Of a stretch of 64,000 bases of DNA, positions 1-64,000 are shown one piece after another; positions within the stretch are counted from its first letter, which is position 1, and every line of letters starts with the position of its first letter. The stretch comes from a virus: IMG/VR virus record IMGVR_UViG_3300013767_000188, positions 7,673-71,672 of that record; one strand, 5' to 3'. The notes under the pieces are model-generated. The model saw only the letters and a list, made by a program, of their open reading frames with translations. It did not search any database and had not been told where the DNA came from. A program made the position numbers and the translations under genes.

Positions 1-948
1 GCCGTTGAGGATGTTGACCGCAAACAGGATCGGCAGCGCCGGAGGTACTTCGAACGTGACGGGATAGGTCGGATAGGGCGCGTCGTATCCAGCCGTATCG
101 AAAACATTGCGAGTGGTGTTGCCATTGTAGCCGCACCCTGGAGCCTTCTTCGACCAGATTGCGTTCGCGATTGCATCCAGACCGCCCCCGACCGCAGCGA
201 CGTAGAGCGACTTCCCAGCCAATGTAGCCCCGCCCGCCACGACCGGAGCGGCTGCGTTGTTCTCTGTCACGTAGGCGTCTAACACGCCGGGTACGTCGAG
301 CACCGCAGCCTGCACTGATGGCAGCGAGCCACGGGAATTCAGCGCGACCGATGCCGCGCGCCTTTCCTCGAACGCCTCACGACTTTCGACATCGCGGCCG
401 ATCACGCCATCGGCGTCGTTGGTGATCGAATCCCAACCATTGACTGACTGATAGATCGTGTTCAGCGACCCGGCAGGGCAAACGATGGGCCCTGGGATTT
501 GACACGCGAACGGCAGCACGACGAAACCGGTACCGGCGATTTCACCGGCCTCGGTGCAGACGTAGATGTTTCCGTCTTCGGCCTTCGCGAGGGCGCCAGC
601 CGGGATGATGACACGCGCTCCACCGGTGCACCGCGCCTGCACGACGGTCGGCTCGGATGGGTCGCGCTCGAGGAAGTAGATTCGCCCGATAGCGTCCTGC
701 CAGCGGCCCTCGGCATATGCCGGATCGATCTGTGTGCTTTGCTTGAGGAACTTGTTGTTCGCCTCCGCGATGATCGCGGTCGTGCTTGAGGCTAGTTGCC
801 CCTGCGGCGTGCTGAGCGACGGATTTAGACCACCGCCGAAGGCCGTATTGTAGTCGGCCATGACGCCGTCGAGGACGGCTTGCTCGCTGGGCAGCTGGAC
901 CCCGTTCGGGCCAAACGTGACGCCGGGGACGTTCGTCGCAACTACCAT
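1..948 (-). CDS. Baseplate J-like protein (N-terminal part; runs off the window edge)
   Basis: Hand translation from ATG 948: MVVATNVPGVTFGPNG...LSTPQGQLASS...IDPAYAEGRWQDAIGRIYFLER...GRDVESREAFEERR; position after wedge gene. Confidence 0.85.
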   Translation of the reverse strand, partial: MVVATNVPGVTFGPNGVQLPSEQAVLDGVMADYNTAFGGGLNPSLSTPQGQLASSTTAIIAEANNKFLKQSTQIDPAYAEGRWQDAIGRIYFLERDPSEPTVVQARCTGGARVIIPAGALAKAEDGNIYVCTEAGEIAGTGFVVLPFACQIPGPIVCPAGSLNTIYQSVNGWDSITNDADGVIGRDVESREAFEERRAASVALNSRGSLPSVQAAVLDVPGVLDAYVTENNAAAPVVAGGATLAGKSLYVAAVGGGLDAIANAIWSKKAPGCGYNGNTTRNVFDTAGYDAPYPTYPVTFEVPPALPILFAVNILNG

Positions 949-949
949 G

Positions 950-1297
950 TCAGAATGCCGCCGCTGTTATCTTGCCGGTCTGGTCGGTGACTTGAATTTG
1001 CCCCGTGATCCGGCGCCCGCTGATCGACTGGATGAAGCAGACCGCGGCGATGACACCAGGCACGGTCAGCGCGGCATCGACACACTTGGCTTTGATGTAC
1101 GGCACGTTCGGGGTTCGACCGAGGATCTGGTCATACGGCACGCCCTGCGTCGTGTCGTACCAGAGTTCACCGAGGCGAAGCATGACCGCACTCGCCGCGT
1201 CTTGCGCAAGAGAGTATGGGTTCGAGGCCACGGCGATGTTGCCGGCAACGTCGAGGACCAGGTCCTTCGTCACCGTGTCGAGCAGCATCGTCTTCAT
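950..1297 (-). CDS. Baseplate wedge protein (gp25/W-like)
   Basis: MKTMLLDTVTKDLVLD...LGELWYDTTQGVPY; start overlaps stop of upstream spike gene. Confidence 0.75.
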   Translation of the reverse strand: MKTMLLDTVTKDLVLDVAGNIAVASNPYSLAQDAASAVMLRLGELWYDTTQGVPYDQILGRTPNVPYIKAKCVDAALTVPGVIAAVCFIQSISGRRITGQIQVTDQTGKITAAAF

Positions 1298-2028
1298 CAG
1301 TTGTTTGGTCCCGTGGTGCCAGGTGCGCTCGTTACCGGGTGCGTATGCGCCTTGATGCTCTTGCCCGCCGCAACCACGTCGGTGTCGCCGGTGAGCGTGC
1401 CGCTGACGCGAAGGTTGCCGGCATAGGTACTGGCGCCATTGACTGCCTGAATGGCTCCGCCGAGTTGCAGGTTCTGATTGATGATGACGTTGCCGACGAA
1501 GGTCCATCCAGTCGGACCGGAGGTCAGCTTATTGTTGTTTTTGTCGGCCAGTTCGATCCCGGTTCCGAAGAAACGGACGTATTGCTCCGGCACGCCGTTG
1601 AGAATGCCGCCCATATAGACGCCGTCTGCGAGGTCGAACTTCCGCAGCGATCCTGGCTGCGCCTCTGCCTTTGTCGACTTCACTGCGCTGATGTCGCGGT
1701 CCGCGACCGCCATCCAGCCGATATCGTCGACAGCCGGATCAATGATTACCGCGTTCTTGCCGCCCTGTATCCTCGTATAGGGGACATTGAATATCGTTCC
1801 GTGGGGCGTTGCGTTGCTCGCTCCGTCCAGCTGCTTGACGATCGGCTGCACGTCCACGAACCCGACCGGAGCCACGCCGCCGTCGTTCTCTACGGCAATC
1901 ACCTTGACGATGGTCATGGTGCGCACGCGGGCCAAGCGCTGATTGATCGTGAACATCAGCGCGTTGTATTCCGACGAGTTGTCAGATGGACCTTGCTGCC
2001 CGTACCCCTTGTTCTCTTCGTCGGCCAT
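1297..2028 (-). CDS. Baseplate central spike (gpV/Gp138-like)
   Basis: VDVQPIVKQ, DRDISAVK, RKFDLADGVY, C-terminal HTH metal-binding tip (AHTHPVT). Confidence 0.85.
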   Translation of the reverse strand: MADEENKGYGQQGPSDNSSEYNALMFTINQRLARVRTMTIVKVIAVENDGGVAPVGFVDVQPIVKQLDGASNATPHGTIFNVPYTRIQGGKNAVIIDPAVDDIGWMAVADRDISAVKSTKAEAQPGSLRKFDLADGVYMGGILNGVPEQYVRFFGTGIELADKNNNKLTSGPTGWTFVGNVIINQNLQLGGAIQAVNGASTYAGNLRVSGTLTGDTDVVAAGKSIKAHTHPVTSAPGTTGPNN

Positions 2029-2915
2029 CAGCGCAGCACCGGCGTCGGGAATTTCGGGTTATAGGCGAAGATTGTCGAGAACCATTGGCCGTTCGGCATC
2101 TCCGCCTCAAGCGCATGGTCAAGATTGTAGACAGCCCACTCTCCGCACGCAGCGGGCAGGTCGCTTTCAACTTTTATCTTGTTGCCGAAATTTATTGATG
2201 GGTTGAATAGGGTCTCCAGCATGATGCCGTAGGCCGTATAACTCGGATATCCTTTCATGCCGGTCGCTGGTGACACAATGGGAATTTGCCCGCCGCGCGA
2301 CCCGTTCTTCGGCCATATGATCAGCTTTCGTAGATCGAAGAAAACCGTAATCCCGGCGGCCTCGGCGCAGGCCTGTGCCTGCGTCCGATACGATCCTGAA
2401 AAATATGGGTTCGACAGCTTTGCATCGACCCCATTGTTCTCGAACTCGAATCCCATCTTTGTCGCGAGGCTCGCCATGATCGTTGCCACGTCGGCGCTTC
2501 CCTTGAAGCTCGATGCAACGGCTGGGATGACTGACTGTGGCAGCCCAGCGTGCGCCGAAATGTGAAACGATACCTCCGGCGCGCTTTTGAAATCGGCGTA
2601 AGCTGCAAGGATGTAGCCGACGAATACCGTCGTCATTCCGGTCTTGTCGTCGCCAGCTTCTAGAACAACTTCGTTTTTCGGCACAAGATTGATCTGCATG
2701 CCAAGCGTGGAAAGCTGGTTCATCTGCGATTTGGTCATTCCCCAAATCGTCAGGTCCATCGTGCAGTCCGACGGGCCGCCAGCCTTCGATATCTTCGCTG
2801 AGCAGCGCAGACCCGACAGTTTCACCGTGCTGGAGTTCGTGCCGACGAACTTCGTATCCTTCGCGTCCGGAGACAGCGAGAACGTCACATCGATTTTACG
2901 TCGGACAAAGGCCAC
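2028..2915 (-). CDS. Baseplate hub protein
   Basis: 295 aa; LTIWGM, VVLEAGD, VFVGYI motifs; position upstream of spike. Confidence 0.75.
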   Translation of the reverse strand: MAFVRRKIDVTFSLSPDAKDTKFVGTNSSTVKLSGLRCSAKISKAGGPSDCTMDLTIWGMTKSQMNQLSTLGMQINLVPKNEVVLEAGDDKTGMTTVFVGYILAAYADFKSAPEVSFHISAHAGLPQSVIPAVASSFKGSADVATIMASLATKMGFEFENNGVDAKLSNPYFSGSYRTQAQACAEAAGITVFFDLRKLIIWPKNGSRGGQIPIVSPATGMKGYPSYTAYGIMLETLFNPSINFGNKIKVESDLPAACGEWAVYNLDHALEAEMPNGQWFSTIFAYNPKFPTPVLR

Positions 2916-2919
2916 GGTC

Positions 2920-3234
2920 TTACCCCTGACCGGGCGGGAGGTCCGCCGCTTCGAGATAGATCAGCACGAACCGCCGTCCGAGACCGGTATAGTCAGGATT
3001 GGCGTCGCCCTGTGTGTCGACGAAGATGAAATCTCCGGAGAACCCGAGATACAGCGACCGCACGATCCTGTTCTTGTTCTGGCAAAGCACCCCACCGATA
3101 ACGAGGGTGCCGCTCAGGAACACGTCCATGAACATGCCGGTCGATTTCTGATAGACGCTGAGCCTGCAGGACTGGTTCGCAAGCTGAACGTCGAAGGTCT
3201 GGCTCGGCACGGGCGTCAGCGGCACGACCTGCAT
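2920..3234 (-). CDS. Small baseplate (plug-like) protein
   Basis: MQVVPLTPVPSQTFDVQL...FSGDFIFVDTQGDANPDYTGLGRRFVLIY; synteny. Confidence 0.7.
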   Translation of the reverse strand: MQVVPLTPVPSQTFDVQLANQSCRLSVYQKSTGMFMDVFLSGTLVIGGVLCQNKNRIVRSLYLGFSGDFIFVDTQGDANPDYTGLGRRFVLIYLEAADLPPGQG

Positions 3235-3953
3235 TACTGGAAATCCGTCTGAAAGCCGGTCATTGGATCGGAGAATGACGATGGCGCCGGCACGGGCTGC
3301 ACCGTGCCGGTGCTGACTTGCGGCGATGCGCCAGGTGACTTTGGCTCGACGATCTTTGTGGTCCCGCCTGGCCGAACGGATATCTCCGTCGTCGACGAGG
3401 CGCCGGCCGGTGCGCTGCTCGTCCCAGCACTGTCCGGGCTGGTGAACTGCGCCGTCGCGTTGTTGCGGATCTCGGTGCACCAAACATCGATGGTGATAAG
3501 TCCGTTGCCGCGGTAAGCGTTGCGTCGGAAGTCCTGATGGTTGATGTTGACGTTGGAGTAAATCTTCTCCGGCGTCACCGCGTCGAACAAGTCCATCGAT
3601 GCCGATGCAGCTTCTAGCGAAGAAAGCATCGCCTCGCGGTCCGCGTCAGAACCGCCCGTGGCAAACCGCAGACGGACGCCGAAAGGCGTCTCGACCTTGT
3701 TGTAGGTCTCGAACGCGCCCTTTTCGAGCGGATAGGTCGGAAGGCTCCAATCCTGCTTGAAGTCGAACGATACGACGCTGTCCGCGATGACGACAGGCAC
3801 ACCGTCCTTAAACAGGCCCCATTGCGGCGCGCCGATTCCGCCGAACAGCGATACGGCATCGGCGGCCAGAAGGATGATCTGGTCCAGCACCGCACCAGCG
3901 GCGCGCGGCAGGGCAGGGACGCCCGGCACGTTTGGGACGTTCGGGAATGCCAT
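3234..3953 (-). CDS. Tail tube initiator / Dit-like baseplate protein
   Basis: PTYPLEKGAFETYNKVETP motif; directly follows tape measure. Confidence 0.7.
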   Translation of the reverse strand: MAFPNVPNVPGVPALPRAAGAVLDQIILLAADAVSLFGGIGAPQWGLFKDGVPVVIADSVVSFDFKQDWSLPTYPLEKGAFETYNKVETPFGVRLRFATGGSDADREAMLSSLEAASASMDLFDAVTPEKIYSNVNINHQDFRRNAYRGNGLITIDVWCTEIRNNATAQFTSPDSAGTSSAPAGASSTTEISVRPGGTTKIVEPKSPGASPQVSTGTVQPVPAPSSFSDPMTGFQTDFQ

Positions 3954-3954
3954 T

Positions 3955-5391
3955 TTAGTTCTGACCGTCGTTGGCTTGTGCAGCCGCGCTCTGACGCCGC
4001 TGCAGTTCGGCGCGCACGTCCTGGCCTATCTTCGTGCCATCGGCATTCGGACCGGCGTTGACCTCGATCTTGTCGATATTGATCTCGGTCGATGTCGAGT
4101 TGCCGCCGCCCTGACCGATCCCGGCCCAGCGCGAGCCTTTCCAGCCATGCCAAGGACCCCAGCCGCTCTGCTTGGCTTGATCCAGTGCGAACTGGATTTG
4201 TTCGCGCTCTGTCGCCGGATCGCTCGCGTGTTTCCCGGTCTTCTTCGTGAACTCATCGCCGAGGCCCGCATTGCTCAGGCCTGGGATATTGTTCTTGTAG
4301 TGAAGCTGGAACGCGCCGAACGACGTTCCCTTATCACCTACATAGTTGTCGAAGCCTTCGCTCTTGGCGACGGCCATTGCGATGTTCGGGTCAATTCCGC
4401 GCTTCCTGGCCTCTTCACGAATGTAGGCTTCCTTCTCCGACTTCGTCGCGAAGGAGGCGCCGCCGCCTGCGTCGCCATAGGACGGCTTCGGCATCTTCGA
4501 CTCGGCTGCCTTGCCGTATCCTAAGATACTCGCCAGCGAACCCCATGGGTCGTTGCCAAAGTTGCCTAGCGCCTCCATGTCGGAGGCGGCACCGGCATTC
4601 ATGCCTTTGATGACATTCCCGAACCAGCCACCCAACAAGCTGCGCGTTGCCGACTCGGATTTCAGCGACATTTCGGCCCACTGCCGCTCAAGCGACTGTG
4701 CGTCCTTTGTGGCTTTCTCCGTCGCGACGCCGATCTGCTTGACGTAGTCCAGAAACTCCTTCGTCTTTGCGGAGCCCTGGATCAGGATATCGATCATCGC
4801 CGGATCGAGGCCGATGCGACGGCCAAGCATGCCGGCTCGCGCCGGGTCCTTGTCGTAGATTGCTTTCATATTGTCGGCTAGGTCGAGAAAGCTCTGGTCG
4901 ACGCCCTTGTTGACGTCGATGATCTTTCCGCCCGCGGTCGATATCGCGCGAAAGTCGGCGATCAGCGGCGAGACAATTCCGACCTTCCACCCCGCGAACG
5001 CGTCGGAAACCGTGGTGAAGGATGCGGCCATGCCCTCCGCCGAACCGCCAAACAGGCGGGCAACGGCTTGCCACTTCGTGATGGTTCCGACGCTCTCGCC
5101 AACGCTTCGAGACAACCGGCCCACCGAAGCGTCGGCGCGGATGATCCCACCAACGAACTCAACGACACCCTTGCCCCCGGTAAAGACCGCGAACATGTCA
5201 AGCGCCGTCCGGCGCAGGTCGGAGATCGACAGACCGACGCGGCGGGACCTTTCCTCAGTGTCCTTCGCTCCCTTTTCAGCTTCTTCCTGCGTTCTTTTGA
5301 ACGCCGCCAATGCCTCTCGCTGACCTTCGGTGAACTTGCGCGGATCCAGCCCAAGCTCGACGACGAGCGAGTCGATGACGGTACCGGTCAT
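3955..5391 (-). CDS. Tape measure protein with C-terminal lysozyme/transglycosylase-like domain
   Basis: N-terminus VIDSLVVELGLD; C-terminal AMAVAKSEG...SFGAFQL...WGPW. Confidence 0.8.
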   Translation of the reverse strand: MTGTVIDSLVVELGLDPRKFTEGQREALAAFKRTQEEAEKGAKDTEERSRRVGLSISDLRRTALDMFAVFTGGKGVVEFVGGIIRADASVGRLSRSVGESVGTITKWQAVARLFGGSAEGMAASFTTVSDAFAGWKVGIVSPLIADFRAISTAGGKIIDVNKGVDQSFLDLADNMKAIYDKDPARAGMLGRRIGLDPAMIDILIQGSAKTKEFLDYVKQIGVATEKATKDAQSLERQWAEMSLKSESATRSLLGGWFGNVIKGMNAGAASDMEALGNFGNDPWGSLASILGYGKAAESKMPKPSYGDAGGGASFATKSEKEAYIREEARKRGIDPNIAMAVAKSEGFDNYVGDKGTSFGAFQLHYKNNIPGLSNAGLGDEFTKKTGKHASDPATEREQIQFALDQAKQSGWGPWHGWKGSRWAGIGQGGGNSTSTEINIDKIEVNAGPNADGTKIGQDVRAELQRRQSAAAQANDGQN

Positions 5392-5394
5392 TCG

Positions 5395-5628
5395 TCACCT
5401 CCTCGCTTTGAGAACCCTGGCATTGTGAGCATCGACGCGCACGACCTCGATCAGATCGTAACAGTCTTCGACCGACATGGTTGTGTGCAGCGGAATGAAC
5501 AGCGTCCTGTCGATCGACAGCATCGATCCGATCAGCCAGGGGACGTTGACGTAGTCTGCGAGCCCTCTTGTGTCTTCGCCGATACCCGCAGACCTAACAT
5601 CCAGAGGGCGTCGGCGTGCGTAAAACCC
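5395..5628 (-). CDS. -1 frameshift extension of tail assembly chaperone (GT-type)
   Basis: G GGT TTT heptamer at 5628-5622; -1 frame open for 77 codons to TGA 5395, just before tape measure start. Confidence 0.75.
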   Translation of the reverse strand, partial: GFYARRRPLDVRSAGIGEDTRGLADYVNVPWLIGSMLSIDRTLFIPLHTTMSVEDCYDLIEVVRVDAHNARVLKARR

Positions 5629-6022
5629 GCGTGGAGCTCAAGGACCTCCTTGCGCAAGAACATGCGGGTCGGCACTTCCTCGATATCGTCCGCGATCAGT
5701 CCGCGCACCACGGCGAGATTGTTCGGGTCCGGGCATATCTGAACACACCCCATCATTTCGTCGGCCAATGGCTCGAGATCGATCCATTTTGATTCGCTGA
5801 ACGCTCTCATGCCGATCATTGCGACGCCGATGATGCCGAGAGCGACAATCTCTTGCGGCACTTCGATTCTGGCGTGCGACATCGCCAGATACGCCCGCAT
5901 GGCCCACTTTTCGGCCTGCGCGGCTGGCATTTCCGTGATGAGGAAGTGCTTGCCGATGTCTCGGCTCTTGTCTTCCGGGCCTTTGGCGGTGATTGGTACC
6001 AACTTCGTTTTACGCGGCATGT
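5532..6022 (-). CDS. Tail assembly chaperone (G-type)
   Basis: RDIGKHFLITEMPAAQAEKWA...DIEEVPTRMFLRKEVLELH; between tube and tape measure. Confidence 0.8.
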
Positions 6023-6028
6023 GACTGT

Positions 6029-6454
6029 TTATGTCGCCGATGGCGACATACTCTCCCATTCGATGGTGAAACGGACCGGCTGCAGGATTTTCTTGGCGTC
6101 CGGAATCGGCTGGAAGCCGGTCAGGAAGCCCTTCGTCATGGTCCACTTCTTGCCCCGGCTCGGCAGGGTGATGACGGCGTTCGCGGTATAGGTCACGCGG
6201 TTCGCCTGCGAGGTCTCATGCCAGGTGGAGAAGAACTCGATCGAGTCGGAATCGCCTATCAGCGCATAGTTCTGACGGATGTCGCTGTAGACGAACCCGC
6301 CCGACAATTTGCCGTCGACACCGCGCTGCACCTCGGCCGACTTCAACGGGTCGGTGGAGAACACGTCGTCAGTGGCAAACTGCTGGATCTGTTGCGGGGT
6401 CGGAAACAAGAGCGGGATGGTGAAGTAGATAATCGCATCGGCTGCGGTAAGCAT
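6029..6454 (-). CDS. Tail tube protein
   Basis: 141 aa after sheath; QQFATDD, GVDGKLSGGFV. Confidence 0.8.
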   Translation of the reverse strand: MLTAADAIIYFTIPLLFPTPQQIQQFATDDVFSTDPLKSAEVQRGVDGKLSGGFVYSDIRQNYALIGDSDSIEFFSTWHETSQANRVTYTANAVITLPSRGKKWTMTKGFLTGFQPIPDAKKILQPVRFTIEWESMSPSAT

Positions 6455-6480
6455 GGTCGATCGCTCCTTATGTCTGCGAT

Positions 6481-8232
6481 TTACTGAACCGCGACCGCGG
6501 CGAGGCTGATGAACTGGACAGACTGGCCGTCCACGTACCAGAACGTGCAGGGCGGCGAGCCGCGCGCAGCGCGCACGGCGGGGATGGCGTCACCGACGCT
6601 CAGGTACCAGCCGCGCTGAGCAAGCGTGCCGGCGATGTCCCTGCCAGCGTCGGCGTTGATCCGCGCGATCTGCGAAGCCGACAGGGTGACGCCGCCGCGA
6701 TAGGCGCCGAAGGTCAGGCCCTGATTGATGACGTCGGCAAGCGCGGCCTCGATGGCCGTGCGCCCGGCAGCATTGTACGGCACAGACTTCGACGCCTTGA
6801 GAAACGCGATGAGCGCGCGCTGGAACGTGGTCGTGATCCAGATTTGATTGATGAAGCTGTCGAACCACCGGAAGCGGCCGGAGACGAACCCGTTGGCGAA
6901 GAAGATCGATTCATCGTCGGCCGGACCGTAGGCGCCATAGAAGTTGTAGCCGTTACCACGGTCGTCGGTCGCCGGGTTGCCGCCAAGGTTGAACGCTGTC
7001 GTCTCGTCCGTCACGCTTGCGACAAGACCGGCCTGCGCGCGGAACTTGAAGGTGATGCGACCGTTCGGCTGCGTGAAGTCGATCGAGGCGGCAGTACCGC
7101 ACACAAACGCCGCATCAGTCATGCCGAGATCGGCACTCGCGGCCCAAATCAAACAGGTGCCGGAATAGTCACCCTGATCGATCTTGTAGCCGAGGCTCGT
7201 CGTTGACGGGTCTTGCGCGGCCGGATTCGGATCGGTGTCCCAGCATGGAAAGCCGAAGCGGTCGCCTTGCTCCGAAGTCCACTGCGCAAATGCAAGTTTG
7301 AGCGTGTTGCTGCCGACGCTGTCCGGATCAAAGGCCAGCATAAAGGTCGCCCAATTCTGTGTAACCAGCGCCAGCGCCGTCATGAACGCGGCTGGCGTCG
7401 CGGCCGCAGCACCTTGCGAGGTCACCGCCGACGTTGCCTGCGTCAGCAGAAGGGCCGTGGCAGCCGCGCCCGACGCGAAGGTGATCTTCGAGTTCGCGCC
7501 GGTGGTCGCCGACACGAACACGAACCCGCCCGACACGCTGTCGAAATACACGGCAGGATCGGTCGTGGTGAAGCCTTGCGATCCGACCGACTGCGGCACC
7601 GACACCGTGTAGGTGCCAAGACCTCCGACCGGCCCGGTGAGCTGGTTCACGATGAAGGTGCCAGCCGCCACGCCGGCGCCATCGAGCAGCTGGCCGACCT
7701 CTAGCGTGCCGGTGAGACCAGACGCCACGGTCAGCACCGATGTGGTGATCGACCCCGTGAACGCGGCCGCAGCCGTGCCCTCGATGCCGAGGGCCTGCTG
7801 GATGATCTGCGCTGCGCCGGTGAAGGACAGCGCGGCGCTGAGATTGATGCTGGCTGACTGAACGATATCGTCGATGGTGACACTGAACGATCCGGAGATC
7901 GCCTGCAACTGCGCCAGCGACAACAGCCCGGCATTGCCGCCGCGCAGATAGGCAGAGACGGCCGTGGTGTTGTACTGCGCGAACAGAACCGCGCCTGGCT
8001 TCGTGTTCGAGCCGTCGAATCCGGCGAAGTACGTCGCGGCTAGGCTGGCTTCCAGCGAAGTGCCACCAAAGAACCGCGAAACCGCAGCCGCGCTGGGGAA
8101 CGACAGAACAGCGCCGATCGGCACCCGGTCATTTTTCGTCAGAATGAGACCGTTGAGGACGACCGCGGAGCCTCCCGCGCTAAGCACGTTCGGCACCACG
8201 TTGACGATATTTTTGGCAGGAATCGTGGACAT
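6481..8232 (-). CDS. Tail sheath protein (DUF3383-like)
   Basis: MSTIPAKNIVNVVPNVLSAGG; QNWATF; NGYNFYG; WFDSFINQIW; R.ARGSPP...WYVDGQSVQ. Confidence 0.9.
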   Translation of the reverse strand: MSTIPAKNIVNVVPNVLSAGGSAVVLNGLILTKNDRVPIGAVLSFPSAAAVSRFFGGTSLEASLAATYFAGFDGSNTKPGAVLFAQYNTTAVSAYLRGGNAGLLSLAQLQAISGSFSVTIDDIVQSASINLSAALSFTGAAQIIQQALGIEGTAAAAFTGSITTSVLTVASGLTGTLEVGQLLDGAGVAAGTFIVNQLTGPVGGLGTYTVSVPQSVGSQGFTTTDPAVYFDSVSGGFVFVSATTGANSKITFASGAAATALLLTQATSAVTSQGAAAATPAAFMTALALVTQNWATFMLAFDPDSVGSNTLKLAFAQWTSEQGDRFGFPCWDTDPNPAAQDPSTTSLGYKIDQGDYSGTCLIWAASADLGMTDAAFVCGTAASIDFTQPNGRITFKFRAQAGLVASVTDETTAFNLGGNPATDDRGNGYNFYGAYGPADDESIFFANGFVSGRFRWFDSFINQIWITTTFQRALIAFLKASKSVPYNAAGRTAIEAALADVINQGLTFGAYRGGVTLSASQIARINADAGRDIAGTLAQRGWYLSVGDAIPAVRAARGSPPCTFWYVDGQSVQFISLAAVAVQ

Positions 8233-8245
8233 GCGGTTGTTCCTC

Positions 8246-8977
8246 TTAGGAAGCGGGGTAGGTGGCTTCGACGCTGACGATGGTCAGGTCGACCACGTCG
8301 GCAGCCTGTTGCGGCACGCTGACCGTTTGATTGGCCTGTAAATGAGCGTCGACGACCCAGCGGTCTTCGTACTGCTGCTCGCCGTTGACGAACGGCAGCC
8401 GCCTTGGGTCTTCCGCGTAAAGCGGCGATACGTGCGGGTTAAGGGCGGCGAACGCTGCGACGGCGTATGCGTCGCGCATCATCGTTGCAATGATCTGCGC
8501 GTTGTCTGTCGCTCCGGGCCCGTGGATATCGATCTGCTGCGTCACCCGCGTTGGCTGCGTGACTCTCGTGGAGCCGGCCGCCATCACTTCGCTTGAGACG
8601 TTCTGCGACGGCTCGACGCGATATGTGCCAAGACCGCCCGTCGCGCCCGTCATCTGGGACACGATCCGCGTCTGCGCCGCGACGTCCTCTCCGAAGACGG
8701 TTGCGCCGCTCAGGATCACTCCGAAGGAGAGTTCGGTGACGGTCAGCACATCGAAGGCGATCGCGCCGACGAACCTGACGTCAACGAAGTCATCCAGGTT
8801 GGTCGAGAGGCGGCCGCGAAGTGTCGGGGTCATCACGACATAGGATGCTGCTTTCGGCTCAGCCACGCGGTTGGGCTGGCCGACCATGATCTCGACGTCA
8901 TCCGGCAGGATGGCCTGCATGAATTTTCCAAGCGCCTTCTGGATGTCGGACTGGTTCGGTGACACCGTCAGACCCAC
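8246..8977 (-). CDS. Tail terminator / neck protein with inserted beta domain
   Basis: GQPNRVAEP, QIDIHGP, PLYAEDP..PFVNGEQQYEDRW; upstream of sheath. Confidence 0.75.
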   Translation of the reverse strand: MGLTVSPNQSDIQKALGKFMQAILPDDVEIMVGQPNRVAEPKAASYVVMTPTLRGRLSTNLDDFVDVRFVGAIAFDVLTVTELSFGVILSGATVFGEDVAAQTRIVSQMTGATGGLGTYRVEPSQNVSSEVMAAGSTRVTQPTRVTQQIDIHGPGATDNAQIIATMMRDAYAVAAFAALNPHVSPLYAEDPRRLPFVNGEQQYEDRWVVDAHLQANQTVSVPQQAADVVDLTIVSVEATYPAS

Positions 8978-8986
8978 GTGCGCGAC

Positions 8987-9259
8987 CTATCGATAGTAGG
9001 AGACGTTGAGGACGGCGCTTGCGCTCTGCTCGATGAACTTGATCTTCGACAGTGTGCCCGAGTACTGAAAAATCGCGCCCTTCACCAGCGGCATGCCGAT
9101 CGAAGCCGTCGGCGCGGCGCCGTCGTCGCGGTATCGAACATCCTGCGTGTCGGCGGTGATAATGGCGAATGTCGCGCCCGCTGGGACAGTCAATCCCTTC
9201 GCGGCCGACAGGCCTGTGATCTGCTCATACCCAAGCGGAACGGATGGTTGTGCGAACAT
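8987..9259 (-). CDS. Hypothetical small beta-rich virion protein
   Basis: 90 aa in neck operon (VRYRDDGAAPTASIGMPL). Confidence 0.6.
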   Translation of the reverse strand: MFAQPSVPLGYEQITGLSAAKGLTVPAGATFAIITADTQDVRYRDDGAAPTASIGMPLVKGAIFQYSGTLSKIKFIEQSASAVLNVSYYR

Positions 9260-9272
9260 TGATGTTGTTCCC

Positions 9273-9647
9273 TTAAGGGCTGTTCTGCAGCGTGACTGCG
9301 ACCTTGCACCAGTCGGGCCAGTACTCGAGCACGAGGGCGACCAGCCAGACCAAGCCGTCCGGCGTGGTGATCAGGTCACCGCCCTTGTTTTGGGTGCGCA
9401 CCAGACCGTCGAGGCGACCTTCGATATAGATCGCGCGCCGTTCGCCCTGAATGTTCAGGTTGTCCATGTGCTTGATGTCGTCGTAGCTCAGCGCCTGGAC
9501 CTGACCCATGCGGGTTATTTCTGGCGCGAACGCCGCAGATCGCGTGAAGTCATCGTTCTTCACAGAGCCGGTGCTGATCTTGATTCTCAGGGGCACGTGC
9601 GGGTTTACCGCGCCGATTGCCCCTGAGACGATGCCGTGCAGGTCCAC
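9273..9647 (-). CDS. Head closure / head-tail joining protein
   Basis: GTG 9647: MDLHGIVSGAIGAVNP...QVQALS...GGDLI...WLVALVLEYWPDWCKVAV. Confidence 0.7.
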   Translation of the reverse strand: MDLHGIVSGAIGAVNPHVPLRIKISTGSVKNDDFTRSAAFAPEITRMGQVQALSYDDIKHMDNLNIQGERRAIYIEGRLDGLVRTQNKGGDLITTPDGLVWLVALVLEYWPDWCKVAVTLQNSP

Positions 9648-9648
9648 G

Positions 9649-10152
9649 TTACAGGCAGATGAAGTTATAGACCGTCGATGCCAGCGCCGATCCGATAAGC
9701 GTGAACGAGGTTGCGTCGATCGCTCCCATCGAGGCGACAGTGGTTCCGGTCGCCGCGGCGCCCGCCGAGGCCGGGAACGCAACGCAGGACTTCGGCACAG
9801 CGGCGAGTGTCTTCGAGAATCGAACCTTGCAGGTGGTCGTGGTTGCCGCGCCGATCGTGATCTTGCCGGACTGGTTGGTGCCGGTGACCGATCCGTTCGT
9901 GGTCGCACCGCATTCGCCGCTCGCAATCGTCGGAGCACCCGCACTGGACGAGATCTGATCGTTCGCATCGATCGTCGTGGCCTTCACCGACGAGCGGGTG
10001 GTGTTGCCGATCGCCATGCCGTCGATGGTCGACGTCCCGAGGCCAGGAATGTTGATGTCGCCCTTCGACGACGACCACAGGACGAGCGCCGAGGCCGAGA
10101 CGGTGGCCGCGATGAGTGCGGCTACTACTGGAAGAAGCAATTTCTTGAGCAT
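9649..10152 (-). CDS. Hypothetical protein with N-terminal signal peptide
   Basis: MLKKLLLPVVAALIAATVSASA; four Cys; Ser/Thr/Gly-rich. Confidence 0.65.
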   Translation of the reverse strand: MLKKLLLPVVAALIAATVSASALVLWSSSKGDINIPGLGTSTIDGMAIGNTTRSSVKATTIDANDQISSSAGAPTIASGECGATTNGSVTGTNQSGKITIGAATTTTCKVRFSKTLAAVPKSCVAFPASAGAAATGTTVASMGAIDATSFTLIGSALASTVYNFICL

Positions 10153-10166
10153 GGTTCGTCTCCGGT

Positions 10167-10616
10167 TCAGTCCGTTTTCACTTCGAATCCGGCGCTGTTG
10201 ATCATGTCGTTGTGGTGGATAAGCGGCTTGTCGAAGCCCTTCCTAGCGATCGTTGATTCCTTGAGGGGCGGGCTGGTCAGTTCGAGGATCGACTGCTGCA
10301 ACTGGTCCTTGATGCCTTCACCGACGATCATCAAAGTCGCTTCGACGTCATAGTTTTTTTGAACGAGGTTTTCTTCGATGGCTTTGCCCCAAGTGCTACT
10401 CTTGTCAGCGACCATGGTGCGGAAAAACGGTCGCGGCGGGATGCCGCGACTGGGTGCGCCAAATTCGTTTACTGCTGCAACCATCGGAATCGATGTTCCG
10501 TCTGGATACGTCGCGCCTTCGAGAAACCCGACGCGCAATGTCCCGGGCCGGTTGATCTTTGCAGATATGGCTTTCAGCGCGGCCTCAAGCTTGTTGCCGC
10601 CGCTGATGCTGGCCAT
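10167..10616 (-). CDS. Neck / tail-completion protein (HK97 gp10-like)
   Basis: LRVGF, VAAVNEFG, IPPRPFFR, STIARKGFDKPLI. Confidence 0.8.
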   Translation of the reverse strand: MASISGGNKLEAALKAISAKINRPGTLRVGFLEGATYPDGTSIPMVAAVNEFGAPSRGIPPRPFFRTMVADKSSTWGKAIEENLVQKNYDVEATLMIVGEGIKDQLQQSILELTSPPLKESTIARKGFDKPLIHHNDMINSAGFEVKTD

Positions 10617-10619
10617 GGC

Positions 10620-13163
10620 TCAGGTCGCTTCCACGTAGATGTTGATGGTCTGGTCCAGCGTGCGGCCCTGAACCGTGGTGATCGTGTTCACGAACGCATA
10701 GTTCTGGCCGACAACGCCACCGGAGAGCCACACCTTGGTGATGGTCGGGGAGTGGGAATCATTTTCGATGGTGATGCCCGCAGGGGACGAACTCCATATC
10801 GACGTGAGAATGGTGTCGCCGTCGCAAAGCGCCTCGCTCCACACGACATCGTAGTCGTTGACCTCTTCCGGCGACTTCGGCGGCCATTGCAGGTTCATGG
10901 TGTAGCCTCCGCACGGCACCGTGACGGACCTCTTCGGGCGAACGACAATTTTTGAATCCTCCCCCCACGGCACAGTCACCGACCGGCTGACGAACGGGAC
11001 AACGACAAATCTGCAGGCCGGTACAAACGGCGGCACATGCGTCGCGATCAGGCCTCGTCCGGTGAAAGCGGCCTTTGCGCGCGCTGCGAGGCCGACGGCG
11101 AGGGGAGACAGAACAGCCCTGGCCGCGACCTGCGCGCGAGTGCGCGCGCGCATCGCCAGCAGATTGATCTTTGCCGAGAGAGTTGTTCTCGACTTGACCT
11201 GGGCCTGCGATCTTCCCAGCAGTGCGATGAGGCCGGTGAACCTGCTACGCGATTTCACCTGCGCAGCAGACCTGCCCCTGAGCAGCGCGGTATAGTTCGG
11301 CTTTGCATCGGCCCTGAACGCTGCCTTTGCGCGACCGAACAATCGCGCCGCGCCTTCGGGGCGGGCTCTCGCCCTGAACGTCGCTTCGGTTTTACCGAAC
11401 AGCGCCGTTCTTGCCGTGGATCCAGCTTTGCCTGCAACCCGGCTTGCCGTGCGGCCTGACAATCTCGTGGAGCCGGCGATCTGTGCGGCAGACCTGACCA
11501 CCGCTTTCGTCGCTGCGGACAGCGAGAGAGCAAATGGCGTATTGAATGCGGCCGCGGCCTTCACACGCACGGCCGAAACTGCCGCGATGAAGATGGCATA
11601 GGTCGGCAACGCGGCGATCTTCACCGCAGCCTTCGTCGATCCGGTCAGACCGACCACACCAGCCGCCAGCGCCGAGGCCGTGACCTTGATCTGCGCGCGC
11701 GCCTGCAGCACCGCGCCGAAGAAGATGTTGGCGCGGCCTTTCACCTGGGACTGCGTGCGCGCCTGCAGCGGAGTCGTGAACGAACCAGACAAGCGCGCCG
11801 CGACCTGCGCGCGAGTGCGCGCACCGACATTCGTTGCAAAGGAGCCGGTCGCCTTAGCATTGGCCCGCACAGCGCCGGTGCCATAGATGAACTGCGTAAC
11901 CCCGGCGTTCCGCGCCTTCACCTGTGCCTTGGTTGCACCAAGCAGGGACGTTCTTTGCGACATGATCGCGCGCGCGCTGACCATGACTTTCGTGCGGCCG
12001 AGCAGCAGCGTGACGGGCACATAGGTGATGACGATCAGGCCTTGCGCGCCTGCACCGCCGTTTCCGGCGTTGTTCGTCGCACCGCCGCCACCGCCGCCAT
12101 AGAGACCGCCAGCGCCGCCGTTGCGACCGATAGTGCCCGCGCCTAGGCCAGCACCACCACCACCACCGCCGGAGCCGTGCGTCGCGTCGTAATTCGTGCC
12201 GGGACCGCCGTCGCCAGCGATGCCGTTGCCAGAGCCTGCGAAGCCGTTGGAGCCACCGCCACCACCGCCGCCATTCGATCCGGCGACACCGCTCGCGCCA
12301 GCAGTCGTGCCGCCCGCGCCGCCGCCGGTGCCGAGAGGACCATTGCCGCCGTTGCCGCCTGCTGAGTTGGTGCCGGCCGCGCCGTTCGATCCGGCCGATG
12401 AACTTGCACCACCTGCGCCGCCGCCACCGCCTCCGGAGCCGTTGGAAGCGACAGAACTGCCGCCATTCCTTCCCGCGCCATTAATCGATCCGGCACCACC
12501 ACCGCCGCCGCCGCCATTCGTGACGCTGGCACCGTTTCCACCGGTGCCACCATTATTTCCAGATGTTCCGGTGCCGCCCGAGCCGCCAGCGCCGCCCGTC
12601 GAAGGCGATCCGACAAGACCGCGGATGCCGCCATTCGCAATGATGGTCGACGTGTTGAATGTGGTAGCGCCGCCAGACGTGCCGTTTGCATTGTTGGCAC
12701 CGCCAGGTCCGCCAGCGCCGATGGCAACCGGAACGCTAGCGCTCGGCGTGAGGGAGACATTCGATGACGATCGCCACTCGCCGCCACCGCCACCACCACC
12801 GCCCGCGGTGCTGCCGCTGTTTCCGCCCGAACCGCCACCACCACCACCGATACACTCGATGCTATTGTTGGCGTTGTTCCAGTCGGACGGCACGGTCCAG
12901 GTCGTGCCGCTGGTCAGGAAGATGACGACGCTTAGAACCTGCTCGTCGACCGACTTCAGCGAGTTGTCGTTCTTGAGCACCGCGGTCGTGATGACCGCTT
13001 CGCGCTGCTGCTCGCCGGCGCCGGGATGCTTCTGCGTGTCCCGGTACGAGAGTGTAAGAAGCGTGCTGCCTACAACGAGCGTCGCGAGGACGCGCGTGCG
13101 CCGCGCCTTACGGCGTAGTTTAAGCGGGTCGGCCGGATTCCGGTCCTCGCCAACCCGCTTCAT
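10620..13163 (-). CDS. Fibre-like virion protein: Gly-rich domain, ~20-aa Ala/Arg repeats, C-terminal adaptor domain
   Basis: TTWTVPSDWN..IECIGGGGGG...GAQGLIVITY domain; repeat block; C-terminal KSPEEVNDYDVVW...VWLSGG...TITTVQGRT. Confidence 0.7.
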   Translation of the reverse strand: MKRVGEDRNPADPLKLRRKARRTRVLATLVVGSTLLTLSYRDTQKHPGAGEQQREAVITTAVLKNDNSLKSVDEQVLSVVIFLTSGTTWTVPSDWNNANNSIECIGGGGGGSGGNSGSTAGGGGGGGGEWRSSSNVSLTPSASVPVAIGAGGPGGANNANGTSGGATTFNTSTIIANGGIRGLVGSPSTGGAGGSGGTGTSGNNGGTGGNGASVTNGGGGGGGAGSINGAGRNGGSSVASNGSGGGGGGAGGASSSAGSNGAAGTNSAGGNGGNGPLGTGGGAGGTTAGASGVAGSNGGGGGGGSNGFAGSGNGIAGDGGPGTNYDATHGSGGGGGGAGLGAGTIGRNGGAGGLYGGGGGGATNNAGNGGAGAQGLIVITYVPVTLLLGRTKVMVSARAIMSQRTSLLGATKAQVKARNAGVTQFIYGTGAVRANAKATGSFATNVGARTRAQVAARLSGSFTTPLQARTQSQVKGRANIFFGAVLQARAQIKVTASALAAGVVGLTGSTKAAVKIAALPTYAIFIAAVSAVRVKAAAAFNTPFALSLSAATKAVVRSAAQIAGSTRLSGRTASRVAGKAGSTARTALFGKTEATFRARARPEGAARLFGRAKAAFRADAKPNYTALLRGRSAAQVKSRSRFTGLIALLGRSQAQVKSRTTLSAKINLLAMRARTRAQVAARAVLSPLAVGLAARAKAAFTGRGLIATHVPPFVPACRFVVVPFVSRSVTVPWGEDSKIVVRPKRSVTVPCGGYTMNLQWPPKSPEEVNDYDVVWSEALCDGDTILTSIWSSSPAGITIENDSHSPTITKVWLSGGVVGQNYAFVNTITTVQGRTLDQTINIYVEAT

Positions 13164-14021
13164 TTAGGCAGCGGTCGCAACCAGCGCAGATGCAGCGAAG
13201 GATGCCGTCACGCCGCTTGGGATCGACTGCTGCGTGATCTTGCGGACATTGCCCGATCCGGTCGACGACGTGTTGACGCCGACGTTGAAGCTGTCGGTTG
13301 CCGCGCCAGCGACGGTCTGGATGGTGTTGCCCGGCGTGAGGCCGGTCGGAGCCGTGCCGCCATACTCGACCGAAAACACCACGTTGTCGCCGTTCGCGTA
13401 GCCGTTTGCCTTCGCGGTGAAGACGCCCGGCGATGCGGACGTGATCGTACACGGCAGCCAGTTGAAGTTGCCGAGCCAATCCCACAACAGCAGGTTGCCC
13501 GAGTTCAAGGCGTCATAGAGGCCCCATGACACCACCGTGCCCCAGTTCGCCGTAGCGGCCGGTAAGGTGATGATCGCGCTGTTGGTCAGCACCGATGGCG
13601 ACGCAGAGCTTGCCGCGCTGAACGCCGAGAAGTTGATCGTTGCACCGTTGCCGACGCCGGCACCTGTCGCATTGGCGCTCATCGTGACCGTGGTGGCGGT
13701 CTTCGACAGCACCGTCGTGCCGGCTGAAATCGTCGACGGAGCGGAAGCGTTGTAGACCGTCATGCCCGGCACGATCCACGCCGGGACCGAGGCGAAGTTC
13801 AGGACCGCGTTGCCCGCTGCCGTGGTGTTGTTCGTCGCCGCGTTGCCACCGACCTGCACGCGGGCATACGAGCCGCCGCTGACTTCGGTGAAGCCTGTAC
13901 CGTCGTCGGCACCCGACGCGGTGAACAGCGCCATGAAGACGGAGGGGAGAGCCGGCTGCGCCGTCAGACCCGCGATCCAGTTCATTTCGTTCTGAGCGGT
14001 GTAGGTTGAGAGTCCGGTCAT
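13164..14021 (-). CDS. Fibre/whisker-associated structural protein
   Basis: FMALFTA..FTEVSGGSYARV, ATANWGTVVSWGLYDA..SGNLL with beta-rich inserts. Confidence 0.65.
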   Translation of the reverse strand: MTGLSTYTAQNEMNWIAGLTAQPALPSVFMALFTASGADDGTGFTEVSGGSYARVQVGGNAATNNTTAAGNAVLNFASVPAWIVPGMTVYNASAPSTISAGTTVLSKTATTVTMSANATGAGVGNGATINFSAFSAASSASPSVLTNSAIITLPAATANWGTVVSWGLYDALNSGNLLLWDWLGNFNWLPCTITSASPGVFTAKANGYANGDNVVFSVEYGGTAPTGLTPGNTIQTVAGAATDSFNVGVNTSSTGSGNVRKITQQSIPSGVTASFAASALVATAA

Positions 14022-14051
14022 CGAATGATCCCTGTCAGTGACGAGTTGAGG

Positions 14052-14486
14052 CTAATAACCGTATCCAGGAGGGCCGACCGTGCCTCGCCCGCGCAGGTTT
14101 CCGACGTAGCGCGCTCGCCTGAACGGCGCTGTCGCGCTCCAGTACATCGCGCCGTATTGGGTTTGGATGAACCATGCCATCTGTTCAGAGACATTGTTCG
14201 AGTAGGCGGCTTGCACCGAAACGGAGCCTTCGGTGGCGCTGTTGATGCGGCCGACAAGCCCGCCGGAGCCGCCGGTCGTCGGCGGCGCGAACAGCTTGGC
14301 GATATGAGCGGTCAGCATGTTGAGCAGCGCCAGCTGCTGGTCCGCGGTGTTGACCGGTCCGCCGCCATCGTTGCGATGGATCGTCGTGGCGATATCGAAG
14401 TAGCCTTTCGCCTGCGGAAAGCTGACGCGGGTCATACCGTAGAGCGATTGCCAGAGGCCGTAGTCAAATTGAACGACTACGCCCAT
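14052..14486 (-). CDS. Head-tail connector (DUF4054-like)
   Basis: LLNMLTAHIA, VGRINSATEGSVSV, WFIQTQYGAMYW. Confidence 0.85.
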   Translation of the reverse strand: MGVVVQFDYGLWQSLYGMTRVSFPQAKGYFDIATTIHRNDGGGPVNTADQQLALLNMLTAHIAKLFAPPTTGGSGGLVGRINSATEGSVSVQAAYSNNVSEQMAWFIQTQYGAMYWSATAPFRRARYVGNLRGRGTVGPPGYGY

Positions 14487-14513
14487 GGCAATGCTCCGCG
14501 TGGTTCAGGCGAG

Positions 14514-15020
14514 TTAGGCGACAGCCGCTTCGAGTTTGCCGTCGGTTACCTGATCAGCGCCGGATCTGGCGATGCGTTCGTCCTTGAAGACCTGGCGGCC
14601 TTCCTTGACGGTCAGGCTTACGTCCAATGCCTCGACGCCGCTCTTGATCTCGGCTCGCTCTTTGGCCCAGCCGAGCACCTTGTCGCGGCTTTCGTCGCCG
14701 TAAATCAGAAAATTCCTGACGAAGGGCGAATCCTGATTGTCCTTCATGAACTGCTTGAAGATTTTTGCGTCCACGCCTTCGGTAATGGCATAGCCACCGA
14801 CAACCTCGACGTGACGGATAAAGACCGATGGTACCGTGGGGCCTTTGATGCGAATGCGCGGTCCAGTCGGCCGGAACACTTTCACCTTGCGAGTGCCGCC
14901 GCCCAGAATGTTCTCGTTTACCGAGCTTTCAATGCGATCCCGAATTATGATGCCGTGCGGCAGCTTGCAGGCGACGGTGACAGTGCCGGATTCCGGCAGT
15001 TCTTCTTTCGCGGTCGACAT
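14514..15020 (-). CDS. Hypothetical head-associated protein
   Basis: VTVACKLPHGI, GGYAITEGVD; follows major capsid gene. Confidence 0.7.
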   Translation of the reverse strand: MSTAKEELPESGTVTVACKLPHGIIIRDRIESSVNENILGGGTRKVKVFRPTGPRIRIKGPTVPSVFIRHVEVVGGYAITEGVDAKIFKQFMKDNQDSPFVRNFLIYGDESRDKVLGWAKERAEIKSGVEALDVSLTVKEGRQVFKDERIARSGADQVTDGKLEAAVA

Positions 15021-15056
15021 AACGGTGAACTCCTGACTGTTTGATGTTGAACTGCT

Positions 15057-15076
15057 GGGGCGGCATAAGCCGCCCC
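15057..15076 (-). terminator. Stem-loop downstream of major capsid gene
   Basis: GGGGCGGC-ATAA-GCCGCCCC perfect 8-bp stem; weak U-tract. Confidence 0.5.
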
Positions 15077-15088
15077 GTCCTGTTGACG

Positions 15089-16177
15089 TTAGACGCCGAC
15101 CATCGACGAAAATGCGATGGGCATGCGGATAACAGCGCCGAACGTGCCGGCCGTCTTCTTCTGCTTGTACGACGACGTCGCTCGGATGATCGGATGAGCA
15201 CGGAGCTTTTCGTTGAAGGCGCAGAATCCGGTCTTCTGAGCCTTGATCGTGGTCGCGATCATCTGGATGAAGTTGCCAGCTGCCACGCCCTGCGGGTTGT
15301 CCGGCGTGAGTTCGCCGTACTGGACCGCAGTGACGACGCGAAGACCTGGGAAGTTTTTCTTCAACAGGTCCTCTACGTTGACGGCGAACGCGTTGGTGAA
15401 GGTCAACGCAACCTCCGACGCCGGCGACATTGCCAGCGTCAGCGGGGTCTTTTTGTCGACCATGCCGTTGTTCTGCGCGACAAGCTGCTGATAGATCGCG
15501 ACGATATCGTTATAGACCTCGTTCGCCGTCGCGTTCGGGTGGCCATCGGCGGTGAACCATCCGGTACCGCCGTTTGCCTTTACCGCTGGCGCCAGAGGAG
15601 CGCCGAGGTTCGGATCGTTGAGAAGGCCATAGTTCTCAAGGCCCTCGACGCCGTAGAAGTATGACAGGTTCGAGAACCGATTGAGACCGTCGGCCGCCGC
15701 TGCATCGAGGGCACCGATGAGATTGAGACGGCCGATACCGGCGCGCTCGATCTCAAGGTCGCCGTACTCCATCATCACCTGAAACAGGTACGACTGGCGC
15801 TGGGGCCAGTTGGTGTTGACGGATGCGCGGCCGTTTTCGTTGAAATCGCCGTAGGTCGACACCTCGACGGTGTGTTCGACGGTCTGGAACATCGCGGTCT
15901 GCGTCGTCCAGTCGCCCTTGCGTTCCTCGCCGATGACTTCGGCGGCTTGCGTCGGCGCGAACAGGATGTCGTAGATGGCCGGATCGATGAACGTGGTCAG
16001 CCACGACGGGATGCCGGCGTTTGCCGCGGTCTGCAGATCGGGCTGCGCGTCCATCGCGAGATAGTTGCCGCGCAACTCTTCAGTGATGTAGGCGCGCACG
16101 CCGGGCGTAATCACGCCCAGGCGCTCGAACATTGCGGAGTCGCGGGCGTAGGACTCCATCGCTTCGTTAAGTCTCAT
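15089..16177 (-). CDS. Major capsid protein (DUF2184-like)
   Basis: 362 aa; AMDAQP, KGDWT, YGD, YGLLNDPNL, QKKTAGTFGAVIR. Confidence 0.9.
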   Translation of the reverse strand: MRLNEAMESYARDSAMFERLGVITPGVRAYITEELRGNYLAMDAQPDLQTAANAGIPSWLTTFIDPAIYDILFAPTQAAEVIGEERKGDWTTQTAMFQTVEHTVEVSTYGDFNENGRASVNTNWPQRQSYLFQVMMEYGDLEIERAGIGRLNLIGALDAAAADGLNRFSNLSYFYGVEGLENYGLLNDPNLGAPLAPAVKANGGTGWFTADGHPNATANEVYNDIVAIYQQLVAQNNGMVDKKTPLTLAMSPASEVALTFTNAFAVNVEDLLKKNFPGLRVVTAVQYGELTPDNPQGVAAGNFIQMIATTIKAQKTGFCAFNEKLRAHPIIRATSSYKQKKTAGTFGAVIRMPIAFSSMVGV

Positions 16178-16247
16178 CTGATGCTCCTTCTAGCCGAGCT
16201 CCGCTCGGTTCGATTGATTGAGGGAAACAGGGGATGCGCGGAGGGGA

Positions 16248-17210
16248 CTAGCCGAGCGGGTGATCGCTGATCTTGATGATCTCTCCGGCAAGACCGGGAG
16301 ACATCGCGATCCATTTGGTTTCGACGGTGTCGGCGGTGTTGATCGCGCCGGAACCGACGGTCTGGGTCTTGTTGACGATGTAGGTACCGGCAAGGCCAAG
16401 ACCGGTGCCGACGTCGGTGATGATCGTGCCCGCAGCGGTGCCGCCGCCAGAAACCGGCTGGCCCTTGGCGTAGATGCCGGCGACGGTGCCACCGATGGTC
16501 AAGAGGCCATAGGTGCCGCTGATCAGCGTCGCGGTGACGTTCTGCTCAGGGATGCTGACCGCGTACCGGCCGAGACCGCGCAGAGCTTCACCCGGCAGCA
16601 ACGGCAGCAGCTGCTCGACGATGGTGGTGCCGGTTGCAACGCCGGTGCCGGTGAGCAGTGAGCCGTTGTAGAGCACGCCGGTCAGCGTGTCGGTCGCGGT
16701 GAAGACGTTGCCCTGGATGTTGCCGTTGGCCGAGTTCGTGCCAGCGGCGATCGTGGACGCGGTCGACGTGCCGCCGCCGGATGGCGATCCGGTTGGAGCG
16801 AACGACACGCTGCCGTCGCGCACGTTTGCATAAGCCTTCATGCCGATGAGGGCCTGATTGGCGCCACGGTTCTTAACGAGGAAGTCGCCGCCGTTCATCA
16901 GCGTGACGCCGAAACCCGACGGAATGATCATGCTGGATTCCTGCAGATACTGCGTCAGCAGGGCCTGCATGTTGCGGGTGACGAAGCCGGTCACCGGACC
17001 GGCGCCGAAGCTGTCAACGATGGCTGGCGCACCCTCGGAGTCGACGGCCTGCATGCTTGCCCATGCGAAGCGGCCGATCTTCACGCCTTCGAGGCCTGCG
17101 ATGAACGCACCGGCACCGGCGATGACCGAGAAACGCGGATTCGCGCTCGCGAAATCACCTTCGACGCCGATGGCCGGCTGAACGGTTACTCTGGTCTGGA
17201 AGCCAGTCAT
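16248..17210 (-). CDS. Capsid decoration / cement protein
   Basis: MTGFQTRV..IGVEGDFASANPR, GRFAW, GGDF, VETKW; precedes capsid gene. Confidence 0.8.
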   Translation of the reverse strand: MTGFQTRVTVQPAIGVEGDFASANPRFSVIAGAGAFIAGLEGVKIGRFAWASMQAVDSEGAPAIVDSFGAGPVTGFVTRNMQALLTQYLQESSMIIPSGFGVTLMNGGDFLVKNRGANQALIGMKAYANVRDGSVSFAPTGSPSGGGTSTASTIAAGTNSANGNIQGNVFTATDTLTGVLYNGSLLTGTGVATGTTIVEQLLPLLPGEALRGLGRYAVSIPEQNVTATLISGTYGLLTIGGTVAGIYAKGQPVSGGGTAAGTIITDVGTGLGLAGTYIVNKTQTVGSGAINTADTVETKWIAMSPGLAGEIIKISDHPLG

Positions 17211-17297
17211 GTGGAGGTATCCTTTCGGAAAAAGCGGGGTGGACGCCGGACGCAAAAGCCTCCGGCGCTATGTCTGTCTGGACCGTAGTGTTGGGGT

Positions 17298-19130
17298 TTA
17301 GGCGCTGACGCGGATCTTGGACGCGTGCGGGAAGCGTTCCGCGAAGCTCTTGGTCTGAGCCGCGTCCATGGCGAGGGTCGTTTTCTTCTGCTGACCGACG
17401 CCCGGCACCGGGATGGCTTCGAGGATGATCGGCAGCGCGGCATCGTCCTTGACCGCGGTGACGTCCTTGCCCATCGCAGTGAGGACGTGACGGTAGACCG
17501 CGCCGGCGCTGTCAAACGCCATCACGAGGCTGCCGACATACGGGCGCACCTTCTCGCGCGCCTCGGTGATGGCCTGCTGGTTCTTGCGTTCGCCCGCGAT
17601 CGCCTGATCGGTTGCGAGTTTGATGCGCTCGTCCATCGCCTTCTTTTCGTCCTCGTCCTTCTTGGCGGCTTCGTCAGCGGCCTTCTTGTCGGCCGCCTTC
17701 TTGTCCTTGGCTTCCTTTTTCAGCCGCGCCGCCTTTTCCTCTTCGGTTTCGGTCTCTTCGTCCTCGGCGGTCTCGTCGTCATCCATGTCGCCGTCTTCCG
17801 CCTTTGCGTCCTTCTTGTCGTCCTTGTCCGGGAATTCGTCGGCGCCGGCGACCTCGGTCTTTTCGATCATGTCGATGACCTTCTCCAGGCCGTCGAGCGA
17901 TGCGTCCTGCGCGAGCTTGCCTTCGACAGACTTCGTGACAAAGGCGGTGAGGGTGCCCTTCTTCTTCGCGAAGTTCTTGGCGTTGATGCCCTTGAGGCCT
18001 GCGCCAAGGTCAATCTTCGCGTCCATCGCGAGCAGCGGCTGGAGGTAAACCATCAAAGCGCCCTGAGCGACGGTAGCCTTGCGGGACAGGATGTTCTTAG
18101 ACATTGCAAATCTCTCCTGAATTGCTGGGTTGACTGAATCACCAACCACGACGTCCGATCCGGCGCGGCCTTCTTCGACGAGTGCAACGTGGTTGCCTTT
18201 GATGTCACGCATGACACCGTCGTATTTCTGCCCCTCAAATACTCCGGGGGTCATATCGGCGCGGTATCGGTACGCGCTCGACAGTTCCTTCTTTTTCTCT
18301 GACTGAACTGCGTCGATGCCCTTCTTCGCCCAGACAACGAGGCTGTTGCGCAGGAAGGGGTGGGCATACTCGGCATCGGTGCCCGTCGATCCGACGATAT
18401 GCTCGGGCTTGTGGCTTTCCGCACTGACCGCGACGTGCTGATCGAGCAGCGGGATGTTGTTGAAGGTGTGCGCTGCCTTGCGTAGCTCTTCCGGATCTCG
18501 CAGCAGCTGGTAGACGCGGCCAGGCTCTAGACCGAGTTCCTTGAAGTTCGGAATCTCGTGGCCGAAATACGGATTGACCGTCGCCTTGCTGATGTTGCTG
18601 ACTTCAACGTGCATGTTGCCGTTGGCGTCGATCGAGCGGACCGTCGCAGTGGCGCGGTCGAAGGCGAGGCCCTGACGCAGCTGCTGCTCTCCCGTCATGA
18701 TCGACCGGTCGAACGCCATCGCGGCGTCCATCGCATGCGGCTTCACGATGATTTCGGCGCACCGCTCGATGGTGCCTTTGACGGCTGGGTGCATCGGCTC
18801 CGGCAGCATCTCGCGCGGTGCCCACGCGTAGCCCGAATGCTCGTCGTTGAGCACCGGAACGAACTTGGCGTCGACGCGATGCGCAAAGGTGTAAAAGGTC
18901 CACCCGTTCGGCGTCTCACATTCGTCGATCTGGACACGCGAACCGGGAGGCGTGAGGCCGATTTCCTCGAGACATTCGCGGACGGCGCACTGGTCCGGCG
19001 TCTCGCCGTCCTCGGCACCGCCACCGGGCAGAGCCCAATGACCGCCGAAGTTCTTCTCAGCCGTCGACCGCCGCAGCAGCAGGATATCGCCATCTGGAGC
19101 GATATACATGACGCCGGCGGCGATCTTCAT
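17298..19130 (-). CDS. Nudix hydrolase fused to DUF2213-type prohead protease and scaffold
   Basis: Nudix box GGAEDGETPDQCAVRECLEEIG; KELSSAY and GNHVALVEEGRAG protease motifs; acidic scaffold tail. Confidence 0.85.
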   Translation of the reverse strand: MKIAAGVMYIAPDGDILLLRRSTAEKNFGGHWALPGGGAEDGETPDQCAVRECLEEIGLTPPGSRVQIDECETPNGWTFYTFAHRVDAKFVPVLNDEHSGYAWAPREMLPEPMHPAVKGTIERCAEIIVKPHAMDAAMAFDRSIMTGEQQLRQGLAFDRATATVRSIDANGNMHVEVSNISKATVNPYFGHEIPNFKELGLEPGRVYQLLRDPEELRKAAHTFNNIPLLDQHVAVSAESHKPEHIVGSTGTDAEYAHPFLRNSLVVWAKKGIDAVQSEKKKELSSAYRYRADMTPGVFEGQKYDGVMRDIKGNHVALVEEGRAGSDVVVGDSVNPAIQERFAMSKNILSRKATVAQGALMVYLQPLLAMDAKIDLGAGLKGINAKNFAKKKGTLTAFVTKSVEGKLAQDASLDGLEKVIDMIEKTEVAGADEFPDKDDKKDAKAEDGDMDDDETAEDEETETEEEKAARLKKEAKDKKAADKKAADEAAKKDEDEKKAMDERIKLATDQAIAGERKNQQAITEAREKVRPYVGSLVMAFDSAGAVYRHVLTAMGKDVTAVKDDAALPIILEAIPVPGVGQQKKTTLAMDAAQTKSFAERFPHASKIRVSA

Positions 19131-19149
19131 CTGCGTTGATCTCGCTCGG

Positions 19150-19695
19150 TTACATGAACTTCATTTTGGCTTCGAGAACCCTGACGCGGCTATCAAGGTC
19201 GCTGTTGGCCGCGCCTCCCGCGCCACCGGCTGCACCGTAGCCGGCACCACCAGACCCACCCTCGGGCACGAAAGTCGGCGCGGGCAGGGCGATCGAGTTG
19301 CGCAAGTCGGCAATCTGCTCTCTGAGCGGGTCGACATGCTCGCGGAGGAACGCGTTCATGCTCTCGTCGATCGTCTGCATGTGCGCGGTCAGTTCTTCCT
19401 GCAGCTTCGACAGAAGCGCATTGACCTGGTCCTCGCTGAACGCCGCGACGATCTGGACTCGGATTTCTTCGAGCTTGCGGTCGAGCACGTCCATGGTAAG
19501 CGGCTCGTCCGCCTTGGGTTCGGTCTCGTCGCCGGTGACCTCGTAGGCGCCTTCAACTACTTCCGGTCCCGCCGAACCCGACGTGGGTGCTGCTGGTGCA
19601 GCAACATCGGCCGTCGTTCCGGAGACTTGCGTCGAAGCGTCTGCCGGCGCTGTGAGATCAATCGATTGCTTTTGCGTTCCGTCGCCGTTGTCCAT
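19150..19695 (-). CDS. Hypothetical acidic coiled-coil protein
   Basis: 181-aa ORF in head operon. Confidence 0.6.
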   Translation of the reverse strand: MDNGDGTQKQSIDLTAPADASTQVSGTTADVAAPAAPTSGSAGPEVVEGAYEVTGDETEPKADEPLTMDVLDRKLEEIRVQIVAAFSEDQVNALLSKLQEELTAHMQTIDESMNAFLREHVDPLREQIADLRNSIALPAPTFVPEGGSGGAGYGAAGGAGGAANSDLDSRVRVLEAKMKFM

Positions 19696-19714
19696 GGTGC
19701 TGTCCTACTGCTGG

Positions 19715-20518
19715 TTAAAATCCCGGGATGATGGATTTGCTGACACATCGGCAGTTCGGCTCTTCGCCGGGGAAGATGTGACGGCCAAGGGCTGGATCGA
19801 GCCAACCCTCCTTGATGTCGTAACGGGTTTTCTCGCGACCGGCTTTCAGGTGCGTGGGGCGCGGATGCTTCCCGCCGCCGCTGTGAACCCAAATTGCTTC
19901 CGTGACGCCGATCTCGTCTTGGCGCGCGCGGTTCATCGACGCGGTCGCCTTGTTGTTCTGGTCTCGCGCAATGAAGGCAGCGCGGCGCTTCGTGATGCCG
20001 AATTGGTCTTGCAGATCGGTGGTCAGCTGGCCTAGGTCACGGCCATTCTGCACCGACCGCATGACGATGCCTTCGATCTGCGTGAAGTACCGGCTGGGGA
20101 TCGACTTGATCAGCGAGACCTGCTGATTGATCGTCGCCTGCATGATATCGCGTGCTGCCGGCGTCATCTTGAACCGCACGCTGATGCCAGCCTGACGCAG
20201 GATCGAGCGCAGCGCGGAATCCGATCGCGCGGTAACGTCGGTCGCGAACCAGTCGGCCAGGGCAGGGGCGGCTTCATTGAACTTGCGCTGCCATCTGTCC
20301 GCGAGCCGCTTGACGGCGGCGCGCAGCGCGGTCGACGGCAACACGTCGTCTTGCGCAATGATCGGCTCGTTGTTGCGATATGACGACTTCAGCCAGAAGA
20401 CGACCGAGTCGTTCATTTCGTCAACGAGCTTCTGCAGCTTGCGCCGATACGCGGCCGCGGTGCCTGCATTCGCGTGGACCGGACGCAGCACCTTGTCTTT
20501 TCTGGATACTGCAGCCAC
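19715..20518 (-). CDS. Minor head protein (MuF / SPP1 gp7 family)
   Basis: RAAFIARDQNNK, W..S..HPRPTH, PGEEPNCRC. Confidence 0.9.
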   Translation of the reverse strand: MAAVSRKDKVLRPVHANAGTAAAYRRKLQKLVDEMNDSVVFWLKSSYRNNEPIIAQDDVLPSTALRAAVKRLADRWQRKFNEAAPALADWFATDVTARSDSALRSILRQAGISVRFKMTPAARDIMQATINQQVSLIKSIPSRYFTQIEGIVMRSVQNGRDLGQLTTDLQDQFGITKRRAAFIARDQNNKATASMNRARQDEIGVTEAIWVHSGGGKHPRPTHLKAGREKTRYDIKEGWLDPALGRHIFPGEEPNCRCVSKSIIPGF

Positions 20519-20523
20519 CGGGG

Positions 20524-22212
20524 TTACGCCGCCTTGCGGGTCTCGCCGCTGTCCTCGTCGTCTTCCGATTCCTCGTCGTCACCGGCGGCGTCGATATCGC
20601 CGTCCGTATTTTCATCAGCAGGCGGCTCCGGCACGTCATCCACGTCGAGGCCGGGATATGGCGTATCAGGATCGCTGGCGATGCGCGCGCGTTCTTCTTC
20701 GGGGTGCAGCGTGCCGTCATCGATGAGGATCTGGCCGGTCTCGGCTTTGATCTTGTCGACTTCGGCTTGCCCCTTTTCGTCGAGCGACCAAAGCGGCTCG
20801 TAGATGAACGAGATATCCGGATCGACCTTGCCCCAAATGTTGATCTGGGCGAACGCGATCACGGTGCGCAGGTGGCGCGTAAAGAACTTCTCCTGAAATG
20901 CGTGGATCGAATCGTAGAAAACGCGGATCTCGGGCTCTGCGGTGCCATTCAGACCGTGCGGCGATATGCCGAGCAGCTTGACCAGCGGAATGCGGCTGAC
21001 GGCCGCCATGTGTTCCTGTGCCTGAGCCTGCAGTGCGTCCAGCGTTCCTAGCGGAGCCGCGACGTTCTGGAATTCCTCGCTTTCCTTGTCCAGCACCATC
21101 GTCCCGCGATTGTTGCGGATGTTGTTGAACAGGTCGACGCGGTCGAAAAGCTCGTTACCCTGCGGCGACAGGTCGGCGCCCATGTTGGTGCTGAGCACGA
21201 AGACTGAGAATGCCTGGACGATGTCGGCAACGCTCTGGCGCACGCCGAGCCAGTTGTCGACATAGGGCTTGGCCATCTGGGACATGGCGAGACCGCCGAA
21301 CGCGTATGCCGGCTTGAGCATGTCCGGCACTTCGCGGCCGACAAAGCGCAGCAGCCGAGAGACGTGGACTTCCTTGCCCTGAACGAACCAGCCCTGCGGA
21401 TTGTACCAATCTTCCTTGAGCGGGTCGTTCGAGTTGTACGATGCCGGATAACACCAGATCGGCTCGACGACCGCGAGGCGCTTGAAGTCGCCTTTGGCGA
21501 ATTTGCCTTCCGACATCTTGTCGAAGCCGTCGCCGATCGGCGTCTTGAGCTCCGCCGGGTCGTCCGTCTTGCCGGTGTCGATGTACAGATGCGCGCGGCC
21601 GAACAGACCGTCGACCTCGCAGAGTTTGCAGAACATGTCCCGCACGCGGAGGCGGTCCAGTTCCTCATTCAGTTCCTCAATCTGCCTGGTCTTGTCGGTG
21701 TCGCCCTTGACCTGCAGCTTGATCCACTTGCGGGTCATTTCCGTCGCGATGGTCTCGCTGATGACGCGGTATTCCGGACGCTGAGCCAGTTCGGCCAGGT
21801 ACGTGTATCCGAGGAACGTGACACCTTCGACGAACGCCGAATTCGCGATGTTGCCCCATGCCGAGTTTGCAAAGGCGTTGACGTTCGTAATGTTCTCGTC
21901 CTTCGCCATCCCGTCATTGTCGGGGATCGCCGACTTCGGGAAGTCGGGCAGGCGAAACGGAGTGGTTGTAGGCGCTGTCGCAGGCCTGCGCGTGTTCTGC
22001 TTTGACCTCTGCAGGATGTCAGGCGTGATCCTGATCGGCCTGCGAGACAGGACTGCAGGAGCGGGCGCAGCCGTGGCAACCGGCTTTGCCTTCGCAGCAG
22101 CGCGCGGCTTCTTCGCCGGCGCGCGCCGAGGACGTGCAACGGCTTGCTCCATGAATGTCATCGCGATCTGAGTGGCGATTTGCTTCACGAGCTTTTTCCG
22201 GCTTTTCTTCAC
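20524..22212 (-). CDS. Portal protein (DUF1073-like)
   Basis: LAELAQRPEY..MTRKW, VHVSRLL, IPLVKLLGISPHGLN; follows terminase. Confidence 0.9.
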   Translation of the reverse strand: MKKSRKKLVKQIATQIAMTFMEQAVARPRRAPAKKPRAAAKAKPVATAAPAPAVLSRRPIRITPDILQRSKQNTRRPATAPTTTPFRLPDFPKSAIPDNDGMAKDENITNVNAFANSAWGNIANSAFVEGVTFLGYTYLAELAQRPEYRVISETIATEMTRKWIKLQVKGDTDKTRQIEELNEELDRLRVRDMFCKLCEVDGLFGRAHLYIDTGKTDDPAELKTPIGDGFDKMSEGKFAKGDFKRLAVVEPIWCYPASYNSNDPLKEDWYNPQGWFVQGKEVHVSRLLRFVGREVPDMLKPAYAFGGLAMSQMAKPYVDNWLGVRQSVADIVQAFSVFVLSTNMGADLSPQGNELFDRVDLFNNIRNNRGTMVLDKESEEFQNVAAPLGTLDALQAQAQEHMAAVSRIPLVKLLGISPHGLNGTAEPEIRVFYDSIHAFQEKFFTRHLRTVIAFAQINIWGKVDPDISFIYEPLWSLDEKGQAEVDKIKAETGQILIDDGTLHPEEERARIASDPDTPYPGLDVDDVPEPPADENTDGDIDAAGDDEESEDDEDSGETRKAA

Positions 22213-23933
22213 CGACGCCTCATCATCGGCTGTCGCGAGCGCGCCAGCATTTCCGGAGAAATCACCATCGGCCGCTTAACTGGTATCGGCCAGAACGCCA
22301 TGATGATCGCATCCGCAAGGTTGGGGGACTTCGTGCCTTCCGGCGTCTTGTCGATGAGCATTTTCATGCTGCTACTGAGTCCAGCGGTCGGCTGGCTTAG
22401 CTCTTTTTCGATCTTGCGCAGGTTCGGCAGATCGCGCGGCAGACTGATGAGTTCGTCCGGCTGGTATGTGAAGTTCGCGTGTTCAGCATCGCCTTTGCGC
22501 TTTTGAACGGCGCGCCACGTCCTTTCGAATCGGCGGCGCACTTCCCACCACGCCTGAGCCTTCAGGTTCTGGTAAAAATCTTTGTTGATCGGCGACTGCT
22601 TGTCGCCATCGATGAGGTGCCTATCGGGGTGCAGCACCTCGTCGCCGGCGTTCCAAGGCACAAGGAAGATGTCCCTCGGCATCAGCTTTTCGTCGATCAG
22701 GCGGTTTGTTTCCCCCTTGATGCCGGCGCCTATGCCGATGCAATCGTACTGCAGATCGATCTTTCCGAGGTTTCGGCAACCATCAACGGCGCGGCGCGCG
22801 GTGATCGCGGTATCGCGCTCGCCCCATTCTTCGACGCTCTTGAGGATGACGCCCTTGCGCTTTGCCAGCGCGTTCGTGTCGCCACCACCGTCGGCAACGT
22901 CCAGCGCGGCAACCCAGCCGCCGCTGTCATCGAAGCCCAGGGCCTCGTGCGCGCCGATCGCGGCCTTGACCCACTCGGCAGGAATGACCACGCCTTCAAT
23001 TGCGGCGAAGTAGTTTCGATCGACTTCCTGTGCAAAGACATGCAGCAGGCCGTCGTCGACCGCCTTCTTGCGGCGCATGTCGTACCATTCCTGAGATTTG
23101 GCCGGATGGTCGCGCCAGTCCATCACAAGGACTTGCGTCCGGCCCTTCTCAATCGGGACGCCACGTTGCCAGTCGAACCCGGCCTCACGGCGCCGGTGAA
23201 AGACGTTTCCCGGGCCATTGACGGAACTGATATCGATTTGGACGCGGGTGTTGTCGGCGAGCGCCGCTTCGATCTTCTCGGGCCGCTTGTAGTGCGCCGA
23301 CTCGTCCTTGAAGAAAATCCGCTTTCGACCACCGCGACCGATGTTGTCGCCAGTGTCGCCGGTGATGGTCGCATCCGTTTCCGGATTGACCACCTTCATG
23401 AACGACATGTGGACGTTGGGGTTGAACCCAACGGGCAGGAACTCGGACGGCAGGCCGCGGATCAGCATTCGAATCTTTTCGAAGATGCTGTCGGTGTCGC
23501 CTAGCTTGTCGACGAGGTCTTGTTCGCGGCTGCCCCAGCCGATCGACGTTCCGGGCGAGAACCGCCAGAGCCAGACTGTGAAGGCAACGCAAACCCACGT
23601 CGCGCCCATGTCGCGGCATTTCTCGACGAGGCCGCTTTCCTCTCCGTTGAGGCAATCGAGCAGGAACGTGACGAGGTCTTCTTGCCGCTCGAACAGAATG
23701 AACGGCATGCGAGCCGGTGTATCTGTGCCGGCGTTACGAGGATCGTAGGTATCGCACCAATGGTTGATGAACTCGATCGGGTGCGTGCGATAGAATTCCA
23801 GCGCGCCGACAAGCATGTCGGGCGAGGATCTGATCTTGAGCAGCTGCGCCTGGCGCCAAGCCCAAACCGAAACGTAATCCGGTGGCCAGCTCTCGCGTTT
23901 AACCGTTGCTGGAACCTGAAAGGGTACTGGCAT
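22209..23933 (-). CDS. terL: Terminase large subunit
   Basis: EKCRDMGATW ATPase motif, RGGR..FKDESAH, LDVADGGGD, SPNLADA nuclease motifs. Confidence 0.93.
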   Translation of the reverse strand: MPVPFQVPATVKRESWPPDYVSVWAWRQAQLLKIRSSPDMLVGALEFYRTHPIEFINHWCDTYDPRNAGTDTPARMPFILFERQEDLVTFLLDCLNGEESGLVEKCRDMGATWVCVAFTVWLWRFSPGTSIGWGSREQDLVDKLGDTDSIFEKIRMLIRGLPSEFLPVGFNPNVHMSFMKVVNPETDATITGDTGDNIGRGGRKRIFFKDESAHYKRPEKIEAALADNTRVQIDISSVNGPGNVFHRRREAGFDWQRGVPIEKGRTQVLVMDWRDHPAKSQEWYDMRRKKAVDDGLLHVFAQEVDRNYFAAIEGVVIPAEWVKAAIGAHEALGFDDSGGWVAALDVADGGGDTNALAKRKGVILKSVEEWGERDTAITARRAVDGCRNLGKIDLQYDCIGIGAGIKGETNRLIDEKLMPRDIFLVPWNAGDEVLHPDRHLIDGDKQSPINKDFYQNLKAQAWWEVRRRFERTWRAVQKRKGDAEHANFTYQPDELISLPRDLPNLRKIEKELSQPTAGLSSSMKMLIDKTPEGTKSPNLADAIIMAFWPIPVKRPMVISPEMLARSRQPMMRRR

Positions 23934-24345
23934 AAGCAGCGGCAGCCTGTTGCGGCGTCATCTTGCCGGTGACGGTCTCGATGGGCCCGCCGCCCTTGCC
24001 GGTGAGCTCGAGCAGCGCCTTGTCGGTTTCACCGAGGTGGACCTTCCTCAGGTGAATGGTCATTTGCACACCGGCGCTGTTCGCCATCTGCATATGCTTG
24101 AACGACTGGCGTTTGATGCTGAGCTTGCCGAGGTTCTGCGCGCGGTTGAACAGATCGCGATACTTCGGTTCGGCAAGGCGACGCTTCATGGTCCGAAGCG
24201 ACACGTCGAAGAACGCAGCAAGTTCTTCGACAGTACATTGAAGCTTTGCGGCCTGCGCAAAGCTTACTTCATCGATTCGCACGCGCTTTCGGCCGCCCGT
24301 ATCTTCGTCTTCCAAGTCGACCGGAGGAGACTTCCTTTTCGGCAC
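23899..24345 (-). CDS. terS: Terminase small subunit (putative)
   Basis: HTH CTVEELAAFFDVSLRT; C-terminal ELTGKGGGPIE; overlaps terL; GAGG 6 nt before GTG 24345. Confidence 0.75.
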   Translation of the reverse strand: MPKRKSPPVDLEDEDTGGRKRVRIDEVSFAQAAKLQCTVEELAAFFDVSLRTMKRRLAEPKYRDLFNRAQNLGKLSIKRQSFKHMQMANSAGVQMTIHLRKVHLGETDKALLELTGKGGGPIETVTGKMTPQQAAAAYASTLSGSSNG

Positions 24346-24455
24346 AGCAGACCTCAAGCAGAACTGACAGTAGAGTGAAGGTTACAAAAAGAGTAGAAAA
24401 GACAGAGACATGAGAGCACAATCTGAGACTTAACACGAACTCAGAGGAGGCGGCA

Positions 24456-25265
24456 TTGTCGGCACCGGCGCTGAACGACGACGGCATTTCAATCAAGGGC
24501 TGCAGCTTCATCTATCCGCCGCGCGGACAGGCGGGCGAATACTCGGCACTCGCGGCGAACCCCTATCGAGGCTGCGGCCATAAGTGCGCGTACTGCTATG
24601 TGCCGCGCGTCACGAAACAGGATCGCGGCGAATTCAACGCCGGCGCTGTTGATCGCGCCAACTATCTCACGCATCTGCGCAAGGATGCGGTGAAGTACAA
24701 AGCGGCCGGCATCACCGAACAGGTGATGATCTCGTTCACGTCAGACCCATACCATCCCGGCGATAGCACGCTGACGCGGCAGTCGTTCGAACTCATGATC
24801 GAACACGGCCTCGGCATCTGCGCGCTGACCAAGGGCGGCACGCGCGCGCTGCGCGATATCGACTTGTTCAGACCGGACCGGGACGCCTTCGCGTCGACAC
24901 TCACGAGCCTGGATGACAGGTTTTCGCAGAAGTGGGAGAGTGGCGCTGCGATGCCGGGGGACCGGATGAACGCGCTCAAGGCCTTCCACGAAAAGGGCAT
25001 CTACACGTGGGTCAGTCTCGAGCCCACAATCGACGTTGAAGCCAGCCTCTCAATCGTCGAGGCGACGCATTCGTTCGTCGATCTCTACAAAGTCGGCAGG
25101 GTCAACTATCTGCCGATCACGAAGACCACTGATTGGGAAGGCTACACCCACCGGATGATCGACCGGCTGCACCAGCTGGGCAAAGCCCACTACATAAAAC
25201 GCGATCTCCAAAAATTCTTACCAGCCAACTACCACAACCCGTTGCGCGTGCCGCAGCATCACTGA
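24456..25265 (+). CDS. Radical SAM protein (spore photoproduct lyase-like family)
   Basis: NPYRGCGHKCAYCY (CxxxCxxC), SDPY, LTKG, SLEP; GGAGG before TTG. Confidence 0.85.
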   Translation: MSAPALNDDGISIKGCSFIYPPRGQAGEYSALAANPYRGCGHKCAYCYVPRVTKQDRGEFNAGAVDRANYLTHLRKDAVKYKAAGITEQVMISFTSDPYHPGDSTLTRQSFELMIEHGLGICALTKGGTRALRDIDLFRPDRDAFASTLTSLDDRFSQKWESGAAMPGDRMNALKAFHEKGIYTWVSLEPTIDVEASLSIVEATHSFVDLYKVGRVNYLPITKTTDWEGYTHRMIDRLHQLGKAHYIKRDLQKFLPANYHNPLRVPQHH

Positions 25266-25691
25266 GGGCAGGGCGATGAAACAGAAAATCTCTGCTATCC
25301 TCGCGCGGCTTCAATGGCTGGTCCGCAGAACACAGCCAGACCCGTCGGCTCCCTCGATCAACCCGATTGACCACGAGCAGACCAAATGACGCCCGCCGAA
25401 CTCCTGCTTTACGTGGCGCTGGTCGGCATTGTTGCGCTGACGATGGCCATCGTGGGAGCGTGGTGGTTTCTCAGCTGGGTCTGGTCGTGGACGCCAGACC
25501 CGTACAACGATTGAGGCCAATATGATCGATAAGACAACCTTCGAGCGACTGAGGGCGCTCGCACGCAGCCACTACGAGAGAGCCATCAAAGAACACGAGG
25601 ACAGCGCAGCGAAAGTGGCGGACTTGACGTTGGAGTGGGTGAAGATCGATGAAGACATCGATGGCCTTGAAGCAATCTACGAATTGGAGCT

Positions 25692-26300
25692 CTAACCCTT
25701 TCCCTTGAGCACCAGCCCGATGTACCGCATGGCGGCCCCGGTCTTGCCTTCGGCCTGCCACTGCTTTTCGATGGTGCAGTTCATCCGGCGCGCGAGGCCT
25801 GCGATGGCCTTCGCGATCACCGCGTCCTGTTTCTTGCTCAGTCCTACGATGCCGGTTTTCAACCCTGTCAGCAGGCCAATGGCTTCTGGGATGATGTTCG
25901 ACTTGTAAGCGAACCCGCCGCCCTCGGTCAGGACCAACCCGAAAAGCTCCCCCGGCGCGACGCGCCGCCGATCGGCAATGATGATGGCCTGATGCCACGG
26001 CGAGCCGTAGGCATCGAGGTCGAAGAGGCTAAACTCGGCCAGGTTAGCGACGCGCAACACGCGGCGATTGTCGGCCGCGAACATGAGGCGGCCGTCGCGC
26101 TGCGGCTTGAGATCGCAGCCGGTATAGCCCTTCGCGTCTTTCCAGACCGCGGAATACATTTCGCCGGAGCCAGCGAAGGCATCGAAGACTACGACATCAC
26201 GCCCGACAACTTCCAGGACGCGACGTCGAATCTCAACCTTCGCACGGAATGCCTGCCGATTATTGTCTGTCTTCCCCGGCCCCTTCTTGTCGAGGGACAT
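25692..26300 (-). CDS. Class I SAM-dependent methyltransferase-like protein
   Basis: Motif I VFDAFAGSG; motif IV-like FDLDAYGSP. Confidence 0.75.
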   Translation of the reverse strand: MSLDKKGPGKTDNNRQAFRAKVEIRRRVLEVVGRDVVVFDAFAGSGEMYSAVWKDAKGYTGCDLKPQRDGRLMFAADNRRVLRVANLAEFSLFDLDAYGSPWHQAIIIADRRRVAPGELFGLVLTEGGGFAYKSNIIPEAIGLLTGLKTGIVGLSKKQDAVIAKAIAGLARRMNCTIEKQWQAEGKTGAAMRYIGLVLKGKG

Positions 26301-26518
26301 CAGACCACCGTGACGTTGATCGCCTTGCGCCCATCGCCCTTGTTCGACGAACCGAGCTCGTAGGTCACGCGCTGGTCGACGAGCAGCATTTCGTTGCCGA
26401 CCAGGTCGGTGCGATGCACGAACACATCCATCGACTTGTCGTCGGGGATGATGAACCCGAACCCCTTTTGCTCCGAGAAGAACTTGACCTTACCTGACTG
26501 CTTGACGTGGACGCTCAT
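26300..26518 (-). CDS. Cold-shock domain protein
   Basis: GKVKFFSEQKGFGFI (RNP1), DVFVH (RNP2). Confidence 0.92.
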   Translation of the reverse strand: MSVHVKQSGKVKFFSEQKGFGFIIPDDKSMDVFVHRTDLVGNEMLLVDQRVTYELGSSNKGDGRKAINVTVV

Positions 26519-26547
26519 TGACGCAACCTTGGTGCTGGTGGTGTGGC

Positions 26548-26718
26548 TCAGGCAGCTTTCAGTGTGGCGGCGAGGAATGGGCCACGCCGGACCGTGTCGC
26601 CCTCGAACCATACGCATTCGACGCGCAGGCCTGTATCCGACACCGCCTCGACGGTCATCTTCGGCGTGGAACCGGACTTCAAGCGCACGACATCGCCTGG
26701 ACTGAACTGTGCGGACAT
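26548..26718 (-). CDS. YodC/DUF2158-like small protein (absent from ORF track)
   Basis: Hand translation MSAQFSPGDVVRLKSGSTPKMTVEAV...VECVWFEG...F...LKAA. Confidence 0.8.
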   Translation of the reverse strand: MSAQFSPGDVVRLKSGSTPKMTVEAVSDTGLRVECVWFEGDTVRRGPFLAATLKAA

Positions 26719-26722
26719 ACTG

Positions 26723-27328
26723 TTACCCGAGGTTGATGGTGCCCTGTTCGACGGTGACGCCGGCGAACGGCTTCATCGCATCCTGTAAAATTCTAAGCAC
26801 TTTTGCCTGATGGGCGAGGGGACCGCGAAGGCTGATCCAGAACTCATCGTCGACCGGGCCGGTCTCGATTTCGCGGACTTCCAGATCGGCTGGTTCGTCG
26901 AGCAGGCCCTTGAGCTCGCCGGGCGAAAAACCGAGGACGAGGGCATCTTCTCCTTCGTCCTGCAGTTCGAGCAGCACACCGCGCAGGATTTCATCATCCC
27001 ACCGGCTGTTCTCGCCGATTTTGTTTAGAGCTAGCCCTAACGCTTTGTAACCGGCTTCGGATAAACCATCGATCACCCGGCACTCTACCTCGGTGCGCTC
27101 CATCCGCTTGAGGGCTTCGAGACGCGCGTGACCGCCGATGATTTGGCCGTCTGGTCGCACCACCAGCATCTCGACATAGCCGAAACGCTCGATTGCGCCG
27201 ACGATCTGCGAGATTTGCGCTTCGCTGTGGCGGCGCGCGTTGCGTGGATCGGCAGTCAGGGACGCAATCTGTCGCACCTCGACAGTTGCGGCAGGTACAC
27301 CAGCCGCCGCGGCTTTCGCTTTAGACAC
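26723..27328 (-). CDS. ParB/Srx N-terminal domain protein
   Basis: PRNARRHSEAQI, IIGGHARLEA, ALNKIGENSRWD. Confidence 0.88.
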   Translation of the reverse strand: MSKAKAAAAGVPAATVEVRQIASLTADPRNARRHSEAQISQIVGAIERFGYVEMLVVRPDGQIIGGHARLEALKRMERTEVECRVIDGLSEAGYKALGLALNKIGENSRWDDEILRGVLLELQDEGEDALVLGFSPGELKGLLDEPADLEVREIETGPVDDEFWISLRGPLAHQAKVLRILQDAMKPFAGVTVEQGTINLG

Positions 27329-27786
27329 TGAAACGCACTCCTGAACGGCCAGTTAAAAATTCTGTCGCATGGCGAACACAAAGCTGACAGACTGGACACT
27401 CGACCAGAAAACCCTATCGGGGACGGCCTATGCACTCGGGTGACGACGGGGCAACCCGGCAACTGACCGAACGCTACATCGCGTTCTTGCGGAGCGAGCT
27501 GACTGCCTCAATGCTGGAATTGTACGGGGCCGCGGATCTCCGCTACTTCGTCTTGCCCGATCCCTTGTTGCAGTCAGCCCTCGATCGACAGCCACCGTCA
27601 AGACGTGCGGCCGTCGTACTCGAGGCGATCGGCGCCGCTGAGGTCAGTTACCCAGCAGGTGATCAAGTCGCCGATAAGCGCGAGCCAGCTCATCAGCATT
27701 GACCTTGAACGCATCCATTTCAGCCTGACGTTCCACTTCGCCGGCGCGCTTGCCGTTGCGGCGATCACGCTTGGCTGCGGCGAGAG

Positions 27787-28110
27787 CTAGGCGTTCGTCA
27801 GCGCGTTGCCGCTTTGCGAGAGCGCGAAGGTTCTCGCGATGGTGGCGCTGCCCGCTTGCGTGGATGTTGCGGAACACTGTGCTGCTCGCTTCTTGTCGAG
27901 GGCTGACTGACCTGGTGCTGGGTCGCCGCAGATTTCGGCGGTGAGAGACTTCACGGCGAGAACGCGGCGCGCGCGATCTTCGAGAACATGGGCCGGTGCC
28001 GCTGGGCCCGGTGTGACGAGGTGCGGCCCGTGCGGGTTGCGGTACATCTCGCGCTCCGCTTCTCGGTCGCGCTCTGATTTCTGACGAACGTACTTCCGGT
28101 TCGACGTCAT
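27787..28110 (-). CDS. Hypothetical protein
   Basis: MTSNRKY...GDPAPGQSALD; part of coupled small-ORF run. Confidence 0.5.
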   Translation of the reverse strand: MTSNRKYVRQKSERDREAEREMYRNPHGPHLVTPGPAAPAHVLEDRARRVLAVKSLTAEICGDPAPGQSALDKKRAAQCSATSTQAGSATIARTFALSQSGNALTNA

Positions 28111-28509
28111 GGAATCTGTGTGAGGATGGCGATGCAGCCGGAGACGATTGCTGCGGCAATCGCCCAAAGCGACCATGTGTCGCGGATAGTCGGAAAGCCG
28201 TTGTACGTCCGAACGGCCTTCCGTCGCTGCACTCCGAAATGTCGGCTCATGTCGTCTCGCGGTTCGTACCCGAAGAAGTTGCGGCTCATTTCGGACCAAC
28301 GATGTACAGGGTGATTGCCGCCCCAATGCATGCGAGCGGAAACGCGCTGACGATTCCTGCCAGTGCTATAGTTTCGAGATCGGATGTTCTTAGCCAGCTT
28401 TCAACCACGTCGCGCCAATCGCGCTTCGGATACAGCGGCTTTAGCTCTCGTTGGCGTGCAGCGATCAGGTCCGCCAAATCCGGCTTGGGCGGCTTGACGT
28501 TCGGAACAC

Positions 28510-29001
28510 TCACGGTGTCAGCTTCCCGTCGCGGATGAACCCGTGCCAGCAGTTGCGCGGGCCCATGAAGAACGAACCAGCCCCAGCACCACAGGTCGGA
28601 CCGTTCTTGTCGACGGTGATGCGCTCGCCAATCGTGCCTTGTCGTACCCAGCAACGATGCGTCGGCTCATCAGGCAACGTGCAGTTGCTGGCGCGGCCTT
28701 CGATGTTCCAGGCTGTGTTGCCGGCGTACCCCTCATCCCCTGCGACGACGCAGAAGATCGAATGACCATCCTTGCCAGCGCGCGGATAATCGTCGGCATG
28801 AGAGCCTTTGCGACGTGGCGACGCGTACAGCGCGCCGATCGGTAACTCGCGGGATGAGCATTCCTCGCCTGTGGCCATGTTGCGCATGATTGGCGATGAT
28901 ATCGCACCTTCGAAGGGACCGCGGCGAAGCTCGCCGCTTTCGTCGAACGTGTATTCCCACCACGAGGTCTCGAAGACTTCGCCGCCGTTGATGGTCATCA
29001 C
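28510..29001 (-). CDS. Hypothetical Cys/His protein with DUF6527-like C-terminus
   Basis: RASNC..HRCWVR..TCGAGAGS..WHGFIRDG. Confidence 0.6.
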   Translation of the reverse strand: MMTINGGEVFETSWWEYTFDESGELRRGPFEGAISSPIMRNMATGEECSSRELPIGALYASPRRKGSHADDYPRAGKDGHSIFCVVAGDEGYAGNTAWNIEGRASNCTLPDEPTHRCWVRQGTIGERITVDKNGPTCGAGAGSFFMGPRNCWHGFIRDGKLTP

Positions 29002-29334
29002 TCAGTCCTGCGTCTCGATGAGGAAGCTGTCGACGCCGGCCGGAATCGGCGGCATCGCGACGAAGTCCGAACGCTTGTGCCAGCTGTCAGAACAGAACTG
29101 GATCACGCCGCCCGTGATGATGTAGTGGCAGACCCGTTCCTCGCCGTTCGGTCGCTCCGACTGATCGCCGATCTCTTGGTAGAACGTCTGCTTGAAGCTT
29201 GGCGAGAACGTCGGCGTTTCGAGATTGCCGTCGAACTTCCAGCTATCCGGCAGCGGGTGCATTTGCTCGCACGCCGGACACCAATGGAAGAACTGCGTCG
29301 GCCCCCGACGCATCACGCTGCTGACCTGGCTCAT
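29002..29334 (-). CDS. DUF6527-like metal-binding protein
   Basis: HWCPACEQMH, WKFDGN..PTFSPS, CHYIITGG..FCSDSWH. Confidence 0.7.
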   Translation of the reverse strand: MSQVSSVMRRGPTQFFHWCPACEQMHPLPDSWKFDGNLETPTFSPSFKQTFYQEIGDQSERPNGEERVCHYIITGGVIQFCSDSWHKRSDFVAMPPIPAGVDSFLIETQD

Positions 29335-29546
29335 GCCGGCTTTCCCAAGAAAACTGCGAAGGTGCTTTCGCCGATACGATCAACGCGGCAGGCGCCAAGG
29401 GCCGCTAACTTCTCAATCTGCTTCCGGTCGATCGCTGCGCGTGCGCTGACGCTGCCGAAGTATTGACCGGCTTCGTCGAGCATGAGCTCGCGGTACTTTT
29501 CGAGGAAGTGAAGCGCGTGCACGTCCTTCGTGGACAGCTTCGCCAT
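29331..29546 (-). CDS. Hypothetical protein
   Basis: 71 aa, translationally coupled. Confidence 0.5.
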   Translation of the reverse strand: MAKLSTKDVHALHFLEKYRELMLDEAGQYFGSVSARAAIDRKQIEKLAALGACRVDRIGESTFAVFLGKPA

Positions 29547-29550
29547 CAGG

Positions 29551-29880
29551 TCAGGTGCCTACCTTCACTTCGGTGCCGTCCCACACGAACTCGCCGTCTG
29601 CACCAACCGGGAAGTGTGATCGGCAACCGGCGCAGAACGTGCCGCTGTAGAAATACGGATCACGCGCATACGTCTCGGCAAGCGCGTTGCTCATCTTGGT
29701 CAAGGTGCCACAGGTCTGATGCACGTAGCTGTCGCGCACCGGACGCACGAAACCCTTCGCGCGCTCTGCTTCGGACAGAACGACATAGCCCTTCTGCTGG
29801 CCGGTCGCTGGATTGATCTCGCGGTGATCGGCTGGCACCGGGCTGCCATCGGTCAGCGTGGTCTCAGGACGTTCGGTCAT
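29551..29880 (-). CDS. Hypothetical Zn-ribbon phage protein
   Basis: GQQKGYVVLS..FVRPVRDSYVH..CG..FYSGTFCAGC..FVW. Confidence 0.7.
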   Translation of the reverse strand: MTERPETTLTDGSPVPADHREINPATGQQKGYVVLSEAERAKGFVRPVRDSYVHQTCGTLTKMSNALAETYARDPYFYSGTFCAGCRSHFPVGADGEFVWDGTEVKVGT

Positions 29881-30072
29881 CGTGATTTTCTCGCGCGCGA
29901 GGCGGTGTCAGAAGGGAATGGGGCGTCTCAGATGCCGGATCGGTGGCTATGCAGTTGATATTGCTTGCAAAGAGCCATTCAAATGGTCGCTAACAGCCAT
30001 TTGCGGATCGGTTCACGTAGCAGGCGCGCGTTTGAGCGCGCGCTGCTGTCGGCATTGAGTTTTGAGTTGAAG

Positions 30073-30415
30073 GTGACAAGAGTGACAGCGTCTGAATTTT
30101 GACGCGGGAGGCCGGCTGGTGACGTCACATGGGACACCGCCTATCACGTATCTAGAATTGAGAACCCGTTCCGTGTCGAAGCTCGTTGTGGGGTCCGGTG
30201 GAAGCGCGTCGCTCAGGAGCGCCGCTTCCTCTCTGGTCACAGGTGTGGCTTCAGGTGGGTGCGCGTAAGACGCCTCGAAAAAAGTGACATGTCAATAGGG
30301 TCCCGGTGACAAGAACGGCAATCTGCGAACTAACGCTTTGAGATTTCTGAAAAACATTTCTGCAAAAACGAGCAAAGTGACATAGGTGACAAGAGGCAAG
30401 GTGACAGCCTGTCAC
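30073..30415. repeat. GTGACA/TGTCAC repeat cluster 1
   Basis: GTGACA at 30073, 30082, 30284, 30306, 30377, 30386, 30401; TGTCAC at 30410. Confidence 0.8.
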
Positions 30416-30440
30416 CGGCAAATCGCGCAGCTGAATCGGG

Positions 30441-31043
30441 TCAGGACTTGCTCAGCGTCGATCGTGCGAGGGCGCGAAGGTCACCGAATTGGGTCTGGCC
30501 GGCGAGGGTGGCTTTGGCCGCGACGAGCTCGACCAGCGCGCCGGTGAAGCGTGCGAGGAACACCGTGTACGACATCGCGCCTTGGCCGACGGACTGCATC
30601 CGCTTGCGGTACGATTTGAACTCGGCGTTGACCTGGGCGAGACCGCCTGATGTCCGCATCGCTTCGACGCGGTTCTCAATTTCGACGACCGCGGCGAGGG
30701 CGGTGGTGCTGATCTGCTCGTTGGTCTGCCAGGGTGCGCCGAGCATTCCGGCCATGTCGATCACATCGTCGCGGCATTCGCGCGGTGACCGGTTGAGCCA
30801 TCCGTGACCATCGGCCAGCGCCTCGGCGTCGCAGTTTTCGAGATAGTGCGTCAGAACGATCTCGGCATGCTCCGGCTTCGTGAACCAGAGCGCGTCGAAA
30901 ACCGCAGCGCCGTCCTGCAGGTTGACCGATTGTTTTGCGGTCTGAGGCTGCGCTTTCGATCCGTCGGCGCTCGCAAGGATGACGACCGCGCGGACATCGA
31001 GCGCGGCGAGATAGGCCTTAACGAGACCGTCCCTTTTCCCCAT
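30441..31043 (-). CDS. Hypothetical protein downstream of CtrA-like box
   Basis: ORF MGKRDGLVKAYL...; start chosen from promoter geometry. Confidence 0.6.
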   Translation of the reverse strand: MGKRDGLVKAYLAALDVRAVVILASADGSKAQPQTAKQSVNLQDGAAVFDALWFTKPEHAEIVLTHYLENCDAEALADGHGWLNRSPRECRDDVIDMAGMLGAPWQTNEQISTTALAAVVEIENRVEAMRTSGGLAQVNAEFKSYRKRMQSVGQGAMSYTVFLARFTGALVELVAAKATLAGQTQFGDLRALARSTLSKS

Positions 31044-31069
31044 GCCGGGGATATATGGCGGCGGAGTAT

Positions 31070-31084
31070 TTAATCCTATGTTAA
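31070..31084. promoter_or_regulatory. CtrA-binding motif TTAA-N7-TTAA
   Basis: TTAA TCCTATG TTAA, at -27 to -41 from ATG 31043. Confidence 0.6.
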
Positions 31085-31089
31085 GATCA

Positions 31090-31105
31090 TGTCCCACGTG
31101 AAACA
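31090..31105. promoter_or_regulatory. parS-like site
   Basis: TGTCCCACGTGAAACA vs consensus TGTTTCACGTGAAACA (14/16). Confidence 0.6.
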
Positions 31106-31222
31106 AATGCGTTAGACCGTTGATTTTATGAGAAAAATGGCTTGCGGCGCAGGCCGATAAGTGGTTTTATAATCGTATTCCAACAGGGGCAACGCCCCGA
31201 CCTGCACAGGGAAACAGTGACC

Positions 31223-31459
31223 ATGGCCTTCGCCTTTGACACCCTCGGATATTCGAAGCACCTTCAAGGCGCTGGCGTCGCAGCCAACGTGGCCGACGCC
31301 CATGCCGAAGCGGCAAGGGATTTCGTCATGACCGAACTCGTGACCAAGACCGACCTGAACTCCGCGTTGGACGCTCTGACGTCCCGGCTGACCATCCGCC
31401 TCGGCAGCCTCATGGTCGCTGGCGTTGCCGCGCTGGCCGTCCTACAGCGCATCCACTGA
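31223..31459 (+). CDS. DUF1640/CCDC90-like coiled-coil membrane-anchored protein
   Basis: FDTL..L..AG..A.AHAEA..LVTKTDL plus C-terminal TM segment. Confidence 0.8.
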   Translation: MAFAFDTLGYSKHLQGAGVAANVADAHAEAARDFVMTELVTKTDLNSALDALTSRLTIRLGSLMVAGVAALAVLQRIH

Positions 31460-31545
31460 AATTCCAGCGGCGCGGCTTCGGTCGCGCCGGTCCTACCTTC
31501 ACCCCAAAGGGGCAACGCCCCGCCACCGCACAGGAGACGTGCAGC

Positions 31546-31689
31546 ATGACGACCAAGACCAAATCCCCCCGCAAGTCCAAGAGCCTTAGCCCGCAGCAGA
31601 AGTCGTGGGTCACCCGCCGCAAGATGCAGCGCGAGGCGGACGCCAAGAAAACCGCCCGCAAGTCGTCGCGGGTCGCCAAGGCGGCGTAA
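31546..31689 (+). CDS. Small basic protein
   Basis: MTTKTKSPRKSKSLSPQQKSWVTRRK...; AGGAG RBS. Confidence 0.6.
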   Translation: MTTKTKSPRKSKSLSPQQKSWVTRRKMQREADAKKTARKSSRVAKAA

Positions 31690-31782
31690 ATCTCAGGTCA
31701 TGCCGCCAGCTTCGGCTCGCGGCATTGCCGGGGATTTACCCCGACCACCGGGCCTTCGGCCCATCCTGTCGAGGATGACACG

Positions 31783-32028
31783 ATGTATGATTTTCCCACC
31801 ATTACGTTACGCGCGCGTGGCGTTCCCGCCAACGACGTTCTGAGCCATACCGAAATCCGCAAAGCCGCAGCTGCTCGCGCCTTCTGGTCTGACCATCCGC
31901 TGAACGTCGCGTTTCGCACGAAGTCCGGCAAGCAGACCTTTTCCCTCAAAGAGTTCTCCGAGTTCGTCGTCGCCATGCCCGGTGACGAGTTCGCGGCATG
32001 CATGTTCAGCGCGGGAGTCGTCCGATGA
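31783..32028 (+). CDS. Hypothetical protein
   Basis: 81 aa with GAGG RBS. Confidence 0.55.
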   Translation: MYDFPTITLRARGVPANDVLSHTEIRKAAAARAFWSDHPLNVAFRTKSGKQTFSLKEFSEFVVAMPGDEFAACMFSAGVVR

Positions 32029-32465
32029 ATATGCATGTCCGCACATTGTCGCCCCAACAGAAGGCCTGGGAAACCCGGCGCGCGAAGCTTGATGGCCGCG
32101 TGCTGATCGAAACCCGCAAGGCAGAGGCCGCGGCGCCGGTGGTGCTGTCTCCGCTGCAGGACGCGAAGATGGTCGAGCTTTGGCTTGACCGGCATGACGT
32201 GGGTTGTGGCTATCGCCGCTATGTCGTCCTCGAGATCGGGTACCGCTCGGTTCTTCTGTTCAGCGCCGCAAAGCTTGCCACGGTGGAAGTCGATCGACGC
32301 GAGTTCGACAGGCACGCCCGCGAGGTCATGCCGAAGGCCAAGGCGGTTGTCGCCATCATTCAGAACAACATCAAGCTGGCGGACCGCATCAACGACCGCG
32401 CCGGCGACATCATCATCAGCGACGGCGGACGCAACGCGGCGCGCGCGGTGGAGCGCCTGTCATGA
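32025..32465 (+). CDS. Hypothetical protein
   Basis: ATGA-coupled; LSPQQKAWETRR. Confidence 0.6.
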   Translation: MNMHVRTLSPQQKAWETRRAKLDGRVLIETRKAEAAAPVVLSPLQDAKMVELWLDRHDVGCGYRRYVVLEIGYRSVLLFSAAKLATVEVDRREFDRHAREVMPKAKAVVAIIQNNIKLADRINDRAGDIIISDGGRNAARAVERLS

Positions 32466-32482
32466 TTAAAAGGGAGAATAAA

Positions 32483-32821
32483 ATGGACTTTGCAACATTC
32501 AAAACCGGAGAGCCAGCGCAGGCCATGTTCCGGAAGCTTGGGCTTTTGGACTACCTTGAGGCCGCTGGAAGTTGGCGATCGCTCCGCGAATTGATTGTCG
32601 ATTTCAACGGCTGCGATCAAGGCCGCTTTGTCGCGCTGGCGCGAAAATGCGACGGGGTTTCCAGTTCCGGCGAACGCGTGTTGCTTCACGCCATTCTTTA
32701 CGTCACAGACTTCGCGTGGCTCGCGGACGAACTTACCGGCGAGCGTGCTTGGCAACAAATGAACCGATGCAGCGGCGACTGGCGCAGAGCAGTGGCTGCC
32801 TGCATCGTGGCTGAGGCCTAA
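32483..32821 (+). CDS. Hypothetical protein
   Basis: GGGAG RBS; SSGERVLL..DFAWLADEL. Confidence 0.6.
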   Translation: MDFATFKTGEPAQAMFRKLGLLDYLEAAGSWRSLRELIVDFNGCDQGRFVALARKCDGVSSSGERVLLHAILYVTDFAWLADELTGERAWQQMNRCSGDWRRAVAACIVAEA

Positions 32822-33000
32822 GCCGTGAAGAATCCTCTGCTCAATCCAACCCAGAACGATCAGGCCGTCGTCGCGCAGCGCCGCGCGGCATCTCCGCTCA
32901 AACCGAAAGTGCCTCAGCGCCCATGCGACGTCGGGCTGTTCAGTGATGAGGCTGACCAACTTGATCTAGTTGAAATGTTCCAAGACCCTGCAGAGGACGA

Positions 33001-33504
33001 ATGATGCCAGCGCCACTTTCGATCATCGGCCATCGGTTTGCCAAGGTCACGGTCCTCCGCGAGGTTGATCAATACGTCTCGCCCGGTGGCCGCCCGATGC
33101 GAAAATATCTCGTTCGCTGCGACTGCGGCATCGATAAGGAAATCCTCGGGAGCCATCTTCCCAAGATCGTCAGTTGCGGATGTCACAAGAACGGACTGCT
33201 CGGTGGGCTGAACCGGACCCACGGCGAGGCCAATAAGACGGCCGAATACGTCGTGTGGCGCGGCATGGTTCAGCGTTGCACCTATGAGAAGCACCGCTAT
33301 TTCAAAAACTACGGTGGTCGCGGCATCAAGGTCTGCGATCAATGGTTGCGCAGCTTTCCGACGTTCCTGAAAGACATGGGGCGACGGCCATCACCGAAGC
33401 ACAGCATCGACCGCTATCCCGATAACGACGGGAACTATGAGCCGTCGAATTGTCGCTGGGCAACGAGGAAACAGCAGCAGGCAAACCGGGCGAGGGCGAA
33501 ATGA
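33001..33504 (+). CDS. HNH-type homing endonuclease-like protein
   Basis: CDCG..SCGC, YGGRGIKVC, SIDR..DNDGNYEPSNCRWAT. Confidence 0.85.
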   Translation: MMPAPLSIIGHRFAKVTVLREVDQYVSPGGRPMRKYLVRCDCGIDKEILGSHLPKIVSCGCHKNGLLGGLNRTHGEANKTAEYVVWRGMVQRCTYEKHRYFKNYGGRGIKVCDQWLRSFPTFLKDMGRRPSPKHSIDRYPDNDGNYEPSNCRWATRKQQQANRARAK

Positions 33505-34382
33505 AAATCGCCATCGACCGCATCCAGCCCGACCCCGGTCAGCCTCGCAAAATCTTCAACCTGGAACAACTCCAAGAGCTTGCGAACTCTATCGCGTCGA
33601 GCGGCCTTCTGCAGCCGATCCTCGTTAAAAAATCCGGCGTTAGATACCAGATCGTTGCCGGTGAGCGACGCTGGCGCGCCCATGCGCTTCTGGCGAAGCG
33701 CGGCATGAAGAAGTTCGCGACTATCGAATGCAATCTCGCCAAGCAGAAGGCTGGCGCCGATACTCGTGTTGCTCAGATTGTGGAAAATATGCTGCGCGCG
33801 GACATGACCCCGATGGAGGAAGCCGAGGCGTTCGTCGAACTGCGCGACACCTACGGCATGGATGAAGCGGCGATCGCCGGCAAGCTAGGGCTTGCTGCCT
33901 TTCGAGTGAAGTGGCGACTATCGCTTATGAACCTTTCGCCGGCGTCGCGGAGGCTATTCGAGGCCGGTGCGATCGAGCAGCAGGCCGCGAACGAGGTCGC
34001 GCGTCTTGATCGCGACGCGGATCAGGCCCGCATCATCAGGATGTTAAACCGGGGCGACCTGATCGGCTGGAAGTCCGTCAGAAACGCGGTCGACGCCATC
34101 CTCCAGGGCACGACCCACGAGGATCTGTTCGGCGCGGCCGCCCCATTGCCCAAGGCGAAGGAGTTGGCAGTCGTGAAGTCGATGGAAAAGAAGGTTGACG
34201 ATATCGCCGCGGTGGTTTCAATCGGCTGGCAGAACGGCGAGTGTATCGTTGCGAGCAAGATCGCGCCCGACCGTGCCGGCGTCATGGCTGACAAACTGGC
34301 GGGTATCAAGGCCGCTATCTCGCACATGGAACGCGAACTGAGGAACGTCAACGCGCAAGCGCGCATAGTGATGACAGGATAG
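33501..34382 (+). CDS. ParB/RepB/Spo0J family protein
   Basis: PGQPRKIF, GLLQPI, IVAGERRWRA, ENMLRADMTPMEEA, HTH. Confidence 0.92.
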   Translation: MKIAIDRIQPDPGQPRKIFNLEQLQELANSIASSGLLQPILVKKSGVRYQIVAGERRWRAHALLAKRGMKKFATIECNLAKQKAGADTRVAQIVENMLRADMTPMEEAEAFVELRDTYGMDEAAIAGKLGLAAFRVKWRLSLMNLSPASRRLFEAGAIEQQAANEVARLDRDADQARIIRMLNRGDLIGWKSVRNAVDAILQGTTHEDLFGAAAPLPKAKELAVVKSMEKKVDDIAAVVSIGWQNGECIVASKIAPDRAGVMADKLAGIKAAISHMERELRNVNAQARIVMTG

Positions 34383-34383
34383 G

Positions 34384-34602
34384 GTGATGAACATTTCAGG
34401 ACTTACAAATTCCAGCTTGAAGATGCTGTATGACGGCATCGGGACGGCGCTCGCGGCCGACGATGCGTCGGTTGAAGCTGGTCGCGACCCGGAGCATGAA
34501 GTCCGAACCTCGCCAGTTTGGCGACAGTGGGCCAAGGATCTATCCGACGAAATGGTCAAACGCAACATTACGTTCAGCCGCATCGATTGGTGGGGAAAAT
34601 GA
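34384..34602 (+). CDS. Hypothetical protein
   Basis: 72 aa in operon. Confidence 0.55.
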   Translation: MMNISGLTNSSLKMLYDGIGTALAADDASVEAGRDPEHEVRTSPVWRQWAKDLSDEMVKRNITFSRIDWWGK

Positions 34603-34916
34603 CCGGCGGAGAGCTCAAGCAGCTGCGGCACGACCTGGCCGATGCGCTCGGCCGTCGGATGACGACCGGTGACATGGCGAAGCTGTGCGGGCTTGCGCCG
34701 AAGAATGGTGCCGAGACGATGCAGAAATGGGAAGACGGAGTGGGCCCGAGCGGGCCGGCTGCCGCGCTGCTGTCAGTCCTGGCTTGTGCGAGCGAACGTC
34801 ACGATATCGACCCGACCGTTCTGGATGCCGGCGAGCTTAACGGCGAGTATGTCGAGTTCCTTGAAGATAGATATCGCGCCATGATGCGCGCTGAGATCCT
34901 CCGCCGACTCAGCTGA
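34599..34916 (+). CDS. XRE-like HTH protein
   Basis: MTGGELKQLR..MAKLCG..QKWEDG.GPSGP. Confidence 0.7.
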   Translation: MTGGELKQLRHDLADALGRRMTTGDMAKLCGLAPKNGAETMQKWEDGVGPSGPAAALLSVLACASERHDIDPTVLDAGELNGEYVEFLEDRYRAMMRAEILRRLS

Positions 34917-35105
34917 CCGGTGCCTGTAATAAAACTTGATCGTAGGCCACGCACGCCAGTGCACGTCCATGCATGTCAAAGCATGACAAAGCCGGACAAT
35001 GACCGGGCCTACAGTTCCTAGCAGCAATTTGACAACAACGCCCTTCGGGTTTCCAATTGCTACTCTGTTCCTGCGTCGATTGTCCGACGTTAAACGGAGC
35101 CGAAC

Positions 35106-35363
35106 ATGTCAGATCCAACACCATCATCGATAATTAAGACGACGCGGACCTCAGAAGGTTTGCGTAATACGCTTTTCGATGCTCTTGACGCCTCTTTGAA
35201 CAAACAAATGCAGCCAGCCGAAGCGCAGGCGATTTGCAAAATTTGCGCTCAGATTATCAACAGCGTGAATACTGAAATCGAGTTCTACAAACATATCGCG
35301 AGCAAATTGCCGGATGGCACCGCACCGAATACCGTCCTTCAACTCGGTGGCGCGGGCAAATGA
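35106..35363 (+). CDS. Hypothetical protein (lower-GC moron)
   Basis: 85 aa, GGAG RBS, AT-richer than flanks. Confidence 0.6.
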   Translation: MSDPTPSSIIKTTRTSEGLRNTLFDALDASLNKQMQPAEAQAICKICAQIINSVNTEIEFYKHIASKLPDGTAPNTVLQLGGAGK

Positions 35364-35651
35364 ACCGCTGCGTCTTCCGCGACGTTCAACGACAAAACCG
35401 AAGGTGCACTAATCGTTCGGTGGACCATCGGATATGCTCAAACTGTCGTTGGATTATTGAAAGGTCAGCAAGGCAGATCGTCGCGATGCGTCTCGCAAAG
35501 ACGCCCTCCAATTGGAGCCCAAACTCGTATTCTTACGAGCTGCTGGATTGTACATTTCCCAAAGACGACGTCCGGCGGCTCGTCGAACTGGCGAAGCTTA
35601 GATTCCTCGCCCAGCGCGTAATTCAAATCCTCAGCGATGACAATTCCGCAC

Positions 35652-36335
35652 TTACGACACCGGCACCTTGTCCGCGACAAGGCGCGCGGTGATGATCCGC
35701 AAGCCTGCCATTTTATCCTTGAAAAACTGCCTCTTGCCGGACCAGCCGCGCTCGAGAGCCAGTGACTCGATATCGTCCAGCTTCATCACGCCCCAATGCG
35801 CACCGAGGGTCACGGCTTTGCCCAGCAATGGCTGGTCGGCCAGGTACTCGAACGGCCAGCGCAAGGCCTGATCCATCCGGGTGATCTGCGCCGGTGTCGC
35901 CTGCAGGCGCACCCGATTCCGCGCGGCTAGGGTCCGCTCCAGCTCGGCGGTCTCAAGCTGGGCGTTCAGGTCGAATTGCTCATAGTCGTATTGCGGCATC
36001 GCGTTGCCGTACATCTTCGGCCCGCGCGGCCGGGGCTGGGTGGTCAGCACTTCAAAGGCTTCTTCCAGCCGGTCCAAGACGTGAACGAGCGACCACCTAA
36101 CAGGTACCGCGCCGGTCGATCCAGACGCTCCACGGGGCGTTTCCGGGCGGCTCTTGGCCCCATAAAGGAACGGCCTCAAGGCCGGATCGCCGTCCAGCAT
36201 GATCATGACGTCCAGCCGCGCCCGGTCCTCCGGTGACATAAGTGACAGGTCAGGGATGACTGGCGTCATTACTCCCTTGTCACTCTTGTCACCCCGGCGT
36301 CGGGATTGGATGTTTTTCGCTTTATTTCCAGTCAT
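35652..36335 (-). CDS. Hypothetical protein, possible late-gene regulator
   Basis: W....V..RLEEAF..L; last gene of replication operon. Confidence 0.55.
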   Translation of the reverse strand: MTGNKAKNIQSRRRGDKSDKGVMTPVIPDLSLMSPEDRARLDVMIMLDGDPALRPFLYGAKSRPETPRGASGSTGAVPVRWSLVHVLDRLEEAFEVLTTQPRPRGPKMYGNAMPQYDYEQFDLNAQLETAELERTLAARNRVRLQATPAQITRMDQALRWPFEYLADQPLLGKAVTLGAHWGVMKLDDIESLALERGWSGKRQFFKDKMAGLRIITARLVADKVPVS

Positions 36336-36403
36336 TTCAGGTTTTCGGTGTCATTTGTCACTTTGGCGGGTTTGCTTGTCACTTTCGGGTTTCCGCTTGT
36401 CAT
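36233..36403. repeat. GTGACA/TGTCAC repeat cluster 2, at helicase gene end
   Basis: GTGACA 36233, 36242; TGTCAC 36278, 36287, 36356, 36377; TGTCAT 36349, 36398. Confidence 0.8.
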
Positions 36404-38244
36404 CGAGGCGAGAAGTCGAGGGCGTGATCGGGGATTTCCTGCTGCATCCCCTTCGTTGCGTCACGGTTCGCCGGGGCCTGATCGCGAAGGCCCGCGACCG
36501 TCCTGCCCGTGAGCCAGATGTAGGGGTTGACGCGCCCGACGATGCGCAGGCGCAGGAACTTCTCGCTGGCGCGCTTGAGCGCTTGGTTGACTGAGTTTTC
36601 TTCTACGTTCGAGGCCACGGCCCGGTAGGCCTGTTTCCAGTGCGCGACGTTGACCACGTAGGTTATCGACTTCGGCAAGCGCAGGACGGCCGGCGTCGGC
36701 TCGCCGTGTTCCTCGATCGCGGACTTGAGGGCATCGAATGCCAGCTGCTGCTGGTCTGACAGCACAAGGCTGCGATCCTTGCCCGCGCCCTTGATCTCGA
36801 CGGACGCGCCGGCGGGGAGCGTTATGCACGACGTGATCGGCTTCCCGTCGGTCTCACGGTATCCCAACTCCACTTGAACAGTTTCGAACCGGATATCGAT
36901 CCCGTCTTCTCCGTCCTTCTGCTTGTCGAGCGTTGCGATTTTAACTTTGGTGCCTTCCTCTCGTTTGACGAGAATGACCTGATCGCTGTTGGCGTAGACC
37001 GACGTGTGCCCGCGGAGTTTTGTTCCTCCGGCGTTCATGTGGTGGACGAGACAGATGTGAGCGCCGGGGATGGCCTGCGATATCCGGTCGATGTTCCCCA
37101 TGACGAGGCCCATGTCCTTGCCCGAGTTCTCGTCGGCGGCGCCGGAAGCCTTCGCCAGTGTATCGATGAACAGGGCGACCACCGGCATGTTGTAGATGCT
37201 CTCGATGCCCTTGATCTCTTCGATCAGCTTGGCCGTGTCTCCGTTCTGGCTGTAGATATCCACGGTCGACTGCAAGATGAAGACCGGCACGATTCCAGCC
37301 GGAATCTTGAAGGCCTGCCGCCACGCGCGGAACCGCTTCTTGATACCGCGCTGTCCTTCACCGGCCTGATAGATGACGAGCCCTGGCCGCAGAACCTCGC
37401 GCCCATAGAACTTGCTCGCCGTGGCGATGCACATCGCCATGTGAATGGCGAGGAAGGATTTTCCGGAACGGGACTCGCCGCCCAGCACCGACTTGTCGCC
37501 GACGGTCAGCCAACCGTCGATGATGTCTTCATGTTCGGGGCCAGGCTCGTCCAGCTGCTCGAACATGATGCCGCCGAACTTCGAGACGAATGGCTCGGGC
37601 TCGACGACCGGTTCGCGGTCGTACTCGTCGTAAAGGCCAGCTTCCGCGTTCGACCGGCTACGCAGTTCTGATGCCAGTTGTCGCGCAAGGTGCGCGGCGT
37701 CGGGAGCCTGCGGCGAATCCGCCATCAGCTTCGCGACGTAGGCGACGAGAGTGTAGCCACCGAAGACAGGCTCAAGCGGATCGCCGCCGCAGGCATCGAG
37801 CAGGGTTTTCAGCGTCGCTGGCTTGTCCGCGACATAGGCATCGAAAACAGCCTGAAACATCTGACGGTGTTGCAGGGCCAGGAAGTTCTCAGGCGTTACA
37901 TCTTCCTGAATGTGAGCAATGAGGGCAGGCTGCAGCGACAGCAGGCCGATCAGAAGGCGCTCGCCCTCGAGCTCAGGATCTAGCCGGTCCGGCTTGGCAT
38001 TGACGACGTTCAGCTTGATCCATGTGTCAGCGTCGGCCGGCGAGAGGTCCTTCACCTTCTGGATGAATTCGACTGCCGAGAAACCTTGTTCGTCGTCGTA
38101 GTCATAGACATAGCCGGTCGTGACGTTGACGCCGATATCTGCGAACCGAACCGTCGTTTCGTCTCTGCCCGACGGCGCGCCGAGGATCGCGCGTACCACG
38201 CGCTCCGCAAATGCCCCGTCCTTGGTACGCTTCGCCAGCATCAA
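36400..38244 (-). CDS. Replicative helicase: DnaB-N-like domain plus RepA/AAA_25 ATPase
   Basis: ELEGERLLIGLL..F...HRQMF; Walker A GESRSGKS; FIDT; LVHH; KLRGH; KQKDG. Confidence 0.88.
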   Translation of the reverse strand: MMLAKRTKDGAFAERVVRAILGAPSGRDETTVRFADIGVNVTTGYVYDYDDEQGFSAVEFIQKVKDLSPADADTWIKLNVVNAKPDRLDPELEGERLLIGLLSLQPALIAHIQEDVTPENFLALQHRQMFQAVFDAYVADKPATLKTLLDACGGDPLEPVFGGYTLVAYVAKLMADSPQAPDAAHLARQLASELRSRSNAEAGLYDEYDREPVVEPEPFVSKFGGIMFEQLDEPGPEHEDIIDGWLTVGDKSVLGGESRSGKSFLAIHMAMCIATASKFYGREVLRPGLVIYQAGEGQRGIKKRFRAWRQAFKIPAGIVPVFILQSTVDIYSQNGDTAKLIEEIKGIESIYNMPVVALFIDTLAKASGAADENSGKDMGLVMGNIDRISQAIPGAHICLVHHMNAGGTKLRGHTSVYANSDQVILVKREEGTKVKIATLDKQKDGEDGIDIRFETVQVELGYRETDGKPITSCITLPAGASVEIKGAGKDRSLVLSDQQQLAFDALKSAIEEHGEPTPAVLRLPKSITYVVNVAHWKQAYRAVASNVEENSVNQALKRASEKFLRLRIVGRVNPYIWLTGRTVAGLRDQAPANRDATKGMQQEIPDHALDFSPR

Positions 38245-38573
38245 TCGTCCAGTACTGCAGAGAACATATCGTCGAGGGCAACGCAGTTCAGGATTTTGGC
38301 CGACAGCTCAAACGACGTTACCCCGCGCCGTTTCGCTTCCTGTTCGATCTTGCGCAGGCTGCGGTTCTGGACTGGCACGGGTATGCAGCTGAGTTGGTGC
38401 AACTCGTTGACGGAATCCGACTGGCGACGGATTCCGTGCTGTGCGCAGATCATCTGCAGCGTCGTGACTTCGCAGCCGAGCAGGCGTGCGATGGCGACGT
38501 CCGATTTGCCCGCCTTCATGTCGCGCTTGATCACAACCAAGGTCTGCGGGGTGAACTTGAACTCTCGCCTCAT
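38241..38573 (-). CDS. Hypothetical HTH protein
   Basis: SDVAIARLLGC. Confidence 0.55.
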   Translation of the reverse strand: MRREFKFTPQTLVVIKRDMKAGKSDVAIARLLGCEVTTLQMICAQHGIRRQSDSVNELHQLSCIPVPVQNRSLRKIEQEAKRRGVTSFELSAKILNCVALDDMFSAVLDD

Positions 38574-38923
38574 TTGCGCACCCCGCGCTTCATCGGCACG
38601 ACGTTCGGATTGTTCTTTGCGTCGATGATCGCTCGGATGTCGGCTTGGTTGTCGATGAGGAAGGCGATGCTGTTCGCCAACGTCAGAAGCATGCGGATAT
38701 CGGCCGCGCGCTTCGGGCTTGCGGAACCGATTTTGATGAAGGCCGCATCGGATGCCATGCGGTCCGCAGTCTCATCGGCTAGCCATTCCCACATCTGCTG
38801 CAGGCTGATCTTCGGCTGGGGCAAGACTTCATCGGCCACCGGTGGCGCCGTATCGGCGGCGACTTCCGGATCTAGTTCCAGGATCGGCTCGATGGTCTCT
38901 TGTTGTTCTTGGGCAGAAGTCAT
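38570..38923 (-). CDS. Hypothetical protein
   Basis: Coupled ORF in operon. Confidence 0.55.
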   Translation of the reverse strand: MTSAQEQQETIEPILELDPEVAADTAPPVADEVLPQPKISLQQMWEWLADETADRMASDAAFIKIGSASPKRAADIRMLLTLANSIAFLIDNQADIRAIIDAKNNPNVVPMKRGVRK

Positions 38924-38925
38924 CG

Positions 38926-39774
38926 TTAGGCCGCGAATGCTTTCTCAAGGTGGTTGCTGATGAGCTCGATGAGCGCGGCTGACGTGCCGACACCGTCTTT
39001 CAGGGCCGCGTGTCGCGCGGCCGTCCAGTTGCTGACGAGGTCGAAGGTCTGCATCGCTTCGACCAGAGCGGCACGGTCAGCGTGCCAGGATGGCTCTGCG
39101 TCCAGTGTCGCGCACAGGGCCTCGACAAGAGGCGCGCGGACCCAGCCCGCGTTGCCATCGCCGGTCTTCGTGATGCATGACAGCGCGGAGACCAGCGTCT
39201 CGCGGCCATAGCGCGCAAGCTGACGAGCCAGCTTCACAGCTGCGAGGGTATCGCCAACCTGCATCAGATTAGATGCAACGGGGTAACGGCAGATCGTTAC
39301 GCCAGCTTCTCCGCATGCGTCGTGCAACGCGACAGCTTCCGGCTCGCCGGCAGCCACGCGTGCGGCGTGCAGTTGCATGGTTGAGATCGCGGTGACCTTG
39401 CCGTTGATCGCGGCGAACGCGCTTGCTTGTGCGGCGACGTCTGCGTCGGTGATGAGGCAGGGGACGTCGCGGATACCGCGCAGCGCGGCCGCGGTGGTCC
39501 GGTGCTGGCCGTCGATGATGGAATAGATGCCGTCCTCAATCTCCGCCACGACGACCGGGGCGAACTTCGACCAGTCGAATTCTGCCGCGATATCGATCAC
39601 GTTCTTTTCGCTGGCCTTGCCGACGATCTTCCGCTGATAGCGGTGGTCGATGCGCAGGCTGGCGATCGCGATCCAGTGCAGCCGGGGCTTTTTGCTGGCA
39701 TCGATGTCCGACAGGACGCGGCCATCAAGACGAGGCCGCAGCGCCGCGCCGCTGATGCGGAATAATTCGCTCAT
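38926..39774 (-). CDS. ParB-like (DUF6551/DGQHR-type) protein
   Basis: LRIDHRYQR, IIDGQHRTTAA, AFAAING. Confidence 0.8.
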   Translation of the reverse strand: MSELFRISGAALRPRLDGRVLSDIDASKKPRLHWIAIASLRIDHRYQRKIVGKASEKNVIDIAAEFDWSKFAPVVVAEIEDGIYSIIDGQHRTTAAALRGIRDVPCLITDADVAAQASAFAAINGKVTAISTMQLHAARVAAGEPEAVALHDACGEAGVTICRYPVASNLMQVGDTLAAVKLARQLARYGRETLVSALSCITKTGDGNAGWVRAPLVEALCATLDAEPSWHADRAALVEAMQTFDLVSNWTAARHAALKDGVGTSAALIELISNHLEKAFAA

Positions 39775-40061
39775 CCTGCTGCCCTCGCTGGTGCAGGCAC
39801 GGAAGGCGATTTCGCGGACCACGTCTCAAGCAGCGCGCGCATTTCCGGCTCGAACTCGCTGAGCATCTTGAAAATGGCATGCGCTTCGCCGACGCGCGCA
39901 GCGCGCTCGCGAAGTATACGGATGCTGTCGTTGATGCCGGGGCTCGGCGGGAGCCGCGCGGCCAGTTCTTCGGCGGCGTTGACATTTTCGCAGAGAAGGT
40001 TCGCGGCTTCGCGCAGCCCGACCGCAATCTCTGCGAAACTGGACTGCTGGGCATTACGCAT
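39771..40061 (-). CDS. Hypothetical protein
   Basis: MRNAQQSSF..., coupled. Confidence 0.5.
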   Translation of the reverse strand: MRNAQQSSFAEIAVGLREAANLLCENVNAAEELAARLPPSPGINDSIRILRERAARVGEAHAIFKMLSEFEPEMRALLETWSAKSPSVPAPARAAG

Positions 40062-40659
40062 GGTTTTCCCCCTGTCCGAACAATTTGTGTGACGGAATGT
40101 CGGCCCCGTTGATTTCATTGCGGGCCTCAGCGGCTGCGAGAAGTACACGGGGTACGTGAACATGCTTCCAAGAGCTTCGCGCGACGATCTTGTTGATCTG
40201 ATTTCTGTCTAGGCCAAACAGGTCGGCGATTTCGTCGCCCGTATAGCCACGACGGGCGAGGCAAAAGATCGCGATTACATCGTGGTCATCGATCTTTGCG
40301 CAATGATGCCTGGCACCGAGCCGGTCGCGCCGGTGGCGACGCCTGTCAGCCGCGTTTTCCTTTCCTGTACCCCACTTCAAATTGCTCGGCTTGTTATTGC
40401 TTCTCTGGCCGTCAAGGTGCCGCACTTCGTGCACCCGGCTCGGTGCGGGCCCGTGGAATGCCTCGCACACCAGCCGATGGACAAGGGCCAATACCTTTTT
40501 GCCATTGAATGTTGTTTGGACAGACCGATATCCATTGGAATGGAGCCCACCCTTTAAGATACGAGGCTTCCGACTGCGCCGCTGGATGGTCAATCGGATT
40601 TCACCATCCGACGACGCTTCATATCCAGGCCACGATGGGATGGCTTTCCATACGGTCAT
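40054..40659 (-). CDS. NUMOD4-HNH homing endonuclease
   Basis: WKAIPSWPGYEASSDGEIR; VHRLVCEAF; RHLDG..NN..NL.W.T..EN. Confidence 0.88.
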   Translation of the reverse strand: MTVWKAIPSWPGYEASSDGEIRLTIQRRSRKPRILKGGLHSNGYRSVQTTFNGKKVLALVHRLVCEAFHGPAPSRVHEVRHLDGQRSNNKPSNLKWGTGKENAADRRRHRRDRLGARHHCAKIDDHDVIAIFCLARRGYTGDEIADLFGLDRNQINKIVARSSWKHVHVPRVLLAAAEARNEINGADIPSHKLFGQGENHA

Positions 40660-41204
40660 GCGGGTGTTCCGAACAATGCGAGTGGCGATGGCATTCGACC
40701 AAAGTTCGCCGCGGCCCAGTCCCATATCGCTACGGCGTCAGCGCGATTGTCGTCATTGCAGTCTTTCGGAAAATATCCGAGCGCATGGCAGCGCGCGACG
40801 ACGGCGGCTTTCGTCGCGTCACGAGAGCCCATGCGGCCTTTGCCGATGAAATGCTTGCGGGCGGTGCTGTCGGACAGATCGGACCAAGGTATCCCGAAGC
40901 GGTTGCACATCATTTCCACGACGCCGTGATATTTGACCTGCGCGTAGACCGAGTCCTGGCTCATGTTCATTTGCTTGAAGGCTTCAAGCGCCATCACGGT
41001 TTCCTTGACGACGCATGCCGGTTTCTCGCTTGTGAACTGCTCATGGAGGAATGCGGCGAGGTTCCCGAGTGCGTCTGCCAGCGATTGCTGTTTGCTGCGC
41101 AAGATCACGATGCCCGACGTTGGCATTTCACCGGGCCGACCCTTGGCGAACCCGGCGCGGACACCGAGATCGAGTGTGAAGATCAGCCCGGTGATGCGCG
41201 CCAT
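40656..41204 (-). CDS. RuvC-like Holliday junction resolvase
   Basis: TLDLGVRAGFA, VVKE, DDNRADAVAI. Confidence 0.75.
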   Translation of the reverse strand: MARITGLIFTLDLGVRAGFAKGRPGEMPTSGIVILRSKQQSLADALGNLAAFLHEQFTSEKPACVVKETVMALEAFKQMNMSQDSVYAQVKYHGVVEMMCNRFGIPWSDLSDSTARKHFIGKGRMGSRDATKAAVVARCHALGYFPKDCNDDNRADAVAIWDWAAANFGRMPSPLALFGTPA

Positions 41205-41206
41205 CG

Positions 41207-41854
41207 CTAGTTCACCTTGAAATCGCTCGGCTTGGTGCCGAGTTGATCGACGGTGCCGGTCTTGATCGCGTTCTGCGCCTGCTTGTTCATTTCAGCGAGC
41301 GAAGGCTGCGAGCCTTTTGGCGTGTTGTCGGCCTTCTTGAACCCAGCACCGAGGATGGATTGGCCTTCGGCATAACCGTCGTTGTGGAAACGATGGGCTT
41401 CCGTCGTGACGTGGTGCGGGTTGTGCAACGTCTCGCCGGCGAGGCCTTGGCGCTTGCCTTCCGCGAACGCGCGATCCTTGAGCGGTGCGCGATCGTTCTT
41501 CGGGAACAGATCGGTTTGCGTGCCGATGGGCACGCCGAGCCATCGCAACACCTGCATGTCGCGCTCGATGCGCGCCTTGATCTCGGCTTCGCCTTCTGGC
41601 GTCTTGCCTTCGATGATCGCCTTGATCTGCTTTAGCCCGCCTTCGCCAAGATCGGCCTTTACGATCTTTCCGAAGTCCTTGAGGTCTTTGTCTGCCTTCT
41701 TCTTTGCGGCCTCGAGACGGACATACGTCCCGCGATGTTGCTCGGCCAGCGAATACCGCTGGTCCTCGGTCAGTTCGAGGTCGGCTGCACCACCGGGCGG
41801 TGGCGTAGCGCCTCGTTTTCCTTTTCCGCTTCCGGTACTTGGTCGTCCCATCAT
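41207..41854 (-). CDS. Hypothetical protein, GapR-like N-terminal region
   Basis: RLEAAKKKADKDLKD..KAD..VLRWLG loosely matches GapR/DUF2312 pattern. Confidence 0.45.
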   Translation of the reverse strand: MMGRPSTGSGKGKRGATPPPGGAADLELTEDQRYSLAEQHRGTYVRLEAAKKKADKDLKDFGKIVKADLGEGGLKQIKAIIEGKTPEGEAEIKARIERDMQVLRWLGVPIGTQTDLFPKNDRAPLKDRAFAEGKRQGLAGETLHNPHHVTTEAHRFHNDGYAEGQSILGAGFKKADNTPKGSQPSLAEMNKQAQNAIKTGTVDQLGTKPSDFKVN

Positions 41855-41876
41855 CGTCTCCTCCTGCTGGCTGGCA

Positions 41877-42473
41877 TCAACGCCGAGCGGAGCGCTCGGC
41901 TGATTTCACAAACATTTTTGGATTGACGGCGTGCGGGTTCGCAGCCTTGCGCGTATGAAATTCGCAGTATGGCTTGCCGCCGTCGCAATCAGCGCCGCCC
42001 GTGCCGCAGTAGTAAAAACGCTCTGTGAGAGGATCGCCGAAGGGCCACCGGCACGTGGTGTTGGTCAGCTGCATCATCTGGATGCCTTCGCCGACGGCTG
42101 GTTCTTCGAGGCGCTTAGGCAGACCTGGCTCCGCAGCCTTGATGGCGACGGCCGCGGGGATGCTGTTCGAGATATTCCGGCGCGGCATCTGTGGCTGCGG
42201 CGCGGGCCGCGTCTTCGGTGCCGGAGATTTTACCTGCGCTGCTGGCCGCGTCGCCACGACCTGAGCATTACGCGTGGCGATCGTCACGGCCAGCTTTGCG
42301 GAATCCGGGCGGTTCTTCTGGTCCTTCGCCGAAAGGCCAAGCCGGTGGATTTTGCCGATGACAGCGCCGCGCGTCACGTCACCGAACTGGTCTCTGATCT
42401 GCCCGGCACTCAAGCCGGATTCCCATAGCTTCTTTAGGCGCGAAACGCGCTCGTCAGTCCACCCGTCGTCCAC
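41877..42473 (-). CDS. gcrA: GcrA family cell-cycle regulator
   Basis: WTDERV..LKKLW..GLSA.QI....VTRGAVIGKIHRLGL; CRWP.GDP..YCG..PYC.FH. Confidence 0.92.
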   Translation of the reverse strand: MDDGWTDERVSRLKKLWESGLSAGQIRDQFGDVTRGAVIGKIHRLGLSAKDQKNRPDSAKLAVTIATRNAQVVATRPAAQVKSPAPKTRPAPQPQMPRRNISNSIPAAVAIKAAEPGLPKRLEEPAVGEGIQMMQLTNTTCRWPFGDPLTERFYYCGTGGADCDGGKPYCEFHTRKAANPHAVNPKMFVKSAERSARR

Positions 42474-42514
42474 GACTACCCCTTAATCGCGCGCCGGGTG
42501 ATACGCCCCCGTGC

Positions 42515-42913
42515 TTACGCGTTCCCGTTCAATAGTTTCGCAGCCTTCGCCAGATACGCTTCGACCTCGCGCACATGCTCCGCAGCAAGAAGGCCGTCAG
42601 TTCGCTGAGCTTTTTCCAACTCACGGTTCAACGCCTTTATCTGTGCTTTCAGCTTGCTGACCAGCAACGCCTGGAGCTTGTCCCTGATTTTCTCGTCGGT
42701 ACGCTTCACTCTCTGGCGAATGATGTTGTCGACCGTGCAATAACTCTCCCGCAGATCGCGGGCGATTTGCTGCCTAGCCTTTTCGACTGTGAGGCCCTTC
42801 GACCGTTCGATCCGCTGCAAGGAGAGTGCGTAGTCCCTCGCGTTGTCGAAGATCGGGGCCGAACTCACGGCGAACCCCTCAGTCGAATTCTGTCCAAAAC
42901 TCGGTACACCCAT
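42515..42913 (-). CDS. Hypothetical (CII-position) protein
   Basis: Downstream of cro; helical HTH-like sequence. Confidence 0.5.
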   Translation of the reverse strand: MGVPSFGQNSTEGFAVSSAPIFDNARDYALSLQRIERSKGLTVEKARQQIARDLRESYCTVDNIIRQRVKRTDEKIRDKLQALLVSKLKAQIKALNRELEKAQRTDGLLAAEHVREVEAYLAKAAKLLNGNA

Positions 42914-43037
42914 GACGCCGCTCCTGTGTTCAATTCACCATTGTTGAAGCGGTGATTGAGGATCGGAGCCGCCTTGCCGGGCTGGCGTCGATCACGAGGA
43001 TGACGATGGAAAGAAACTGGATATTGCGGGGCAGGGG

Positions 43038-43289
43038 TCATGAGACCTCCGCCGGTTTGGGACGAGGCACGCCCTTGGGCCACCGCTTGGCCTCGGGCCA
43101 GTTCTGGTGAAACCAAAGCATGACCTTGTCGTAGGTCTTGATGTTGAAGGAACCGCCGTCGCGGATGCGCTCGAAAAACCGCCAGTCACCAGCTGCGCGT
43201 TGCGCAATCGTCGACTGCTCTAAGCCGGTTAGCTCGGCAAAGGCAGCCACGGTGTCCAGCAAATGGGATCGCAGTTCGGTTTCCATCAT
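43038..43289 (-). CDS. Cro-like repressor
   Basis: Divergent from cI; STIAQRAAGDWRFFERI..WF..NWP..WP..VPRP. Confidence 0.8.
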   Translation of the reverse strand: MMETELRSHLLDTVAAFAELTGLEQSTIAQRAAGDWRFFERIRDGGSFNIKTYDKVMLWFHQNWPEAKRWPKGVPRPKPAEVS

Positions 43290-43300
43290 CCCGCGAACAT

Positions 43301-43376
43301 AGTCGGTTTATTCCGACTATTGCAATGGGAAAAATCCGAATCGCTATCTGGCACCCCGAGTCGGATAATTCCGGCA
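43301..43376. promoter_or_regulatory. oR-like operators and divergent promoters
   Basis: AGTCGGTTTATTCCGACT (43301), AATGGGAAAAATCCGAAT (43324), AGTCGGATAATTCCGGCA (43359). Confidence 0.8.
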
Positions 43377-44086
43377 TGACCAACGATTCCCTGAAATCGC
43401 GCGTCGAGGCCCGGTTGAAGGTCTTGAAGATAAACGCGTTTGAGGCTGCGCGGCGCTGCAAGCTGGGACGCGATTTCGTCAACGATATTCTCAACGACAA
43501 AAAGCAGAACGTCCGAGGCAGCAGCCTGAAAAAGCTGGCCGACGGTCTCGATTGCGATCAGGCATACCTGATCGGTGAACAGGATGAACCGCGCAAATCG
43601 CTCGGTGGTTCGATGCCGTCAGCTATTCCGATCATCGGCATTGCCGAGGCCGGGGCTTTCCGTGCGGCAAGCCAGTTCGGATACGAACACGAGATTGACG
43701 CGTCCAGGCTCTACGCGGCCAGGAGCGAGCGATACCCGAATGCGCGGCACTTCGCGCTCGAGGTGCGCGGCGATTCGATGAACGCGGCCGTGCCGTCGCC
43801 CATCGTCGAGGGGATGTTCGTGCTTTGCGTCGATATGCCAGACGCCGGCCTCATACCCGAAACCGGCAGGATCTACGCCGTCCGCCGCACCCAAGACGAG
43901 GGCGGCACGTATGAATGGACGATCAAGCGAGCATACGTCTTCCAAGACAGAACCGAGCTCAGACCCGAATCCACAAATCCGAGGCATGAGGTGATCGTCA
44001 TGCCGAAGCGGCAGCCTGACGAAGCTTTCAAGACTGTCGAGGCGATCGGCTGGGTCTATGGCGGTTACCACTCCTACGAACGATAA
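43376..44086 (+). CDS. CI-like repressor (HTH plus S24 peptidase)
   Basis: HTH; IAEAG cleavage site; VRGDSMN catalytic Ser; TIKR catalytic Lys. Confidence 0.92.
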   Translation: MTNDSLKSRVEARLKVLKINAFEAARRCKLGRDFVNDILNDKKQNVRGSSLKKLADGLDCDQAYLIGEQDEPRKSLGGSMPSAIPIIGIAEAGAFRAASQFGYEHEIDASRLYAARSERYPNARHFALEVRGDSMNAAVPSPIVEGMFVLCVDMPDAGLIPETGRIYAVRRTQDEGGTYEWTIKRAYVFQDRTELRPESTNPRHEVIVMPKRQPDEAFKTVEAIGWVYGGYHSYER

Positions 44087-44113
44087 GATAATACGGCTTT
44101 TGTTGAGGTTTCG

Positions 44114-44569
44114 ATGGGTCTCGGCAGAATAACGCTTATCGGCCTCGGCGCGTTCGCGATCGCGGCCGTCATCGTCAACAGCAAATCGAAGTCGCCCGAG
44201 CAGCTGCAGGCCGAGACCGCGGCGGCGACGGAGTTTGCCCGGCAGGCCATTGCCCCAGTCAAGAAATCGCCGGATTGGCTCAATGTCCGCATCACCGAGG
44301 CGAAACCCAACAGCTTCACGTTCAATATCGATTATGCGCGGCCGCCGATGGGTGGCTTGACCATTGTTGAGTTCGACACGAAGCAGATCGCGCGTGCGGT
44401 GCTGACCGCGTTGGTGAAGGCCGGCTATCAGCCCGCCAAGGAGTCGCTAAGCCTGTTCGTTTTTGCCAGCCAGCCGGTTAAGGGCGAGACCAGCGTCGAC
44501 CTGGTCCGGTCCTTCGGCCACTCCTACTACGATTACAACAACGACCGGCTGATCTTTAAGGCGAACTGA
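44114..44569 (+). CDS. Membrane-anchored hypothetical protein (lysogen-expressed)
   Basis: N-terminal TM segment; directly downstream of cI. Confidence 0.7.
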   Translation: MGLGRITLIGLGAFAIAAVIVNSKSKSPEQLQAETAAATEFARQAIAPVKKSPDWLNVRITEAKPNSFTFNIDYARPPMGGLTIVEFDTKQIARAVLTALVKAGYQPAKESLSLFVFASQPVKGETSVDLVRSFGHSYYDYNNDRLIFKAN

Positions 44570-44656
44570 TTCGCGGCTCGCCCGATTCGAATCAGACTCG
44601 TTTTCGTCTCGCGGGATGCCTATGCCGAATATCAGTCCTGCGTCGGACGCAGACAG

Positions 44657-44711
44657 GTGACATGGTGACAGGTGCCGAAGTGACATGTCACTTTTGGCCT
44701 GTCACGTGACA
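44657..44711. repeat. GTGACA/TGTCAC repeat cluster 3
   Basis: Six copies in 55 bp, including palindromes AAGTGACATGTCACTT and TGTCACGTGACA. Confidence 0.85.
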
Positions 44712-44837
44712 ACGGCACGGTTCTTGCGAAAGAGACTCAGGTTTCTTTTAAGAGGTAACTACACTCACTGAACGTAGAGGGGGCGCTAAAGCGCCCCTCC
44801 TATCTGCTACGGGTGAAGAATTTAATCCTGTGGCCAA

Positions 44838-44891
44838 AGTCGGTCTATTCCGATTTTAAGATTTGACAGTCGGTTTATTCCGACTTACCTT
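44838..44891 (+). promoter_or_regulatory. oL-like operators with sigma70 promoter
   Basis: AGTCGGTCTATTCCGATT (44838), AGTCGGTTTATTCCGACT (44868), TTGACA 44863, 17-bp spacer, TACCTT. Confidence 0.8.
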
Positions 44892-44915
44892 CCCAATACG
44901 ACTTGGGAGGGTCCA

Positions 44916-45488
44916 GTGAATTTTCATCAGCAAACCGCATCCGGCTATCCTCAGCCACACCGGCTTTTCAGCTATTTCCCCCGCCGCAGCCGCAGCAAGC
45001 GGCTTTCCGACGCCGCTGTGGCTCGGGGCAGGACGGCAGGCCTCCCTCCGCTGATCATCGCGGAAATGGCCATGGCCGCATGCAGCGGCGACTTCTGGCA
45101 CATCAACCAATTCAAGCTTTTCGCGGAAAGCCTCATCAAGCGCGGTCCCACCGTGGCGCGGTCTTGGTACGCTGGCATCGCGGAAGCCGCCGCCGACGAT
45201 CTGGACGGCGCGCTCGTCGACATCGCGGAATCATTGACATCGCTCCGCGCCCACGTCGCCGGTCTCCGCGACGAGCCGACCGCGCACCGCAACGACTGCC
45301 TCGGCAAGATCAACCACCTTCGCGCCGCGCTTCTGATTCTGCGCCTCATGCGCGCCACCGGCCACGCGCACCGCTTCGCTCACCTTCGCGAAATTCTGAC
45401 AACGCCGCTTTGGGAAGTCACCGCGTCCAGCGCCGACGGCCGCGTGGTGGAGTTCGAGCCTGCGCCGGTTTCGGAGTGGGGCGCATGA
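44916..45488 (+). CDS. Hypothetical early protein
   Basis: GGGAGG RBS; first gene after promoter. Confidence 0.6.
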   Translation: MNFHQQTASGYPQPHRLFSYFPRRSRSKRLSDAAVARGRTAGLPPLIIAEMAMAACSGDFWHINQFKLFAESLIKRGPTVARSWYAGIAEAAADDLDGALVDIAESLTSLRAHVAGLRDEPTAHRNDCLGKINHLRAALLILRLMRATGHAHRFAHLREILTTPLWEVTASSADGRVVEFEPAPVSEWGA

Positions 45489-45943
45489 GCAACTGCAAGC
45501 ATTTCCCGGAAGCCGACGACCACTGTCTGGTTTGCGCAGCCGAGGACGCCGCACGCGCTTCCGCGTTGAAAGCAACGACGGGCCGGTTTTCTTACCATGC
45601 TGATCATCCTCAAAATGCCTGCGGCCATGTGTACGACGAACATGGGCATGAGGTCGCAACGCTGTACGGCTCGACTGACGACGCAACGAGGGATGCGGAC
45701 GGCGTCTATGTTCCGCAACCAATTCGTGACGCTCACGGCAAGCTGCTCGCCGCCGCGCCGGACATGTTCAAGGCGCTGCAGGGGTTGCTCGAGACTGAAA
45801 CGGTAGAAACTGAATACGACGGTCGCACCTACGATGTGTGCAAGGACTGCGGCTCGCTCGTTAGCGAGAACCAACCGCACAAAATCGGATGCCACGTCGT
45901 TCTCGGCAAAGCCGCCATCGCCGACGCGAAAGGCGGTGCGTGA
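45485..45943 (+). CDS. Hypothetical protein
   Basis: LLAAAPDM motif, CKDC..H..GC. Confidence 0.6.
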   Translation: MSNCKHFPEADDHCLVCAAEDAARASALKATTGRFSYHADHPQNACGHVYDEHGHEVATLYGSTDDATRDADGVYVPQPIRDAHGKLLAAAPDMFKALQGLLETETVETEYDGRTYDVCKDCGSLVSENQPHKIGCHVVLGKAAIADAKGGA

Positions 45944-46596
45944 TGCCAGCACAGACCACAGCAGATGCGGGGCGGACGGTGCATACGCCTGGACCGTGGA
46001 GATTTTCTGGGCATGTGACACCGGTTGGTGGCGAAGATGGTGCCATTGACATGCTTTGGTGTGGCGATGTCAGGCCGCCCGATGGCAACAAGTATCGCGG
46101 GCAGATCGCAAGCATTCAATCAGCCGAACAGATTAACGGAATTGCGGCGGCGGAAGCAGAAGCGAATGCGCGCCTGATTGCAGCAGCGCCCGACTTATTG
46201 AAGGCGTTAAAGCAAATTCGCCTTTGGCTTGCTGTCGAGGGCTGCTGGGAACAAATGGAAATTGCTGACGCGGCGTTGCTTGTCGCGGGTGAAACCGATG
46301 TCGCTTGCACGCACTGTTCGGGCGCTGGAGAATGGGACGAAGGTCCGTTGCCCGCCACTTCGTCGGCGCAGATCGATCCTGAGTACCGCCACGTCAAATG
46401 CCCCGAATGCGAAGCCACGGGGCGCGTCGCACTCTCGCGCGCCAAAGAGCCCGATGCTGGCCTGACCGATGCCGAGCAGAGGTCGCAAGGTCGTAGGTGT
46501 GGCTGTCTCGGCTCCGACGACTACTGCGTTTGCCAGAACGCGCCGGACCACATCACGCGCGCCGAACGCAGCGCAGCAGCAAAGGGGGCGAAGTGA
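45943..46596 (+). CDS. Hypothetical protein with Zn-finger motifs
   Basis: HTPGPW, ANARLIAAAPDLL, CTHCSGAG..CPECEATG. Confidence 0.7.
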   Translation: MPAQTTADAGRTVHTPGPWRFSGHVTPVGGEDGAIDMLWCGDVRPPDGNKYRGQIASIQSAEQINGIAAAEAEANARLIAAAPDLLKALKQIRLWLAVEGCWEQMEIADAALLVAGETDVACTHCSGAGEWDEGPLPATSSAQIDPEYRHVKCPECEATGRVALSRAKEPDAGLTDAEQRSQGRRCGCLGSDDYCVCQNAPDHITRAERSAAAKGAK

Positions 46597-46870
46597 TGTA
46601 CGACATCATCGCAACGCTCGCCGCGATCACGCGCACGCCGCAGTTCCTGGCCGGTGTCCTGTTCGGCGGCATCCTCTCCGGCGTCGTCTGGTACGCCATC
46701 GGTCGGTGCCACGGCAGGATCGCGCTGGCGCACAAGATCGAAACGCAACGCGCCGCCCATAGGGCGCGCGTCTCTCACGCTTTGATGCCTTCGGGCAGCA
46801 TCCAGCCGGTCGATGACACGTCGCAGCTTCCCGCGCATGCGCCGCGCCGACCGATTTACTCGGAGCGGTC

Positions 46871-47188
46871 ATGAGCAGGCGCAACGCAACAGAGCCAGCG
46901 TGCCGTGTCTGCGGCTGCACCGAGTTTAACGCCTGCGCGGACGGTTGCTCGTGGGTGAAGGTCGAAAAAGGCTCACCGCCGCTTTGTTCGGCATGCGACG
47001 GCACGGCGGCAGACATGGCCGAGGTTTTGAAGCGCGTCGACCGGCTGCTCGGAAAATTCTCTTTCACGATGGACCCCGCGCACACCGTCAAGTGCCTGCG
47101 TTCGATGGTGCGCGGCGCGTCCAAGCGGATGCGCGTCAGGCTCGCGATGGACGCGATCAATCCAGACCCATCATGGGGCGGAAGGTAA
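46871..47188 (+). CDS. Hypothetical Cys-rich protein
   Basis: CRVCGCT..AC..GCSWV..LCSAC. Confidence 0.65.
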   Translation: MSRRNATEPACRVCGCTEFNACADGCSWVKVEKGSPPLCSACDGTAADMAEVLKRVDRLLGKFSFTMDPAHTVKCLRSMVRGASKRMRVRLAMDAINPDPSWGGR

Positions 47189-47489
47189 CCATGAGCACAC
47201 TCACCCGCTTCATGACCGCCGCGCAGGGCATCCTCGCCGCCAACGAACAGAACCGCTCTTTCGAGAACGGCCAGCGCGTCAATCCATTCGTCTCAACGAC
47301 TTGGTGCTTCGCAGAGATCGACGAGGCCTTGGCGAAGTGCGTGAAGCTTTCCGCCGACGTCAAGATGGCGCGGCTTCGCTCCGATCTGACGGAGGCGCGC
47401 CGTCTCACAGCCGAACTGCGCCGCACATCATACCAGATTCACGAAATGGCCCTGACTGCGGCCGGCGTGTTCGGATCGGAGGAAACCTG

Positions 47490-48434
47490 ATGCCTATTGA
47501 ACGTATCGCCGTCGACCCGACGAAGCATCGCGCCGAGTGGCTCGCGCTGCGCCAGCGCGACATCACGGCCAGCGATGTTCCAGCCGTATGCGGCGAGGGC
47601 ATGTTCGGCTCTCCGGCCAAGGTATGGGCCGAAAAGCGTGGCTTGATCCCACCCGTCGAATTGAACGACGCCATGAAGCGCGGCATGTGGGGCGAGGCTG
47701 CGGTCTTCTCGGCAATCGAGTGGGAGTATCCTGATTGGGAGGTTCGCCGCGCAAAGGTCTATTTCCGCGACGCAGAGGCGCGCCTCGGCGCAACGCCTGA
47801 CGGCGCCGTGATCATTCCCGGTCGGGACGGCGTCGGCATCATCCAGACCAAGGTCATCGCCAAGCCGGTGTTTCAGATGCATTGGCTGGCGGACCCGGAG
47901 GATGATTACAGCCAGGTCATTGCGCCGCTCGGCTACCAGCTGCAGACGCTCACCGAATCCATGTTGTCGGATGCCGACTACGCCATGATCGCGGCGTTGG
48001 TGGTCGATACCTTCAAATGGTCGTTGCACATCGTCCCTGTCGATCGCAACCCCGGCGCTGAACAGGTTATCCGCAACCGCGTCGCTGCGTTCTGTCGCGA
48101 TTTCCTCGACACCGGCGTGCAACCGGCCATCGACCCGGAACGCGACGAAGATTTGGTCAAGCGCCTGTTCCCGAAAGATGTCGGCACGACCATCGATCTG
48201 AGCGGTGACAACGAAGCGCCCATGCTGGTCGACGAACTCGCGATTGCACGCGCCTTGAAGAAGGAGGGTGAGGGCCGCGAGAAAATCGCCAAGACCGCGC
48301 TCGCAGGCAAGCTAGGCGAAAACGCCTACGGCAAGCTCGCTGATGGCCGGAAGATCAGCTTCAAAACTCAAGAGCGCGGCGGATACGTGGTCGAGCCGAC
48401 CAGCTTCCGCGTCATGCGCGTCAGCAAGGGGTAA
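47490..48434 (+). CDS. YqaJ-like (lambda exo) recombination nuclease
   Basis: EWLALRQRDITASD, AMKRG..E, LGATPDG, QTK, Y.LQ. Confidence 0.88.
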   Translation: MPIERIAVDPTKHRAEWLALRQRDITASDVPAVCGEGMFGSPAKVWAEKRGLIPPVELNDAMKRGMWGEAAVFSAIEWEYPDWEVRRAKVYFRDAEARLGATPDGAVIIPGRDGVGIIQTKVIAKPVFQMHWLADPEDDYSQVIAPLGYQLQTLTESMLSDADYAMIAALVVDTFKWSLHIVPVDRNPGAEQVIRNRVAAFCRDFLDTGVQPAIDPERDEDLVKRLFPKDVGTTIDLSGDNEAPMLVDELAIARALKKEGEGREKIAKTALAGKLGENAYGKLADGRKISFKTQERGGYVVEPTSFRVMRVSKG

Positions 48435-48439
48435 CAGCG

Positions 48440-49207
48440 ATGAATGCACCTATTCGGACCGGCGCAGCGCCGAAAGACGACAATATCAAGCCACTCATTT
48501 CTGACGGGCAGCTTGCGGCGGATTATCCGCACTTGGTTTTGGCTGTCGAAGAAATTGAGAAGCTGGGCGCGGAATTGCCGCCTGTTCTCGAGGACGACGA
48601 GGATCTGGCGATCATCAGCTGGCTCGTGCCGCGTGCGAACGCCGACAGCAAGCGCATCGAAAAGCAGCGCGTTGAAACCGGACGGCCATTCCTTGACGCC
48701 ACCTCCGATCTGAACGGCTGGTTCAAGGCGCTGTCTGCACGGATCGACGCGGTCAAGGTGAAGGCGGAGAAGATCGGCAAGACCTATCTGGACAAGAAGG
48801 CCGCTGACGAACGCAAGCGGCGCGACGCGGAAGCTGCCGAGGCAACGCGTAAAGCAAACGAGGCGGCGGTGATACTCGCAGCCGCCGTCAAGACCGGTGA
48901 CGTTGAGCAGGTCCAGGTCGCAGCCGCTACAGCCGACACGCTGAAATCAGCAGCGGGCAGGGCTACGGCAGCGGTGGACGTGAAGCCGGCTGATCTGGCG
49001 CGCACGTCTGTCGGCGGTGCGACCTCAACGCTCGTTGAGAACTGGACGTTCGAGATCGAGGACATCAACCGCCTCGATCTGGAAGCGCTGCGGCCCTTCT
49101 TCACAACTACCGCGTTCGAGCAGGCCTTGCGCGGATACGTCAAGGCCGGTCGCCGCCAGATCGCGGGCGCACGCATCTATTCTGACACGAGATTCAGCAC
49201 GCGCTGA
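48440..49207 (+). CDS. Hypothetical coiled-coil recombination-module protein
   Basis: Between nuclease and annealing protein; C-terminal RQIAGARIY. Confidence 0.65.
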   Translation: MNAPIRTGAAPKDDNIKPLISDGQLAADYPHLVLAVEEIEKLGAELPPVLEDDEDLAIISWLVPRANADSKRIEKQRVETGRPFLDATSDLNGWFKALSARIDAVKVKAEKIGKTYLDKKAADERKRRDAEAAEATRKANEAAVILAAAVKTGDVEQVQVAAATADTLKSAAGRATAAVDVKPADLARTSVGGATSTLVENWTFEIEDINRLDLEALRPFFTTTAFEQALRGYVKAGRRQIAGARIYSDTRFSTR

Positions 49208-49233
49208 TCGCACGCACAACGGGAGAGACTGTT

Positions 49234-50490
49234 ATGACCATTGAAACCATCGAGCGCGACCGCAACCGGCTAGACGAATTCGCATCCTCGACCAGCACGT
49301 CCCTGACGGCAGCGCCATCGGTGCAGCCAATGGCATCGCCTGCTGACCGTGTTTTCGGTGCGCAGCAAGTCGCGGTCTATCGCGACGAGACCCGCGTCCT
49401 GCAGAAGCTCGCCGCTCTCGGTGCCGCTGCGGGCGACGATTGGTTCTACCGGTTTCCGGTCAAGAACAACGGCCAGAAAACCTTCATCGAAGGCCCATCC
49501 ATCAAGCTTGCGAACGACCTAGCCCGCATCTACGGCAATTGCGAAGTTGACACCCGTGTCGTCGACGTCGGCGGAAGCTGGATCATCTACGCGCGATTCA
49601 CCGATTACGAAACCGGCTACGCGCTGACGCGCCCGTTCCAGCAAAACAAGAATGCGTCCCGGCTGGGCGGGGCCGACGAGGACCGCCGCCGCGATATCGC
49701 GCTGCAGATCGGCGTCTCGAAAGCAATCCGCAACGTGGTCTCGAACGCTCTGCAGACCTACGCGGATTATGCCTTCAACGCCGCGCGGAACTCTCTGGTC
49801 GAGAAGATCGGTAAAGACCTCCCGAAGTGGCGCAACGACATACGCGCGGCAATCTCGCGCGTGCCATTCGACATCAAGCGCGCCGAACTTGTCATGGGCA
49901 AGACAGTCGAGGAATGGCTTGCGCCAGACATCGCTAAGGTGATCGCGATGTTGAAGGCCATCGCTGACGGTATGGCATCGGTCGACGACTCGTTTCCGAG
50001 AGCCGGTGAGGCCGATCACGACGAGGAAACCGGCGAGGTCAAGACAGCCGACGACCTTAACAAATTCACCGACAAGAATACTGGCGGCGGGACTGGTCAA
50101 CCCGGTGCGTCAGAGGCGGAGCGGACCGACGCTCACTCGGAAAGCTCCGCCACGTCTTCGTCGCAGTCAGGCGCATCCGCGAACGCGGACACTGCTGCGA
50201 AGGGCCAGGCCGCTTCTGAATCTGCAAACCCCTCCCGGTCGAAGGAAGCAGGAGCGGCCACGGCCACCGACAACAAGGCTGCGGTGCCGACCACCGAGGC
50301 GCAGTACATCGCTTACGCGAACGCGTGGATCAACGCTCTGGTCGACGATGCCGCAGGCCTGACGCGCTGGAAAAGCAAGGAAGAAAAGGACCTGCGCAAC
50401 AAGTGCAACGTTCCGGGTGAAGTCCGCGACACTCTCAAGATCGCGCTCGACAAGAAGATCGCAGAGATCAGCGACGCGGATCGGTCATGA
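49234..50490 (+). CDS. Putative single-strand annealing recombinase
   Basis: YRFP..IEGPSIKLA..YGN, SKAIRN; position after YqaJ. Confidence 0.6.
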   Translation: MTIETIERDRNRLDEFASSTSTSLTAAPSVQPMASPADRVFGAQQVAVYRDETRVLQKLAALGAAAGDDWFYRFPVKNNGQKTFIEGPSIKLANDLARIYGNCEVDTRVVDVGGSWIIYARFTDYETGYALTRPFQQNKNASRLGGADEDRRRDIALQIGVSKAIRNVVSNALQTYADYAFNAARNSLVEKIGKDLPKWRNDIRAAISRVPFDIKRAELVMGKTVEEWLAPDIAKVIAMLKAIADGMASVDDSFPRAGEADHDEETGEVKTADDLNKFTDKNTGGGTGQPGASEAERTDAHSESSATSSSQSGASANADTAAKGQAASESANPSRSKEAGAATATDNKAAVPTTEAQYIAYANAWINALVDDAAGLTRWKSKEEKDLRNKCNVPGEVRDTLKIALDKKIAEISDADRS

Positions 50491-50915
50491 GCAACATCGA
50501 CCCGCACACCGTGTTTGTGTCGCAACTGCGCTCCACGCGCATGCTCGACCTCGACATGATTGAGCAGGTCTTTGACGTCGTGAACTGTCCCGGCATGTCG
50601 GTCATCTGCAGGTCGCAGCGCCTGCAGAACGGCGACCTCAAGGCGCTGAGCCAAGTCTACGAGATCGCGACGGGCATCCAGTTCGACACTGTCGAAGACG
50701 CGATTCTCGGCTGGGACGACATGCGGCAGGAGATTGCAGGCCTTGATGCATTGGCCTGCGCGCTCCGCCGCCTGATGGGGCCGCTGATCAAGCCCCGTTG
50801 GGAAACACTGACACCGGGCGACCGCGCGCCCTGGCTGACGAAAGCGCGGCACATCCGAAACCTATTGCTGAACCTCGGCTTCGACATCAAGCCGGCGAAA
50901 GGGCGATTGCAATGA
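50487..50915 (+). CDS. Hypothetical protein
   Basis: ATGA-coupled ORF. Confidence 0.55.
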   Translation: MSNIDPHTVFVSQLRSTRMLDLDMIEQVFDVVNCPGMSVICRSQRLQNGDLKALSQVYEIATGIQFDTVEDAILGWDDMRQEIAGLDALACALRRLMGPLIKPRWETLTPGDRAPWLTKARHIRNLLLNLGFDIKPAKGRLQ

Positions 50916-51397
50916 CGGACATTATTATTGACGCGGTCGCGAGCCGCCGCATGGTGCTGCGATCCATCGTTGAGCCGCGCGTTAAGGCTCTGGCGCGCGC
51001 CCGATTGAAGCACGAGCTCGTCAGCGGCGACCACTACCGCGTCGAAGACCGCTTCGACTTCTTCGCGACCGTCGGAAACTGGCGCAGCTTCGACCACAAA
51101 GAAAAGGGTTACGGCGTCGGAACGCTGATTGCGCAAGTGCGCCTCGGCGGCATGTCGACGCTGGTCACGTTACCGCCAGAGATTGGCGGTCAAGAGGCCC
51201 CGGCGATTGGGCCGGTGGGTGACGAGGCCCCGCTGTCGGATGATTCTGACACGACAGCCGCGCCTCACGCGACACGTCCAGCGAACGGGACTGAAACCGT
51301 GGACGTGACTTTGGAGGGTGGAGAGGAACCCGACGTCACGGCTGCTGCACATATCGAGTGCGGCAGCCGTGCACTTCTTCCTGCGGTGACGCCATGA
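50912..51397 (+). CDS. Hypothetical protein
   Basis: ATGA-coupled ORF. Confidence 0.5.
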   Translation: MTDIIIDAVASRRMVLRSIVEPRVKALARARLKHELVSGDHYRVEDRFDFFATVGNWRSFDHKEKGYGVGTLIAQVRLGGMSTLVTLPPEIGGQEAPAIGPVGDEAPLSDDSDTTAAPHATRPANGTETVDVTLEGGEEPDVTAAAHIECGSRALLPAVTP

Positions 51398-51820
51398 CGA
51401 AAACCTTCGCATGGGTCCGCAGCCGGAACACGGCAGGCCTGCGGCCAGACCCGCAGCCGATCATCTACGATAAGCCGCTGGTCGGCAGCCGCATGGAGTT
51501 CGTGCCGAACGCTGAGCGCGAGCTTGAAGGCGACGATCTCAACAAATCGCTTGATGAACTGGCGTCGGACTATCCCGCGCCACCTGTCGATCACCTGAAA
51601 GTGGGTGGCGCATGAACATCCTCGGGGGCGGCGACGACTTCCTTGTATCGCGCATCCGCGCGGATCTGTCGGCTTACAAAGCCGCGATGCAGCACGGCGA
51701 TACCGACGCGTGCATCGTGATCGAGAAGCGATACGGCCTTTACGGCCTCTCGCCGAAGATGGTCACCGATCAGATGTTCGACATGATCGCGCAGAAGCCG
51801 CTGACTGCGGGGAGGGCGTC

Positions 51821-53620
51821 TTGAGCTACGCAATCCCGCCATCAGTCCTCGAACAGCACACCGCGTTTCTTGGGAAAACCGGGAGCGGGAAGACTTCGAC
51901 CGCCAAGCTTTGCGTCGAACAGATCGTCCGCGACACTCCGAACCCGCGCGTCTGCATTCTCGACGCGATCAAGTCCGATTGGTGGGGCCTGATATCGAGC
52001 GCGGACGGCAAGCGGCCTGGACTTCCGTTCTATGTTCTCGGCGGGCCGCATGGCCACGCTCAGCTTCATCCATCGTCTGGCAAGGCAATTGGCGAACTGG
52101 TCGCGAGTGGCGCGTTGCCATTGTCGATCATCGATATGGCCGATTTCCCGGCAGGCGGGCTGCAAGAGTTCTTCAACGACTTCGCACCGGCGCTCCTGAA
52201 ACGCATGCGCGGCGTTGTTCATTTGGTGATGGAGGAAGCGCACGAGTTCGCGCCGAAGGAGCGTGCCGGCATCGGCGCCGAGAGCATGGCGATCTACAAC
52301 GCGAAGAAGCTTGCGACCGCTGGCCGGTCGAAGGGCATCCGGTTGATGGTCGTCACTCAGCGGACGCAGGCGCTGCATAACGCAATGCTCGGCAGCTGCG
52401 ACACGATGATTGCGCACCGGCTTGCGGCCCCGGCCGATCAGGAACCGGTAAAGAAGTGGCTCAAGGCCAACGTCGATAAAGCGACGATGGAAACGGTCGC
52501 GGGCTCGATGTCGAGCCTCAAGACCGGTAGCGCGTGGCTTTGCTCCGGCGAAGCCCAGGTCGCGGAGCTTGTGCAGTTCCCGAAGATCGCGACGTTCGAC
52601 AATTCCGCGACGCCGACCGGCGACATGGCCGAACAGTCAGTGAAGACCGCTGCGGTCGATCTCGACAAGCTGCGCGCGATCATCGGCAGCGCGGTGAAGG
52701 AAGCCGAGGAAAACGATCCAGTCAAGCTCAAGGCCGAGATCGCGGCTTTACGCAAAGAATCGGCCTCGAAATTCCAGATAACGCAAAACCCGGTTGTTGA
52801 CCCATCTGCGCTGGAGGAAGCCGAACAGCGCGGCTTCCAGCAGGGCTATGAGGCCGGTGAAACATATGGCTTCAAGGCGGGGTTCGACGAAGCCAGCGAT
52901 CAAGGCGCGATCCAATTCAACACTCTGAAAGAGCAGGTCCGCGCGACTGTGAACAATTTCGCGACTTCGTTCGACGGAAACGTCACCGGCGAAACATTCA
53001 GGCTCAACCTCGACGTCAAATACATCAGACCATCGGTCTCGCCAGCGGCGTCCAAGCAACCCGCTTCTGCGCCGATGCCAAGGGCCGCTCCACCGGCCCG
53101 AACCCCTTCACCGGCGGCGGGCGGTGACGGTACTTATTCCAAGGCGGTCATTAATGCCCTGACGGCAATGGCCGAACTGCGCGCGCTCGGCGTCGAAAGG
53201 CCATCCCGCGAGATCATCGCTGCGATGGCTAATTACACCAATATCCAGAGCCGTCCTATTCGCGACGCGTTCGGCCTTTGCATCGTCGATGGTCTCGCGG
53301 AGTGCCTGGAGTCAGGGACGCTGACGATCACCGCCAAAGGCATCAGGCTGGCCGGTGGCCTGCCAGCGCGTCCAACGTCATCGAAAGAAATGCGAGACCG
53401 TATCGTGGGCGTCCTCGATACGGCGGCAGGCAAGGCGCTGGATTATCTCATTAAGATTTACCCGCGTGCTGACAGCCGTGAGGCCATCGCCGAGTCCTGC
53501 GGATACTCAAACGTCCAGAGTCGGCCGATACGCGATGCTTTCTCGAAGCTGCTCGAAATGAAGTTCATCGAGCGTGCACAGTCCGGTTCTCTCGCTGCGA
53601 CGAAGGCGCTTTTCCCATGA
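51821..53620 (+). CDS. HerA/FtsK-like (DUF87) ATPase with duplicated C-terminal winged-helix domains
   Basis: GKTGSGKT, VMEEAH, GRSKG..TQR; repeats YTNIQSRPIRDAF / YSNVQSRPIRDAF. Confidence 0.85.
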   Translation: MSYAIPPSVLEQHTAFLGKTGSGKTSTAKLCVEQIVRDTPNPRVCILDAIKSDWWGLISSADGKRPGLPFYVLGGPHGHAQLHPSSGKAIGELVASGALPLSIIDMADFPAGGLQEFFNDFAPALLKRMRGVVHLVMEEAHEFAPKERAGIGAESMAIYNAKKLATAGRSKGIRLMVVTQRTQALHNAMLGSCDTMIAHRLAAPADQEPVKKWLKANVDKATMETVAGSMSSLKTGSAWLCSGEAQVAELVQFPKIATFDNSATPTGDMAEQSVKTAAVDLDKLRAIIGSAVKEAEENDPVKLKAEIAALRKESASKFQITQNPVVDPSALEEAEQRGFQQGYEAGETYGFKAGFDEASDQGAIQFNTLKEQVRATVNNFATSFDGNVTGETFRLNLDVKYIRPSVSPAASKQPASAPMPRAAPPARTPSPAAGGDGTYSKAVINALTAMAELRALGVERPSREIIAAMANYTNIQSRPIRDAFGLCIVDGLAECLESGTLTITAKGIRLAGGLPARPTSSKEMRDRIVGVLDTAAGKALDYLIKIYPRADSREAIAESCGYSNVQSRPIRDAFSKLLEMKFIERAQSGSLAATKALFP

Positions 53621-54015
53621 GGAATTCAGAAATTATCAAGGTTGAGGATATGCCGCGATGGGTGATGCGTAGCTTTCTTCTGGCCGTCGCTCCGATTGTC
53701 GTCGTCTGGACAATCATCAGTCGCACTTGGACCGAAGTCAGATCGATTCCGTTCTTCATCCGATGCGACTTGTCAGGGGAATTCACTGAATTCCGCAGAA
53801 TTTGGCGCGCGGCTGGGAGCAACCGGGCATGAACGCGCTTTTCATCTGCAAGCTCGCGATCATTTTCCAGTCGTGGACCAGCGAGCCGGAACCGCGCGAA
53901 GGTTTCAACGAAATGGCACAGCGCCGTGCCTGGCGCTGGTGGTCGGACGCCCAGGCAATGGGAGTGGTGGTGCAATAGCCACGAATTTGAACCGCAATAG
54001 ATTTTGGAGATCATC

Positions 54016-55920
54016 ATGGCGTCGATGGATATGGGATTGGTTGAGGCGCTGCGCGCGGAAGGCGGCGGCTATGGACCGGGCGGCGCAGGGTTGCCACCGC
54101 CGCCGCCGAAACCGCAGCCGAGGAAAATCCGCGACGGCGACATCCTTTTAGGCAACGCGTCCAACGGCGACCAGATCGGCATCAGTCTTGCGAAGCTGGT
54201 CGAAGGCCGTCTCCTGATCCAGGGTAACAGCGGCGCTGGTAAGTCCATGCTGCTGCGTCGCGTGTTCGAGCAATCATGGGGCAAGGTCCAGCAAATCGTC
54301 ATCGACCCCGATGGCGAGTTCTCCACGCTTTCCGAAAAATTCGACGTCGCCGTTCTGAGCGCGAGCGAGCTTCTGAGGATCGGCGGCAGAACGCTCGCCG
54401 GTCACATGCGCGAGCATCGTTACAGCGCAGTACTGGACTTGTCCGACGCGACTTCCGAAGACCGTATGGCCTTCGCCGGCGAACTGGCGGCCGGGCTTAT
54501 CGATGCCCCGCCCGAGCATTGGCAGCCTGTTCTGGTCCTGATGGACGAGGCGCAGACCTTCGCGCCGCATTTCGACACCGGCGACGTCGACACGGAGACC
54601 CGGAAACGCGCGACTTCATCCATCGCGGACATGATGGGACGCGGACGGAAGCGCGGCGTTGCCGGGATCATCGCGACGCAGCGGCTGGCTGAAACGTCGA
54701 AGGCGGTTGCGTTCAAGACGACGAATATCATTGTCGGGCGCACGATCTTCGACCGTGACCTTGAGCGGGCCGGTGACGTTCTCGGGTTTACCGCAGGCCA
54801 TAGCCGCGCGCTGCGCACTCTGGTCGACGGCGAATTTCTCGGAATCGGCCCAGCCTTCAACGTTGCCGGTCGGTCGCGGTTCAAGGCTGGCGGTGTGGAA
54901 ACGCGCCATAAGGGTGAAGCGCCGCAGATCGCAGCGCCTCCGCAGATCGGCGCTTCCGCCGCCACCGCGCTGCTCGGCCAGATCGAGACGCCCGCGCTTC
55001 AACCGGAAAACCAGCGTGGCACGTCATCGTTGTCACACCGGCCTGGATCGGGACGACGTGGCCGTGACTGGAAGCCGGAAGAAGACCAGATCATCCGCGA
55101 CGGATACCGCGACGGCATGGCGATCCGCGATATCGGATCGGCGCTGGCGGAGATCGGGTTCAGTACGTCGACCAGCAACATTTCCGGCCGCGCGCGCGAC
55201 CTGGGCTTGGTCAGCGAGAAGGCCGCGGCTGCTTGGTGTGACGCTGAGGATGAAATCCTCCGCGACTGCTATGCGCGCGAAGTCAAGATCATGGACATTG
55301 TCGGTGTCCTCGCAGAGCAAGGATACACGCGCGGGCGCGTCGCGATCCAGATGCGAGCGATCGCGCTTGGCATCACGCGCGATCGTGTCAACTACTGGAC
55401 CGAGCCGGAGAAGGCGATCGCGCTGAAAGGGCTGAAAGACGGAACGCAGTATGCGCAAATCGTCGAGAACCTGCGGCAGGCTGGTTTCCATCGCGGATTA
55501 ACCGCCATCTTCAAGTTTGCGCAGAAGAACAATCTCGCAAACCGCGGAAGTGATCCTTGGACAACCGAGGAAGTCGAAAAGCTGAAAGAGCTTTACGCGC
55601 AAAGACTGCCAACGAAGGAAATTGCCGAACAACTTGGCAAAACCGTCCAGACCGTCCGCTCCAAGGCAAGCATTCTTAACCTCAAGATTCGGGTCGCGTG
55701 GAGCGACGACGAATACGCGAAGCTGAACAAAGCATACGCGGACGGCAAGACGCTGACAGAGGCCGTCGAAATCATCGGGAGGCCATACGCCAACGTCGCC
55801 CGCATCGCATACACGACAGGCCTCAAATTCTCACTGGCGCCCAGCGAGCGCGGAATGGCGAAAGCGAAGAAGGCGACAGCGAAGCCGCCCAAGACCAAGA
55901 AGAAGGGCGCGAAGAAATGA
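54016..55920 (+). CDS. HerA-like (DUF87) ATPase with five C-terminal Myb/GcrA-N-like repeats
   Basis: QGNSGAGKS, IDPDGEF, LMDEAQ, GRGRKRG..ATQR; five W-x-x-E-E repeats. Confidence 0.85.
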   Translation: MASMDMGLVEALRAEGGGYGPGGAGLPPPPPKPQPRKIRDGDILLGNASNGDQIGISLAKLVEGRLLIQGNSGAGKSMLLRRVFEQSWGKVQQIVIDPDGEFSTLSEKFDVAVLSASELLRIGGRTLAGHMREHRYSAVLDLSDATSEDRMAFAGELAAGLIDAPPEHWQPVLVLMDEAQTFAPHFDTGDVDTETRKRATSSIADMMGRGRKRGVAGIIATQRLAETSKAVAFKTTNIIVGRTIFDRDLERAGDVLGFTAGHSRALRTLVDGEFLGIGPAFNVAGRSRFKAGGVETRHKGEAPQIAAPPQIGASAATALLGQIETPALQPENQRGTSSLSHRPGSGRRGRDWKPEEDQIIRDGYRDGMAIRDIGSALAEIGFSTSTSNISGRARDLGLVSEKAAAAWCDAEDEILRDCYAREVKIMDIVGVLAEQGYTRGRVAIQMRAIALGITRDRVNYWTEPEKAIALKGLKDGTQYAQIVENLRQAGFHRGLTAIFKFAQKNNLANRGSDPWTTEEVEKLKELYAQRLPTKEIAEQLGKTVQTVRSKASILNLKIRVAWSDDEYAKLNKAYADGKTLTEAVEIIGRPYANVARIAYTTGLKFSLAPSERGMAKAKKATAKPPKTKKKGAKK

Positions 55921-56153
55921 GCGCGGTCGATCATCCCCAGCACTATGGCGGCGCAGAAAACCCCTACGAGGTCATCAAGGTTCTGCAGGCGTGGCTCACG
56001 CCCGAAGAATACGTCGGCTTTTTGAAGGGCAACGCGCTCAAGTACAACGCTCGTCATCGACAGAAGGGCGGTCTTGAGGACCTGAGAAAAGCTCAGTGGT
56101 ATCAGAACGAACTCGTGCGGTTCACGGCATCGTTGCCCAAGGAGGCATTCTGA
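55917..56153 (+). CDS. DUF3310 protein
   Basis: VDHPQHY, GFLKGNALKY..R..KGGLEDLRKAQWY. Confidence 0.9.
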   Translation: MSAVDHPQHYGGAENPYEVIKVLQAWLTPEEYVGFLKGNALKYNARHRQKGGLEDLRKAQWYQNELVRFTASLPKEAF

Positions 56154-56452
56154 TGGCTCGCGAGCGCCGCCTTCACCCAGCCGTCGAACGGTACCTTGGC
56201 CCGGTCGCCATCGCGCAATTCGTTGACGCAGGCTGGTTCACCTTCTGGCCGCTCGGCCTGACGAAGGGCGGCAAGAACGCGTTCGATAACGGCTTCGGCT
56301 TTTGGGACGGTCATCGTCAGGATTTGCCCTACGAGACGTCACCTTACGAAAACCCATTCGGAAATCCTGCCTATCCCGATTGGGAAGGCAGGCTCGCGCG
56401 CCTGCCAGTTCAAGGGCGCGCAAACGAAGACGTTTCATCCCAAGGAGATTGA
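56153..56452 (+). CDS. Hypothetical protein
   Basis: Coupled ORF. Confidence 0.5.
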   Translation: MARERRLHPAVERYLGPVAIAQFVDAGWFTFWPLGLTKGGKNAFDNGFGFWDGHRQDLPYETSPYENPFGNPAYPDWEGRLARLPVQGRANEDVSSQGD

Positions 56453-56453
56453 T

Positions 56454-57062
56454 ATGGAAATGAGCTACGGACGAACAGGCATATTCATCGACGGCGCAAA
56501 CCTCTACGCGACCGCCAAGGCTCTCGGCTTCGACATGGATTACAAGAAGCTGCTCGCGCACTATCGCGGGAACAGCGATCTTGTCCGCGTCTTCTACTAC
56601 ACCGCGATCATTGAGGACGCGGAGTTCTCATCGATCCGCCCGTTGATCGATTGGCTCGATTACAACGGCTATGTCGTTGTGACGAAGCCGACAAAAGAGT
56701 TCATCGACGCCAGCGGCCGGCGCAAGGTCAAAGGCAACATGGACATCGAGCTCGCCGTCGACGCGATGGAGTTGGCCGACAAGATCGAAGACATGATCCT
56801 TTTCACCGGCGATGGCGACTTCCGGTCGCTCGTTGGAGCGATGCAGCGCAAGGGCGTCCGCGTCACCGTGATTTCGACGGTTGCCAGCCAACCGCCGATG
56901 ATCGCGGACGAACTGCGCCGACAGGCCGACACATTCACCGACCTTGTGTCGTTGCAGGCCAAGCTCGGCCGCGAGCCGTCCGAGGCCCCAGCTAGACCAC
57001 GCGCCGACATTATCGCTGACACCGCGCGGTCATTCGACCGCCGTCCACGCGCCCACGCCTAA
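56454..57062 (+). CDS. NYN domain (LabA/DUF88) protein
   Basis: FIDGANL, KGNMDIELAVD, TGDGDF, ADELRRQAD. Confidence 0.92.
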   Translation: MEMSYGRTGIFIDGANLYATAKALGFDMDYKKLLAHYRGNSDLVRVFYYTAIIEDAEFSSIRPLIDWLDYNGYVVVTKPTKEFIDASGRRKVKGNMDIELAVDAMELADKIEDMILFTGDGDFRSLVGAMQRKGVRVTVISTVASQPPMIADELRRQADTFTDLVSLQAKLGREPSEAPARPRADIIADTARSFDRRPRAHA

Positions 57063-57101
57063 CCCCGAAACCTAAACCAGAAAATCATTGGAGCTACGAC
57101 A

Positions 57102-58763
57102 ATGCAGTTGATCCAAGCAAAGCTGATGGAATTGAGGATTGATCCCGCCAACGTCCGCAAGACGGACCTCGCGCCGGAAGAGGCGTTGCTTTCCAGCCTG
57201 CGCACGAAGGGCGTCCTTGTGCCTCTGACCGTCCGCAAGAACGGTGACGGGTATCTTGTCACGGATGGCGGCAAGCGCCTTGCGGCTCTGCACATCCTCG
57301 CCCGTGATGGTGAGTTCGACAAGACGACACTCGTTCCATGCATGTTGCGGGAAGGCGATGACCGCGATGCGGCTGACATAAGCTTGACGACAAACTTCAT
57401 TCGGGAATCGATGCACCCGGTGGACGAGTACGAAGCGATCGCGAAGCTGATCGAGGGTGGCAAGACCCCGGAACAGATCGTCGCCGAATACGGGCTCGAT
57501 GCCAGGCAGGTGAGGCAATCACTCGCGCTGGGCCGTTTGGCGCCGGAAGTCCGCGAAGCGTGGCGCAAGGGCGATCTCGAGGAAGAAGAAGCTGAGGCTT
57601 TCACCCTTGAGCCTGACCACGTGCGGCAGGCCGCGATCCTCAAGAAGGTGGGAAAGCACACCAGCCGATGGCAGATCAGGCAGGCCATCCTTGGCGACAA
57701 TCGCAGCGCCGAAGGCCTGCTCAAGTTCGTCGGCGTCGAGGCCTACAAAGCCGCTGGCGGCGCGACCACCGAGGATCTGTTCACCGACGCCAAGAATCCA
57801 GACGTCATCGCGACCGATATCAAGCTTCTGACGAAACTGGCAGAAGACAAGGTCAAGGCGACTATCGCCAAGATCGAGGGCGAGGGCTGGAAGTGGGTTT
57901 CTGAAATGTCGGACCTGCCAGACAGCGCGCGCTGGTGGACGAGTCAGGCCAAGAAGGACATTCCCGCCGATAAGCGCGGCAACTTCGGCGTTATCATCTT
58001 CCGTCAGCATGATGGCAGCGTTGAGTTCCGGTACGGCGTACAGAAGCCCAGCGCAGCTAAAGCCGCCGACACGAAGAAGGCCAAAGCGAAAGCTAACGGC
58101 GAGGTCACGATCTCGGCCGCGCTCTGCGGCCGGATCGCAACGCAGATCACCAGCGCAGCGGAATCGGTTCTCGCTCAAGACCACAAGCTCGGCCTTGCGG
58201 TGATCGCGGCCGCTATCATCGCGGGTGACGGACCGGCCCGGATCAAGTCGGATGCTGCCAACGAAGAGGACGACTATTCCACCTTCGATAAGGCTCTGGC
58301 GTTGATGCGCAAGAAGGACGTGCCGCAGTTGCACGCCATCCTCGCAGGCCACGCCGCTGCTTCGTTGAAATTGGGGAGCTTCAACCAGTCGAATCTTCCG
58401 CTCGCTGAGGGCAACGACGACGACCGCGCACTGCTCGAAGCTCTCGACCAGAAGAAGATCAACACCGAACTGCGCCAGCACTTCGATTCCGCCGATTACT
58501 TCGCTGGCGTCACGGCGCAGGCCTGCAAGGATGCCATCACGGCCTGCGATCCGAAGCAGCCGATCACCGGCAAGGAAAAAAAGTCCGAACTGGCGAAGCT
58601 GGCAACGGATCTGGTGAAGAAGTCGAACGCTGGCGGGAAGGCGGGATGGTTGCCGCTGGAAATGCGCCTCAAGTCCTACGACGGACCGGCGCTCAAGCCT
58701 TCCAAGGCTGCGGCCCCCGCGAAGAAGGCAGCCAAGAAGACAGCGAAGAAGCGGGCCGCATGA
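57102..58763 (+). CDS. Large ParB/Spo0J-like protein
   Basis: NVRK, GVLVPLTV, DGGKRLAAL, NFIRESMHPVDEYEA, VRQSLALGRL. Confidence 0.85.
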   Translation: MQLIQAKLMELRIDPANVRKTDLAPEEALLSSLRTKGVLVPLTVRKNGDGYLVTDGGKRLAALHILARDGEFDKTTLVPCMLREGDDRDAADISLTTNFIRESMHPVDEYEAIAKLIEGGKTPEQIVAEYGLDARQVRQSLALGRLAPEVREAWRKGDLEEEEAEAFTLEPDHVRQAAILKKVGKHTSRWQIRQAILGDNRSAEGLLKFVGVEAYKAAGGATTEDLFTDAKNPDVIATDIKLLTKLAEDKVKATIAKIEGEGWKWVSEMSDLPDSARWWTSQAKKDIPADKRGNFGVIIFRQHDGSVEFRYGVQKPSAAKAADTKKAKAKANGEVTISAALCGRIATQITSAAESVLAQDHKLGLAVIAAAIIAGDGPARIKSDAANEEDDYSTFDKALALMRKKDVPQLHAILAGHAAASLKLGSFNQSNLPLAEGNDDDRALLEALDQKKINTELRQHFDSADYFAGVTAQACKDAITACDPKQPITGKEKKSELAKLATDLVKKSNAGGKAGWLPLEMRLKSYDGPALKPSKAAAPAKKAAKKTAKKRAA

Positions 58764-59074
58764 CGAAGGTCCGCACCATCGGCCAGGAGATCGCTGAGAA
58801 CGATCTTCTGGACGAGGTTTCCGATCAGACCGCGCTCGACAAGATCGCGGCTCTGATCGACGGCCACATTCTGGAAGCCTTCAAGACAGGCTTCGAACAC
58901 GCGACGGCTGGCGGCGAGGAAGCTGGCAGGCGTATGCCTCAACTTAAAGGCGCGATGCCGCTCGTCCTTTACGTCGGGGACGAGGCGACACGCCGCGAAC
59001 TGATCGACCTTTTCAAAGCCACGCATCCGAACGCCATTGAGGCGCGGATACCGGAACGGGTGAAACGAGCATGA
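58760..59074 (+). CDS. Hypothetical protein
   Basis: ATGA-coupled ORF. Confidence 0.55.
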   Translation: MTKVRTIGQEIAENDLLDEVSDQTALDKIAALIDGHILEAFKTGFEHATAGGEEAGRRMPQLKGAMPLVLYVGDEATRRELIDLFKATHPNAIEARIPERVKRA

Positions 59075-59427
59075 ACGACACCGCAGAAGCCGCGCCGCAA
59101 GTCGCAATCCAGAACGACGGCTGGGAATGGGCCATCGTCGAGATCATGGGCCACCGCAAGCACGCCGGTCGCGTGCGCGAGGAAGAACGCTTCGGCGCGA
59201 AAATGCTCCGCATCGATATCCCCGTGAAGGGTGATGCCGCTGCAAATGGTTGGGAAACCCACTACTACGGCGGGCCGTCGATTTTCTCATTCACGCTGAC
59301 CGACGAAGACTCGGTCATGCGCGCCAACATGCCGTGGGACGCTCCCGGCCGGTACCGGCTGCCAGCGCCAGAAGCTGACGCCCCGGACGACGACAACGAA
59401 TACGACGACGAGGCCGAGCATGGCTGA
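59071..59427 (+). CDS. Conserved phage hypothetical protein
   Basis: WAIVEIMGH..AGRV.E..FG..LRIDIP. Confidence 0.7.
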   Translation: MNDTAEAAPQVAIQNDGWEWAIVEIMGHRKHAGRVREEERFGAKMLRIDIPVKGDAAANGWETHYYGGPSIFSFTLTDEDSVMRANMPWDAPGRYRLPAPEADAPDDDNEYDDEAEHG

Positions 59428-59896
59428 CACAGTCGTTGGGGCGTGGACCAATCGATTCTCTCAGCGCTCCTGCGCCGAGTGTGGCACGACATTTCAACCG
59501 CGCGGGACACGCGATATCTGGTGTTCGGTGCCGTGTCGGTTCTGGTCGCATGTCGACAAGACTGCTGGTCCAGATAAGTGCTGGCCTTGGAAGAAACGAT
59601 GCTTTGTCACCGGATACGGACAATTCACCGTCGAGGGGACGCCGTTCTACGCCCACCGAAAAGCACTGGAATTGTCTGGCGCTGAGATTCCAGAGGGAAT
59701 GTACGCGACGCATGGTTGCGATAATCCTCCTTGCTGCAACCCGCATCCAGAGCACGTTCGTGTCGGTAGTCCATCGCTGAACATCACTGAGGCTCACGAA
59801 CGCGGCAGGCGCCCAAATGTGAACTACGCAACAGGTGACCGTCACGGGAAAAGAAAGAGCCGCCGACAACAGGAGCCCGCACGTGGTTGCGTATAG
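59420..59896 (+). CDS. HNH endonuclease
   Basis: CWPW..GYG..AHR..HGCDNPPCCNP.H. Confidence 0.85.
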   Translation: MADTVVGAWTNRFSQRSCAECGTTFQPRGTRDIWCSVPCRFWSHVDKTAGPDKCWPWKKRCFVTGYGQFTVEGTPFYAHRKALELSGAEIPEGMYATHGCDNPPCCNPHPEHVRVGSPSLNITEAHERGRRPNVNYATGDRHGKRKSRRQQEPARGCV

Positions 59897-60317
59897 CTTC
59901 AAACAGCGCTTCGTCGTGCCGATCCGGCTGGGCCTCGGGATGACCGTCGGCATCGTCGATGATGGTACCCAACGGTTGAAGCCGAAGCGGCAGACGATCC
60001 GCGCCATAGGGAAGCGCCGGCACGCGCGACCGGGAGAAACCTTGCAGCTGTACTGCGGCATGCGCCAGCCGGGTTGCTTCCTCATCGGCGCCGCGATCTG
60101 CACCGACACGAGGGCCGTCAAGATCGTTCTGTCCGACACCGACTTCCAGATCATCTTGAACAACTCCGCAATCGGCTTGCTGCCATCTGAGATTCGACGC
60201 TTCGCGCAGGCTGACGGTTTCGACGACGAACACGACATGCTCGACTTCTGGCGAGAAGAACATCCAGGCCTCGACGTGTTCGAGGGCATTGTCTGCGAAT
60301 GGAGACCCGCGGCATGA
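59883..60317 (+). CDS. ASCH/PUA-like protein
   Basis: YSF..RF..I, KRQTIR, PGETLQLY.GMR, FAQADGF. Confidence 0.7.
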   Translation: MVAYSFKQRFVVPIRLGLGMTVGIVDDGTQRLKPKRQTIRAIGKRRHARPGETLQLYCGMRQPGCFLIGAAICTDTRAVKIVLSDTDFQIILNNSAIGLLPSEIRRFAQADGFDDEHDMLDFWREEHPGLDVFEGIVCEWRPAA

Positions 60318-61468
60318 CTAAACTGAAACCCGGCGCGCTCGCTGCGCTGATGACATACAAGTCGATCGATGACGGCAGCGGCAGGGTGCTTGTCTCGGGC
60401 GAGGCGTTGGACAGCGCCATTGATGCCCTGACAATCAAGGATGAGGTCTTCGACGAGGATCTGGACGAGGCGATACAGGACGCGGTCGCGGACGGCGAGG
60501 GCAGGGCGACGCCGCACTATCTCAAGACGCACCTTGCCGCGCGCGGCCTGGTCATCGTGCCGATGGGGGCACCGTCCGACATCGCCGTGTCGATCGAGCG
60601 CGAGGCCTGCGCCTCGATAGCCGAAGCGATCGACAGCGGGCGAGGTAATGAGAAACTGATCGCGAAATCTATCAGGGAGCGCAGCGACCTTCGCGACCTG
60701 CCGACGAATTCAGTTGCGCACTCTCCCGCTGTTCGTGACGAGGCAGAGGCCGATAAGGAATTCTATATCTGGCTGCAATCACATGGCGGCGTTGTGCTCG
60801 CCGATCAGCAGCAATGCTTTGCTGCCGGATATGCAGCCGCCCTGTCCGCCGCCCCGGTCGAGCCCGAGTTGATTTCCGGCGCGCAGATGGACGCCATAGA
60901 GGCTGCGGCGATTGCGGGAGAGCCACTCACGTCATTGTCCGCCTCGGTCGGGGAGCCTGTGGCGCGCGTCAGCAATGATCGCTGCAGATTGGACGATGAT
61001 CCTGCGCCTGTGGCGTCAGTCACACAGGTTTGCGCCTGTTCTGAGACTTGTGCTGCCGATGGGTTCACTCCTGTGCAGAAACCGAGCGGAGCGGCAACTC
61101 GATACGATGCTCTTGGCCGCCGTATGGAGCCTGTCGCCATGCCTAATGCGCAGAAAGACGCATTGGCCCGGTGCTATGGCCGGCTCTGGCTTGTTCACAC
61201 CGATAACAAAAGCATCCATCTGGCGCGCCGCGAATTGTTGTCGTGGCTGACAAAGGACGAGCAGGCATGGGGCATCGAACACGCCAAAGCTGAAGCATTG
61301 GCTTGGCCACCTCGCGCCACCCCGCCAGCCACATCGACTGGCGTGGTTCAGCGGCAACGCCTGATTGAGTGGGCGCAATCGAAAGACCCCGCGAACATCG
61401 GACGCAAGACTGGCGAGCAGTGGGCCGATGAAATCATTTCCCTAACTTCACGCGCGGAGTTGAAATGA
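60314..61468 (+). CDS. Hypothetical mosaic protein
   Basis: EREACA motif; long ORF in operon. Confidence 0.6.
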   Translation: MTKLKPGALAALMTYKSIDDGSGRVLVSGEALDSAIDALTIKDEVFDEDLDEAIQDAVADGEGRATPHYLKTHLAARGLVIVPMGAPSDIAVSIEREACASIAEAIDSGRGNEKLIAKSIRERSDLRDLPTNSVAHSPAVRDEAEADKEFYIWLQSHGGVVLADQQQCFAAGYAAALSAAPVEPELISGAQMDAIEAAAIAGEPLTSLSASVGEPVARVSNDRCRLDDDPAPVASVTQVCACSETCAADGFTPVQKPSGAATRYDALGRRMEPVAMPNAQKDALARCYGRLWLVHTDNKSIHLARRELLSWLTKDEQAWGIEHAKAEALAWPPRATPPATSTGVVQRQRLIEWAQSKDPANIGRKTGEQWADEIISLTSRAELK

Positions 61469-61905
61469 TGGGCGACGTTACCGGACCGATATCTACATTA
61501 CCCGGTGCGAGGCACCCGCTGCCGAAGGGCGCGAAATGCGACCATCACCGGCGAAGACCGGCTGTCGTCCGCATCCAGGGCGAGACTGATTCGTTCGGTT
61601 CCGAACTGAACGACATGTGCCAGAAGTGCTTCAACAAGCACCGCGCGTACCTCAGATCGCCGGAGGCCGCGAAGTCCCGACAAGGCCGCTGCGACTGGTG
61701 CAAGAACGAGGCGACCGATCTTCGCCCGCGTCGTGATTTTGAGGAAGGTCTGGCCGGTCGCCTCTATGACGTGTGCGGCGATTGCGTGAAGAAGGAAAAC
61801 GAACGACTGGCCGAAGAAGCCGAAGCGTATGAACGCGACCACGGCTATGAGGGCGTTTGGGATGATGATGACTACGACGACTATGACGAGGGCGACCACC
61901 TGTGA
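61465..61905 (+). CDS. Hypothetical Cys-rich protein
   Basis: CDHH..QGETDSFG..C..C..CDWC..VC..C. Confidence 0.65.
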   Translation: MMGDVTGPISTLPGARHPLPKGAKCDHHRRRPAVVRIQGETDSFGSELNDMCQKCFNKHRAYLRSPEAAKSRQGRCDWCKNEATDLRPRRDFEEGLAGRLYDVCGDCVKKENERLAEEAEAYERDHGYEGVWDDDDYDDYDEGDHL

Positions 61906-62405
61906 AGAAACGCACTCAATCGTCCGATATCGAGTCCGGCCGAGTCGATCCTTTCCCGTATGATGGACCGCTGCGCCGGGTTGATGGTGTAGCGCCTTAT
62001 AATCATTACCTCTGGCCGCTCGACCGAGATTGGTATTGGGCGCGAAAAGACCTCGACGATCGCATTTCTTCGCGTTGGCATTTCAGCGCAATTGCCCTTG
62101 CTGATGGTCGCTGGCTTTCGAGCGGACATATTCGAGACGAAAGCCGGATGCAGTTCTTCGAGACACGAGAAGCGGCGCTGCGTCACTCGGCTGCCGAATT
62201 TCTGCGGACTATCAGAGGGGCCCGTCATTGGGACCGTTACCGCTTCGGCAGCGACTATGTCTCGCCAGAGCTTTACGTGCGTCTCGTCGCATGGGTCACT
62301 GCGGTCCTCAAAAGAAAACCGTTGCGATTGACGGTAAAGCCAGCACCACCGAAGCCTCCTGTTTGGTCCGACCTCCCATTGTTCGCGGAGTACGGCAACA
62401 GATGA
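61902..62405 (+). CDS. Hypothetical protein
   Basis: Coupled ORF. Confidence 0.5.
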   Translation: MKKRTQSSDIESGRVDPFPYDGPLRRVDGVAPYNHYLWPLDRDWYWARKDLDDRISSRWHFSAIALADGRWLSSGHIRDESRMQFFETREAALRHSAAEFLRTIRGARHWDRYRFGSDYVSPELYVRLVAWVTAVLKRKPLRLTVKPAPPKPPVWSDLPLFAEYGNR

Positions 62406-62669
62406 AGCGCGAACAGCCCGACCATCGCGAGACTTATGCGGCGCGGGGCATGCGCCGCGAGGCCGCGGCAGCGGCGCGAGCGACGAGGCTAGGCTTCATG
62501 AACTCTTCACCGCTTCCCGCCTTCGCCGCGAGTGGTTTGAGTTCTCGGCCGACATGCACACCTTCATCGAGCAGACGGCGATCGCGGGCAAGTCGCGGCC
62601 GCCGGATGCGTAAATGAGCTAGCGAATCGCGATGACCATTGAAATTCTAAGCACTTAAGGCCTCTGAGT

Positions 62670-62990
62670 ATGAGTAGCACCGTCCGGTTATTGACATCGA
62701 AGGAAGCCGCCTCGCGGCTCTCCATCACTGTGGATCAGCTATCGGATTTGGTTCACGACGGCGAAATCGCCTATATTCTCGTGGGGCGCGGCGCAAAGCG
62801 GCCTCGGCGTCGATACACCGAGGGGGACCTTGATGATTTCATTGATCGACGTCGCAGGCGGGAAGCATGTCAGTCTACAAGCCCCAAAAGTCGCCTTTCT
62901 ACCAATACGACTTCCAATTCGCTGGTCGTCGGTTTTTCGGCTCTACGGAGTGCACGGCTCGAAAAGAAGCTGAGAAGTTCGAGCAAGTAG
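62670..62990 (+). CDS. xis: Excisionase-like HTH protein
   Basis: LLTSKEAASRLSI..L..LV..GEI; overlaps integrase start. Confidence 0.8.
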   Translation: MSSTVRLLTSKEAASRLSITVDQLSDLVHDGEIAYILVGRGAKRPRRRYTEGDLDDFIDRRRRREACQSTSPKSRLSTNTTSNSLVVGFSALRSARLEKKLRSSSK

Positions 62991-64000
62991 AGCGCGACAA
63001 GGCGAAGAAACTCGTCAAGGCATCAAAGTGTGCCAAGACATCGCTTTTGATCGGCGACGTCATCGTCCGTCTTTGGAATGACGAGGCGCAGCACGACGCT
63101 GACCCGGACGCGACCTGGACAAACCTTGAACGTCTCGTCGGCTATTTCGGTGAGACGACGCCACTGACTGAAATCGACCACAACAAGGCGAAACAGCTTG
63201 TTGCGTGGCGACGCGGACATCGCGTCGCGCGCCGTGGCAAGTTGAGCAAAGAGCAACAGGAGGCTCTGCCGCTGATCGCCAACGCGACTGTGAACCGGTC
63301 CGCCACCAAAGTTCTACAGCGCCTCTTTCGTTTCGCGAAGGCCGAGAACGCTGTCTTCGACAATGAACCGAAATGGGAAGAGCTCCTGTTGCCAGAGCCT
63401 GAAGAGCGCGTGCGTGAATTGCAGGACGACGAGGCCGCGGCCTTGGATGACGCGATGCGCGACGACTATGCGCCGTTCTTCAACTTCGTGCGGGCCAGCG
63501 GCATGAGGTTTAGGGAATGCGTGACGCTGCGCTGGTCGGAGGTGAATTTCGGCACCAAGCAAATCGTTCGCCTCGGTAAGGGCGGCCGGCGCGTCGTGTT
63601 CCCGATAACCGACAGCGTCCGGGATATTCTCTTTCCGCTACAGGGGCAACATCCAGAATTCGTATTCACGTATGTCGCGGTCTACGGCAACAAGCGCTTG
63701 GGCCTCGTGCGCGGTCAACGCTATCGGCTGACCTACAACGGCACCAAAGCTGCGTGGCAGACCCTTAGGGGCAGGGCGGCGCTCGCCGATTTCCGGTTCC
63801 ACGACTACAGGCACGACTTCGGAACGAAGCTGCTGCGTGATAGCGGCAACTTGAAGCTGGTCCAGAGGGCTATGAATCACCGCGACATCAAGTCTACGCT
63901 TCGCTATGCCCATGTGCTGGATGAGGACATCGCCGCCGCCGTGGAGCGTGTCGCAAAGTCCCGGAAAAAGCCCCGGACCACTGTTCGGAAAGTCAGTTAA
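62867..64000 (+). CDS. int: Tyrosine recombinase integrase
   Basis: SGMR, FHDYRHDF, AMNHRDIKSTLRYAH catalytic motifs. Confidence 0.95.
   Translation: MSVYKPQKSPFYQYDFQFAGRRFFGSTECTARKEAEKFEQVERDKAKKLVKASKCAKTSLLIGDVIVRLWNDEAQHDADPDATWTNLERLVGYFGETTPLTEIDHNKAKQLVAWRRGHRVARRGKLSKEQQEALPLIANATVNRSATKVLQRLFRFAKAENAVFDNEPKWEELLLPEPEERVRELQDDEAAALDDAMRDDYAPFFNFVRASGMRFRECVTLRWSEVNFGTKQIVRLGKGGRRVVFPITDSVRDILFPLQGQHPEFVFTYVAVYGNKRLGLVRGQRYRLTYNGTKAAWQTLRGRAALADFRFHDYRHDFGTKLLRDSGNLKLVQRAMNHRDIKSTLRYAHVLDEDIAAAVERVAKSRKKPRTTVRKVS

Follow-up and report, generated by a model that had tools for sequence, protein, structure and literature searches.

Introduction

The closest annotated parallel of the phage gene cassette described here is the bacterial TcmP-DUF5131 pair, in which a methyltransferase-like protein, TcmP (TIGR04474, 'three-Cys-motif partner protein'), adjoins a protein of the DUF5131 family (PF07505). 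The original prediction for the present locus had missed this parallel, which opens a defence-type reading of the cassette. Further points of reference are provided by enzymes acting on RNA or DNA. In tRNA wyosine synthesis, the methyl group that Trm5 installs as m1G is subsequently elaborated by the radical SAM enzyme TYW1, while catalysis by spore photoproduct lyase (SPL) involves an H-donor Cys and Tyr relay residues. Finally, fusions of a ParB/Srx N-domain to a SAM-dependent methylase are encoded beside terS and HNH genes, and one such fused ParB-methylase, Bce_0392 of B. cereus, is encoded beside terS and is described as nicking DNA (PMC3592412, PMC5512222).

In the current work, the window is the whole stretch of viral DNA that was analysed (64,000 nucleotides), for which a DNA-modification module beside the terminase, composed of a ParB-N protein, a Trm1-like methyltransferase and a radical SAM enzyme, had been predicted. 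No description of such a cassette was found in the literature searched.

Results

Gene content of the locus

The three predicted genes, encoding the radical SAM enzyme, the methyltransferase and the ParB-N protein, are present where they had been placed (24456-27328), and the element from which this DNA derives is a prophage/provirus. The features of the locus are as follows:

22209..23933, minus strand: large terminase subunit TerL, 574 aa (phrog_2 at 2.4e-15)
23899..24357, minus strand: putative small terminase subunit, 152 aa (named by position alone)
24456..25265, plus strand: SPL-like radical SAM enzyme, 269 aa (PF04055, AF2 model)
25386..25695, plus strand: two small ORFs (42 aa, hydrophobic; 57 aa), candidate genes only (ORF list)
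25692..26300, minus strand: class I SAM-dependent methyltransferase, 202 aa, of an unnamed family (AF2 fold, motifs)
26300..26617, minus strand: cold-shock-domain protein, 105 aa as listed (PF00313 at 5.2e-16, residues 41-104)
26548..26718, minus strand: small DUF2158 protein, 56 aa (PF09926 at 3.8e-10)
26723..27328, minus strand: ParB/Srx N-domain protein, 201 aa (phrog_620, phrog_498 N-terminus)

All three genes had been described as lying directly upstream of terS, and the radical SAM gene does adjoin it, but on the opposite (plus) strand, forming a divergent pair with the putative terS and a convergent pair with the methyltransferase gene. The latter is separated from the ParB gene by two extra genes, for the cold-shock-domain protein and the DUF2158 protein, both of which are clade-specific inserts: the cold-shock gene, which is probably translated from the Met codon at 26515 as a protein of about 71 aa, occurs in 12 of 66 viral loci, every one a closest relative, and the DUF2158 protein gave a tblastn match in one of the 66. 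A homologue of the 57 aa ORF was present in 0/66 loci, and neither small ORF matched a Pfam or PHROG family.

The putative terS overlaps the start of TerL and has a weak Xre-like HTH match (0.008) and no PHROG match; its homologues occupy the equivalent site, upstream of TerL or portal, in 11/66 loci. By blastn, TerL is similar to genes annotated as TerL in phages, those of Rhizobium among them. The predicted position beside the terminase recurs in at least 26 of the 66 viral loci, and four different TerL clusters are represented among these cases.

The ParB-N protein

Among PHROG families the 201 aa protein matches phrog_620 (4.3e-38) and 16 further ParB families, as well as the N-terminal part of phrog_498, annotated 'DNA methyltransferase' (5.7e-35), and it aligns to positions 9-146 of the 436 positions of the PADLOC MTase_II profile (6.2e-29). 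The Pfam ParB_N profile gave E 0.059 for the window protein (13.9 bits vs a cut-off of 26.3). The sequence contains GGHAR, corresponding to the G-x-x-R arginine motif, which places it in the ParB/Srx superfamily. In an alignment of 33 partners (A5) N29, G49 and G65 are invariant and W163 and G168 are conserved in at least 90%, and the C-terminal ~50 aa (EFWISLRGPL...) form a domain specific to the family. A chromosome or plasmid partition ParB was rejected as an identity: Pfam at E<=10 gave neither HTH_ParB nor any further domain, and the 201 aa chain has that family-specific domain alone at its C-terminus, where a partition ParB has a dimerisation domain.

The SPL-like radical SAM enzyme

Membership of the radical SAM superfamily is indicated by PF04055 (37.3 bits vs a cut-off of 29.5) and by the cluster motif CGHKCAYC (C40-x3-C44-x2-C47), the three cysteines of which are invariant across 23 radical SAM sequences (alignment A3). 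The AF2 model (pLDDT 92.8) has the radical SAM barrel fold, and the predicted resemblance to SPL was recovered in the structural search, in which SPL occupied each of VIA rows 1-6 (Z 16.8-17.2; rmsd 3.3-3.4 over 221-223 residues), followed by lipoyl synthase (Z 15.9), with TYW1 at Z 13.2. The top NCBIfam matches were likewise to the SPL-type families PA0069 (2.7e-16) and Rv2578c (7.1e-13), at scores far under their cut-offs (NF033668, 59.5 vs 360 bits; NF038135, 48.3 vs 430), and the enzyme also matches phrog_9252 'DNA repair photolyase'. With 13.4 bits against a cut-off of 437.55 for TIGR03886, it falls outside the SPL family, and the resemblance is, as judged from the model, one of fold only.

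The provirus of the window has no match to PF07505. The SPL-like and DUF5131 types are related: a custom DUF5131 HMM weakly matches SPL-like members (3.5e-8 to 5e-6), and a table of the SFLD assigns both DUF5131 and SPL to megacluster 5.

The small methyltransferase

The 202 aa protein has motif I as VFDAFAGSGEM and motif IV as FDLDAYGSP (residues 93-101). It has no Pfam match at E<=0.01 and lies outside the families of both Pfam and NCBIfam, with its own family comprising 934 representatives (clusters at 50% identity; E<=1e-3). Across 92 diverse family members D94 is invariant, and D96, G99, P101 and W102 of motif IV, together with D40, G44 and G46 of motif I, are conserved in at least 90%.

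The AF2 model (pLDDT 87.7) has the class I Rossmann fold of methyltransferases, 870 of 1000 aligned methyltransferase chains reaching Z>=8 in VIA (top Z 13.2). The resemblance to Trm1 that had been proposed from motif IV holds for the fold and probably for the motif: Trm1 heads the Foldseek matches (3axs, 8.9e-8), its VIA alignments are the longest (182-185 of 202 residues, Z 12.0-12.4), and PF02005 TRM occurs in 6 of the 30 ESM Atlas clusters nearest to a homologue used as query (P0063). TYW2, Trm5, RlmI, Trm1 and RsmD all lie at VIA Z 12-13, with TYW2 and Trm5 rows at the top, and since the scores for Trm1, Trm5, TYW2, COMT, RlmI and RsmD fall within one unit the fold gives no substrate class, and RNA could be the substrate. 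The alignment covers only residues 17-237 of Trm1, its catalytic N-terminal half.

Membership of named families was rejected in each case. For Trm1/TRM, PF02005 gave no match at E<=10 and TIGR00308 none at E<=1, the latter being weakly matched by 2/92 family members (best E 5.1e-4). The N6_N4 methylase profile PF01555 gave E 0.18 (12.2 bits vs a cut-off of 26.7, motif I only) and was matched by 1/92 members (E 0.0019). For TcmP, TIGR04474 gave no match at E<=1 with the window protein and matched 0/92 family members, PDC-M41A gave no match, none of five genomes with a methyltransferase-DUF5131 pair matched, hhalign returned E 0.054 with a probability of 1%, and a custom TcmP HMM matched 0/61 family members. 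Judging from common motifs I and IV, the window methyltransferase and TcmP may be distant homologues.

Linkage of the three genes

Co-occurrence of the ParB, methyltransferase and radical SAM genes across phages had been put forward as a check of the original prediction, and it was found in 81 loci retrieved through the methyltransferase (76 distinct by sequence), these being mostly metagenomic viral contigs in which relatives are non-independent samples. ParB is encoded upstream on the same strand in 78/81, within 100 bp in 56. An SPL-like enzyme is present in 33 loci and a DUF5131 enzyme in 34, never both (0/81), and the two are located within 1 kb in 30/33 and 24/34 cases, respectively. Orientation varies too, the SPL-like loci being convergent in 25 cases and co-directional in 8.

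The flanks of the remaining 14 loci held neither type, and the whole record was searched for 10 of them. Of these, the seven with a completeness of at least 84% each contain one, and only one, of the two types, at a distance of 6.5 to about 10 kb, so that a methyltransferase without any radical SAM enzyme was found in 0/7 of these records; one record has a different small radical SAM enzyme, and two fragments (50% and 8% complete) have none. The contig of an eleventh locus (L017) also gave a radical SAM locus (L135), 6.7 kb from the methyltransferase gene. Overall, 75/81 loci have an SPL-like or DUF5131 enzyme, the other six being truncated loci, record fragments, or the locus with the different radical SAM enzyme (L065).

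The SPL-like enzyme is interchangeable with DUF5131, a feature that the original prediction had missed. On a quick tree of the methyltransferase, the partner type requires 12 to 18 parsimony changes (shuffled labels: mean about 24); when only well-supported branches are counted, at least 5 to 6 remain necessary.

The reverse test started from the radical SAM side, where 509 viral stretches encode a relative and the best 80 were used. A methyltransferase HMM match was present in 56 of these 80, and a long ParB ORF adjoins the radical SAM gene in 6, being directly convergent in the five that were mapped; five of the six long ORFs contain a PF01555 N6_N4 DNA methylase. ParB alone was found in 2 and no partner in 16, of which 8 have less than 2 kb of flank, so a partner is present in 64/72 informative loci and absent from 8/72. 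Also overlooked previously was that the methyltransferase itself is interchangeable with ParB-fused N6_N4 DNA methylases. The grouping of these genes is far beyond chance.

Among 50,697 GenBank phage records, 11 encode an SPL-like and 175 a DUF5131 enzyme. In phiE125, vB_EliS_R6L, CP2 and PDS1 the radical SAM gene lies among genes of recombination (SSB, ERF, NinB), with no ParB or methyltransferase.

Discussion

We tentatively favour a reading in which the genes form a conserved phage cassette whose members act together on DNA through coupled methylation and a radical step; the ParB, methyltransferase and radical SAM set probably modifies DNA. The ParB-N protein probably brings its catalytic partners to DNA, with NTP binding or hydrolysis, or DNA nicking, as possible activities by analogy with fused ParB-methylases. 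The 202 aa enzyme would, from its fold and motifs, be a minimal SAM-dependent N-methyltransferase, for which motif IV (D-L-D-A-Y-G), being of the Trm1/(D/N)PP(Y/F) type, predicts methylation of a base at an exocyclic amino group or a ring nitrogen. The radical SAM enzyme, SPL-like here and DUF5131 elsewhere, would act by radical chemistry on this substrate as well. We consider a two-step scheme the most likely, with N-methylation presumably followed by a radical reaction on or beside the methylated base, such that the product would exceed a plain methyl mark on phage DNA. The analysis shows the folds, the motifs and a tight gene linkage with repeated re-assortment of partners; from these we infer DNA as the substrate, the order of action, the product and any role against restriction, while the predicted mechanistic link to packaging would have gene position as its evidence. 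A DNA target is suggested by the alternative methylase partner, which belongs to a DNA methylase family (PF01555), by the best structural neighbour of the radical SAM enzyme, SPL, which is a DNA enzyme, by the listing of the cellular relatives Rv2578c and PA0069 among LexA/SOS genes, and by the DNA nicking described for the fused ParB-methylase of B. cereus, which lies beside terS.

Were methylation the first step and of use by itself, some genomes should have the methyltransferase and no radical SAM enzyme; none was found, which counts against that order. Because the radical SAM gene is seen alone and the methyltransferase gene is not, other step orders, or repair, fit as well or better. Adjacency may in addition be inflated by a common accessory slot beside terS that receives both gene types; the distant but present radical SAM genes and the partner switches argue against such inflation.

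Repair would combine an ordinary methyl mark, set by an orphan, anti-restriction-like ParB and methylase, with a radical SAM DNA-repair enzyme acting either on general lesions (photoproduct-type or other) or on off-target or toxic lesions caused by the methylase, and we consider this rather unlikely. It would agree with SPL being both a repair enzyme and the best structural match, with the presence of the cellular relatives Rv2578c and PA0069 among LexA/SOS genes in the lists consulted, and with the lone DUF5131 or SPL-like genes of isolated phages, which stand among SSB, ERF, exonuclease, NinB and RusA genes. Under the antidote form, a methylase gene would always be accompanied by a radical SAM gene, as it is in the seven records with a completeness of at least 84%, while the radical SAM gene can stand alone. 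A general repair enzyme, however, is not expected to track one methylase family in 75/81 loci, nor to be swapped in place at least five times, and since ParB-PF01555 methylases are common in phages and SPL-like enzymes occur in only 11/50,697 records, such methylases would not as a rule require a partner of this kind. An RNA target, with both enzymes modifying host or phage tRNA or rRNA in the manner of Trm5/TYW1 or RlmN/Cfr and the ParB-N protein serving as an NTP-binding accessory, appears highly improbable. The closest methyltransferase folds are all RNA methyltransferases (Trm1, Trm5, TYW2, RlmI, RsmD, fibrillarin), the nearest named Atlas clusters carry PF02005 TRM, and in this clade a cold-shock protein, a binder of single-stranded nucleic acid, is encoded inside the cassette; yet that gene is present in only 12/66 loci, the methyltransferase has no RNA-binding extension and aligns with the catalytic half of Trm1 only, SPL acts on DNA, and ParB-fused PF01555 DNA methylases replace the methyltransferase beside the same radical SAM family.

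A defence function is suggested by the bacterial parallel, of which the cassette would be the phage-borne counterpart: in a restriction-modification-like pair the methyltransferase would mark self DNA and the radical SAM enzyme would damage unmarked DNA or abort infection. Restriction-modification systems typically have their genes in convergent pairs and exchange one methylase type for another, and the cassette resembles them in both respects. DUF5131 adjoins TcmP in 8/8 fetched TcmP loci, PADLOC includes the two as candidate pairs (TcmP as PDC-M41A/M30A, 3.8e-109; DUF5131 as PDC-M41B/M30B, 2.3e-46), and TcmP and the window methyltransferase share motif I DAFAGxG and a D-P-Y/F-G motif. Furthermore, one table of genes up-regulated in nolR+ S. 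meliloti contains both a TcmP gene and the defence gene Hna, under neighbouring locus tags (SMa2243, SMa2245). Nevertheless, we regard this function as improbable: the PADLOC entries are candidates, with no experimental test in the papers found, the window methyltransferase does not match TcmP, and the cassette is located within or next to the late packaging operon and includes ParB, which accompanies 0/8 of the bacterial TcmP pairs. Moreover, orphan methylases are common and orphan nucleases rare in restriction-modification systems, and the pattern seen here is the reverse.

Coupled methylation and radical chemistry on DNA remains the preferred reading, and a more specific form of it is possible but doubtful, namely a widespread, undescribed, radical-SAM-dependent hypermodification of DNA bases in phages that would be the DNA counterpart of the Trm5-TYW1 logic, with a ParB-guided Trm1-like N-methyltransferase followed by an SPL/DUF5131-type enzyme on the same base. 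If true, this would provide a first function for DUF5131 (Gp37/Gp68) and for the unnamed methyltransferase family and, by extension, a function for the bacterial TcmP-DUF5131 candidate defence pairs.

Comparison with known systems

The likeness to the wyosine pathway would consist in an N-methyltransferase of a similar structural neighbourhood being followed by a radical SAM enzyme. The pathway differs in that its target is tRNA G37 and its enzymes are not known to be encoded with ParB. Other radical SAM folds are closer to the window enzyme than TYW1, and the analogy would be one of logic only. Trm1 (371-387 aa) has a C-terminal tRNA-binding domain that is absent from the window protein (202 aa). 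The motif IV consensus of Trm1 is D-(L/I)-D-P-(F/Y)-G-(S/T), and in sequence the window motif, D-L-D-A-Y-G-S-P, has Ala in place of the Pro; unlike Trm1, moreover, the window methyltransferase is encoded in phages together with ParB and a DNA-type radical SAM enzyme. SPL, PA0069 and Rv2578c (COG1533) share the radical SAM barrel and the CxxxCxxC motif with the window enzyme, which in contrast has no equivalent of the ~70 N-terminal residues of SPL and is encoded with a methylase and ParB.

The ParB_N-PF01555 fusions of phrog_498 resemble the window ParB in their N-terminal part and, among the 80 best loci from the radical SAM side, replace the window-type pair beside that gene in 5 to 6, an obligatory radical SAM partner of ParB-methylases having no description in the papers found. 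In the window, ParB and methylase are separate proteins, and the methylase is of the unnamed family of ~200 aa with a Trm1-like motif IV, whereas the fusions carry PF01555. As to TcmP, it measures about 260-460 aa vs about 200 aa for the window methyltransferase, and its pairs have DUF5131 and no ParB, whereas the window has an SPL-like enzyme and no DUF5131; in 34/81 loci DUF5131 nevertheless takes the place of the SPL-like enzyme beside a member of the window's methyltransferase family.

Gene organization of the cassette

The source of the window is a 71.7-kb provirus record; among named homologues, those nearest to its proteins originate from Bradyrhizobium, and close homologues are present in cultured strains of this genus. 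Scans of ORFs, protein families and PHROGs corroborated the original prediction that a ParB-N protein, a methyltransferase with the motif FDLDAYGSP and a radical SAM enzyme are encoded beside the terminase, the three genes being real and in place, and added to that account two inserted genes (cold-shock-domain and DUF2158) as well as the strand on which the radical SAM gene lies. The region is organized as follows:

20524-22212, minus strand: portal gene, first in the minus-strand order portal, TerL, putative terS
22209-23933, minus strand: TerL gene, between the portal gene and the putative terS
23899-24357, minus strand: putative terS, 152 aa, named from its position only
24456-25265, plus strand: radical SAM gene, divergent from the putative terS
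25386-25695, plus strand: two small doubtful ORFs after the radical SAM gene
25692-26300, minus strand: 202-aa methyltransferase-like gene, convergent with the radical SAM gene
26300-26617 (probable start 26515): cold-shock-domain gene, between the methyltransferase and ParB-N genes
26548-26718: DUF2158 gene, between the methyltransferase and ParB-N genes
26723-27328, minus strand: 201-aa ParB-N gene

A promoter and terminator scan of positions 23800-27800 returned no promoter-like sites and one terminator-like site, compared with 3.9 expected. A run of small unnamed genes extends from the cassette to the early region, and includes a gene for a DUF6527 protein (29002-29334, minus strand; PF20137, 2.2e-7; phrog_3362). 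Within the head module, the 610-aa head maturation protease (17298-19130, minus strand; phrog_2229 at 8e-132) represents an unusual fusion, its residues 3-122 being MutT/NUDIX-like (phrog_1198 at 2.1e-21). In the early region, distant from the true terminase, a pair of paralogues of 640-670 aa (51605-53620 and 54004-55920, both on the plus strand) match phrog_7035 and the TerL-like phrog_2666, the second also containing a D5-like regulator part.

Co-occurrence of the cassette families

The methyltransferase was retrieved in 81 loci, 66 viral and 15 from bacterial genomes (Alpha- and Betaproteobacteria, Acidobacteriota, Chloroflexota, Actinomycetota, Desulfuromonadales and Riflebacteria), of which 76 are distinct and five duplicate another by methyltransferase sequence. 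A first tblastn pass detected ParB in 62 of the 66 viral loci and the radical SAM enzyme in 30 of them, with the cold-shock gene present in 12 and terS in 11, and clustering of neighbouring ORFs identified as the second frequent neighbour DUF5131 (Gp37/Gp68, PF07505; Pfam 6.9e-69), a family for which we know of no function. By HMM, 78 of the 81 loci have a ParB gene upstream in the same orientation (within 100 bp in 56), the exceptions being L011 (270 bp of upstream flank only), L021, and L029, in which tblastn located ParB 1.5 kb upstream. The SPL-like enzyme (SPL, spore photoproduct lyase) is encoded in 33 of the 81 loci (within 1 kb in 30; convergent in 25, co-directional in 8) and DUF5131 in 34 (within 1 kb in 24), the two never being found together (0/81) and 14 loci carrying neither. 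The families therefore co-occur across phages, which was a check proposed with the original prediction.

Eleven of the 14 loci with neither enzyme were followed up, ten through their whole records and L017 through its contig, the downstream flank of the remaining three measuring 1 to 261 bp. Three of the ten whole records encode a PF04055 enzyme without DUF5131, two of these enzymes belonging to the same SPL-like family (73-74% identity to that of the window) and the third accompanying a methyltransferase identical in sequence to that of L017; four encode DUF5131 without PF04055, one 39%-complete record encodes a different 173-aa radical SAM protein, and two fragments (50% and 8% complete) encode no such enzyme of any type. 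The L017 contig also yielded a radical SAM locus, L135, the methyltransferase lying 6.7 kb away. In records at least 84% complete, the methyltransferase is always accompanied by exactly one enzyme type (7/7), and the window's own provirus contains one PF04055 gene and no DUF5131. In the 39%-complete record, a low-GC viral fragment, the methyltransferase and ParB genes are followed, in place of an SPL-like enzyme or DUF5131, by the 173-aa radical SAM protein, which has CNLSCEYC (L065:7225-7746, minus strand) and may constitute a third interchangeable partner.

The 76 methyltransferase sequences were arranged in a maximum-likelihood tree by a quick search, the careful one being unfinished, and partner labels were placed on this quick tree. 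The SPL-like label undergoes 12 changes, at least five being forced by starred branches, and the DUF5131 label 18, at least six being forced, compared with approximately 24 for shuffled labels, indicating that SPL-like and DUF5131 enzymes were exchanged for one another many times over within one cassette.

From the radical SAM side, 509 viral stretches in IMG/VR encode a relative, and the best 80 of these 509, all at least 65% identical, were sampled. The methyltransferase HMM matched in 56 of these best 80 (34 at E<1e-30 and 22 weaker, some of the latter being cut by contig ends); in six, a 395-433-aa ORF with ParB at its start adjoins the radical SAM gene, with which it is directly convergent in the five mapped, and five of these six long ORFs contain a PF01555 N6_N4 DNA methylase (Pfam), the sixth giving a weak D12 methylase signal; two have ParB only and 16 have nothing, 8 of them with less than 2 kb of downstream flank. 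These counts pair the radical SAM enzyme with ParB in 64 of the 72 informative loci among the best 80, a methylase of either kind accompanying ParB in 62 of the 64.

Among 50,697 GenBank phage records, the SPL-like enzyme is present in 11 and DUF5131 in 175. For the methyltransferase, tblastn returned no match at 1e-3 in these records, a blank that understates its range, since the HMM later matched a divergent member in Dulem virus 36. This metagenome-derived record, one of the 11, encodes the full trio co-directionally: ParB, a 190-aa 'hypothetical protein' with VIDLDAFGSP (methyltransferase HMM, 1.3e-24) and a 'PA0069 family radical SAM protein'.

Terminase position and solitary radical SAM genes

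TerL is located within 6 kb in at least 26 of the 66 viral loci, a lower bound as singleton terminases were left uncounted, and falls into four clusters (Terminase_6N/6C, a second Terminase_6C type, lambda GpA and the window's type); of these at least 26 loci, 21 have it co-directional and 0.5-3.5 kb downstream. Gene position is the only link between the cassette and packaging.

Eight of the 72 informative viral radical SAM loci among the best 80 of 509 have no partner. In isolated phages, such as Parabacteroides phage PDS1, Erythrobacter phage R6L, Xanthomonas phage CP2 and Burkholderia phage phiE125, a solitary DUF5131 or SPL-like enzyme is encoded among SSB, ERF, exonuclease, NinB, RusA or integrase genes, and neither ParB, the methyltransferase nor TcmP (three-Cys-motif partner protein, TIGR04474) is present within 3.5-4 kb. 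The methyltransferase, unlike these solitary enzymes, was never found without a radical SAM partner in the seven records at least 84% complete. Published lists of LexA/SOS genes include Rv2578c and PA0069, cellular relatives of the radical SAM enzyme. In two unrelated phages, both without ParB and methylase, an ASCH-domain protein gene follows the SPL-like gene (L149:10813-11280, plus strand; PDS1 gp34/gp35, locus L172). The ASCH domain has a PUA-like fold and is a reader of modified nucleic acid bases.

Family and fold of the three proteins

No Pfam or NCBIfam family matched the window's methyltransferase, and among 92 diverse relatives family matches were no more than sporadic, to TRM1 in two (best E 5.1e-4) and to CpaM, Methyltransf_23, N6_N4_Mtase, Methyltransf_25 and Cons_hypoth95 in one each. 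A word-indexed search recovered 435 relatives at E<=1e-3, none of which has a source name other than 'hypothetical protein', and an exhaustive search 934 representatives (50% identity) at the same threshold, a number that falls to 396 at E<=1e-10. PDB sequence searches with two profiles of the family returned nothing at E<=10 (A1) and motif-I matches only, at E>=0.2 (A2). The AF2 model (pLDDT 87.7) adopts a class I Rossmann methyltransferase fold, for which Foldseek ranked Aquifex Trm1 first (8.9e-8) and gave the highest TM scores to Pyrococcus Trm1 entries (0.59-0.61); in VIA-align, TYW2, COMT, RlmI-type, Trm5, Trm1 and RsmD tied at Z 12-13, the longest alignments being to Trm1 (182-185 of 202 residues). 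In the ESM Atlas, queried with the homologue P0063 in place of the window's protein, unnamed viral proteins make up 24 of the 30 nearest clusters and 6 carry PF02005 TRM. Among the conserved positions of the family are D40, G44 and G46 of motif I and the block D94-x-D96-x-x-G99-x-P101-W102, which resembles the D-x-(Y/F) motif IV that typifies methylases acting on exocyclic amino groups. The protein is a catalytic core without further domain, and a search for fused or longer forms found none (0/3464 candidates scored, which is weak evidence).

The radical SAM enzyme matches PF04055 above cut-off, and C40, C44 and C47 are invariant in the alignment of its relatives. In its AF2 model (pLDDT 92.8), Foldseek placed PFL-activating enzyme first by E-value and gave SPL the highest TM score (0.65-0.66), and the top six VIA-align rows are all SPL (Z 16.8-17.2, rmsd 3.3-3.4, 221-223 residues), followed by lipoyl synthase (Z 15.9). 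The alignment of radical SAM relatives (A3), used as a profile against PDB, returned nothing at E<=1. The designation 'SPL-like' consequently holds as a statement of fold and not of SPL family membership, as the best NCBIfam matches (SPL-type PA0069, Rv2578c and 'mobile pair protein B') are all far below their cut-offs. SPL-like and DUF5131 enzymes are related subgroups, given that MJ0683-like, DUF5131 and SPL are megaclusters 5-1, 5-2 and 5-3 in the SFLD table that the RadicalSAM.org paper reproduces, and that the DUF5131 HMM built here matches SPL-like members weakly. Pathways of the 7-deazaguanine (QueE-type) and thymidine-hypermodification radical SAM kinds were rejected because the enzyme's best matches are SPL-type; family scans of the 13 ORFs from 22209 to 29880 detected no Que, TGT, kinase or PLP genes.

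The ParB protein scores below the Pfam ParB_N cut-off, and strongly matches phage ParB families (phrog_620 at 4.3e-38), the ParB portion at the N-terminus of fused ParB-DNA methylases (phrog_498, 5.7e-35) and positions 9-146 of PADLOC MTase_II (6.2e-29). In 33 aligned ParB partners, N29, G49 and G65 are invariant (G-G-H-x-R motif), and a family-specific C-terminal block of approximately 50 residues around W163 and G168 is shared. As the window's ParB contains no HTH, a role as partition protein was rejected. The prophage encodes four ParB-like genes (26723-27328, minus; 33450-34382, plus; 38926-39822, minus; 57102-58763, plus), one of the proteins being 553 aa long (phrog_7783 at 1.4e-63) and the gene at 33450-34382 directly following an HNH endonuclease gene (33001-33504; phrog_374 at 2.9e-52). 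A second ParB-family ORF of 500 aa (L031:7759-9258, plus strand) is located just 3' of a methyltransferase-DUF5131 cassette, before a GpA-type terminase. Near another SPL-like radical SAM gene, a solo ParB is directly followed by a 376-aa protein (L136:4951-6081, minus strand) that gives ABC-ATPase and GNAT acetyltransferase signals and may represent a further type of modifying enzyme linked to ParB.

Proposed function

The linkage data show a single functional unit made up of ParB, a methylase and a radical SAM enzyme of SPL or DUF5131 type. Its best-supported substrate is DNA, because DNA methylases can take the place of the window's methyltransferase, the radical SAM enzyme is closest in fold to a DNA enzyme, and fused ParB-methylases act on DNA; RNA as the target of the cassette is highly improbable. 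By analogy with Trm5 and TYW1, the preferred mechanism, proposed tentatively, would be a two-step modification by the cassette.

The occurrence of the radical SAM enzyme alone, and never of the methyltransferase alone, is compatible with three possibilities: the methyl mark would be only an intermediate, the radical step would precede methylation, or the radical enzyme would mend damage caused by the methylase. That the radical enzyme serves in repair or as an antidote, as in the last of these, is considered rather unlikely. The same asymmetry argues against a classical restriction-modification reading, which predicts orphan methylases and not orphan effectors, and a defence-like pair is quite unlikely. 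There is a real chance that the cassette provides new chemistry; if its product were only a methyl base, it would still represent a new DNA methylase family with a ParB adaptor.

Comparison with known systems

Phage DNA modifications are a main escape route from restriction and a source of new enzymology and DNA-marking tools, and the cassette joins three poorly understood families, the methyltransferase (934 clusters), the SPL-like enzyme (509 viral stretches) and DUF5131, in one testable unit. No description of the triad, the unnamed methyltransferase family or the SPL-like/DUF5131 interchange was found in open-access full text. ParB-methylases beside terminases are already known: according to PMC3592412 and PMC5512222, the B. 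cereus fused ParB-methylase nicks DNA and the gene order is HNH, terS, ParB-MTase.

In the TcmP loci fetched, DUF5131 adjoins in 8/8 and ParB in 0/8. PADLOC lists TcmP as the A protein and DUF5131 as the B protein of the candidate systems PDC-M41 and PDC-M30, which receive incidental mentions only in open-access full text, TcmP itself appearing there only in tables. TcmP and the window's methyltransferase have the DAFAGxG and D-P-(Y/F)-G motifs in common, but homology was considered and found unsupported, as the HMM gave no match and hhalign was not significant (E 0.054, probability 1%). The cassette nonetheless ties its families to the bacterial candidate defence pair TcmP-DUF5131, a pairing already recorded in annotation resources.
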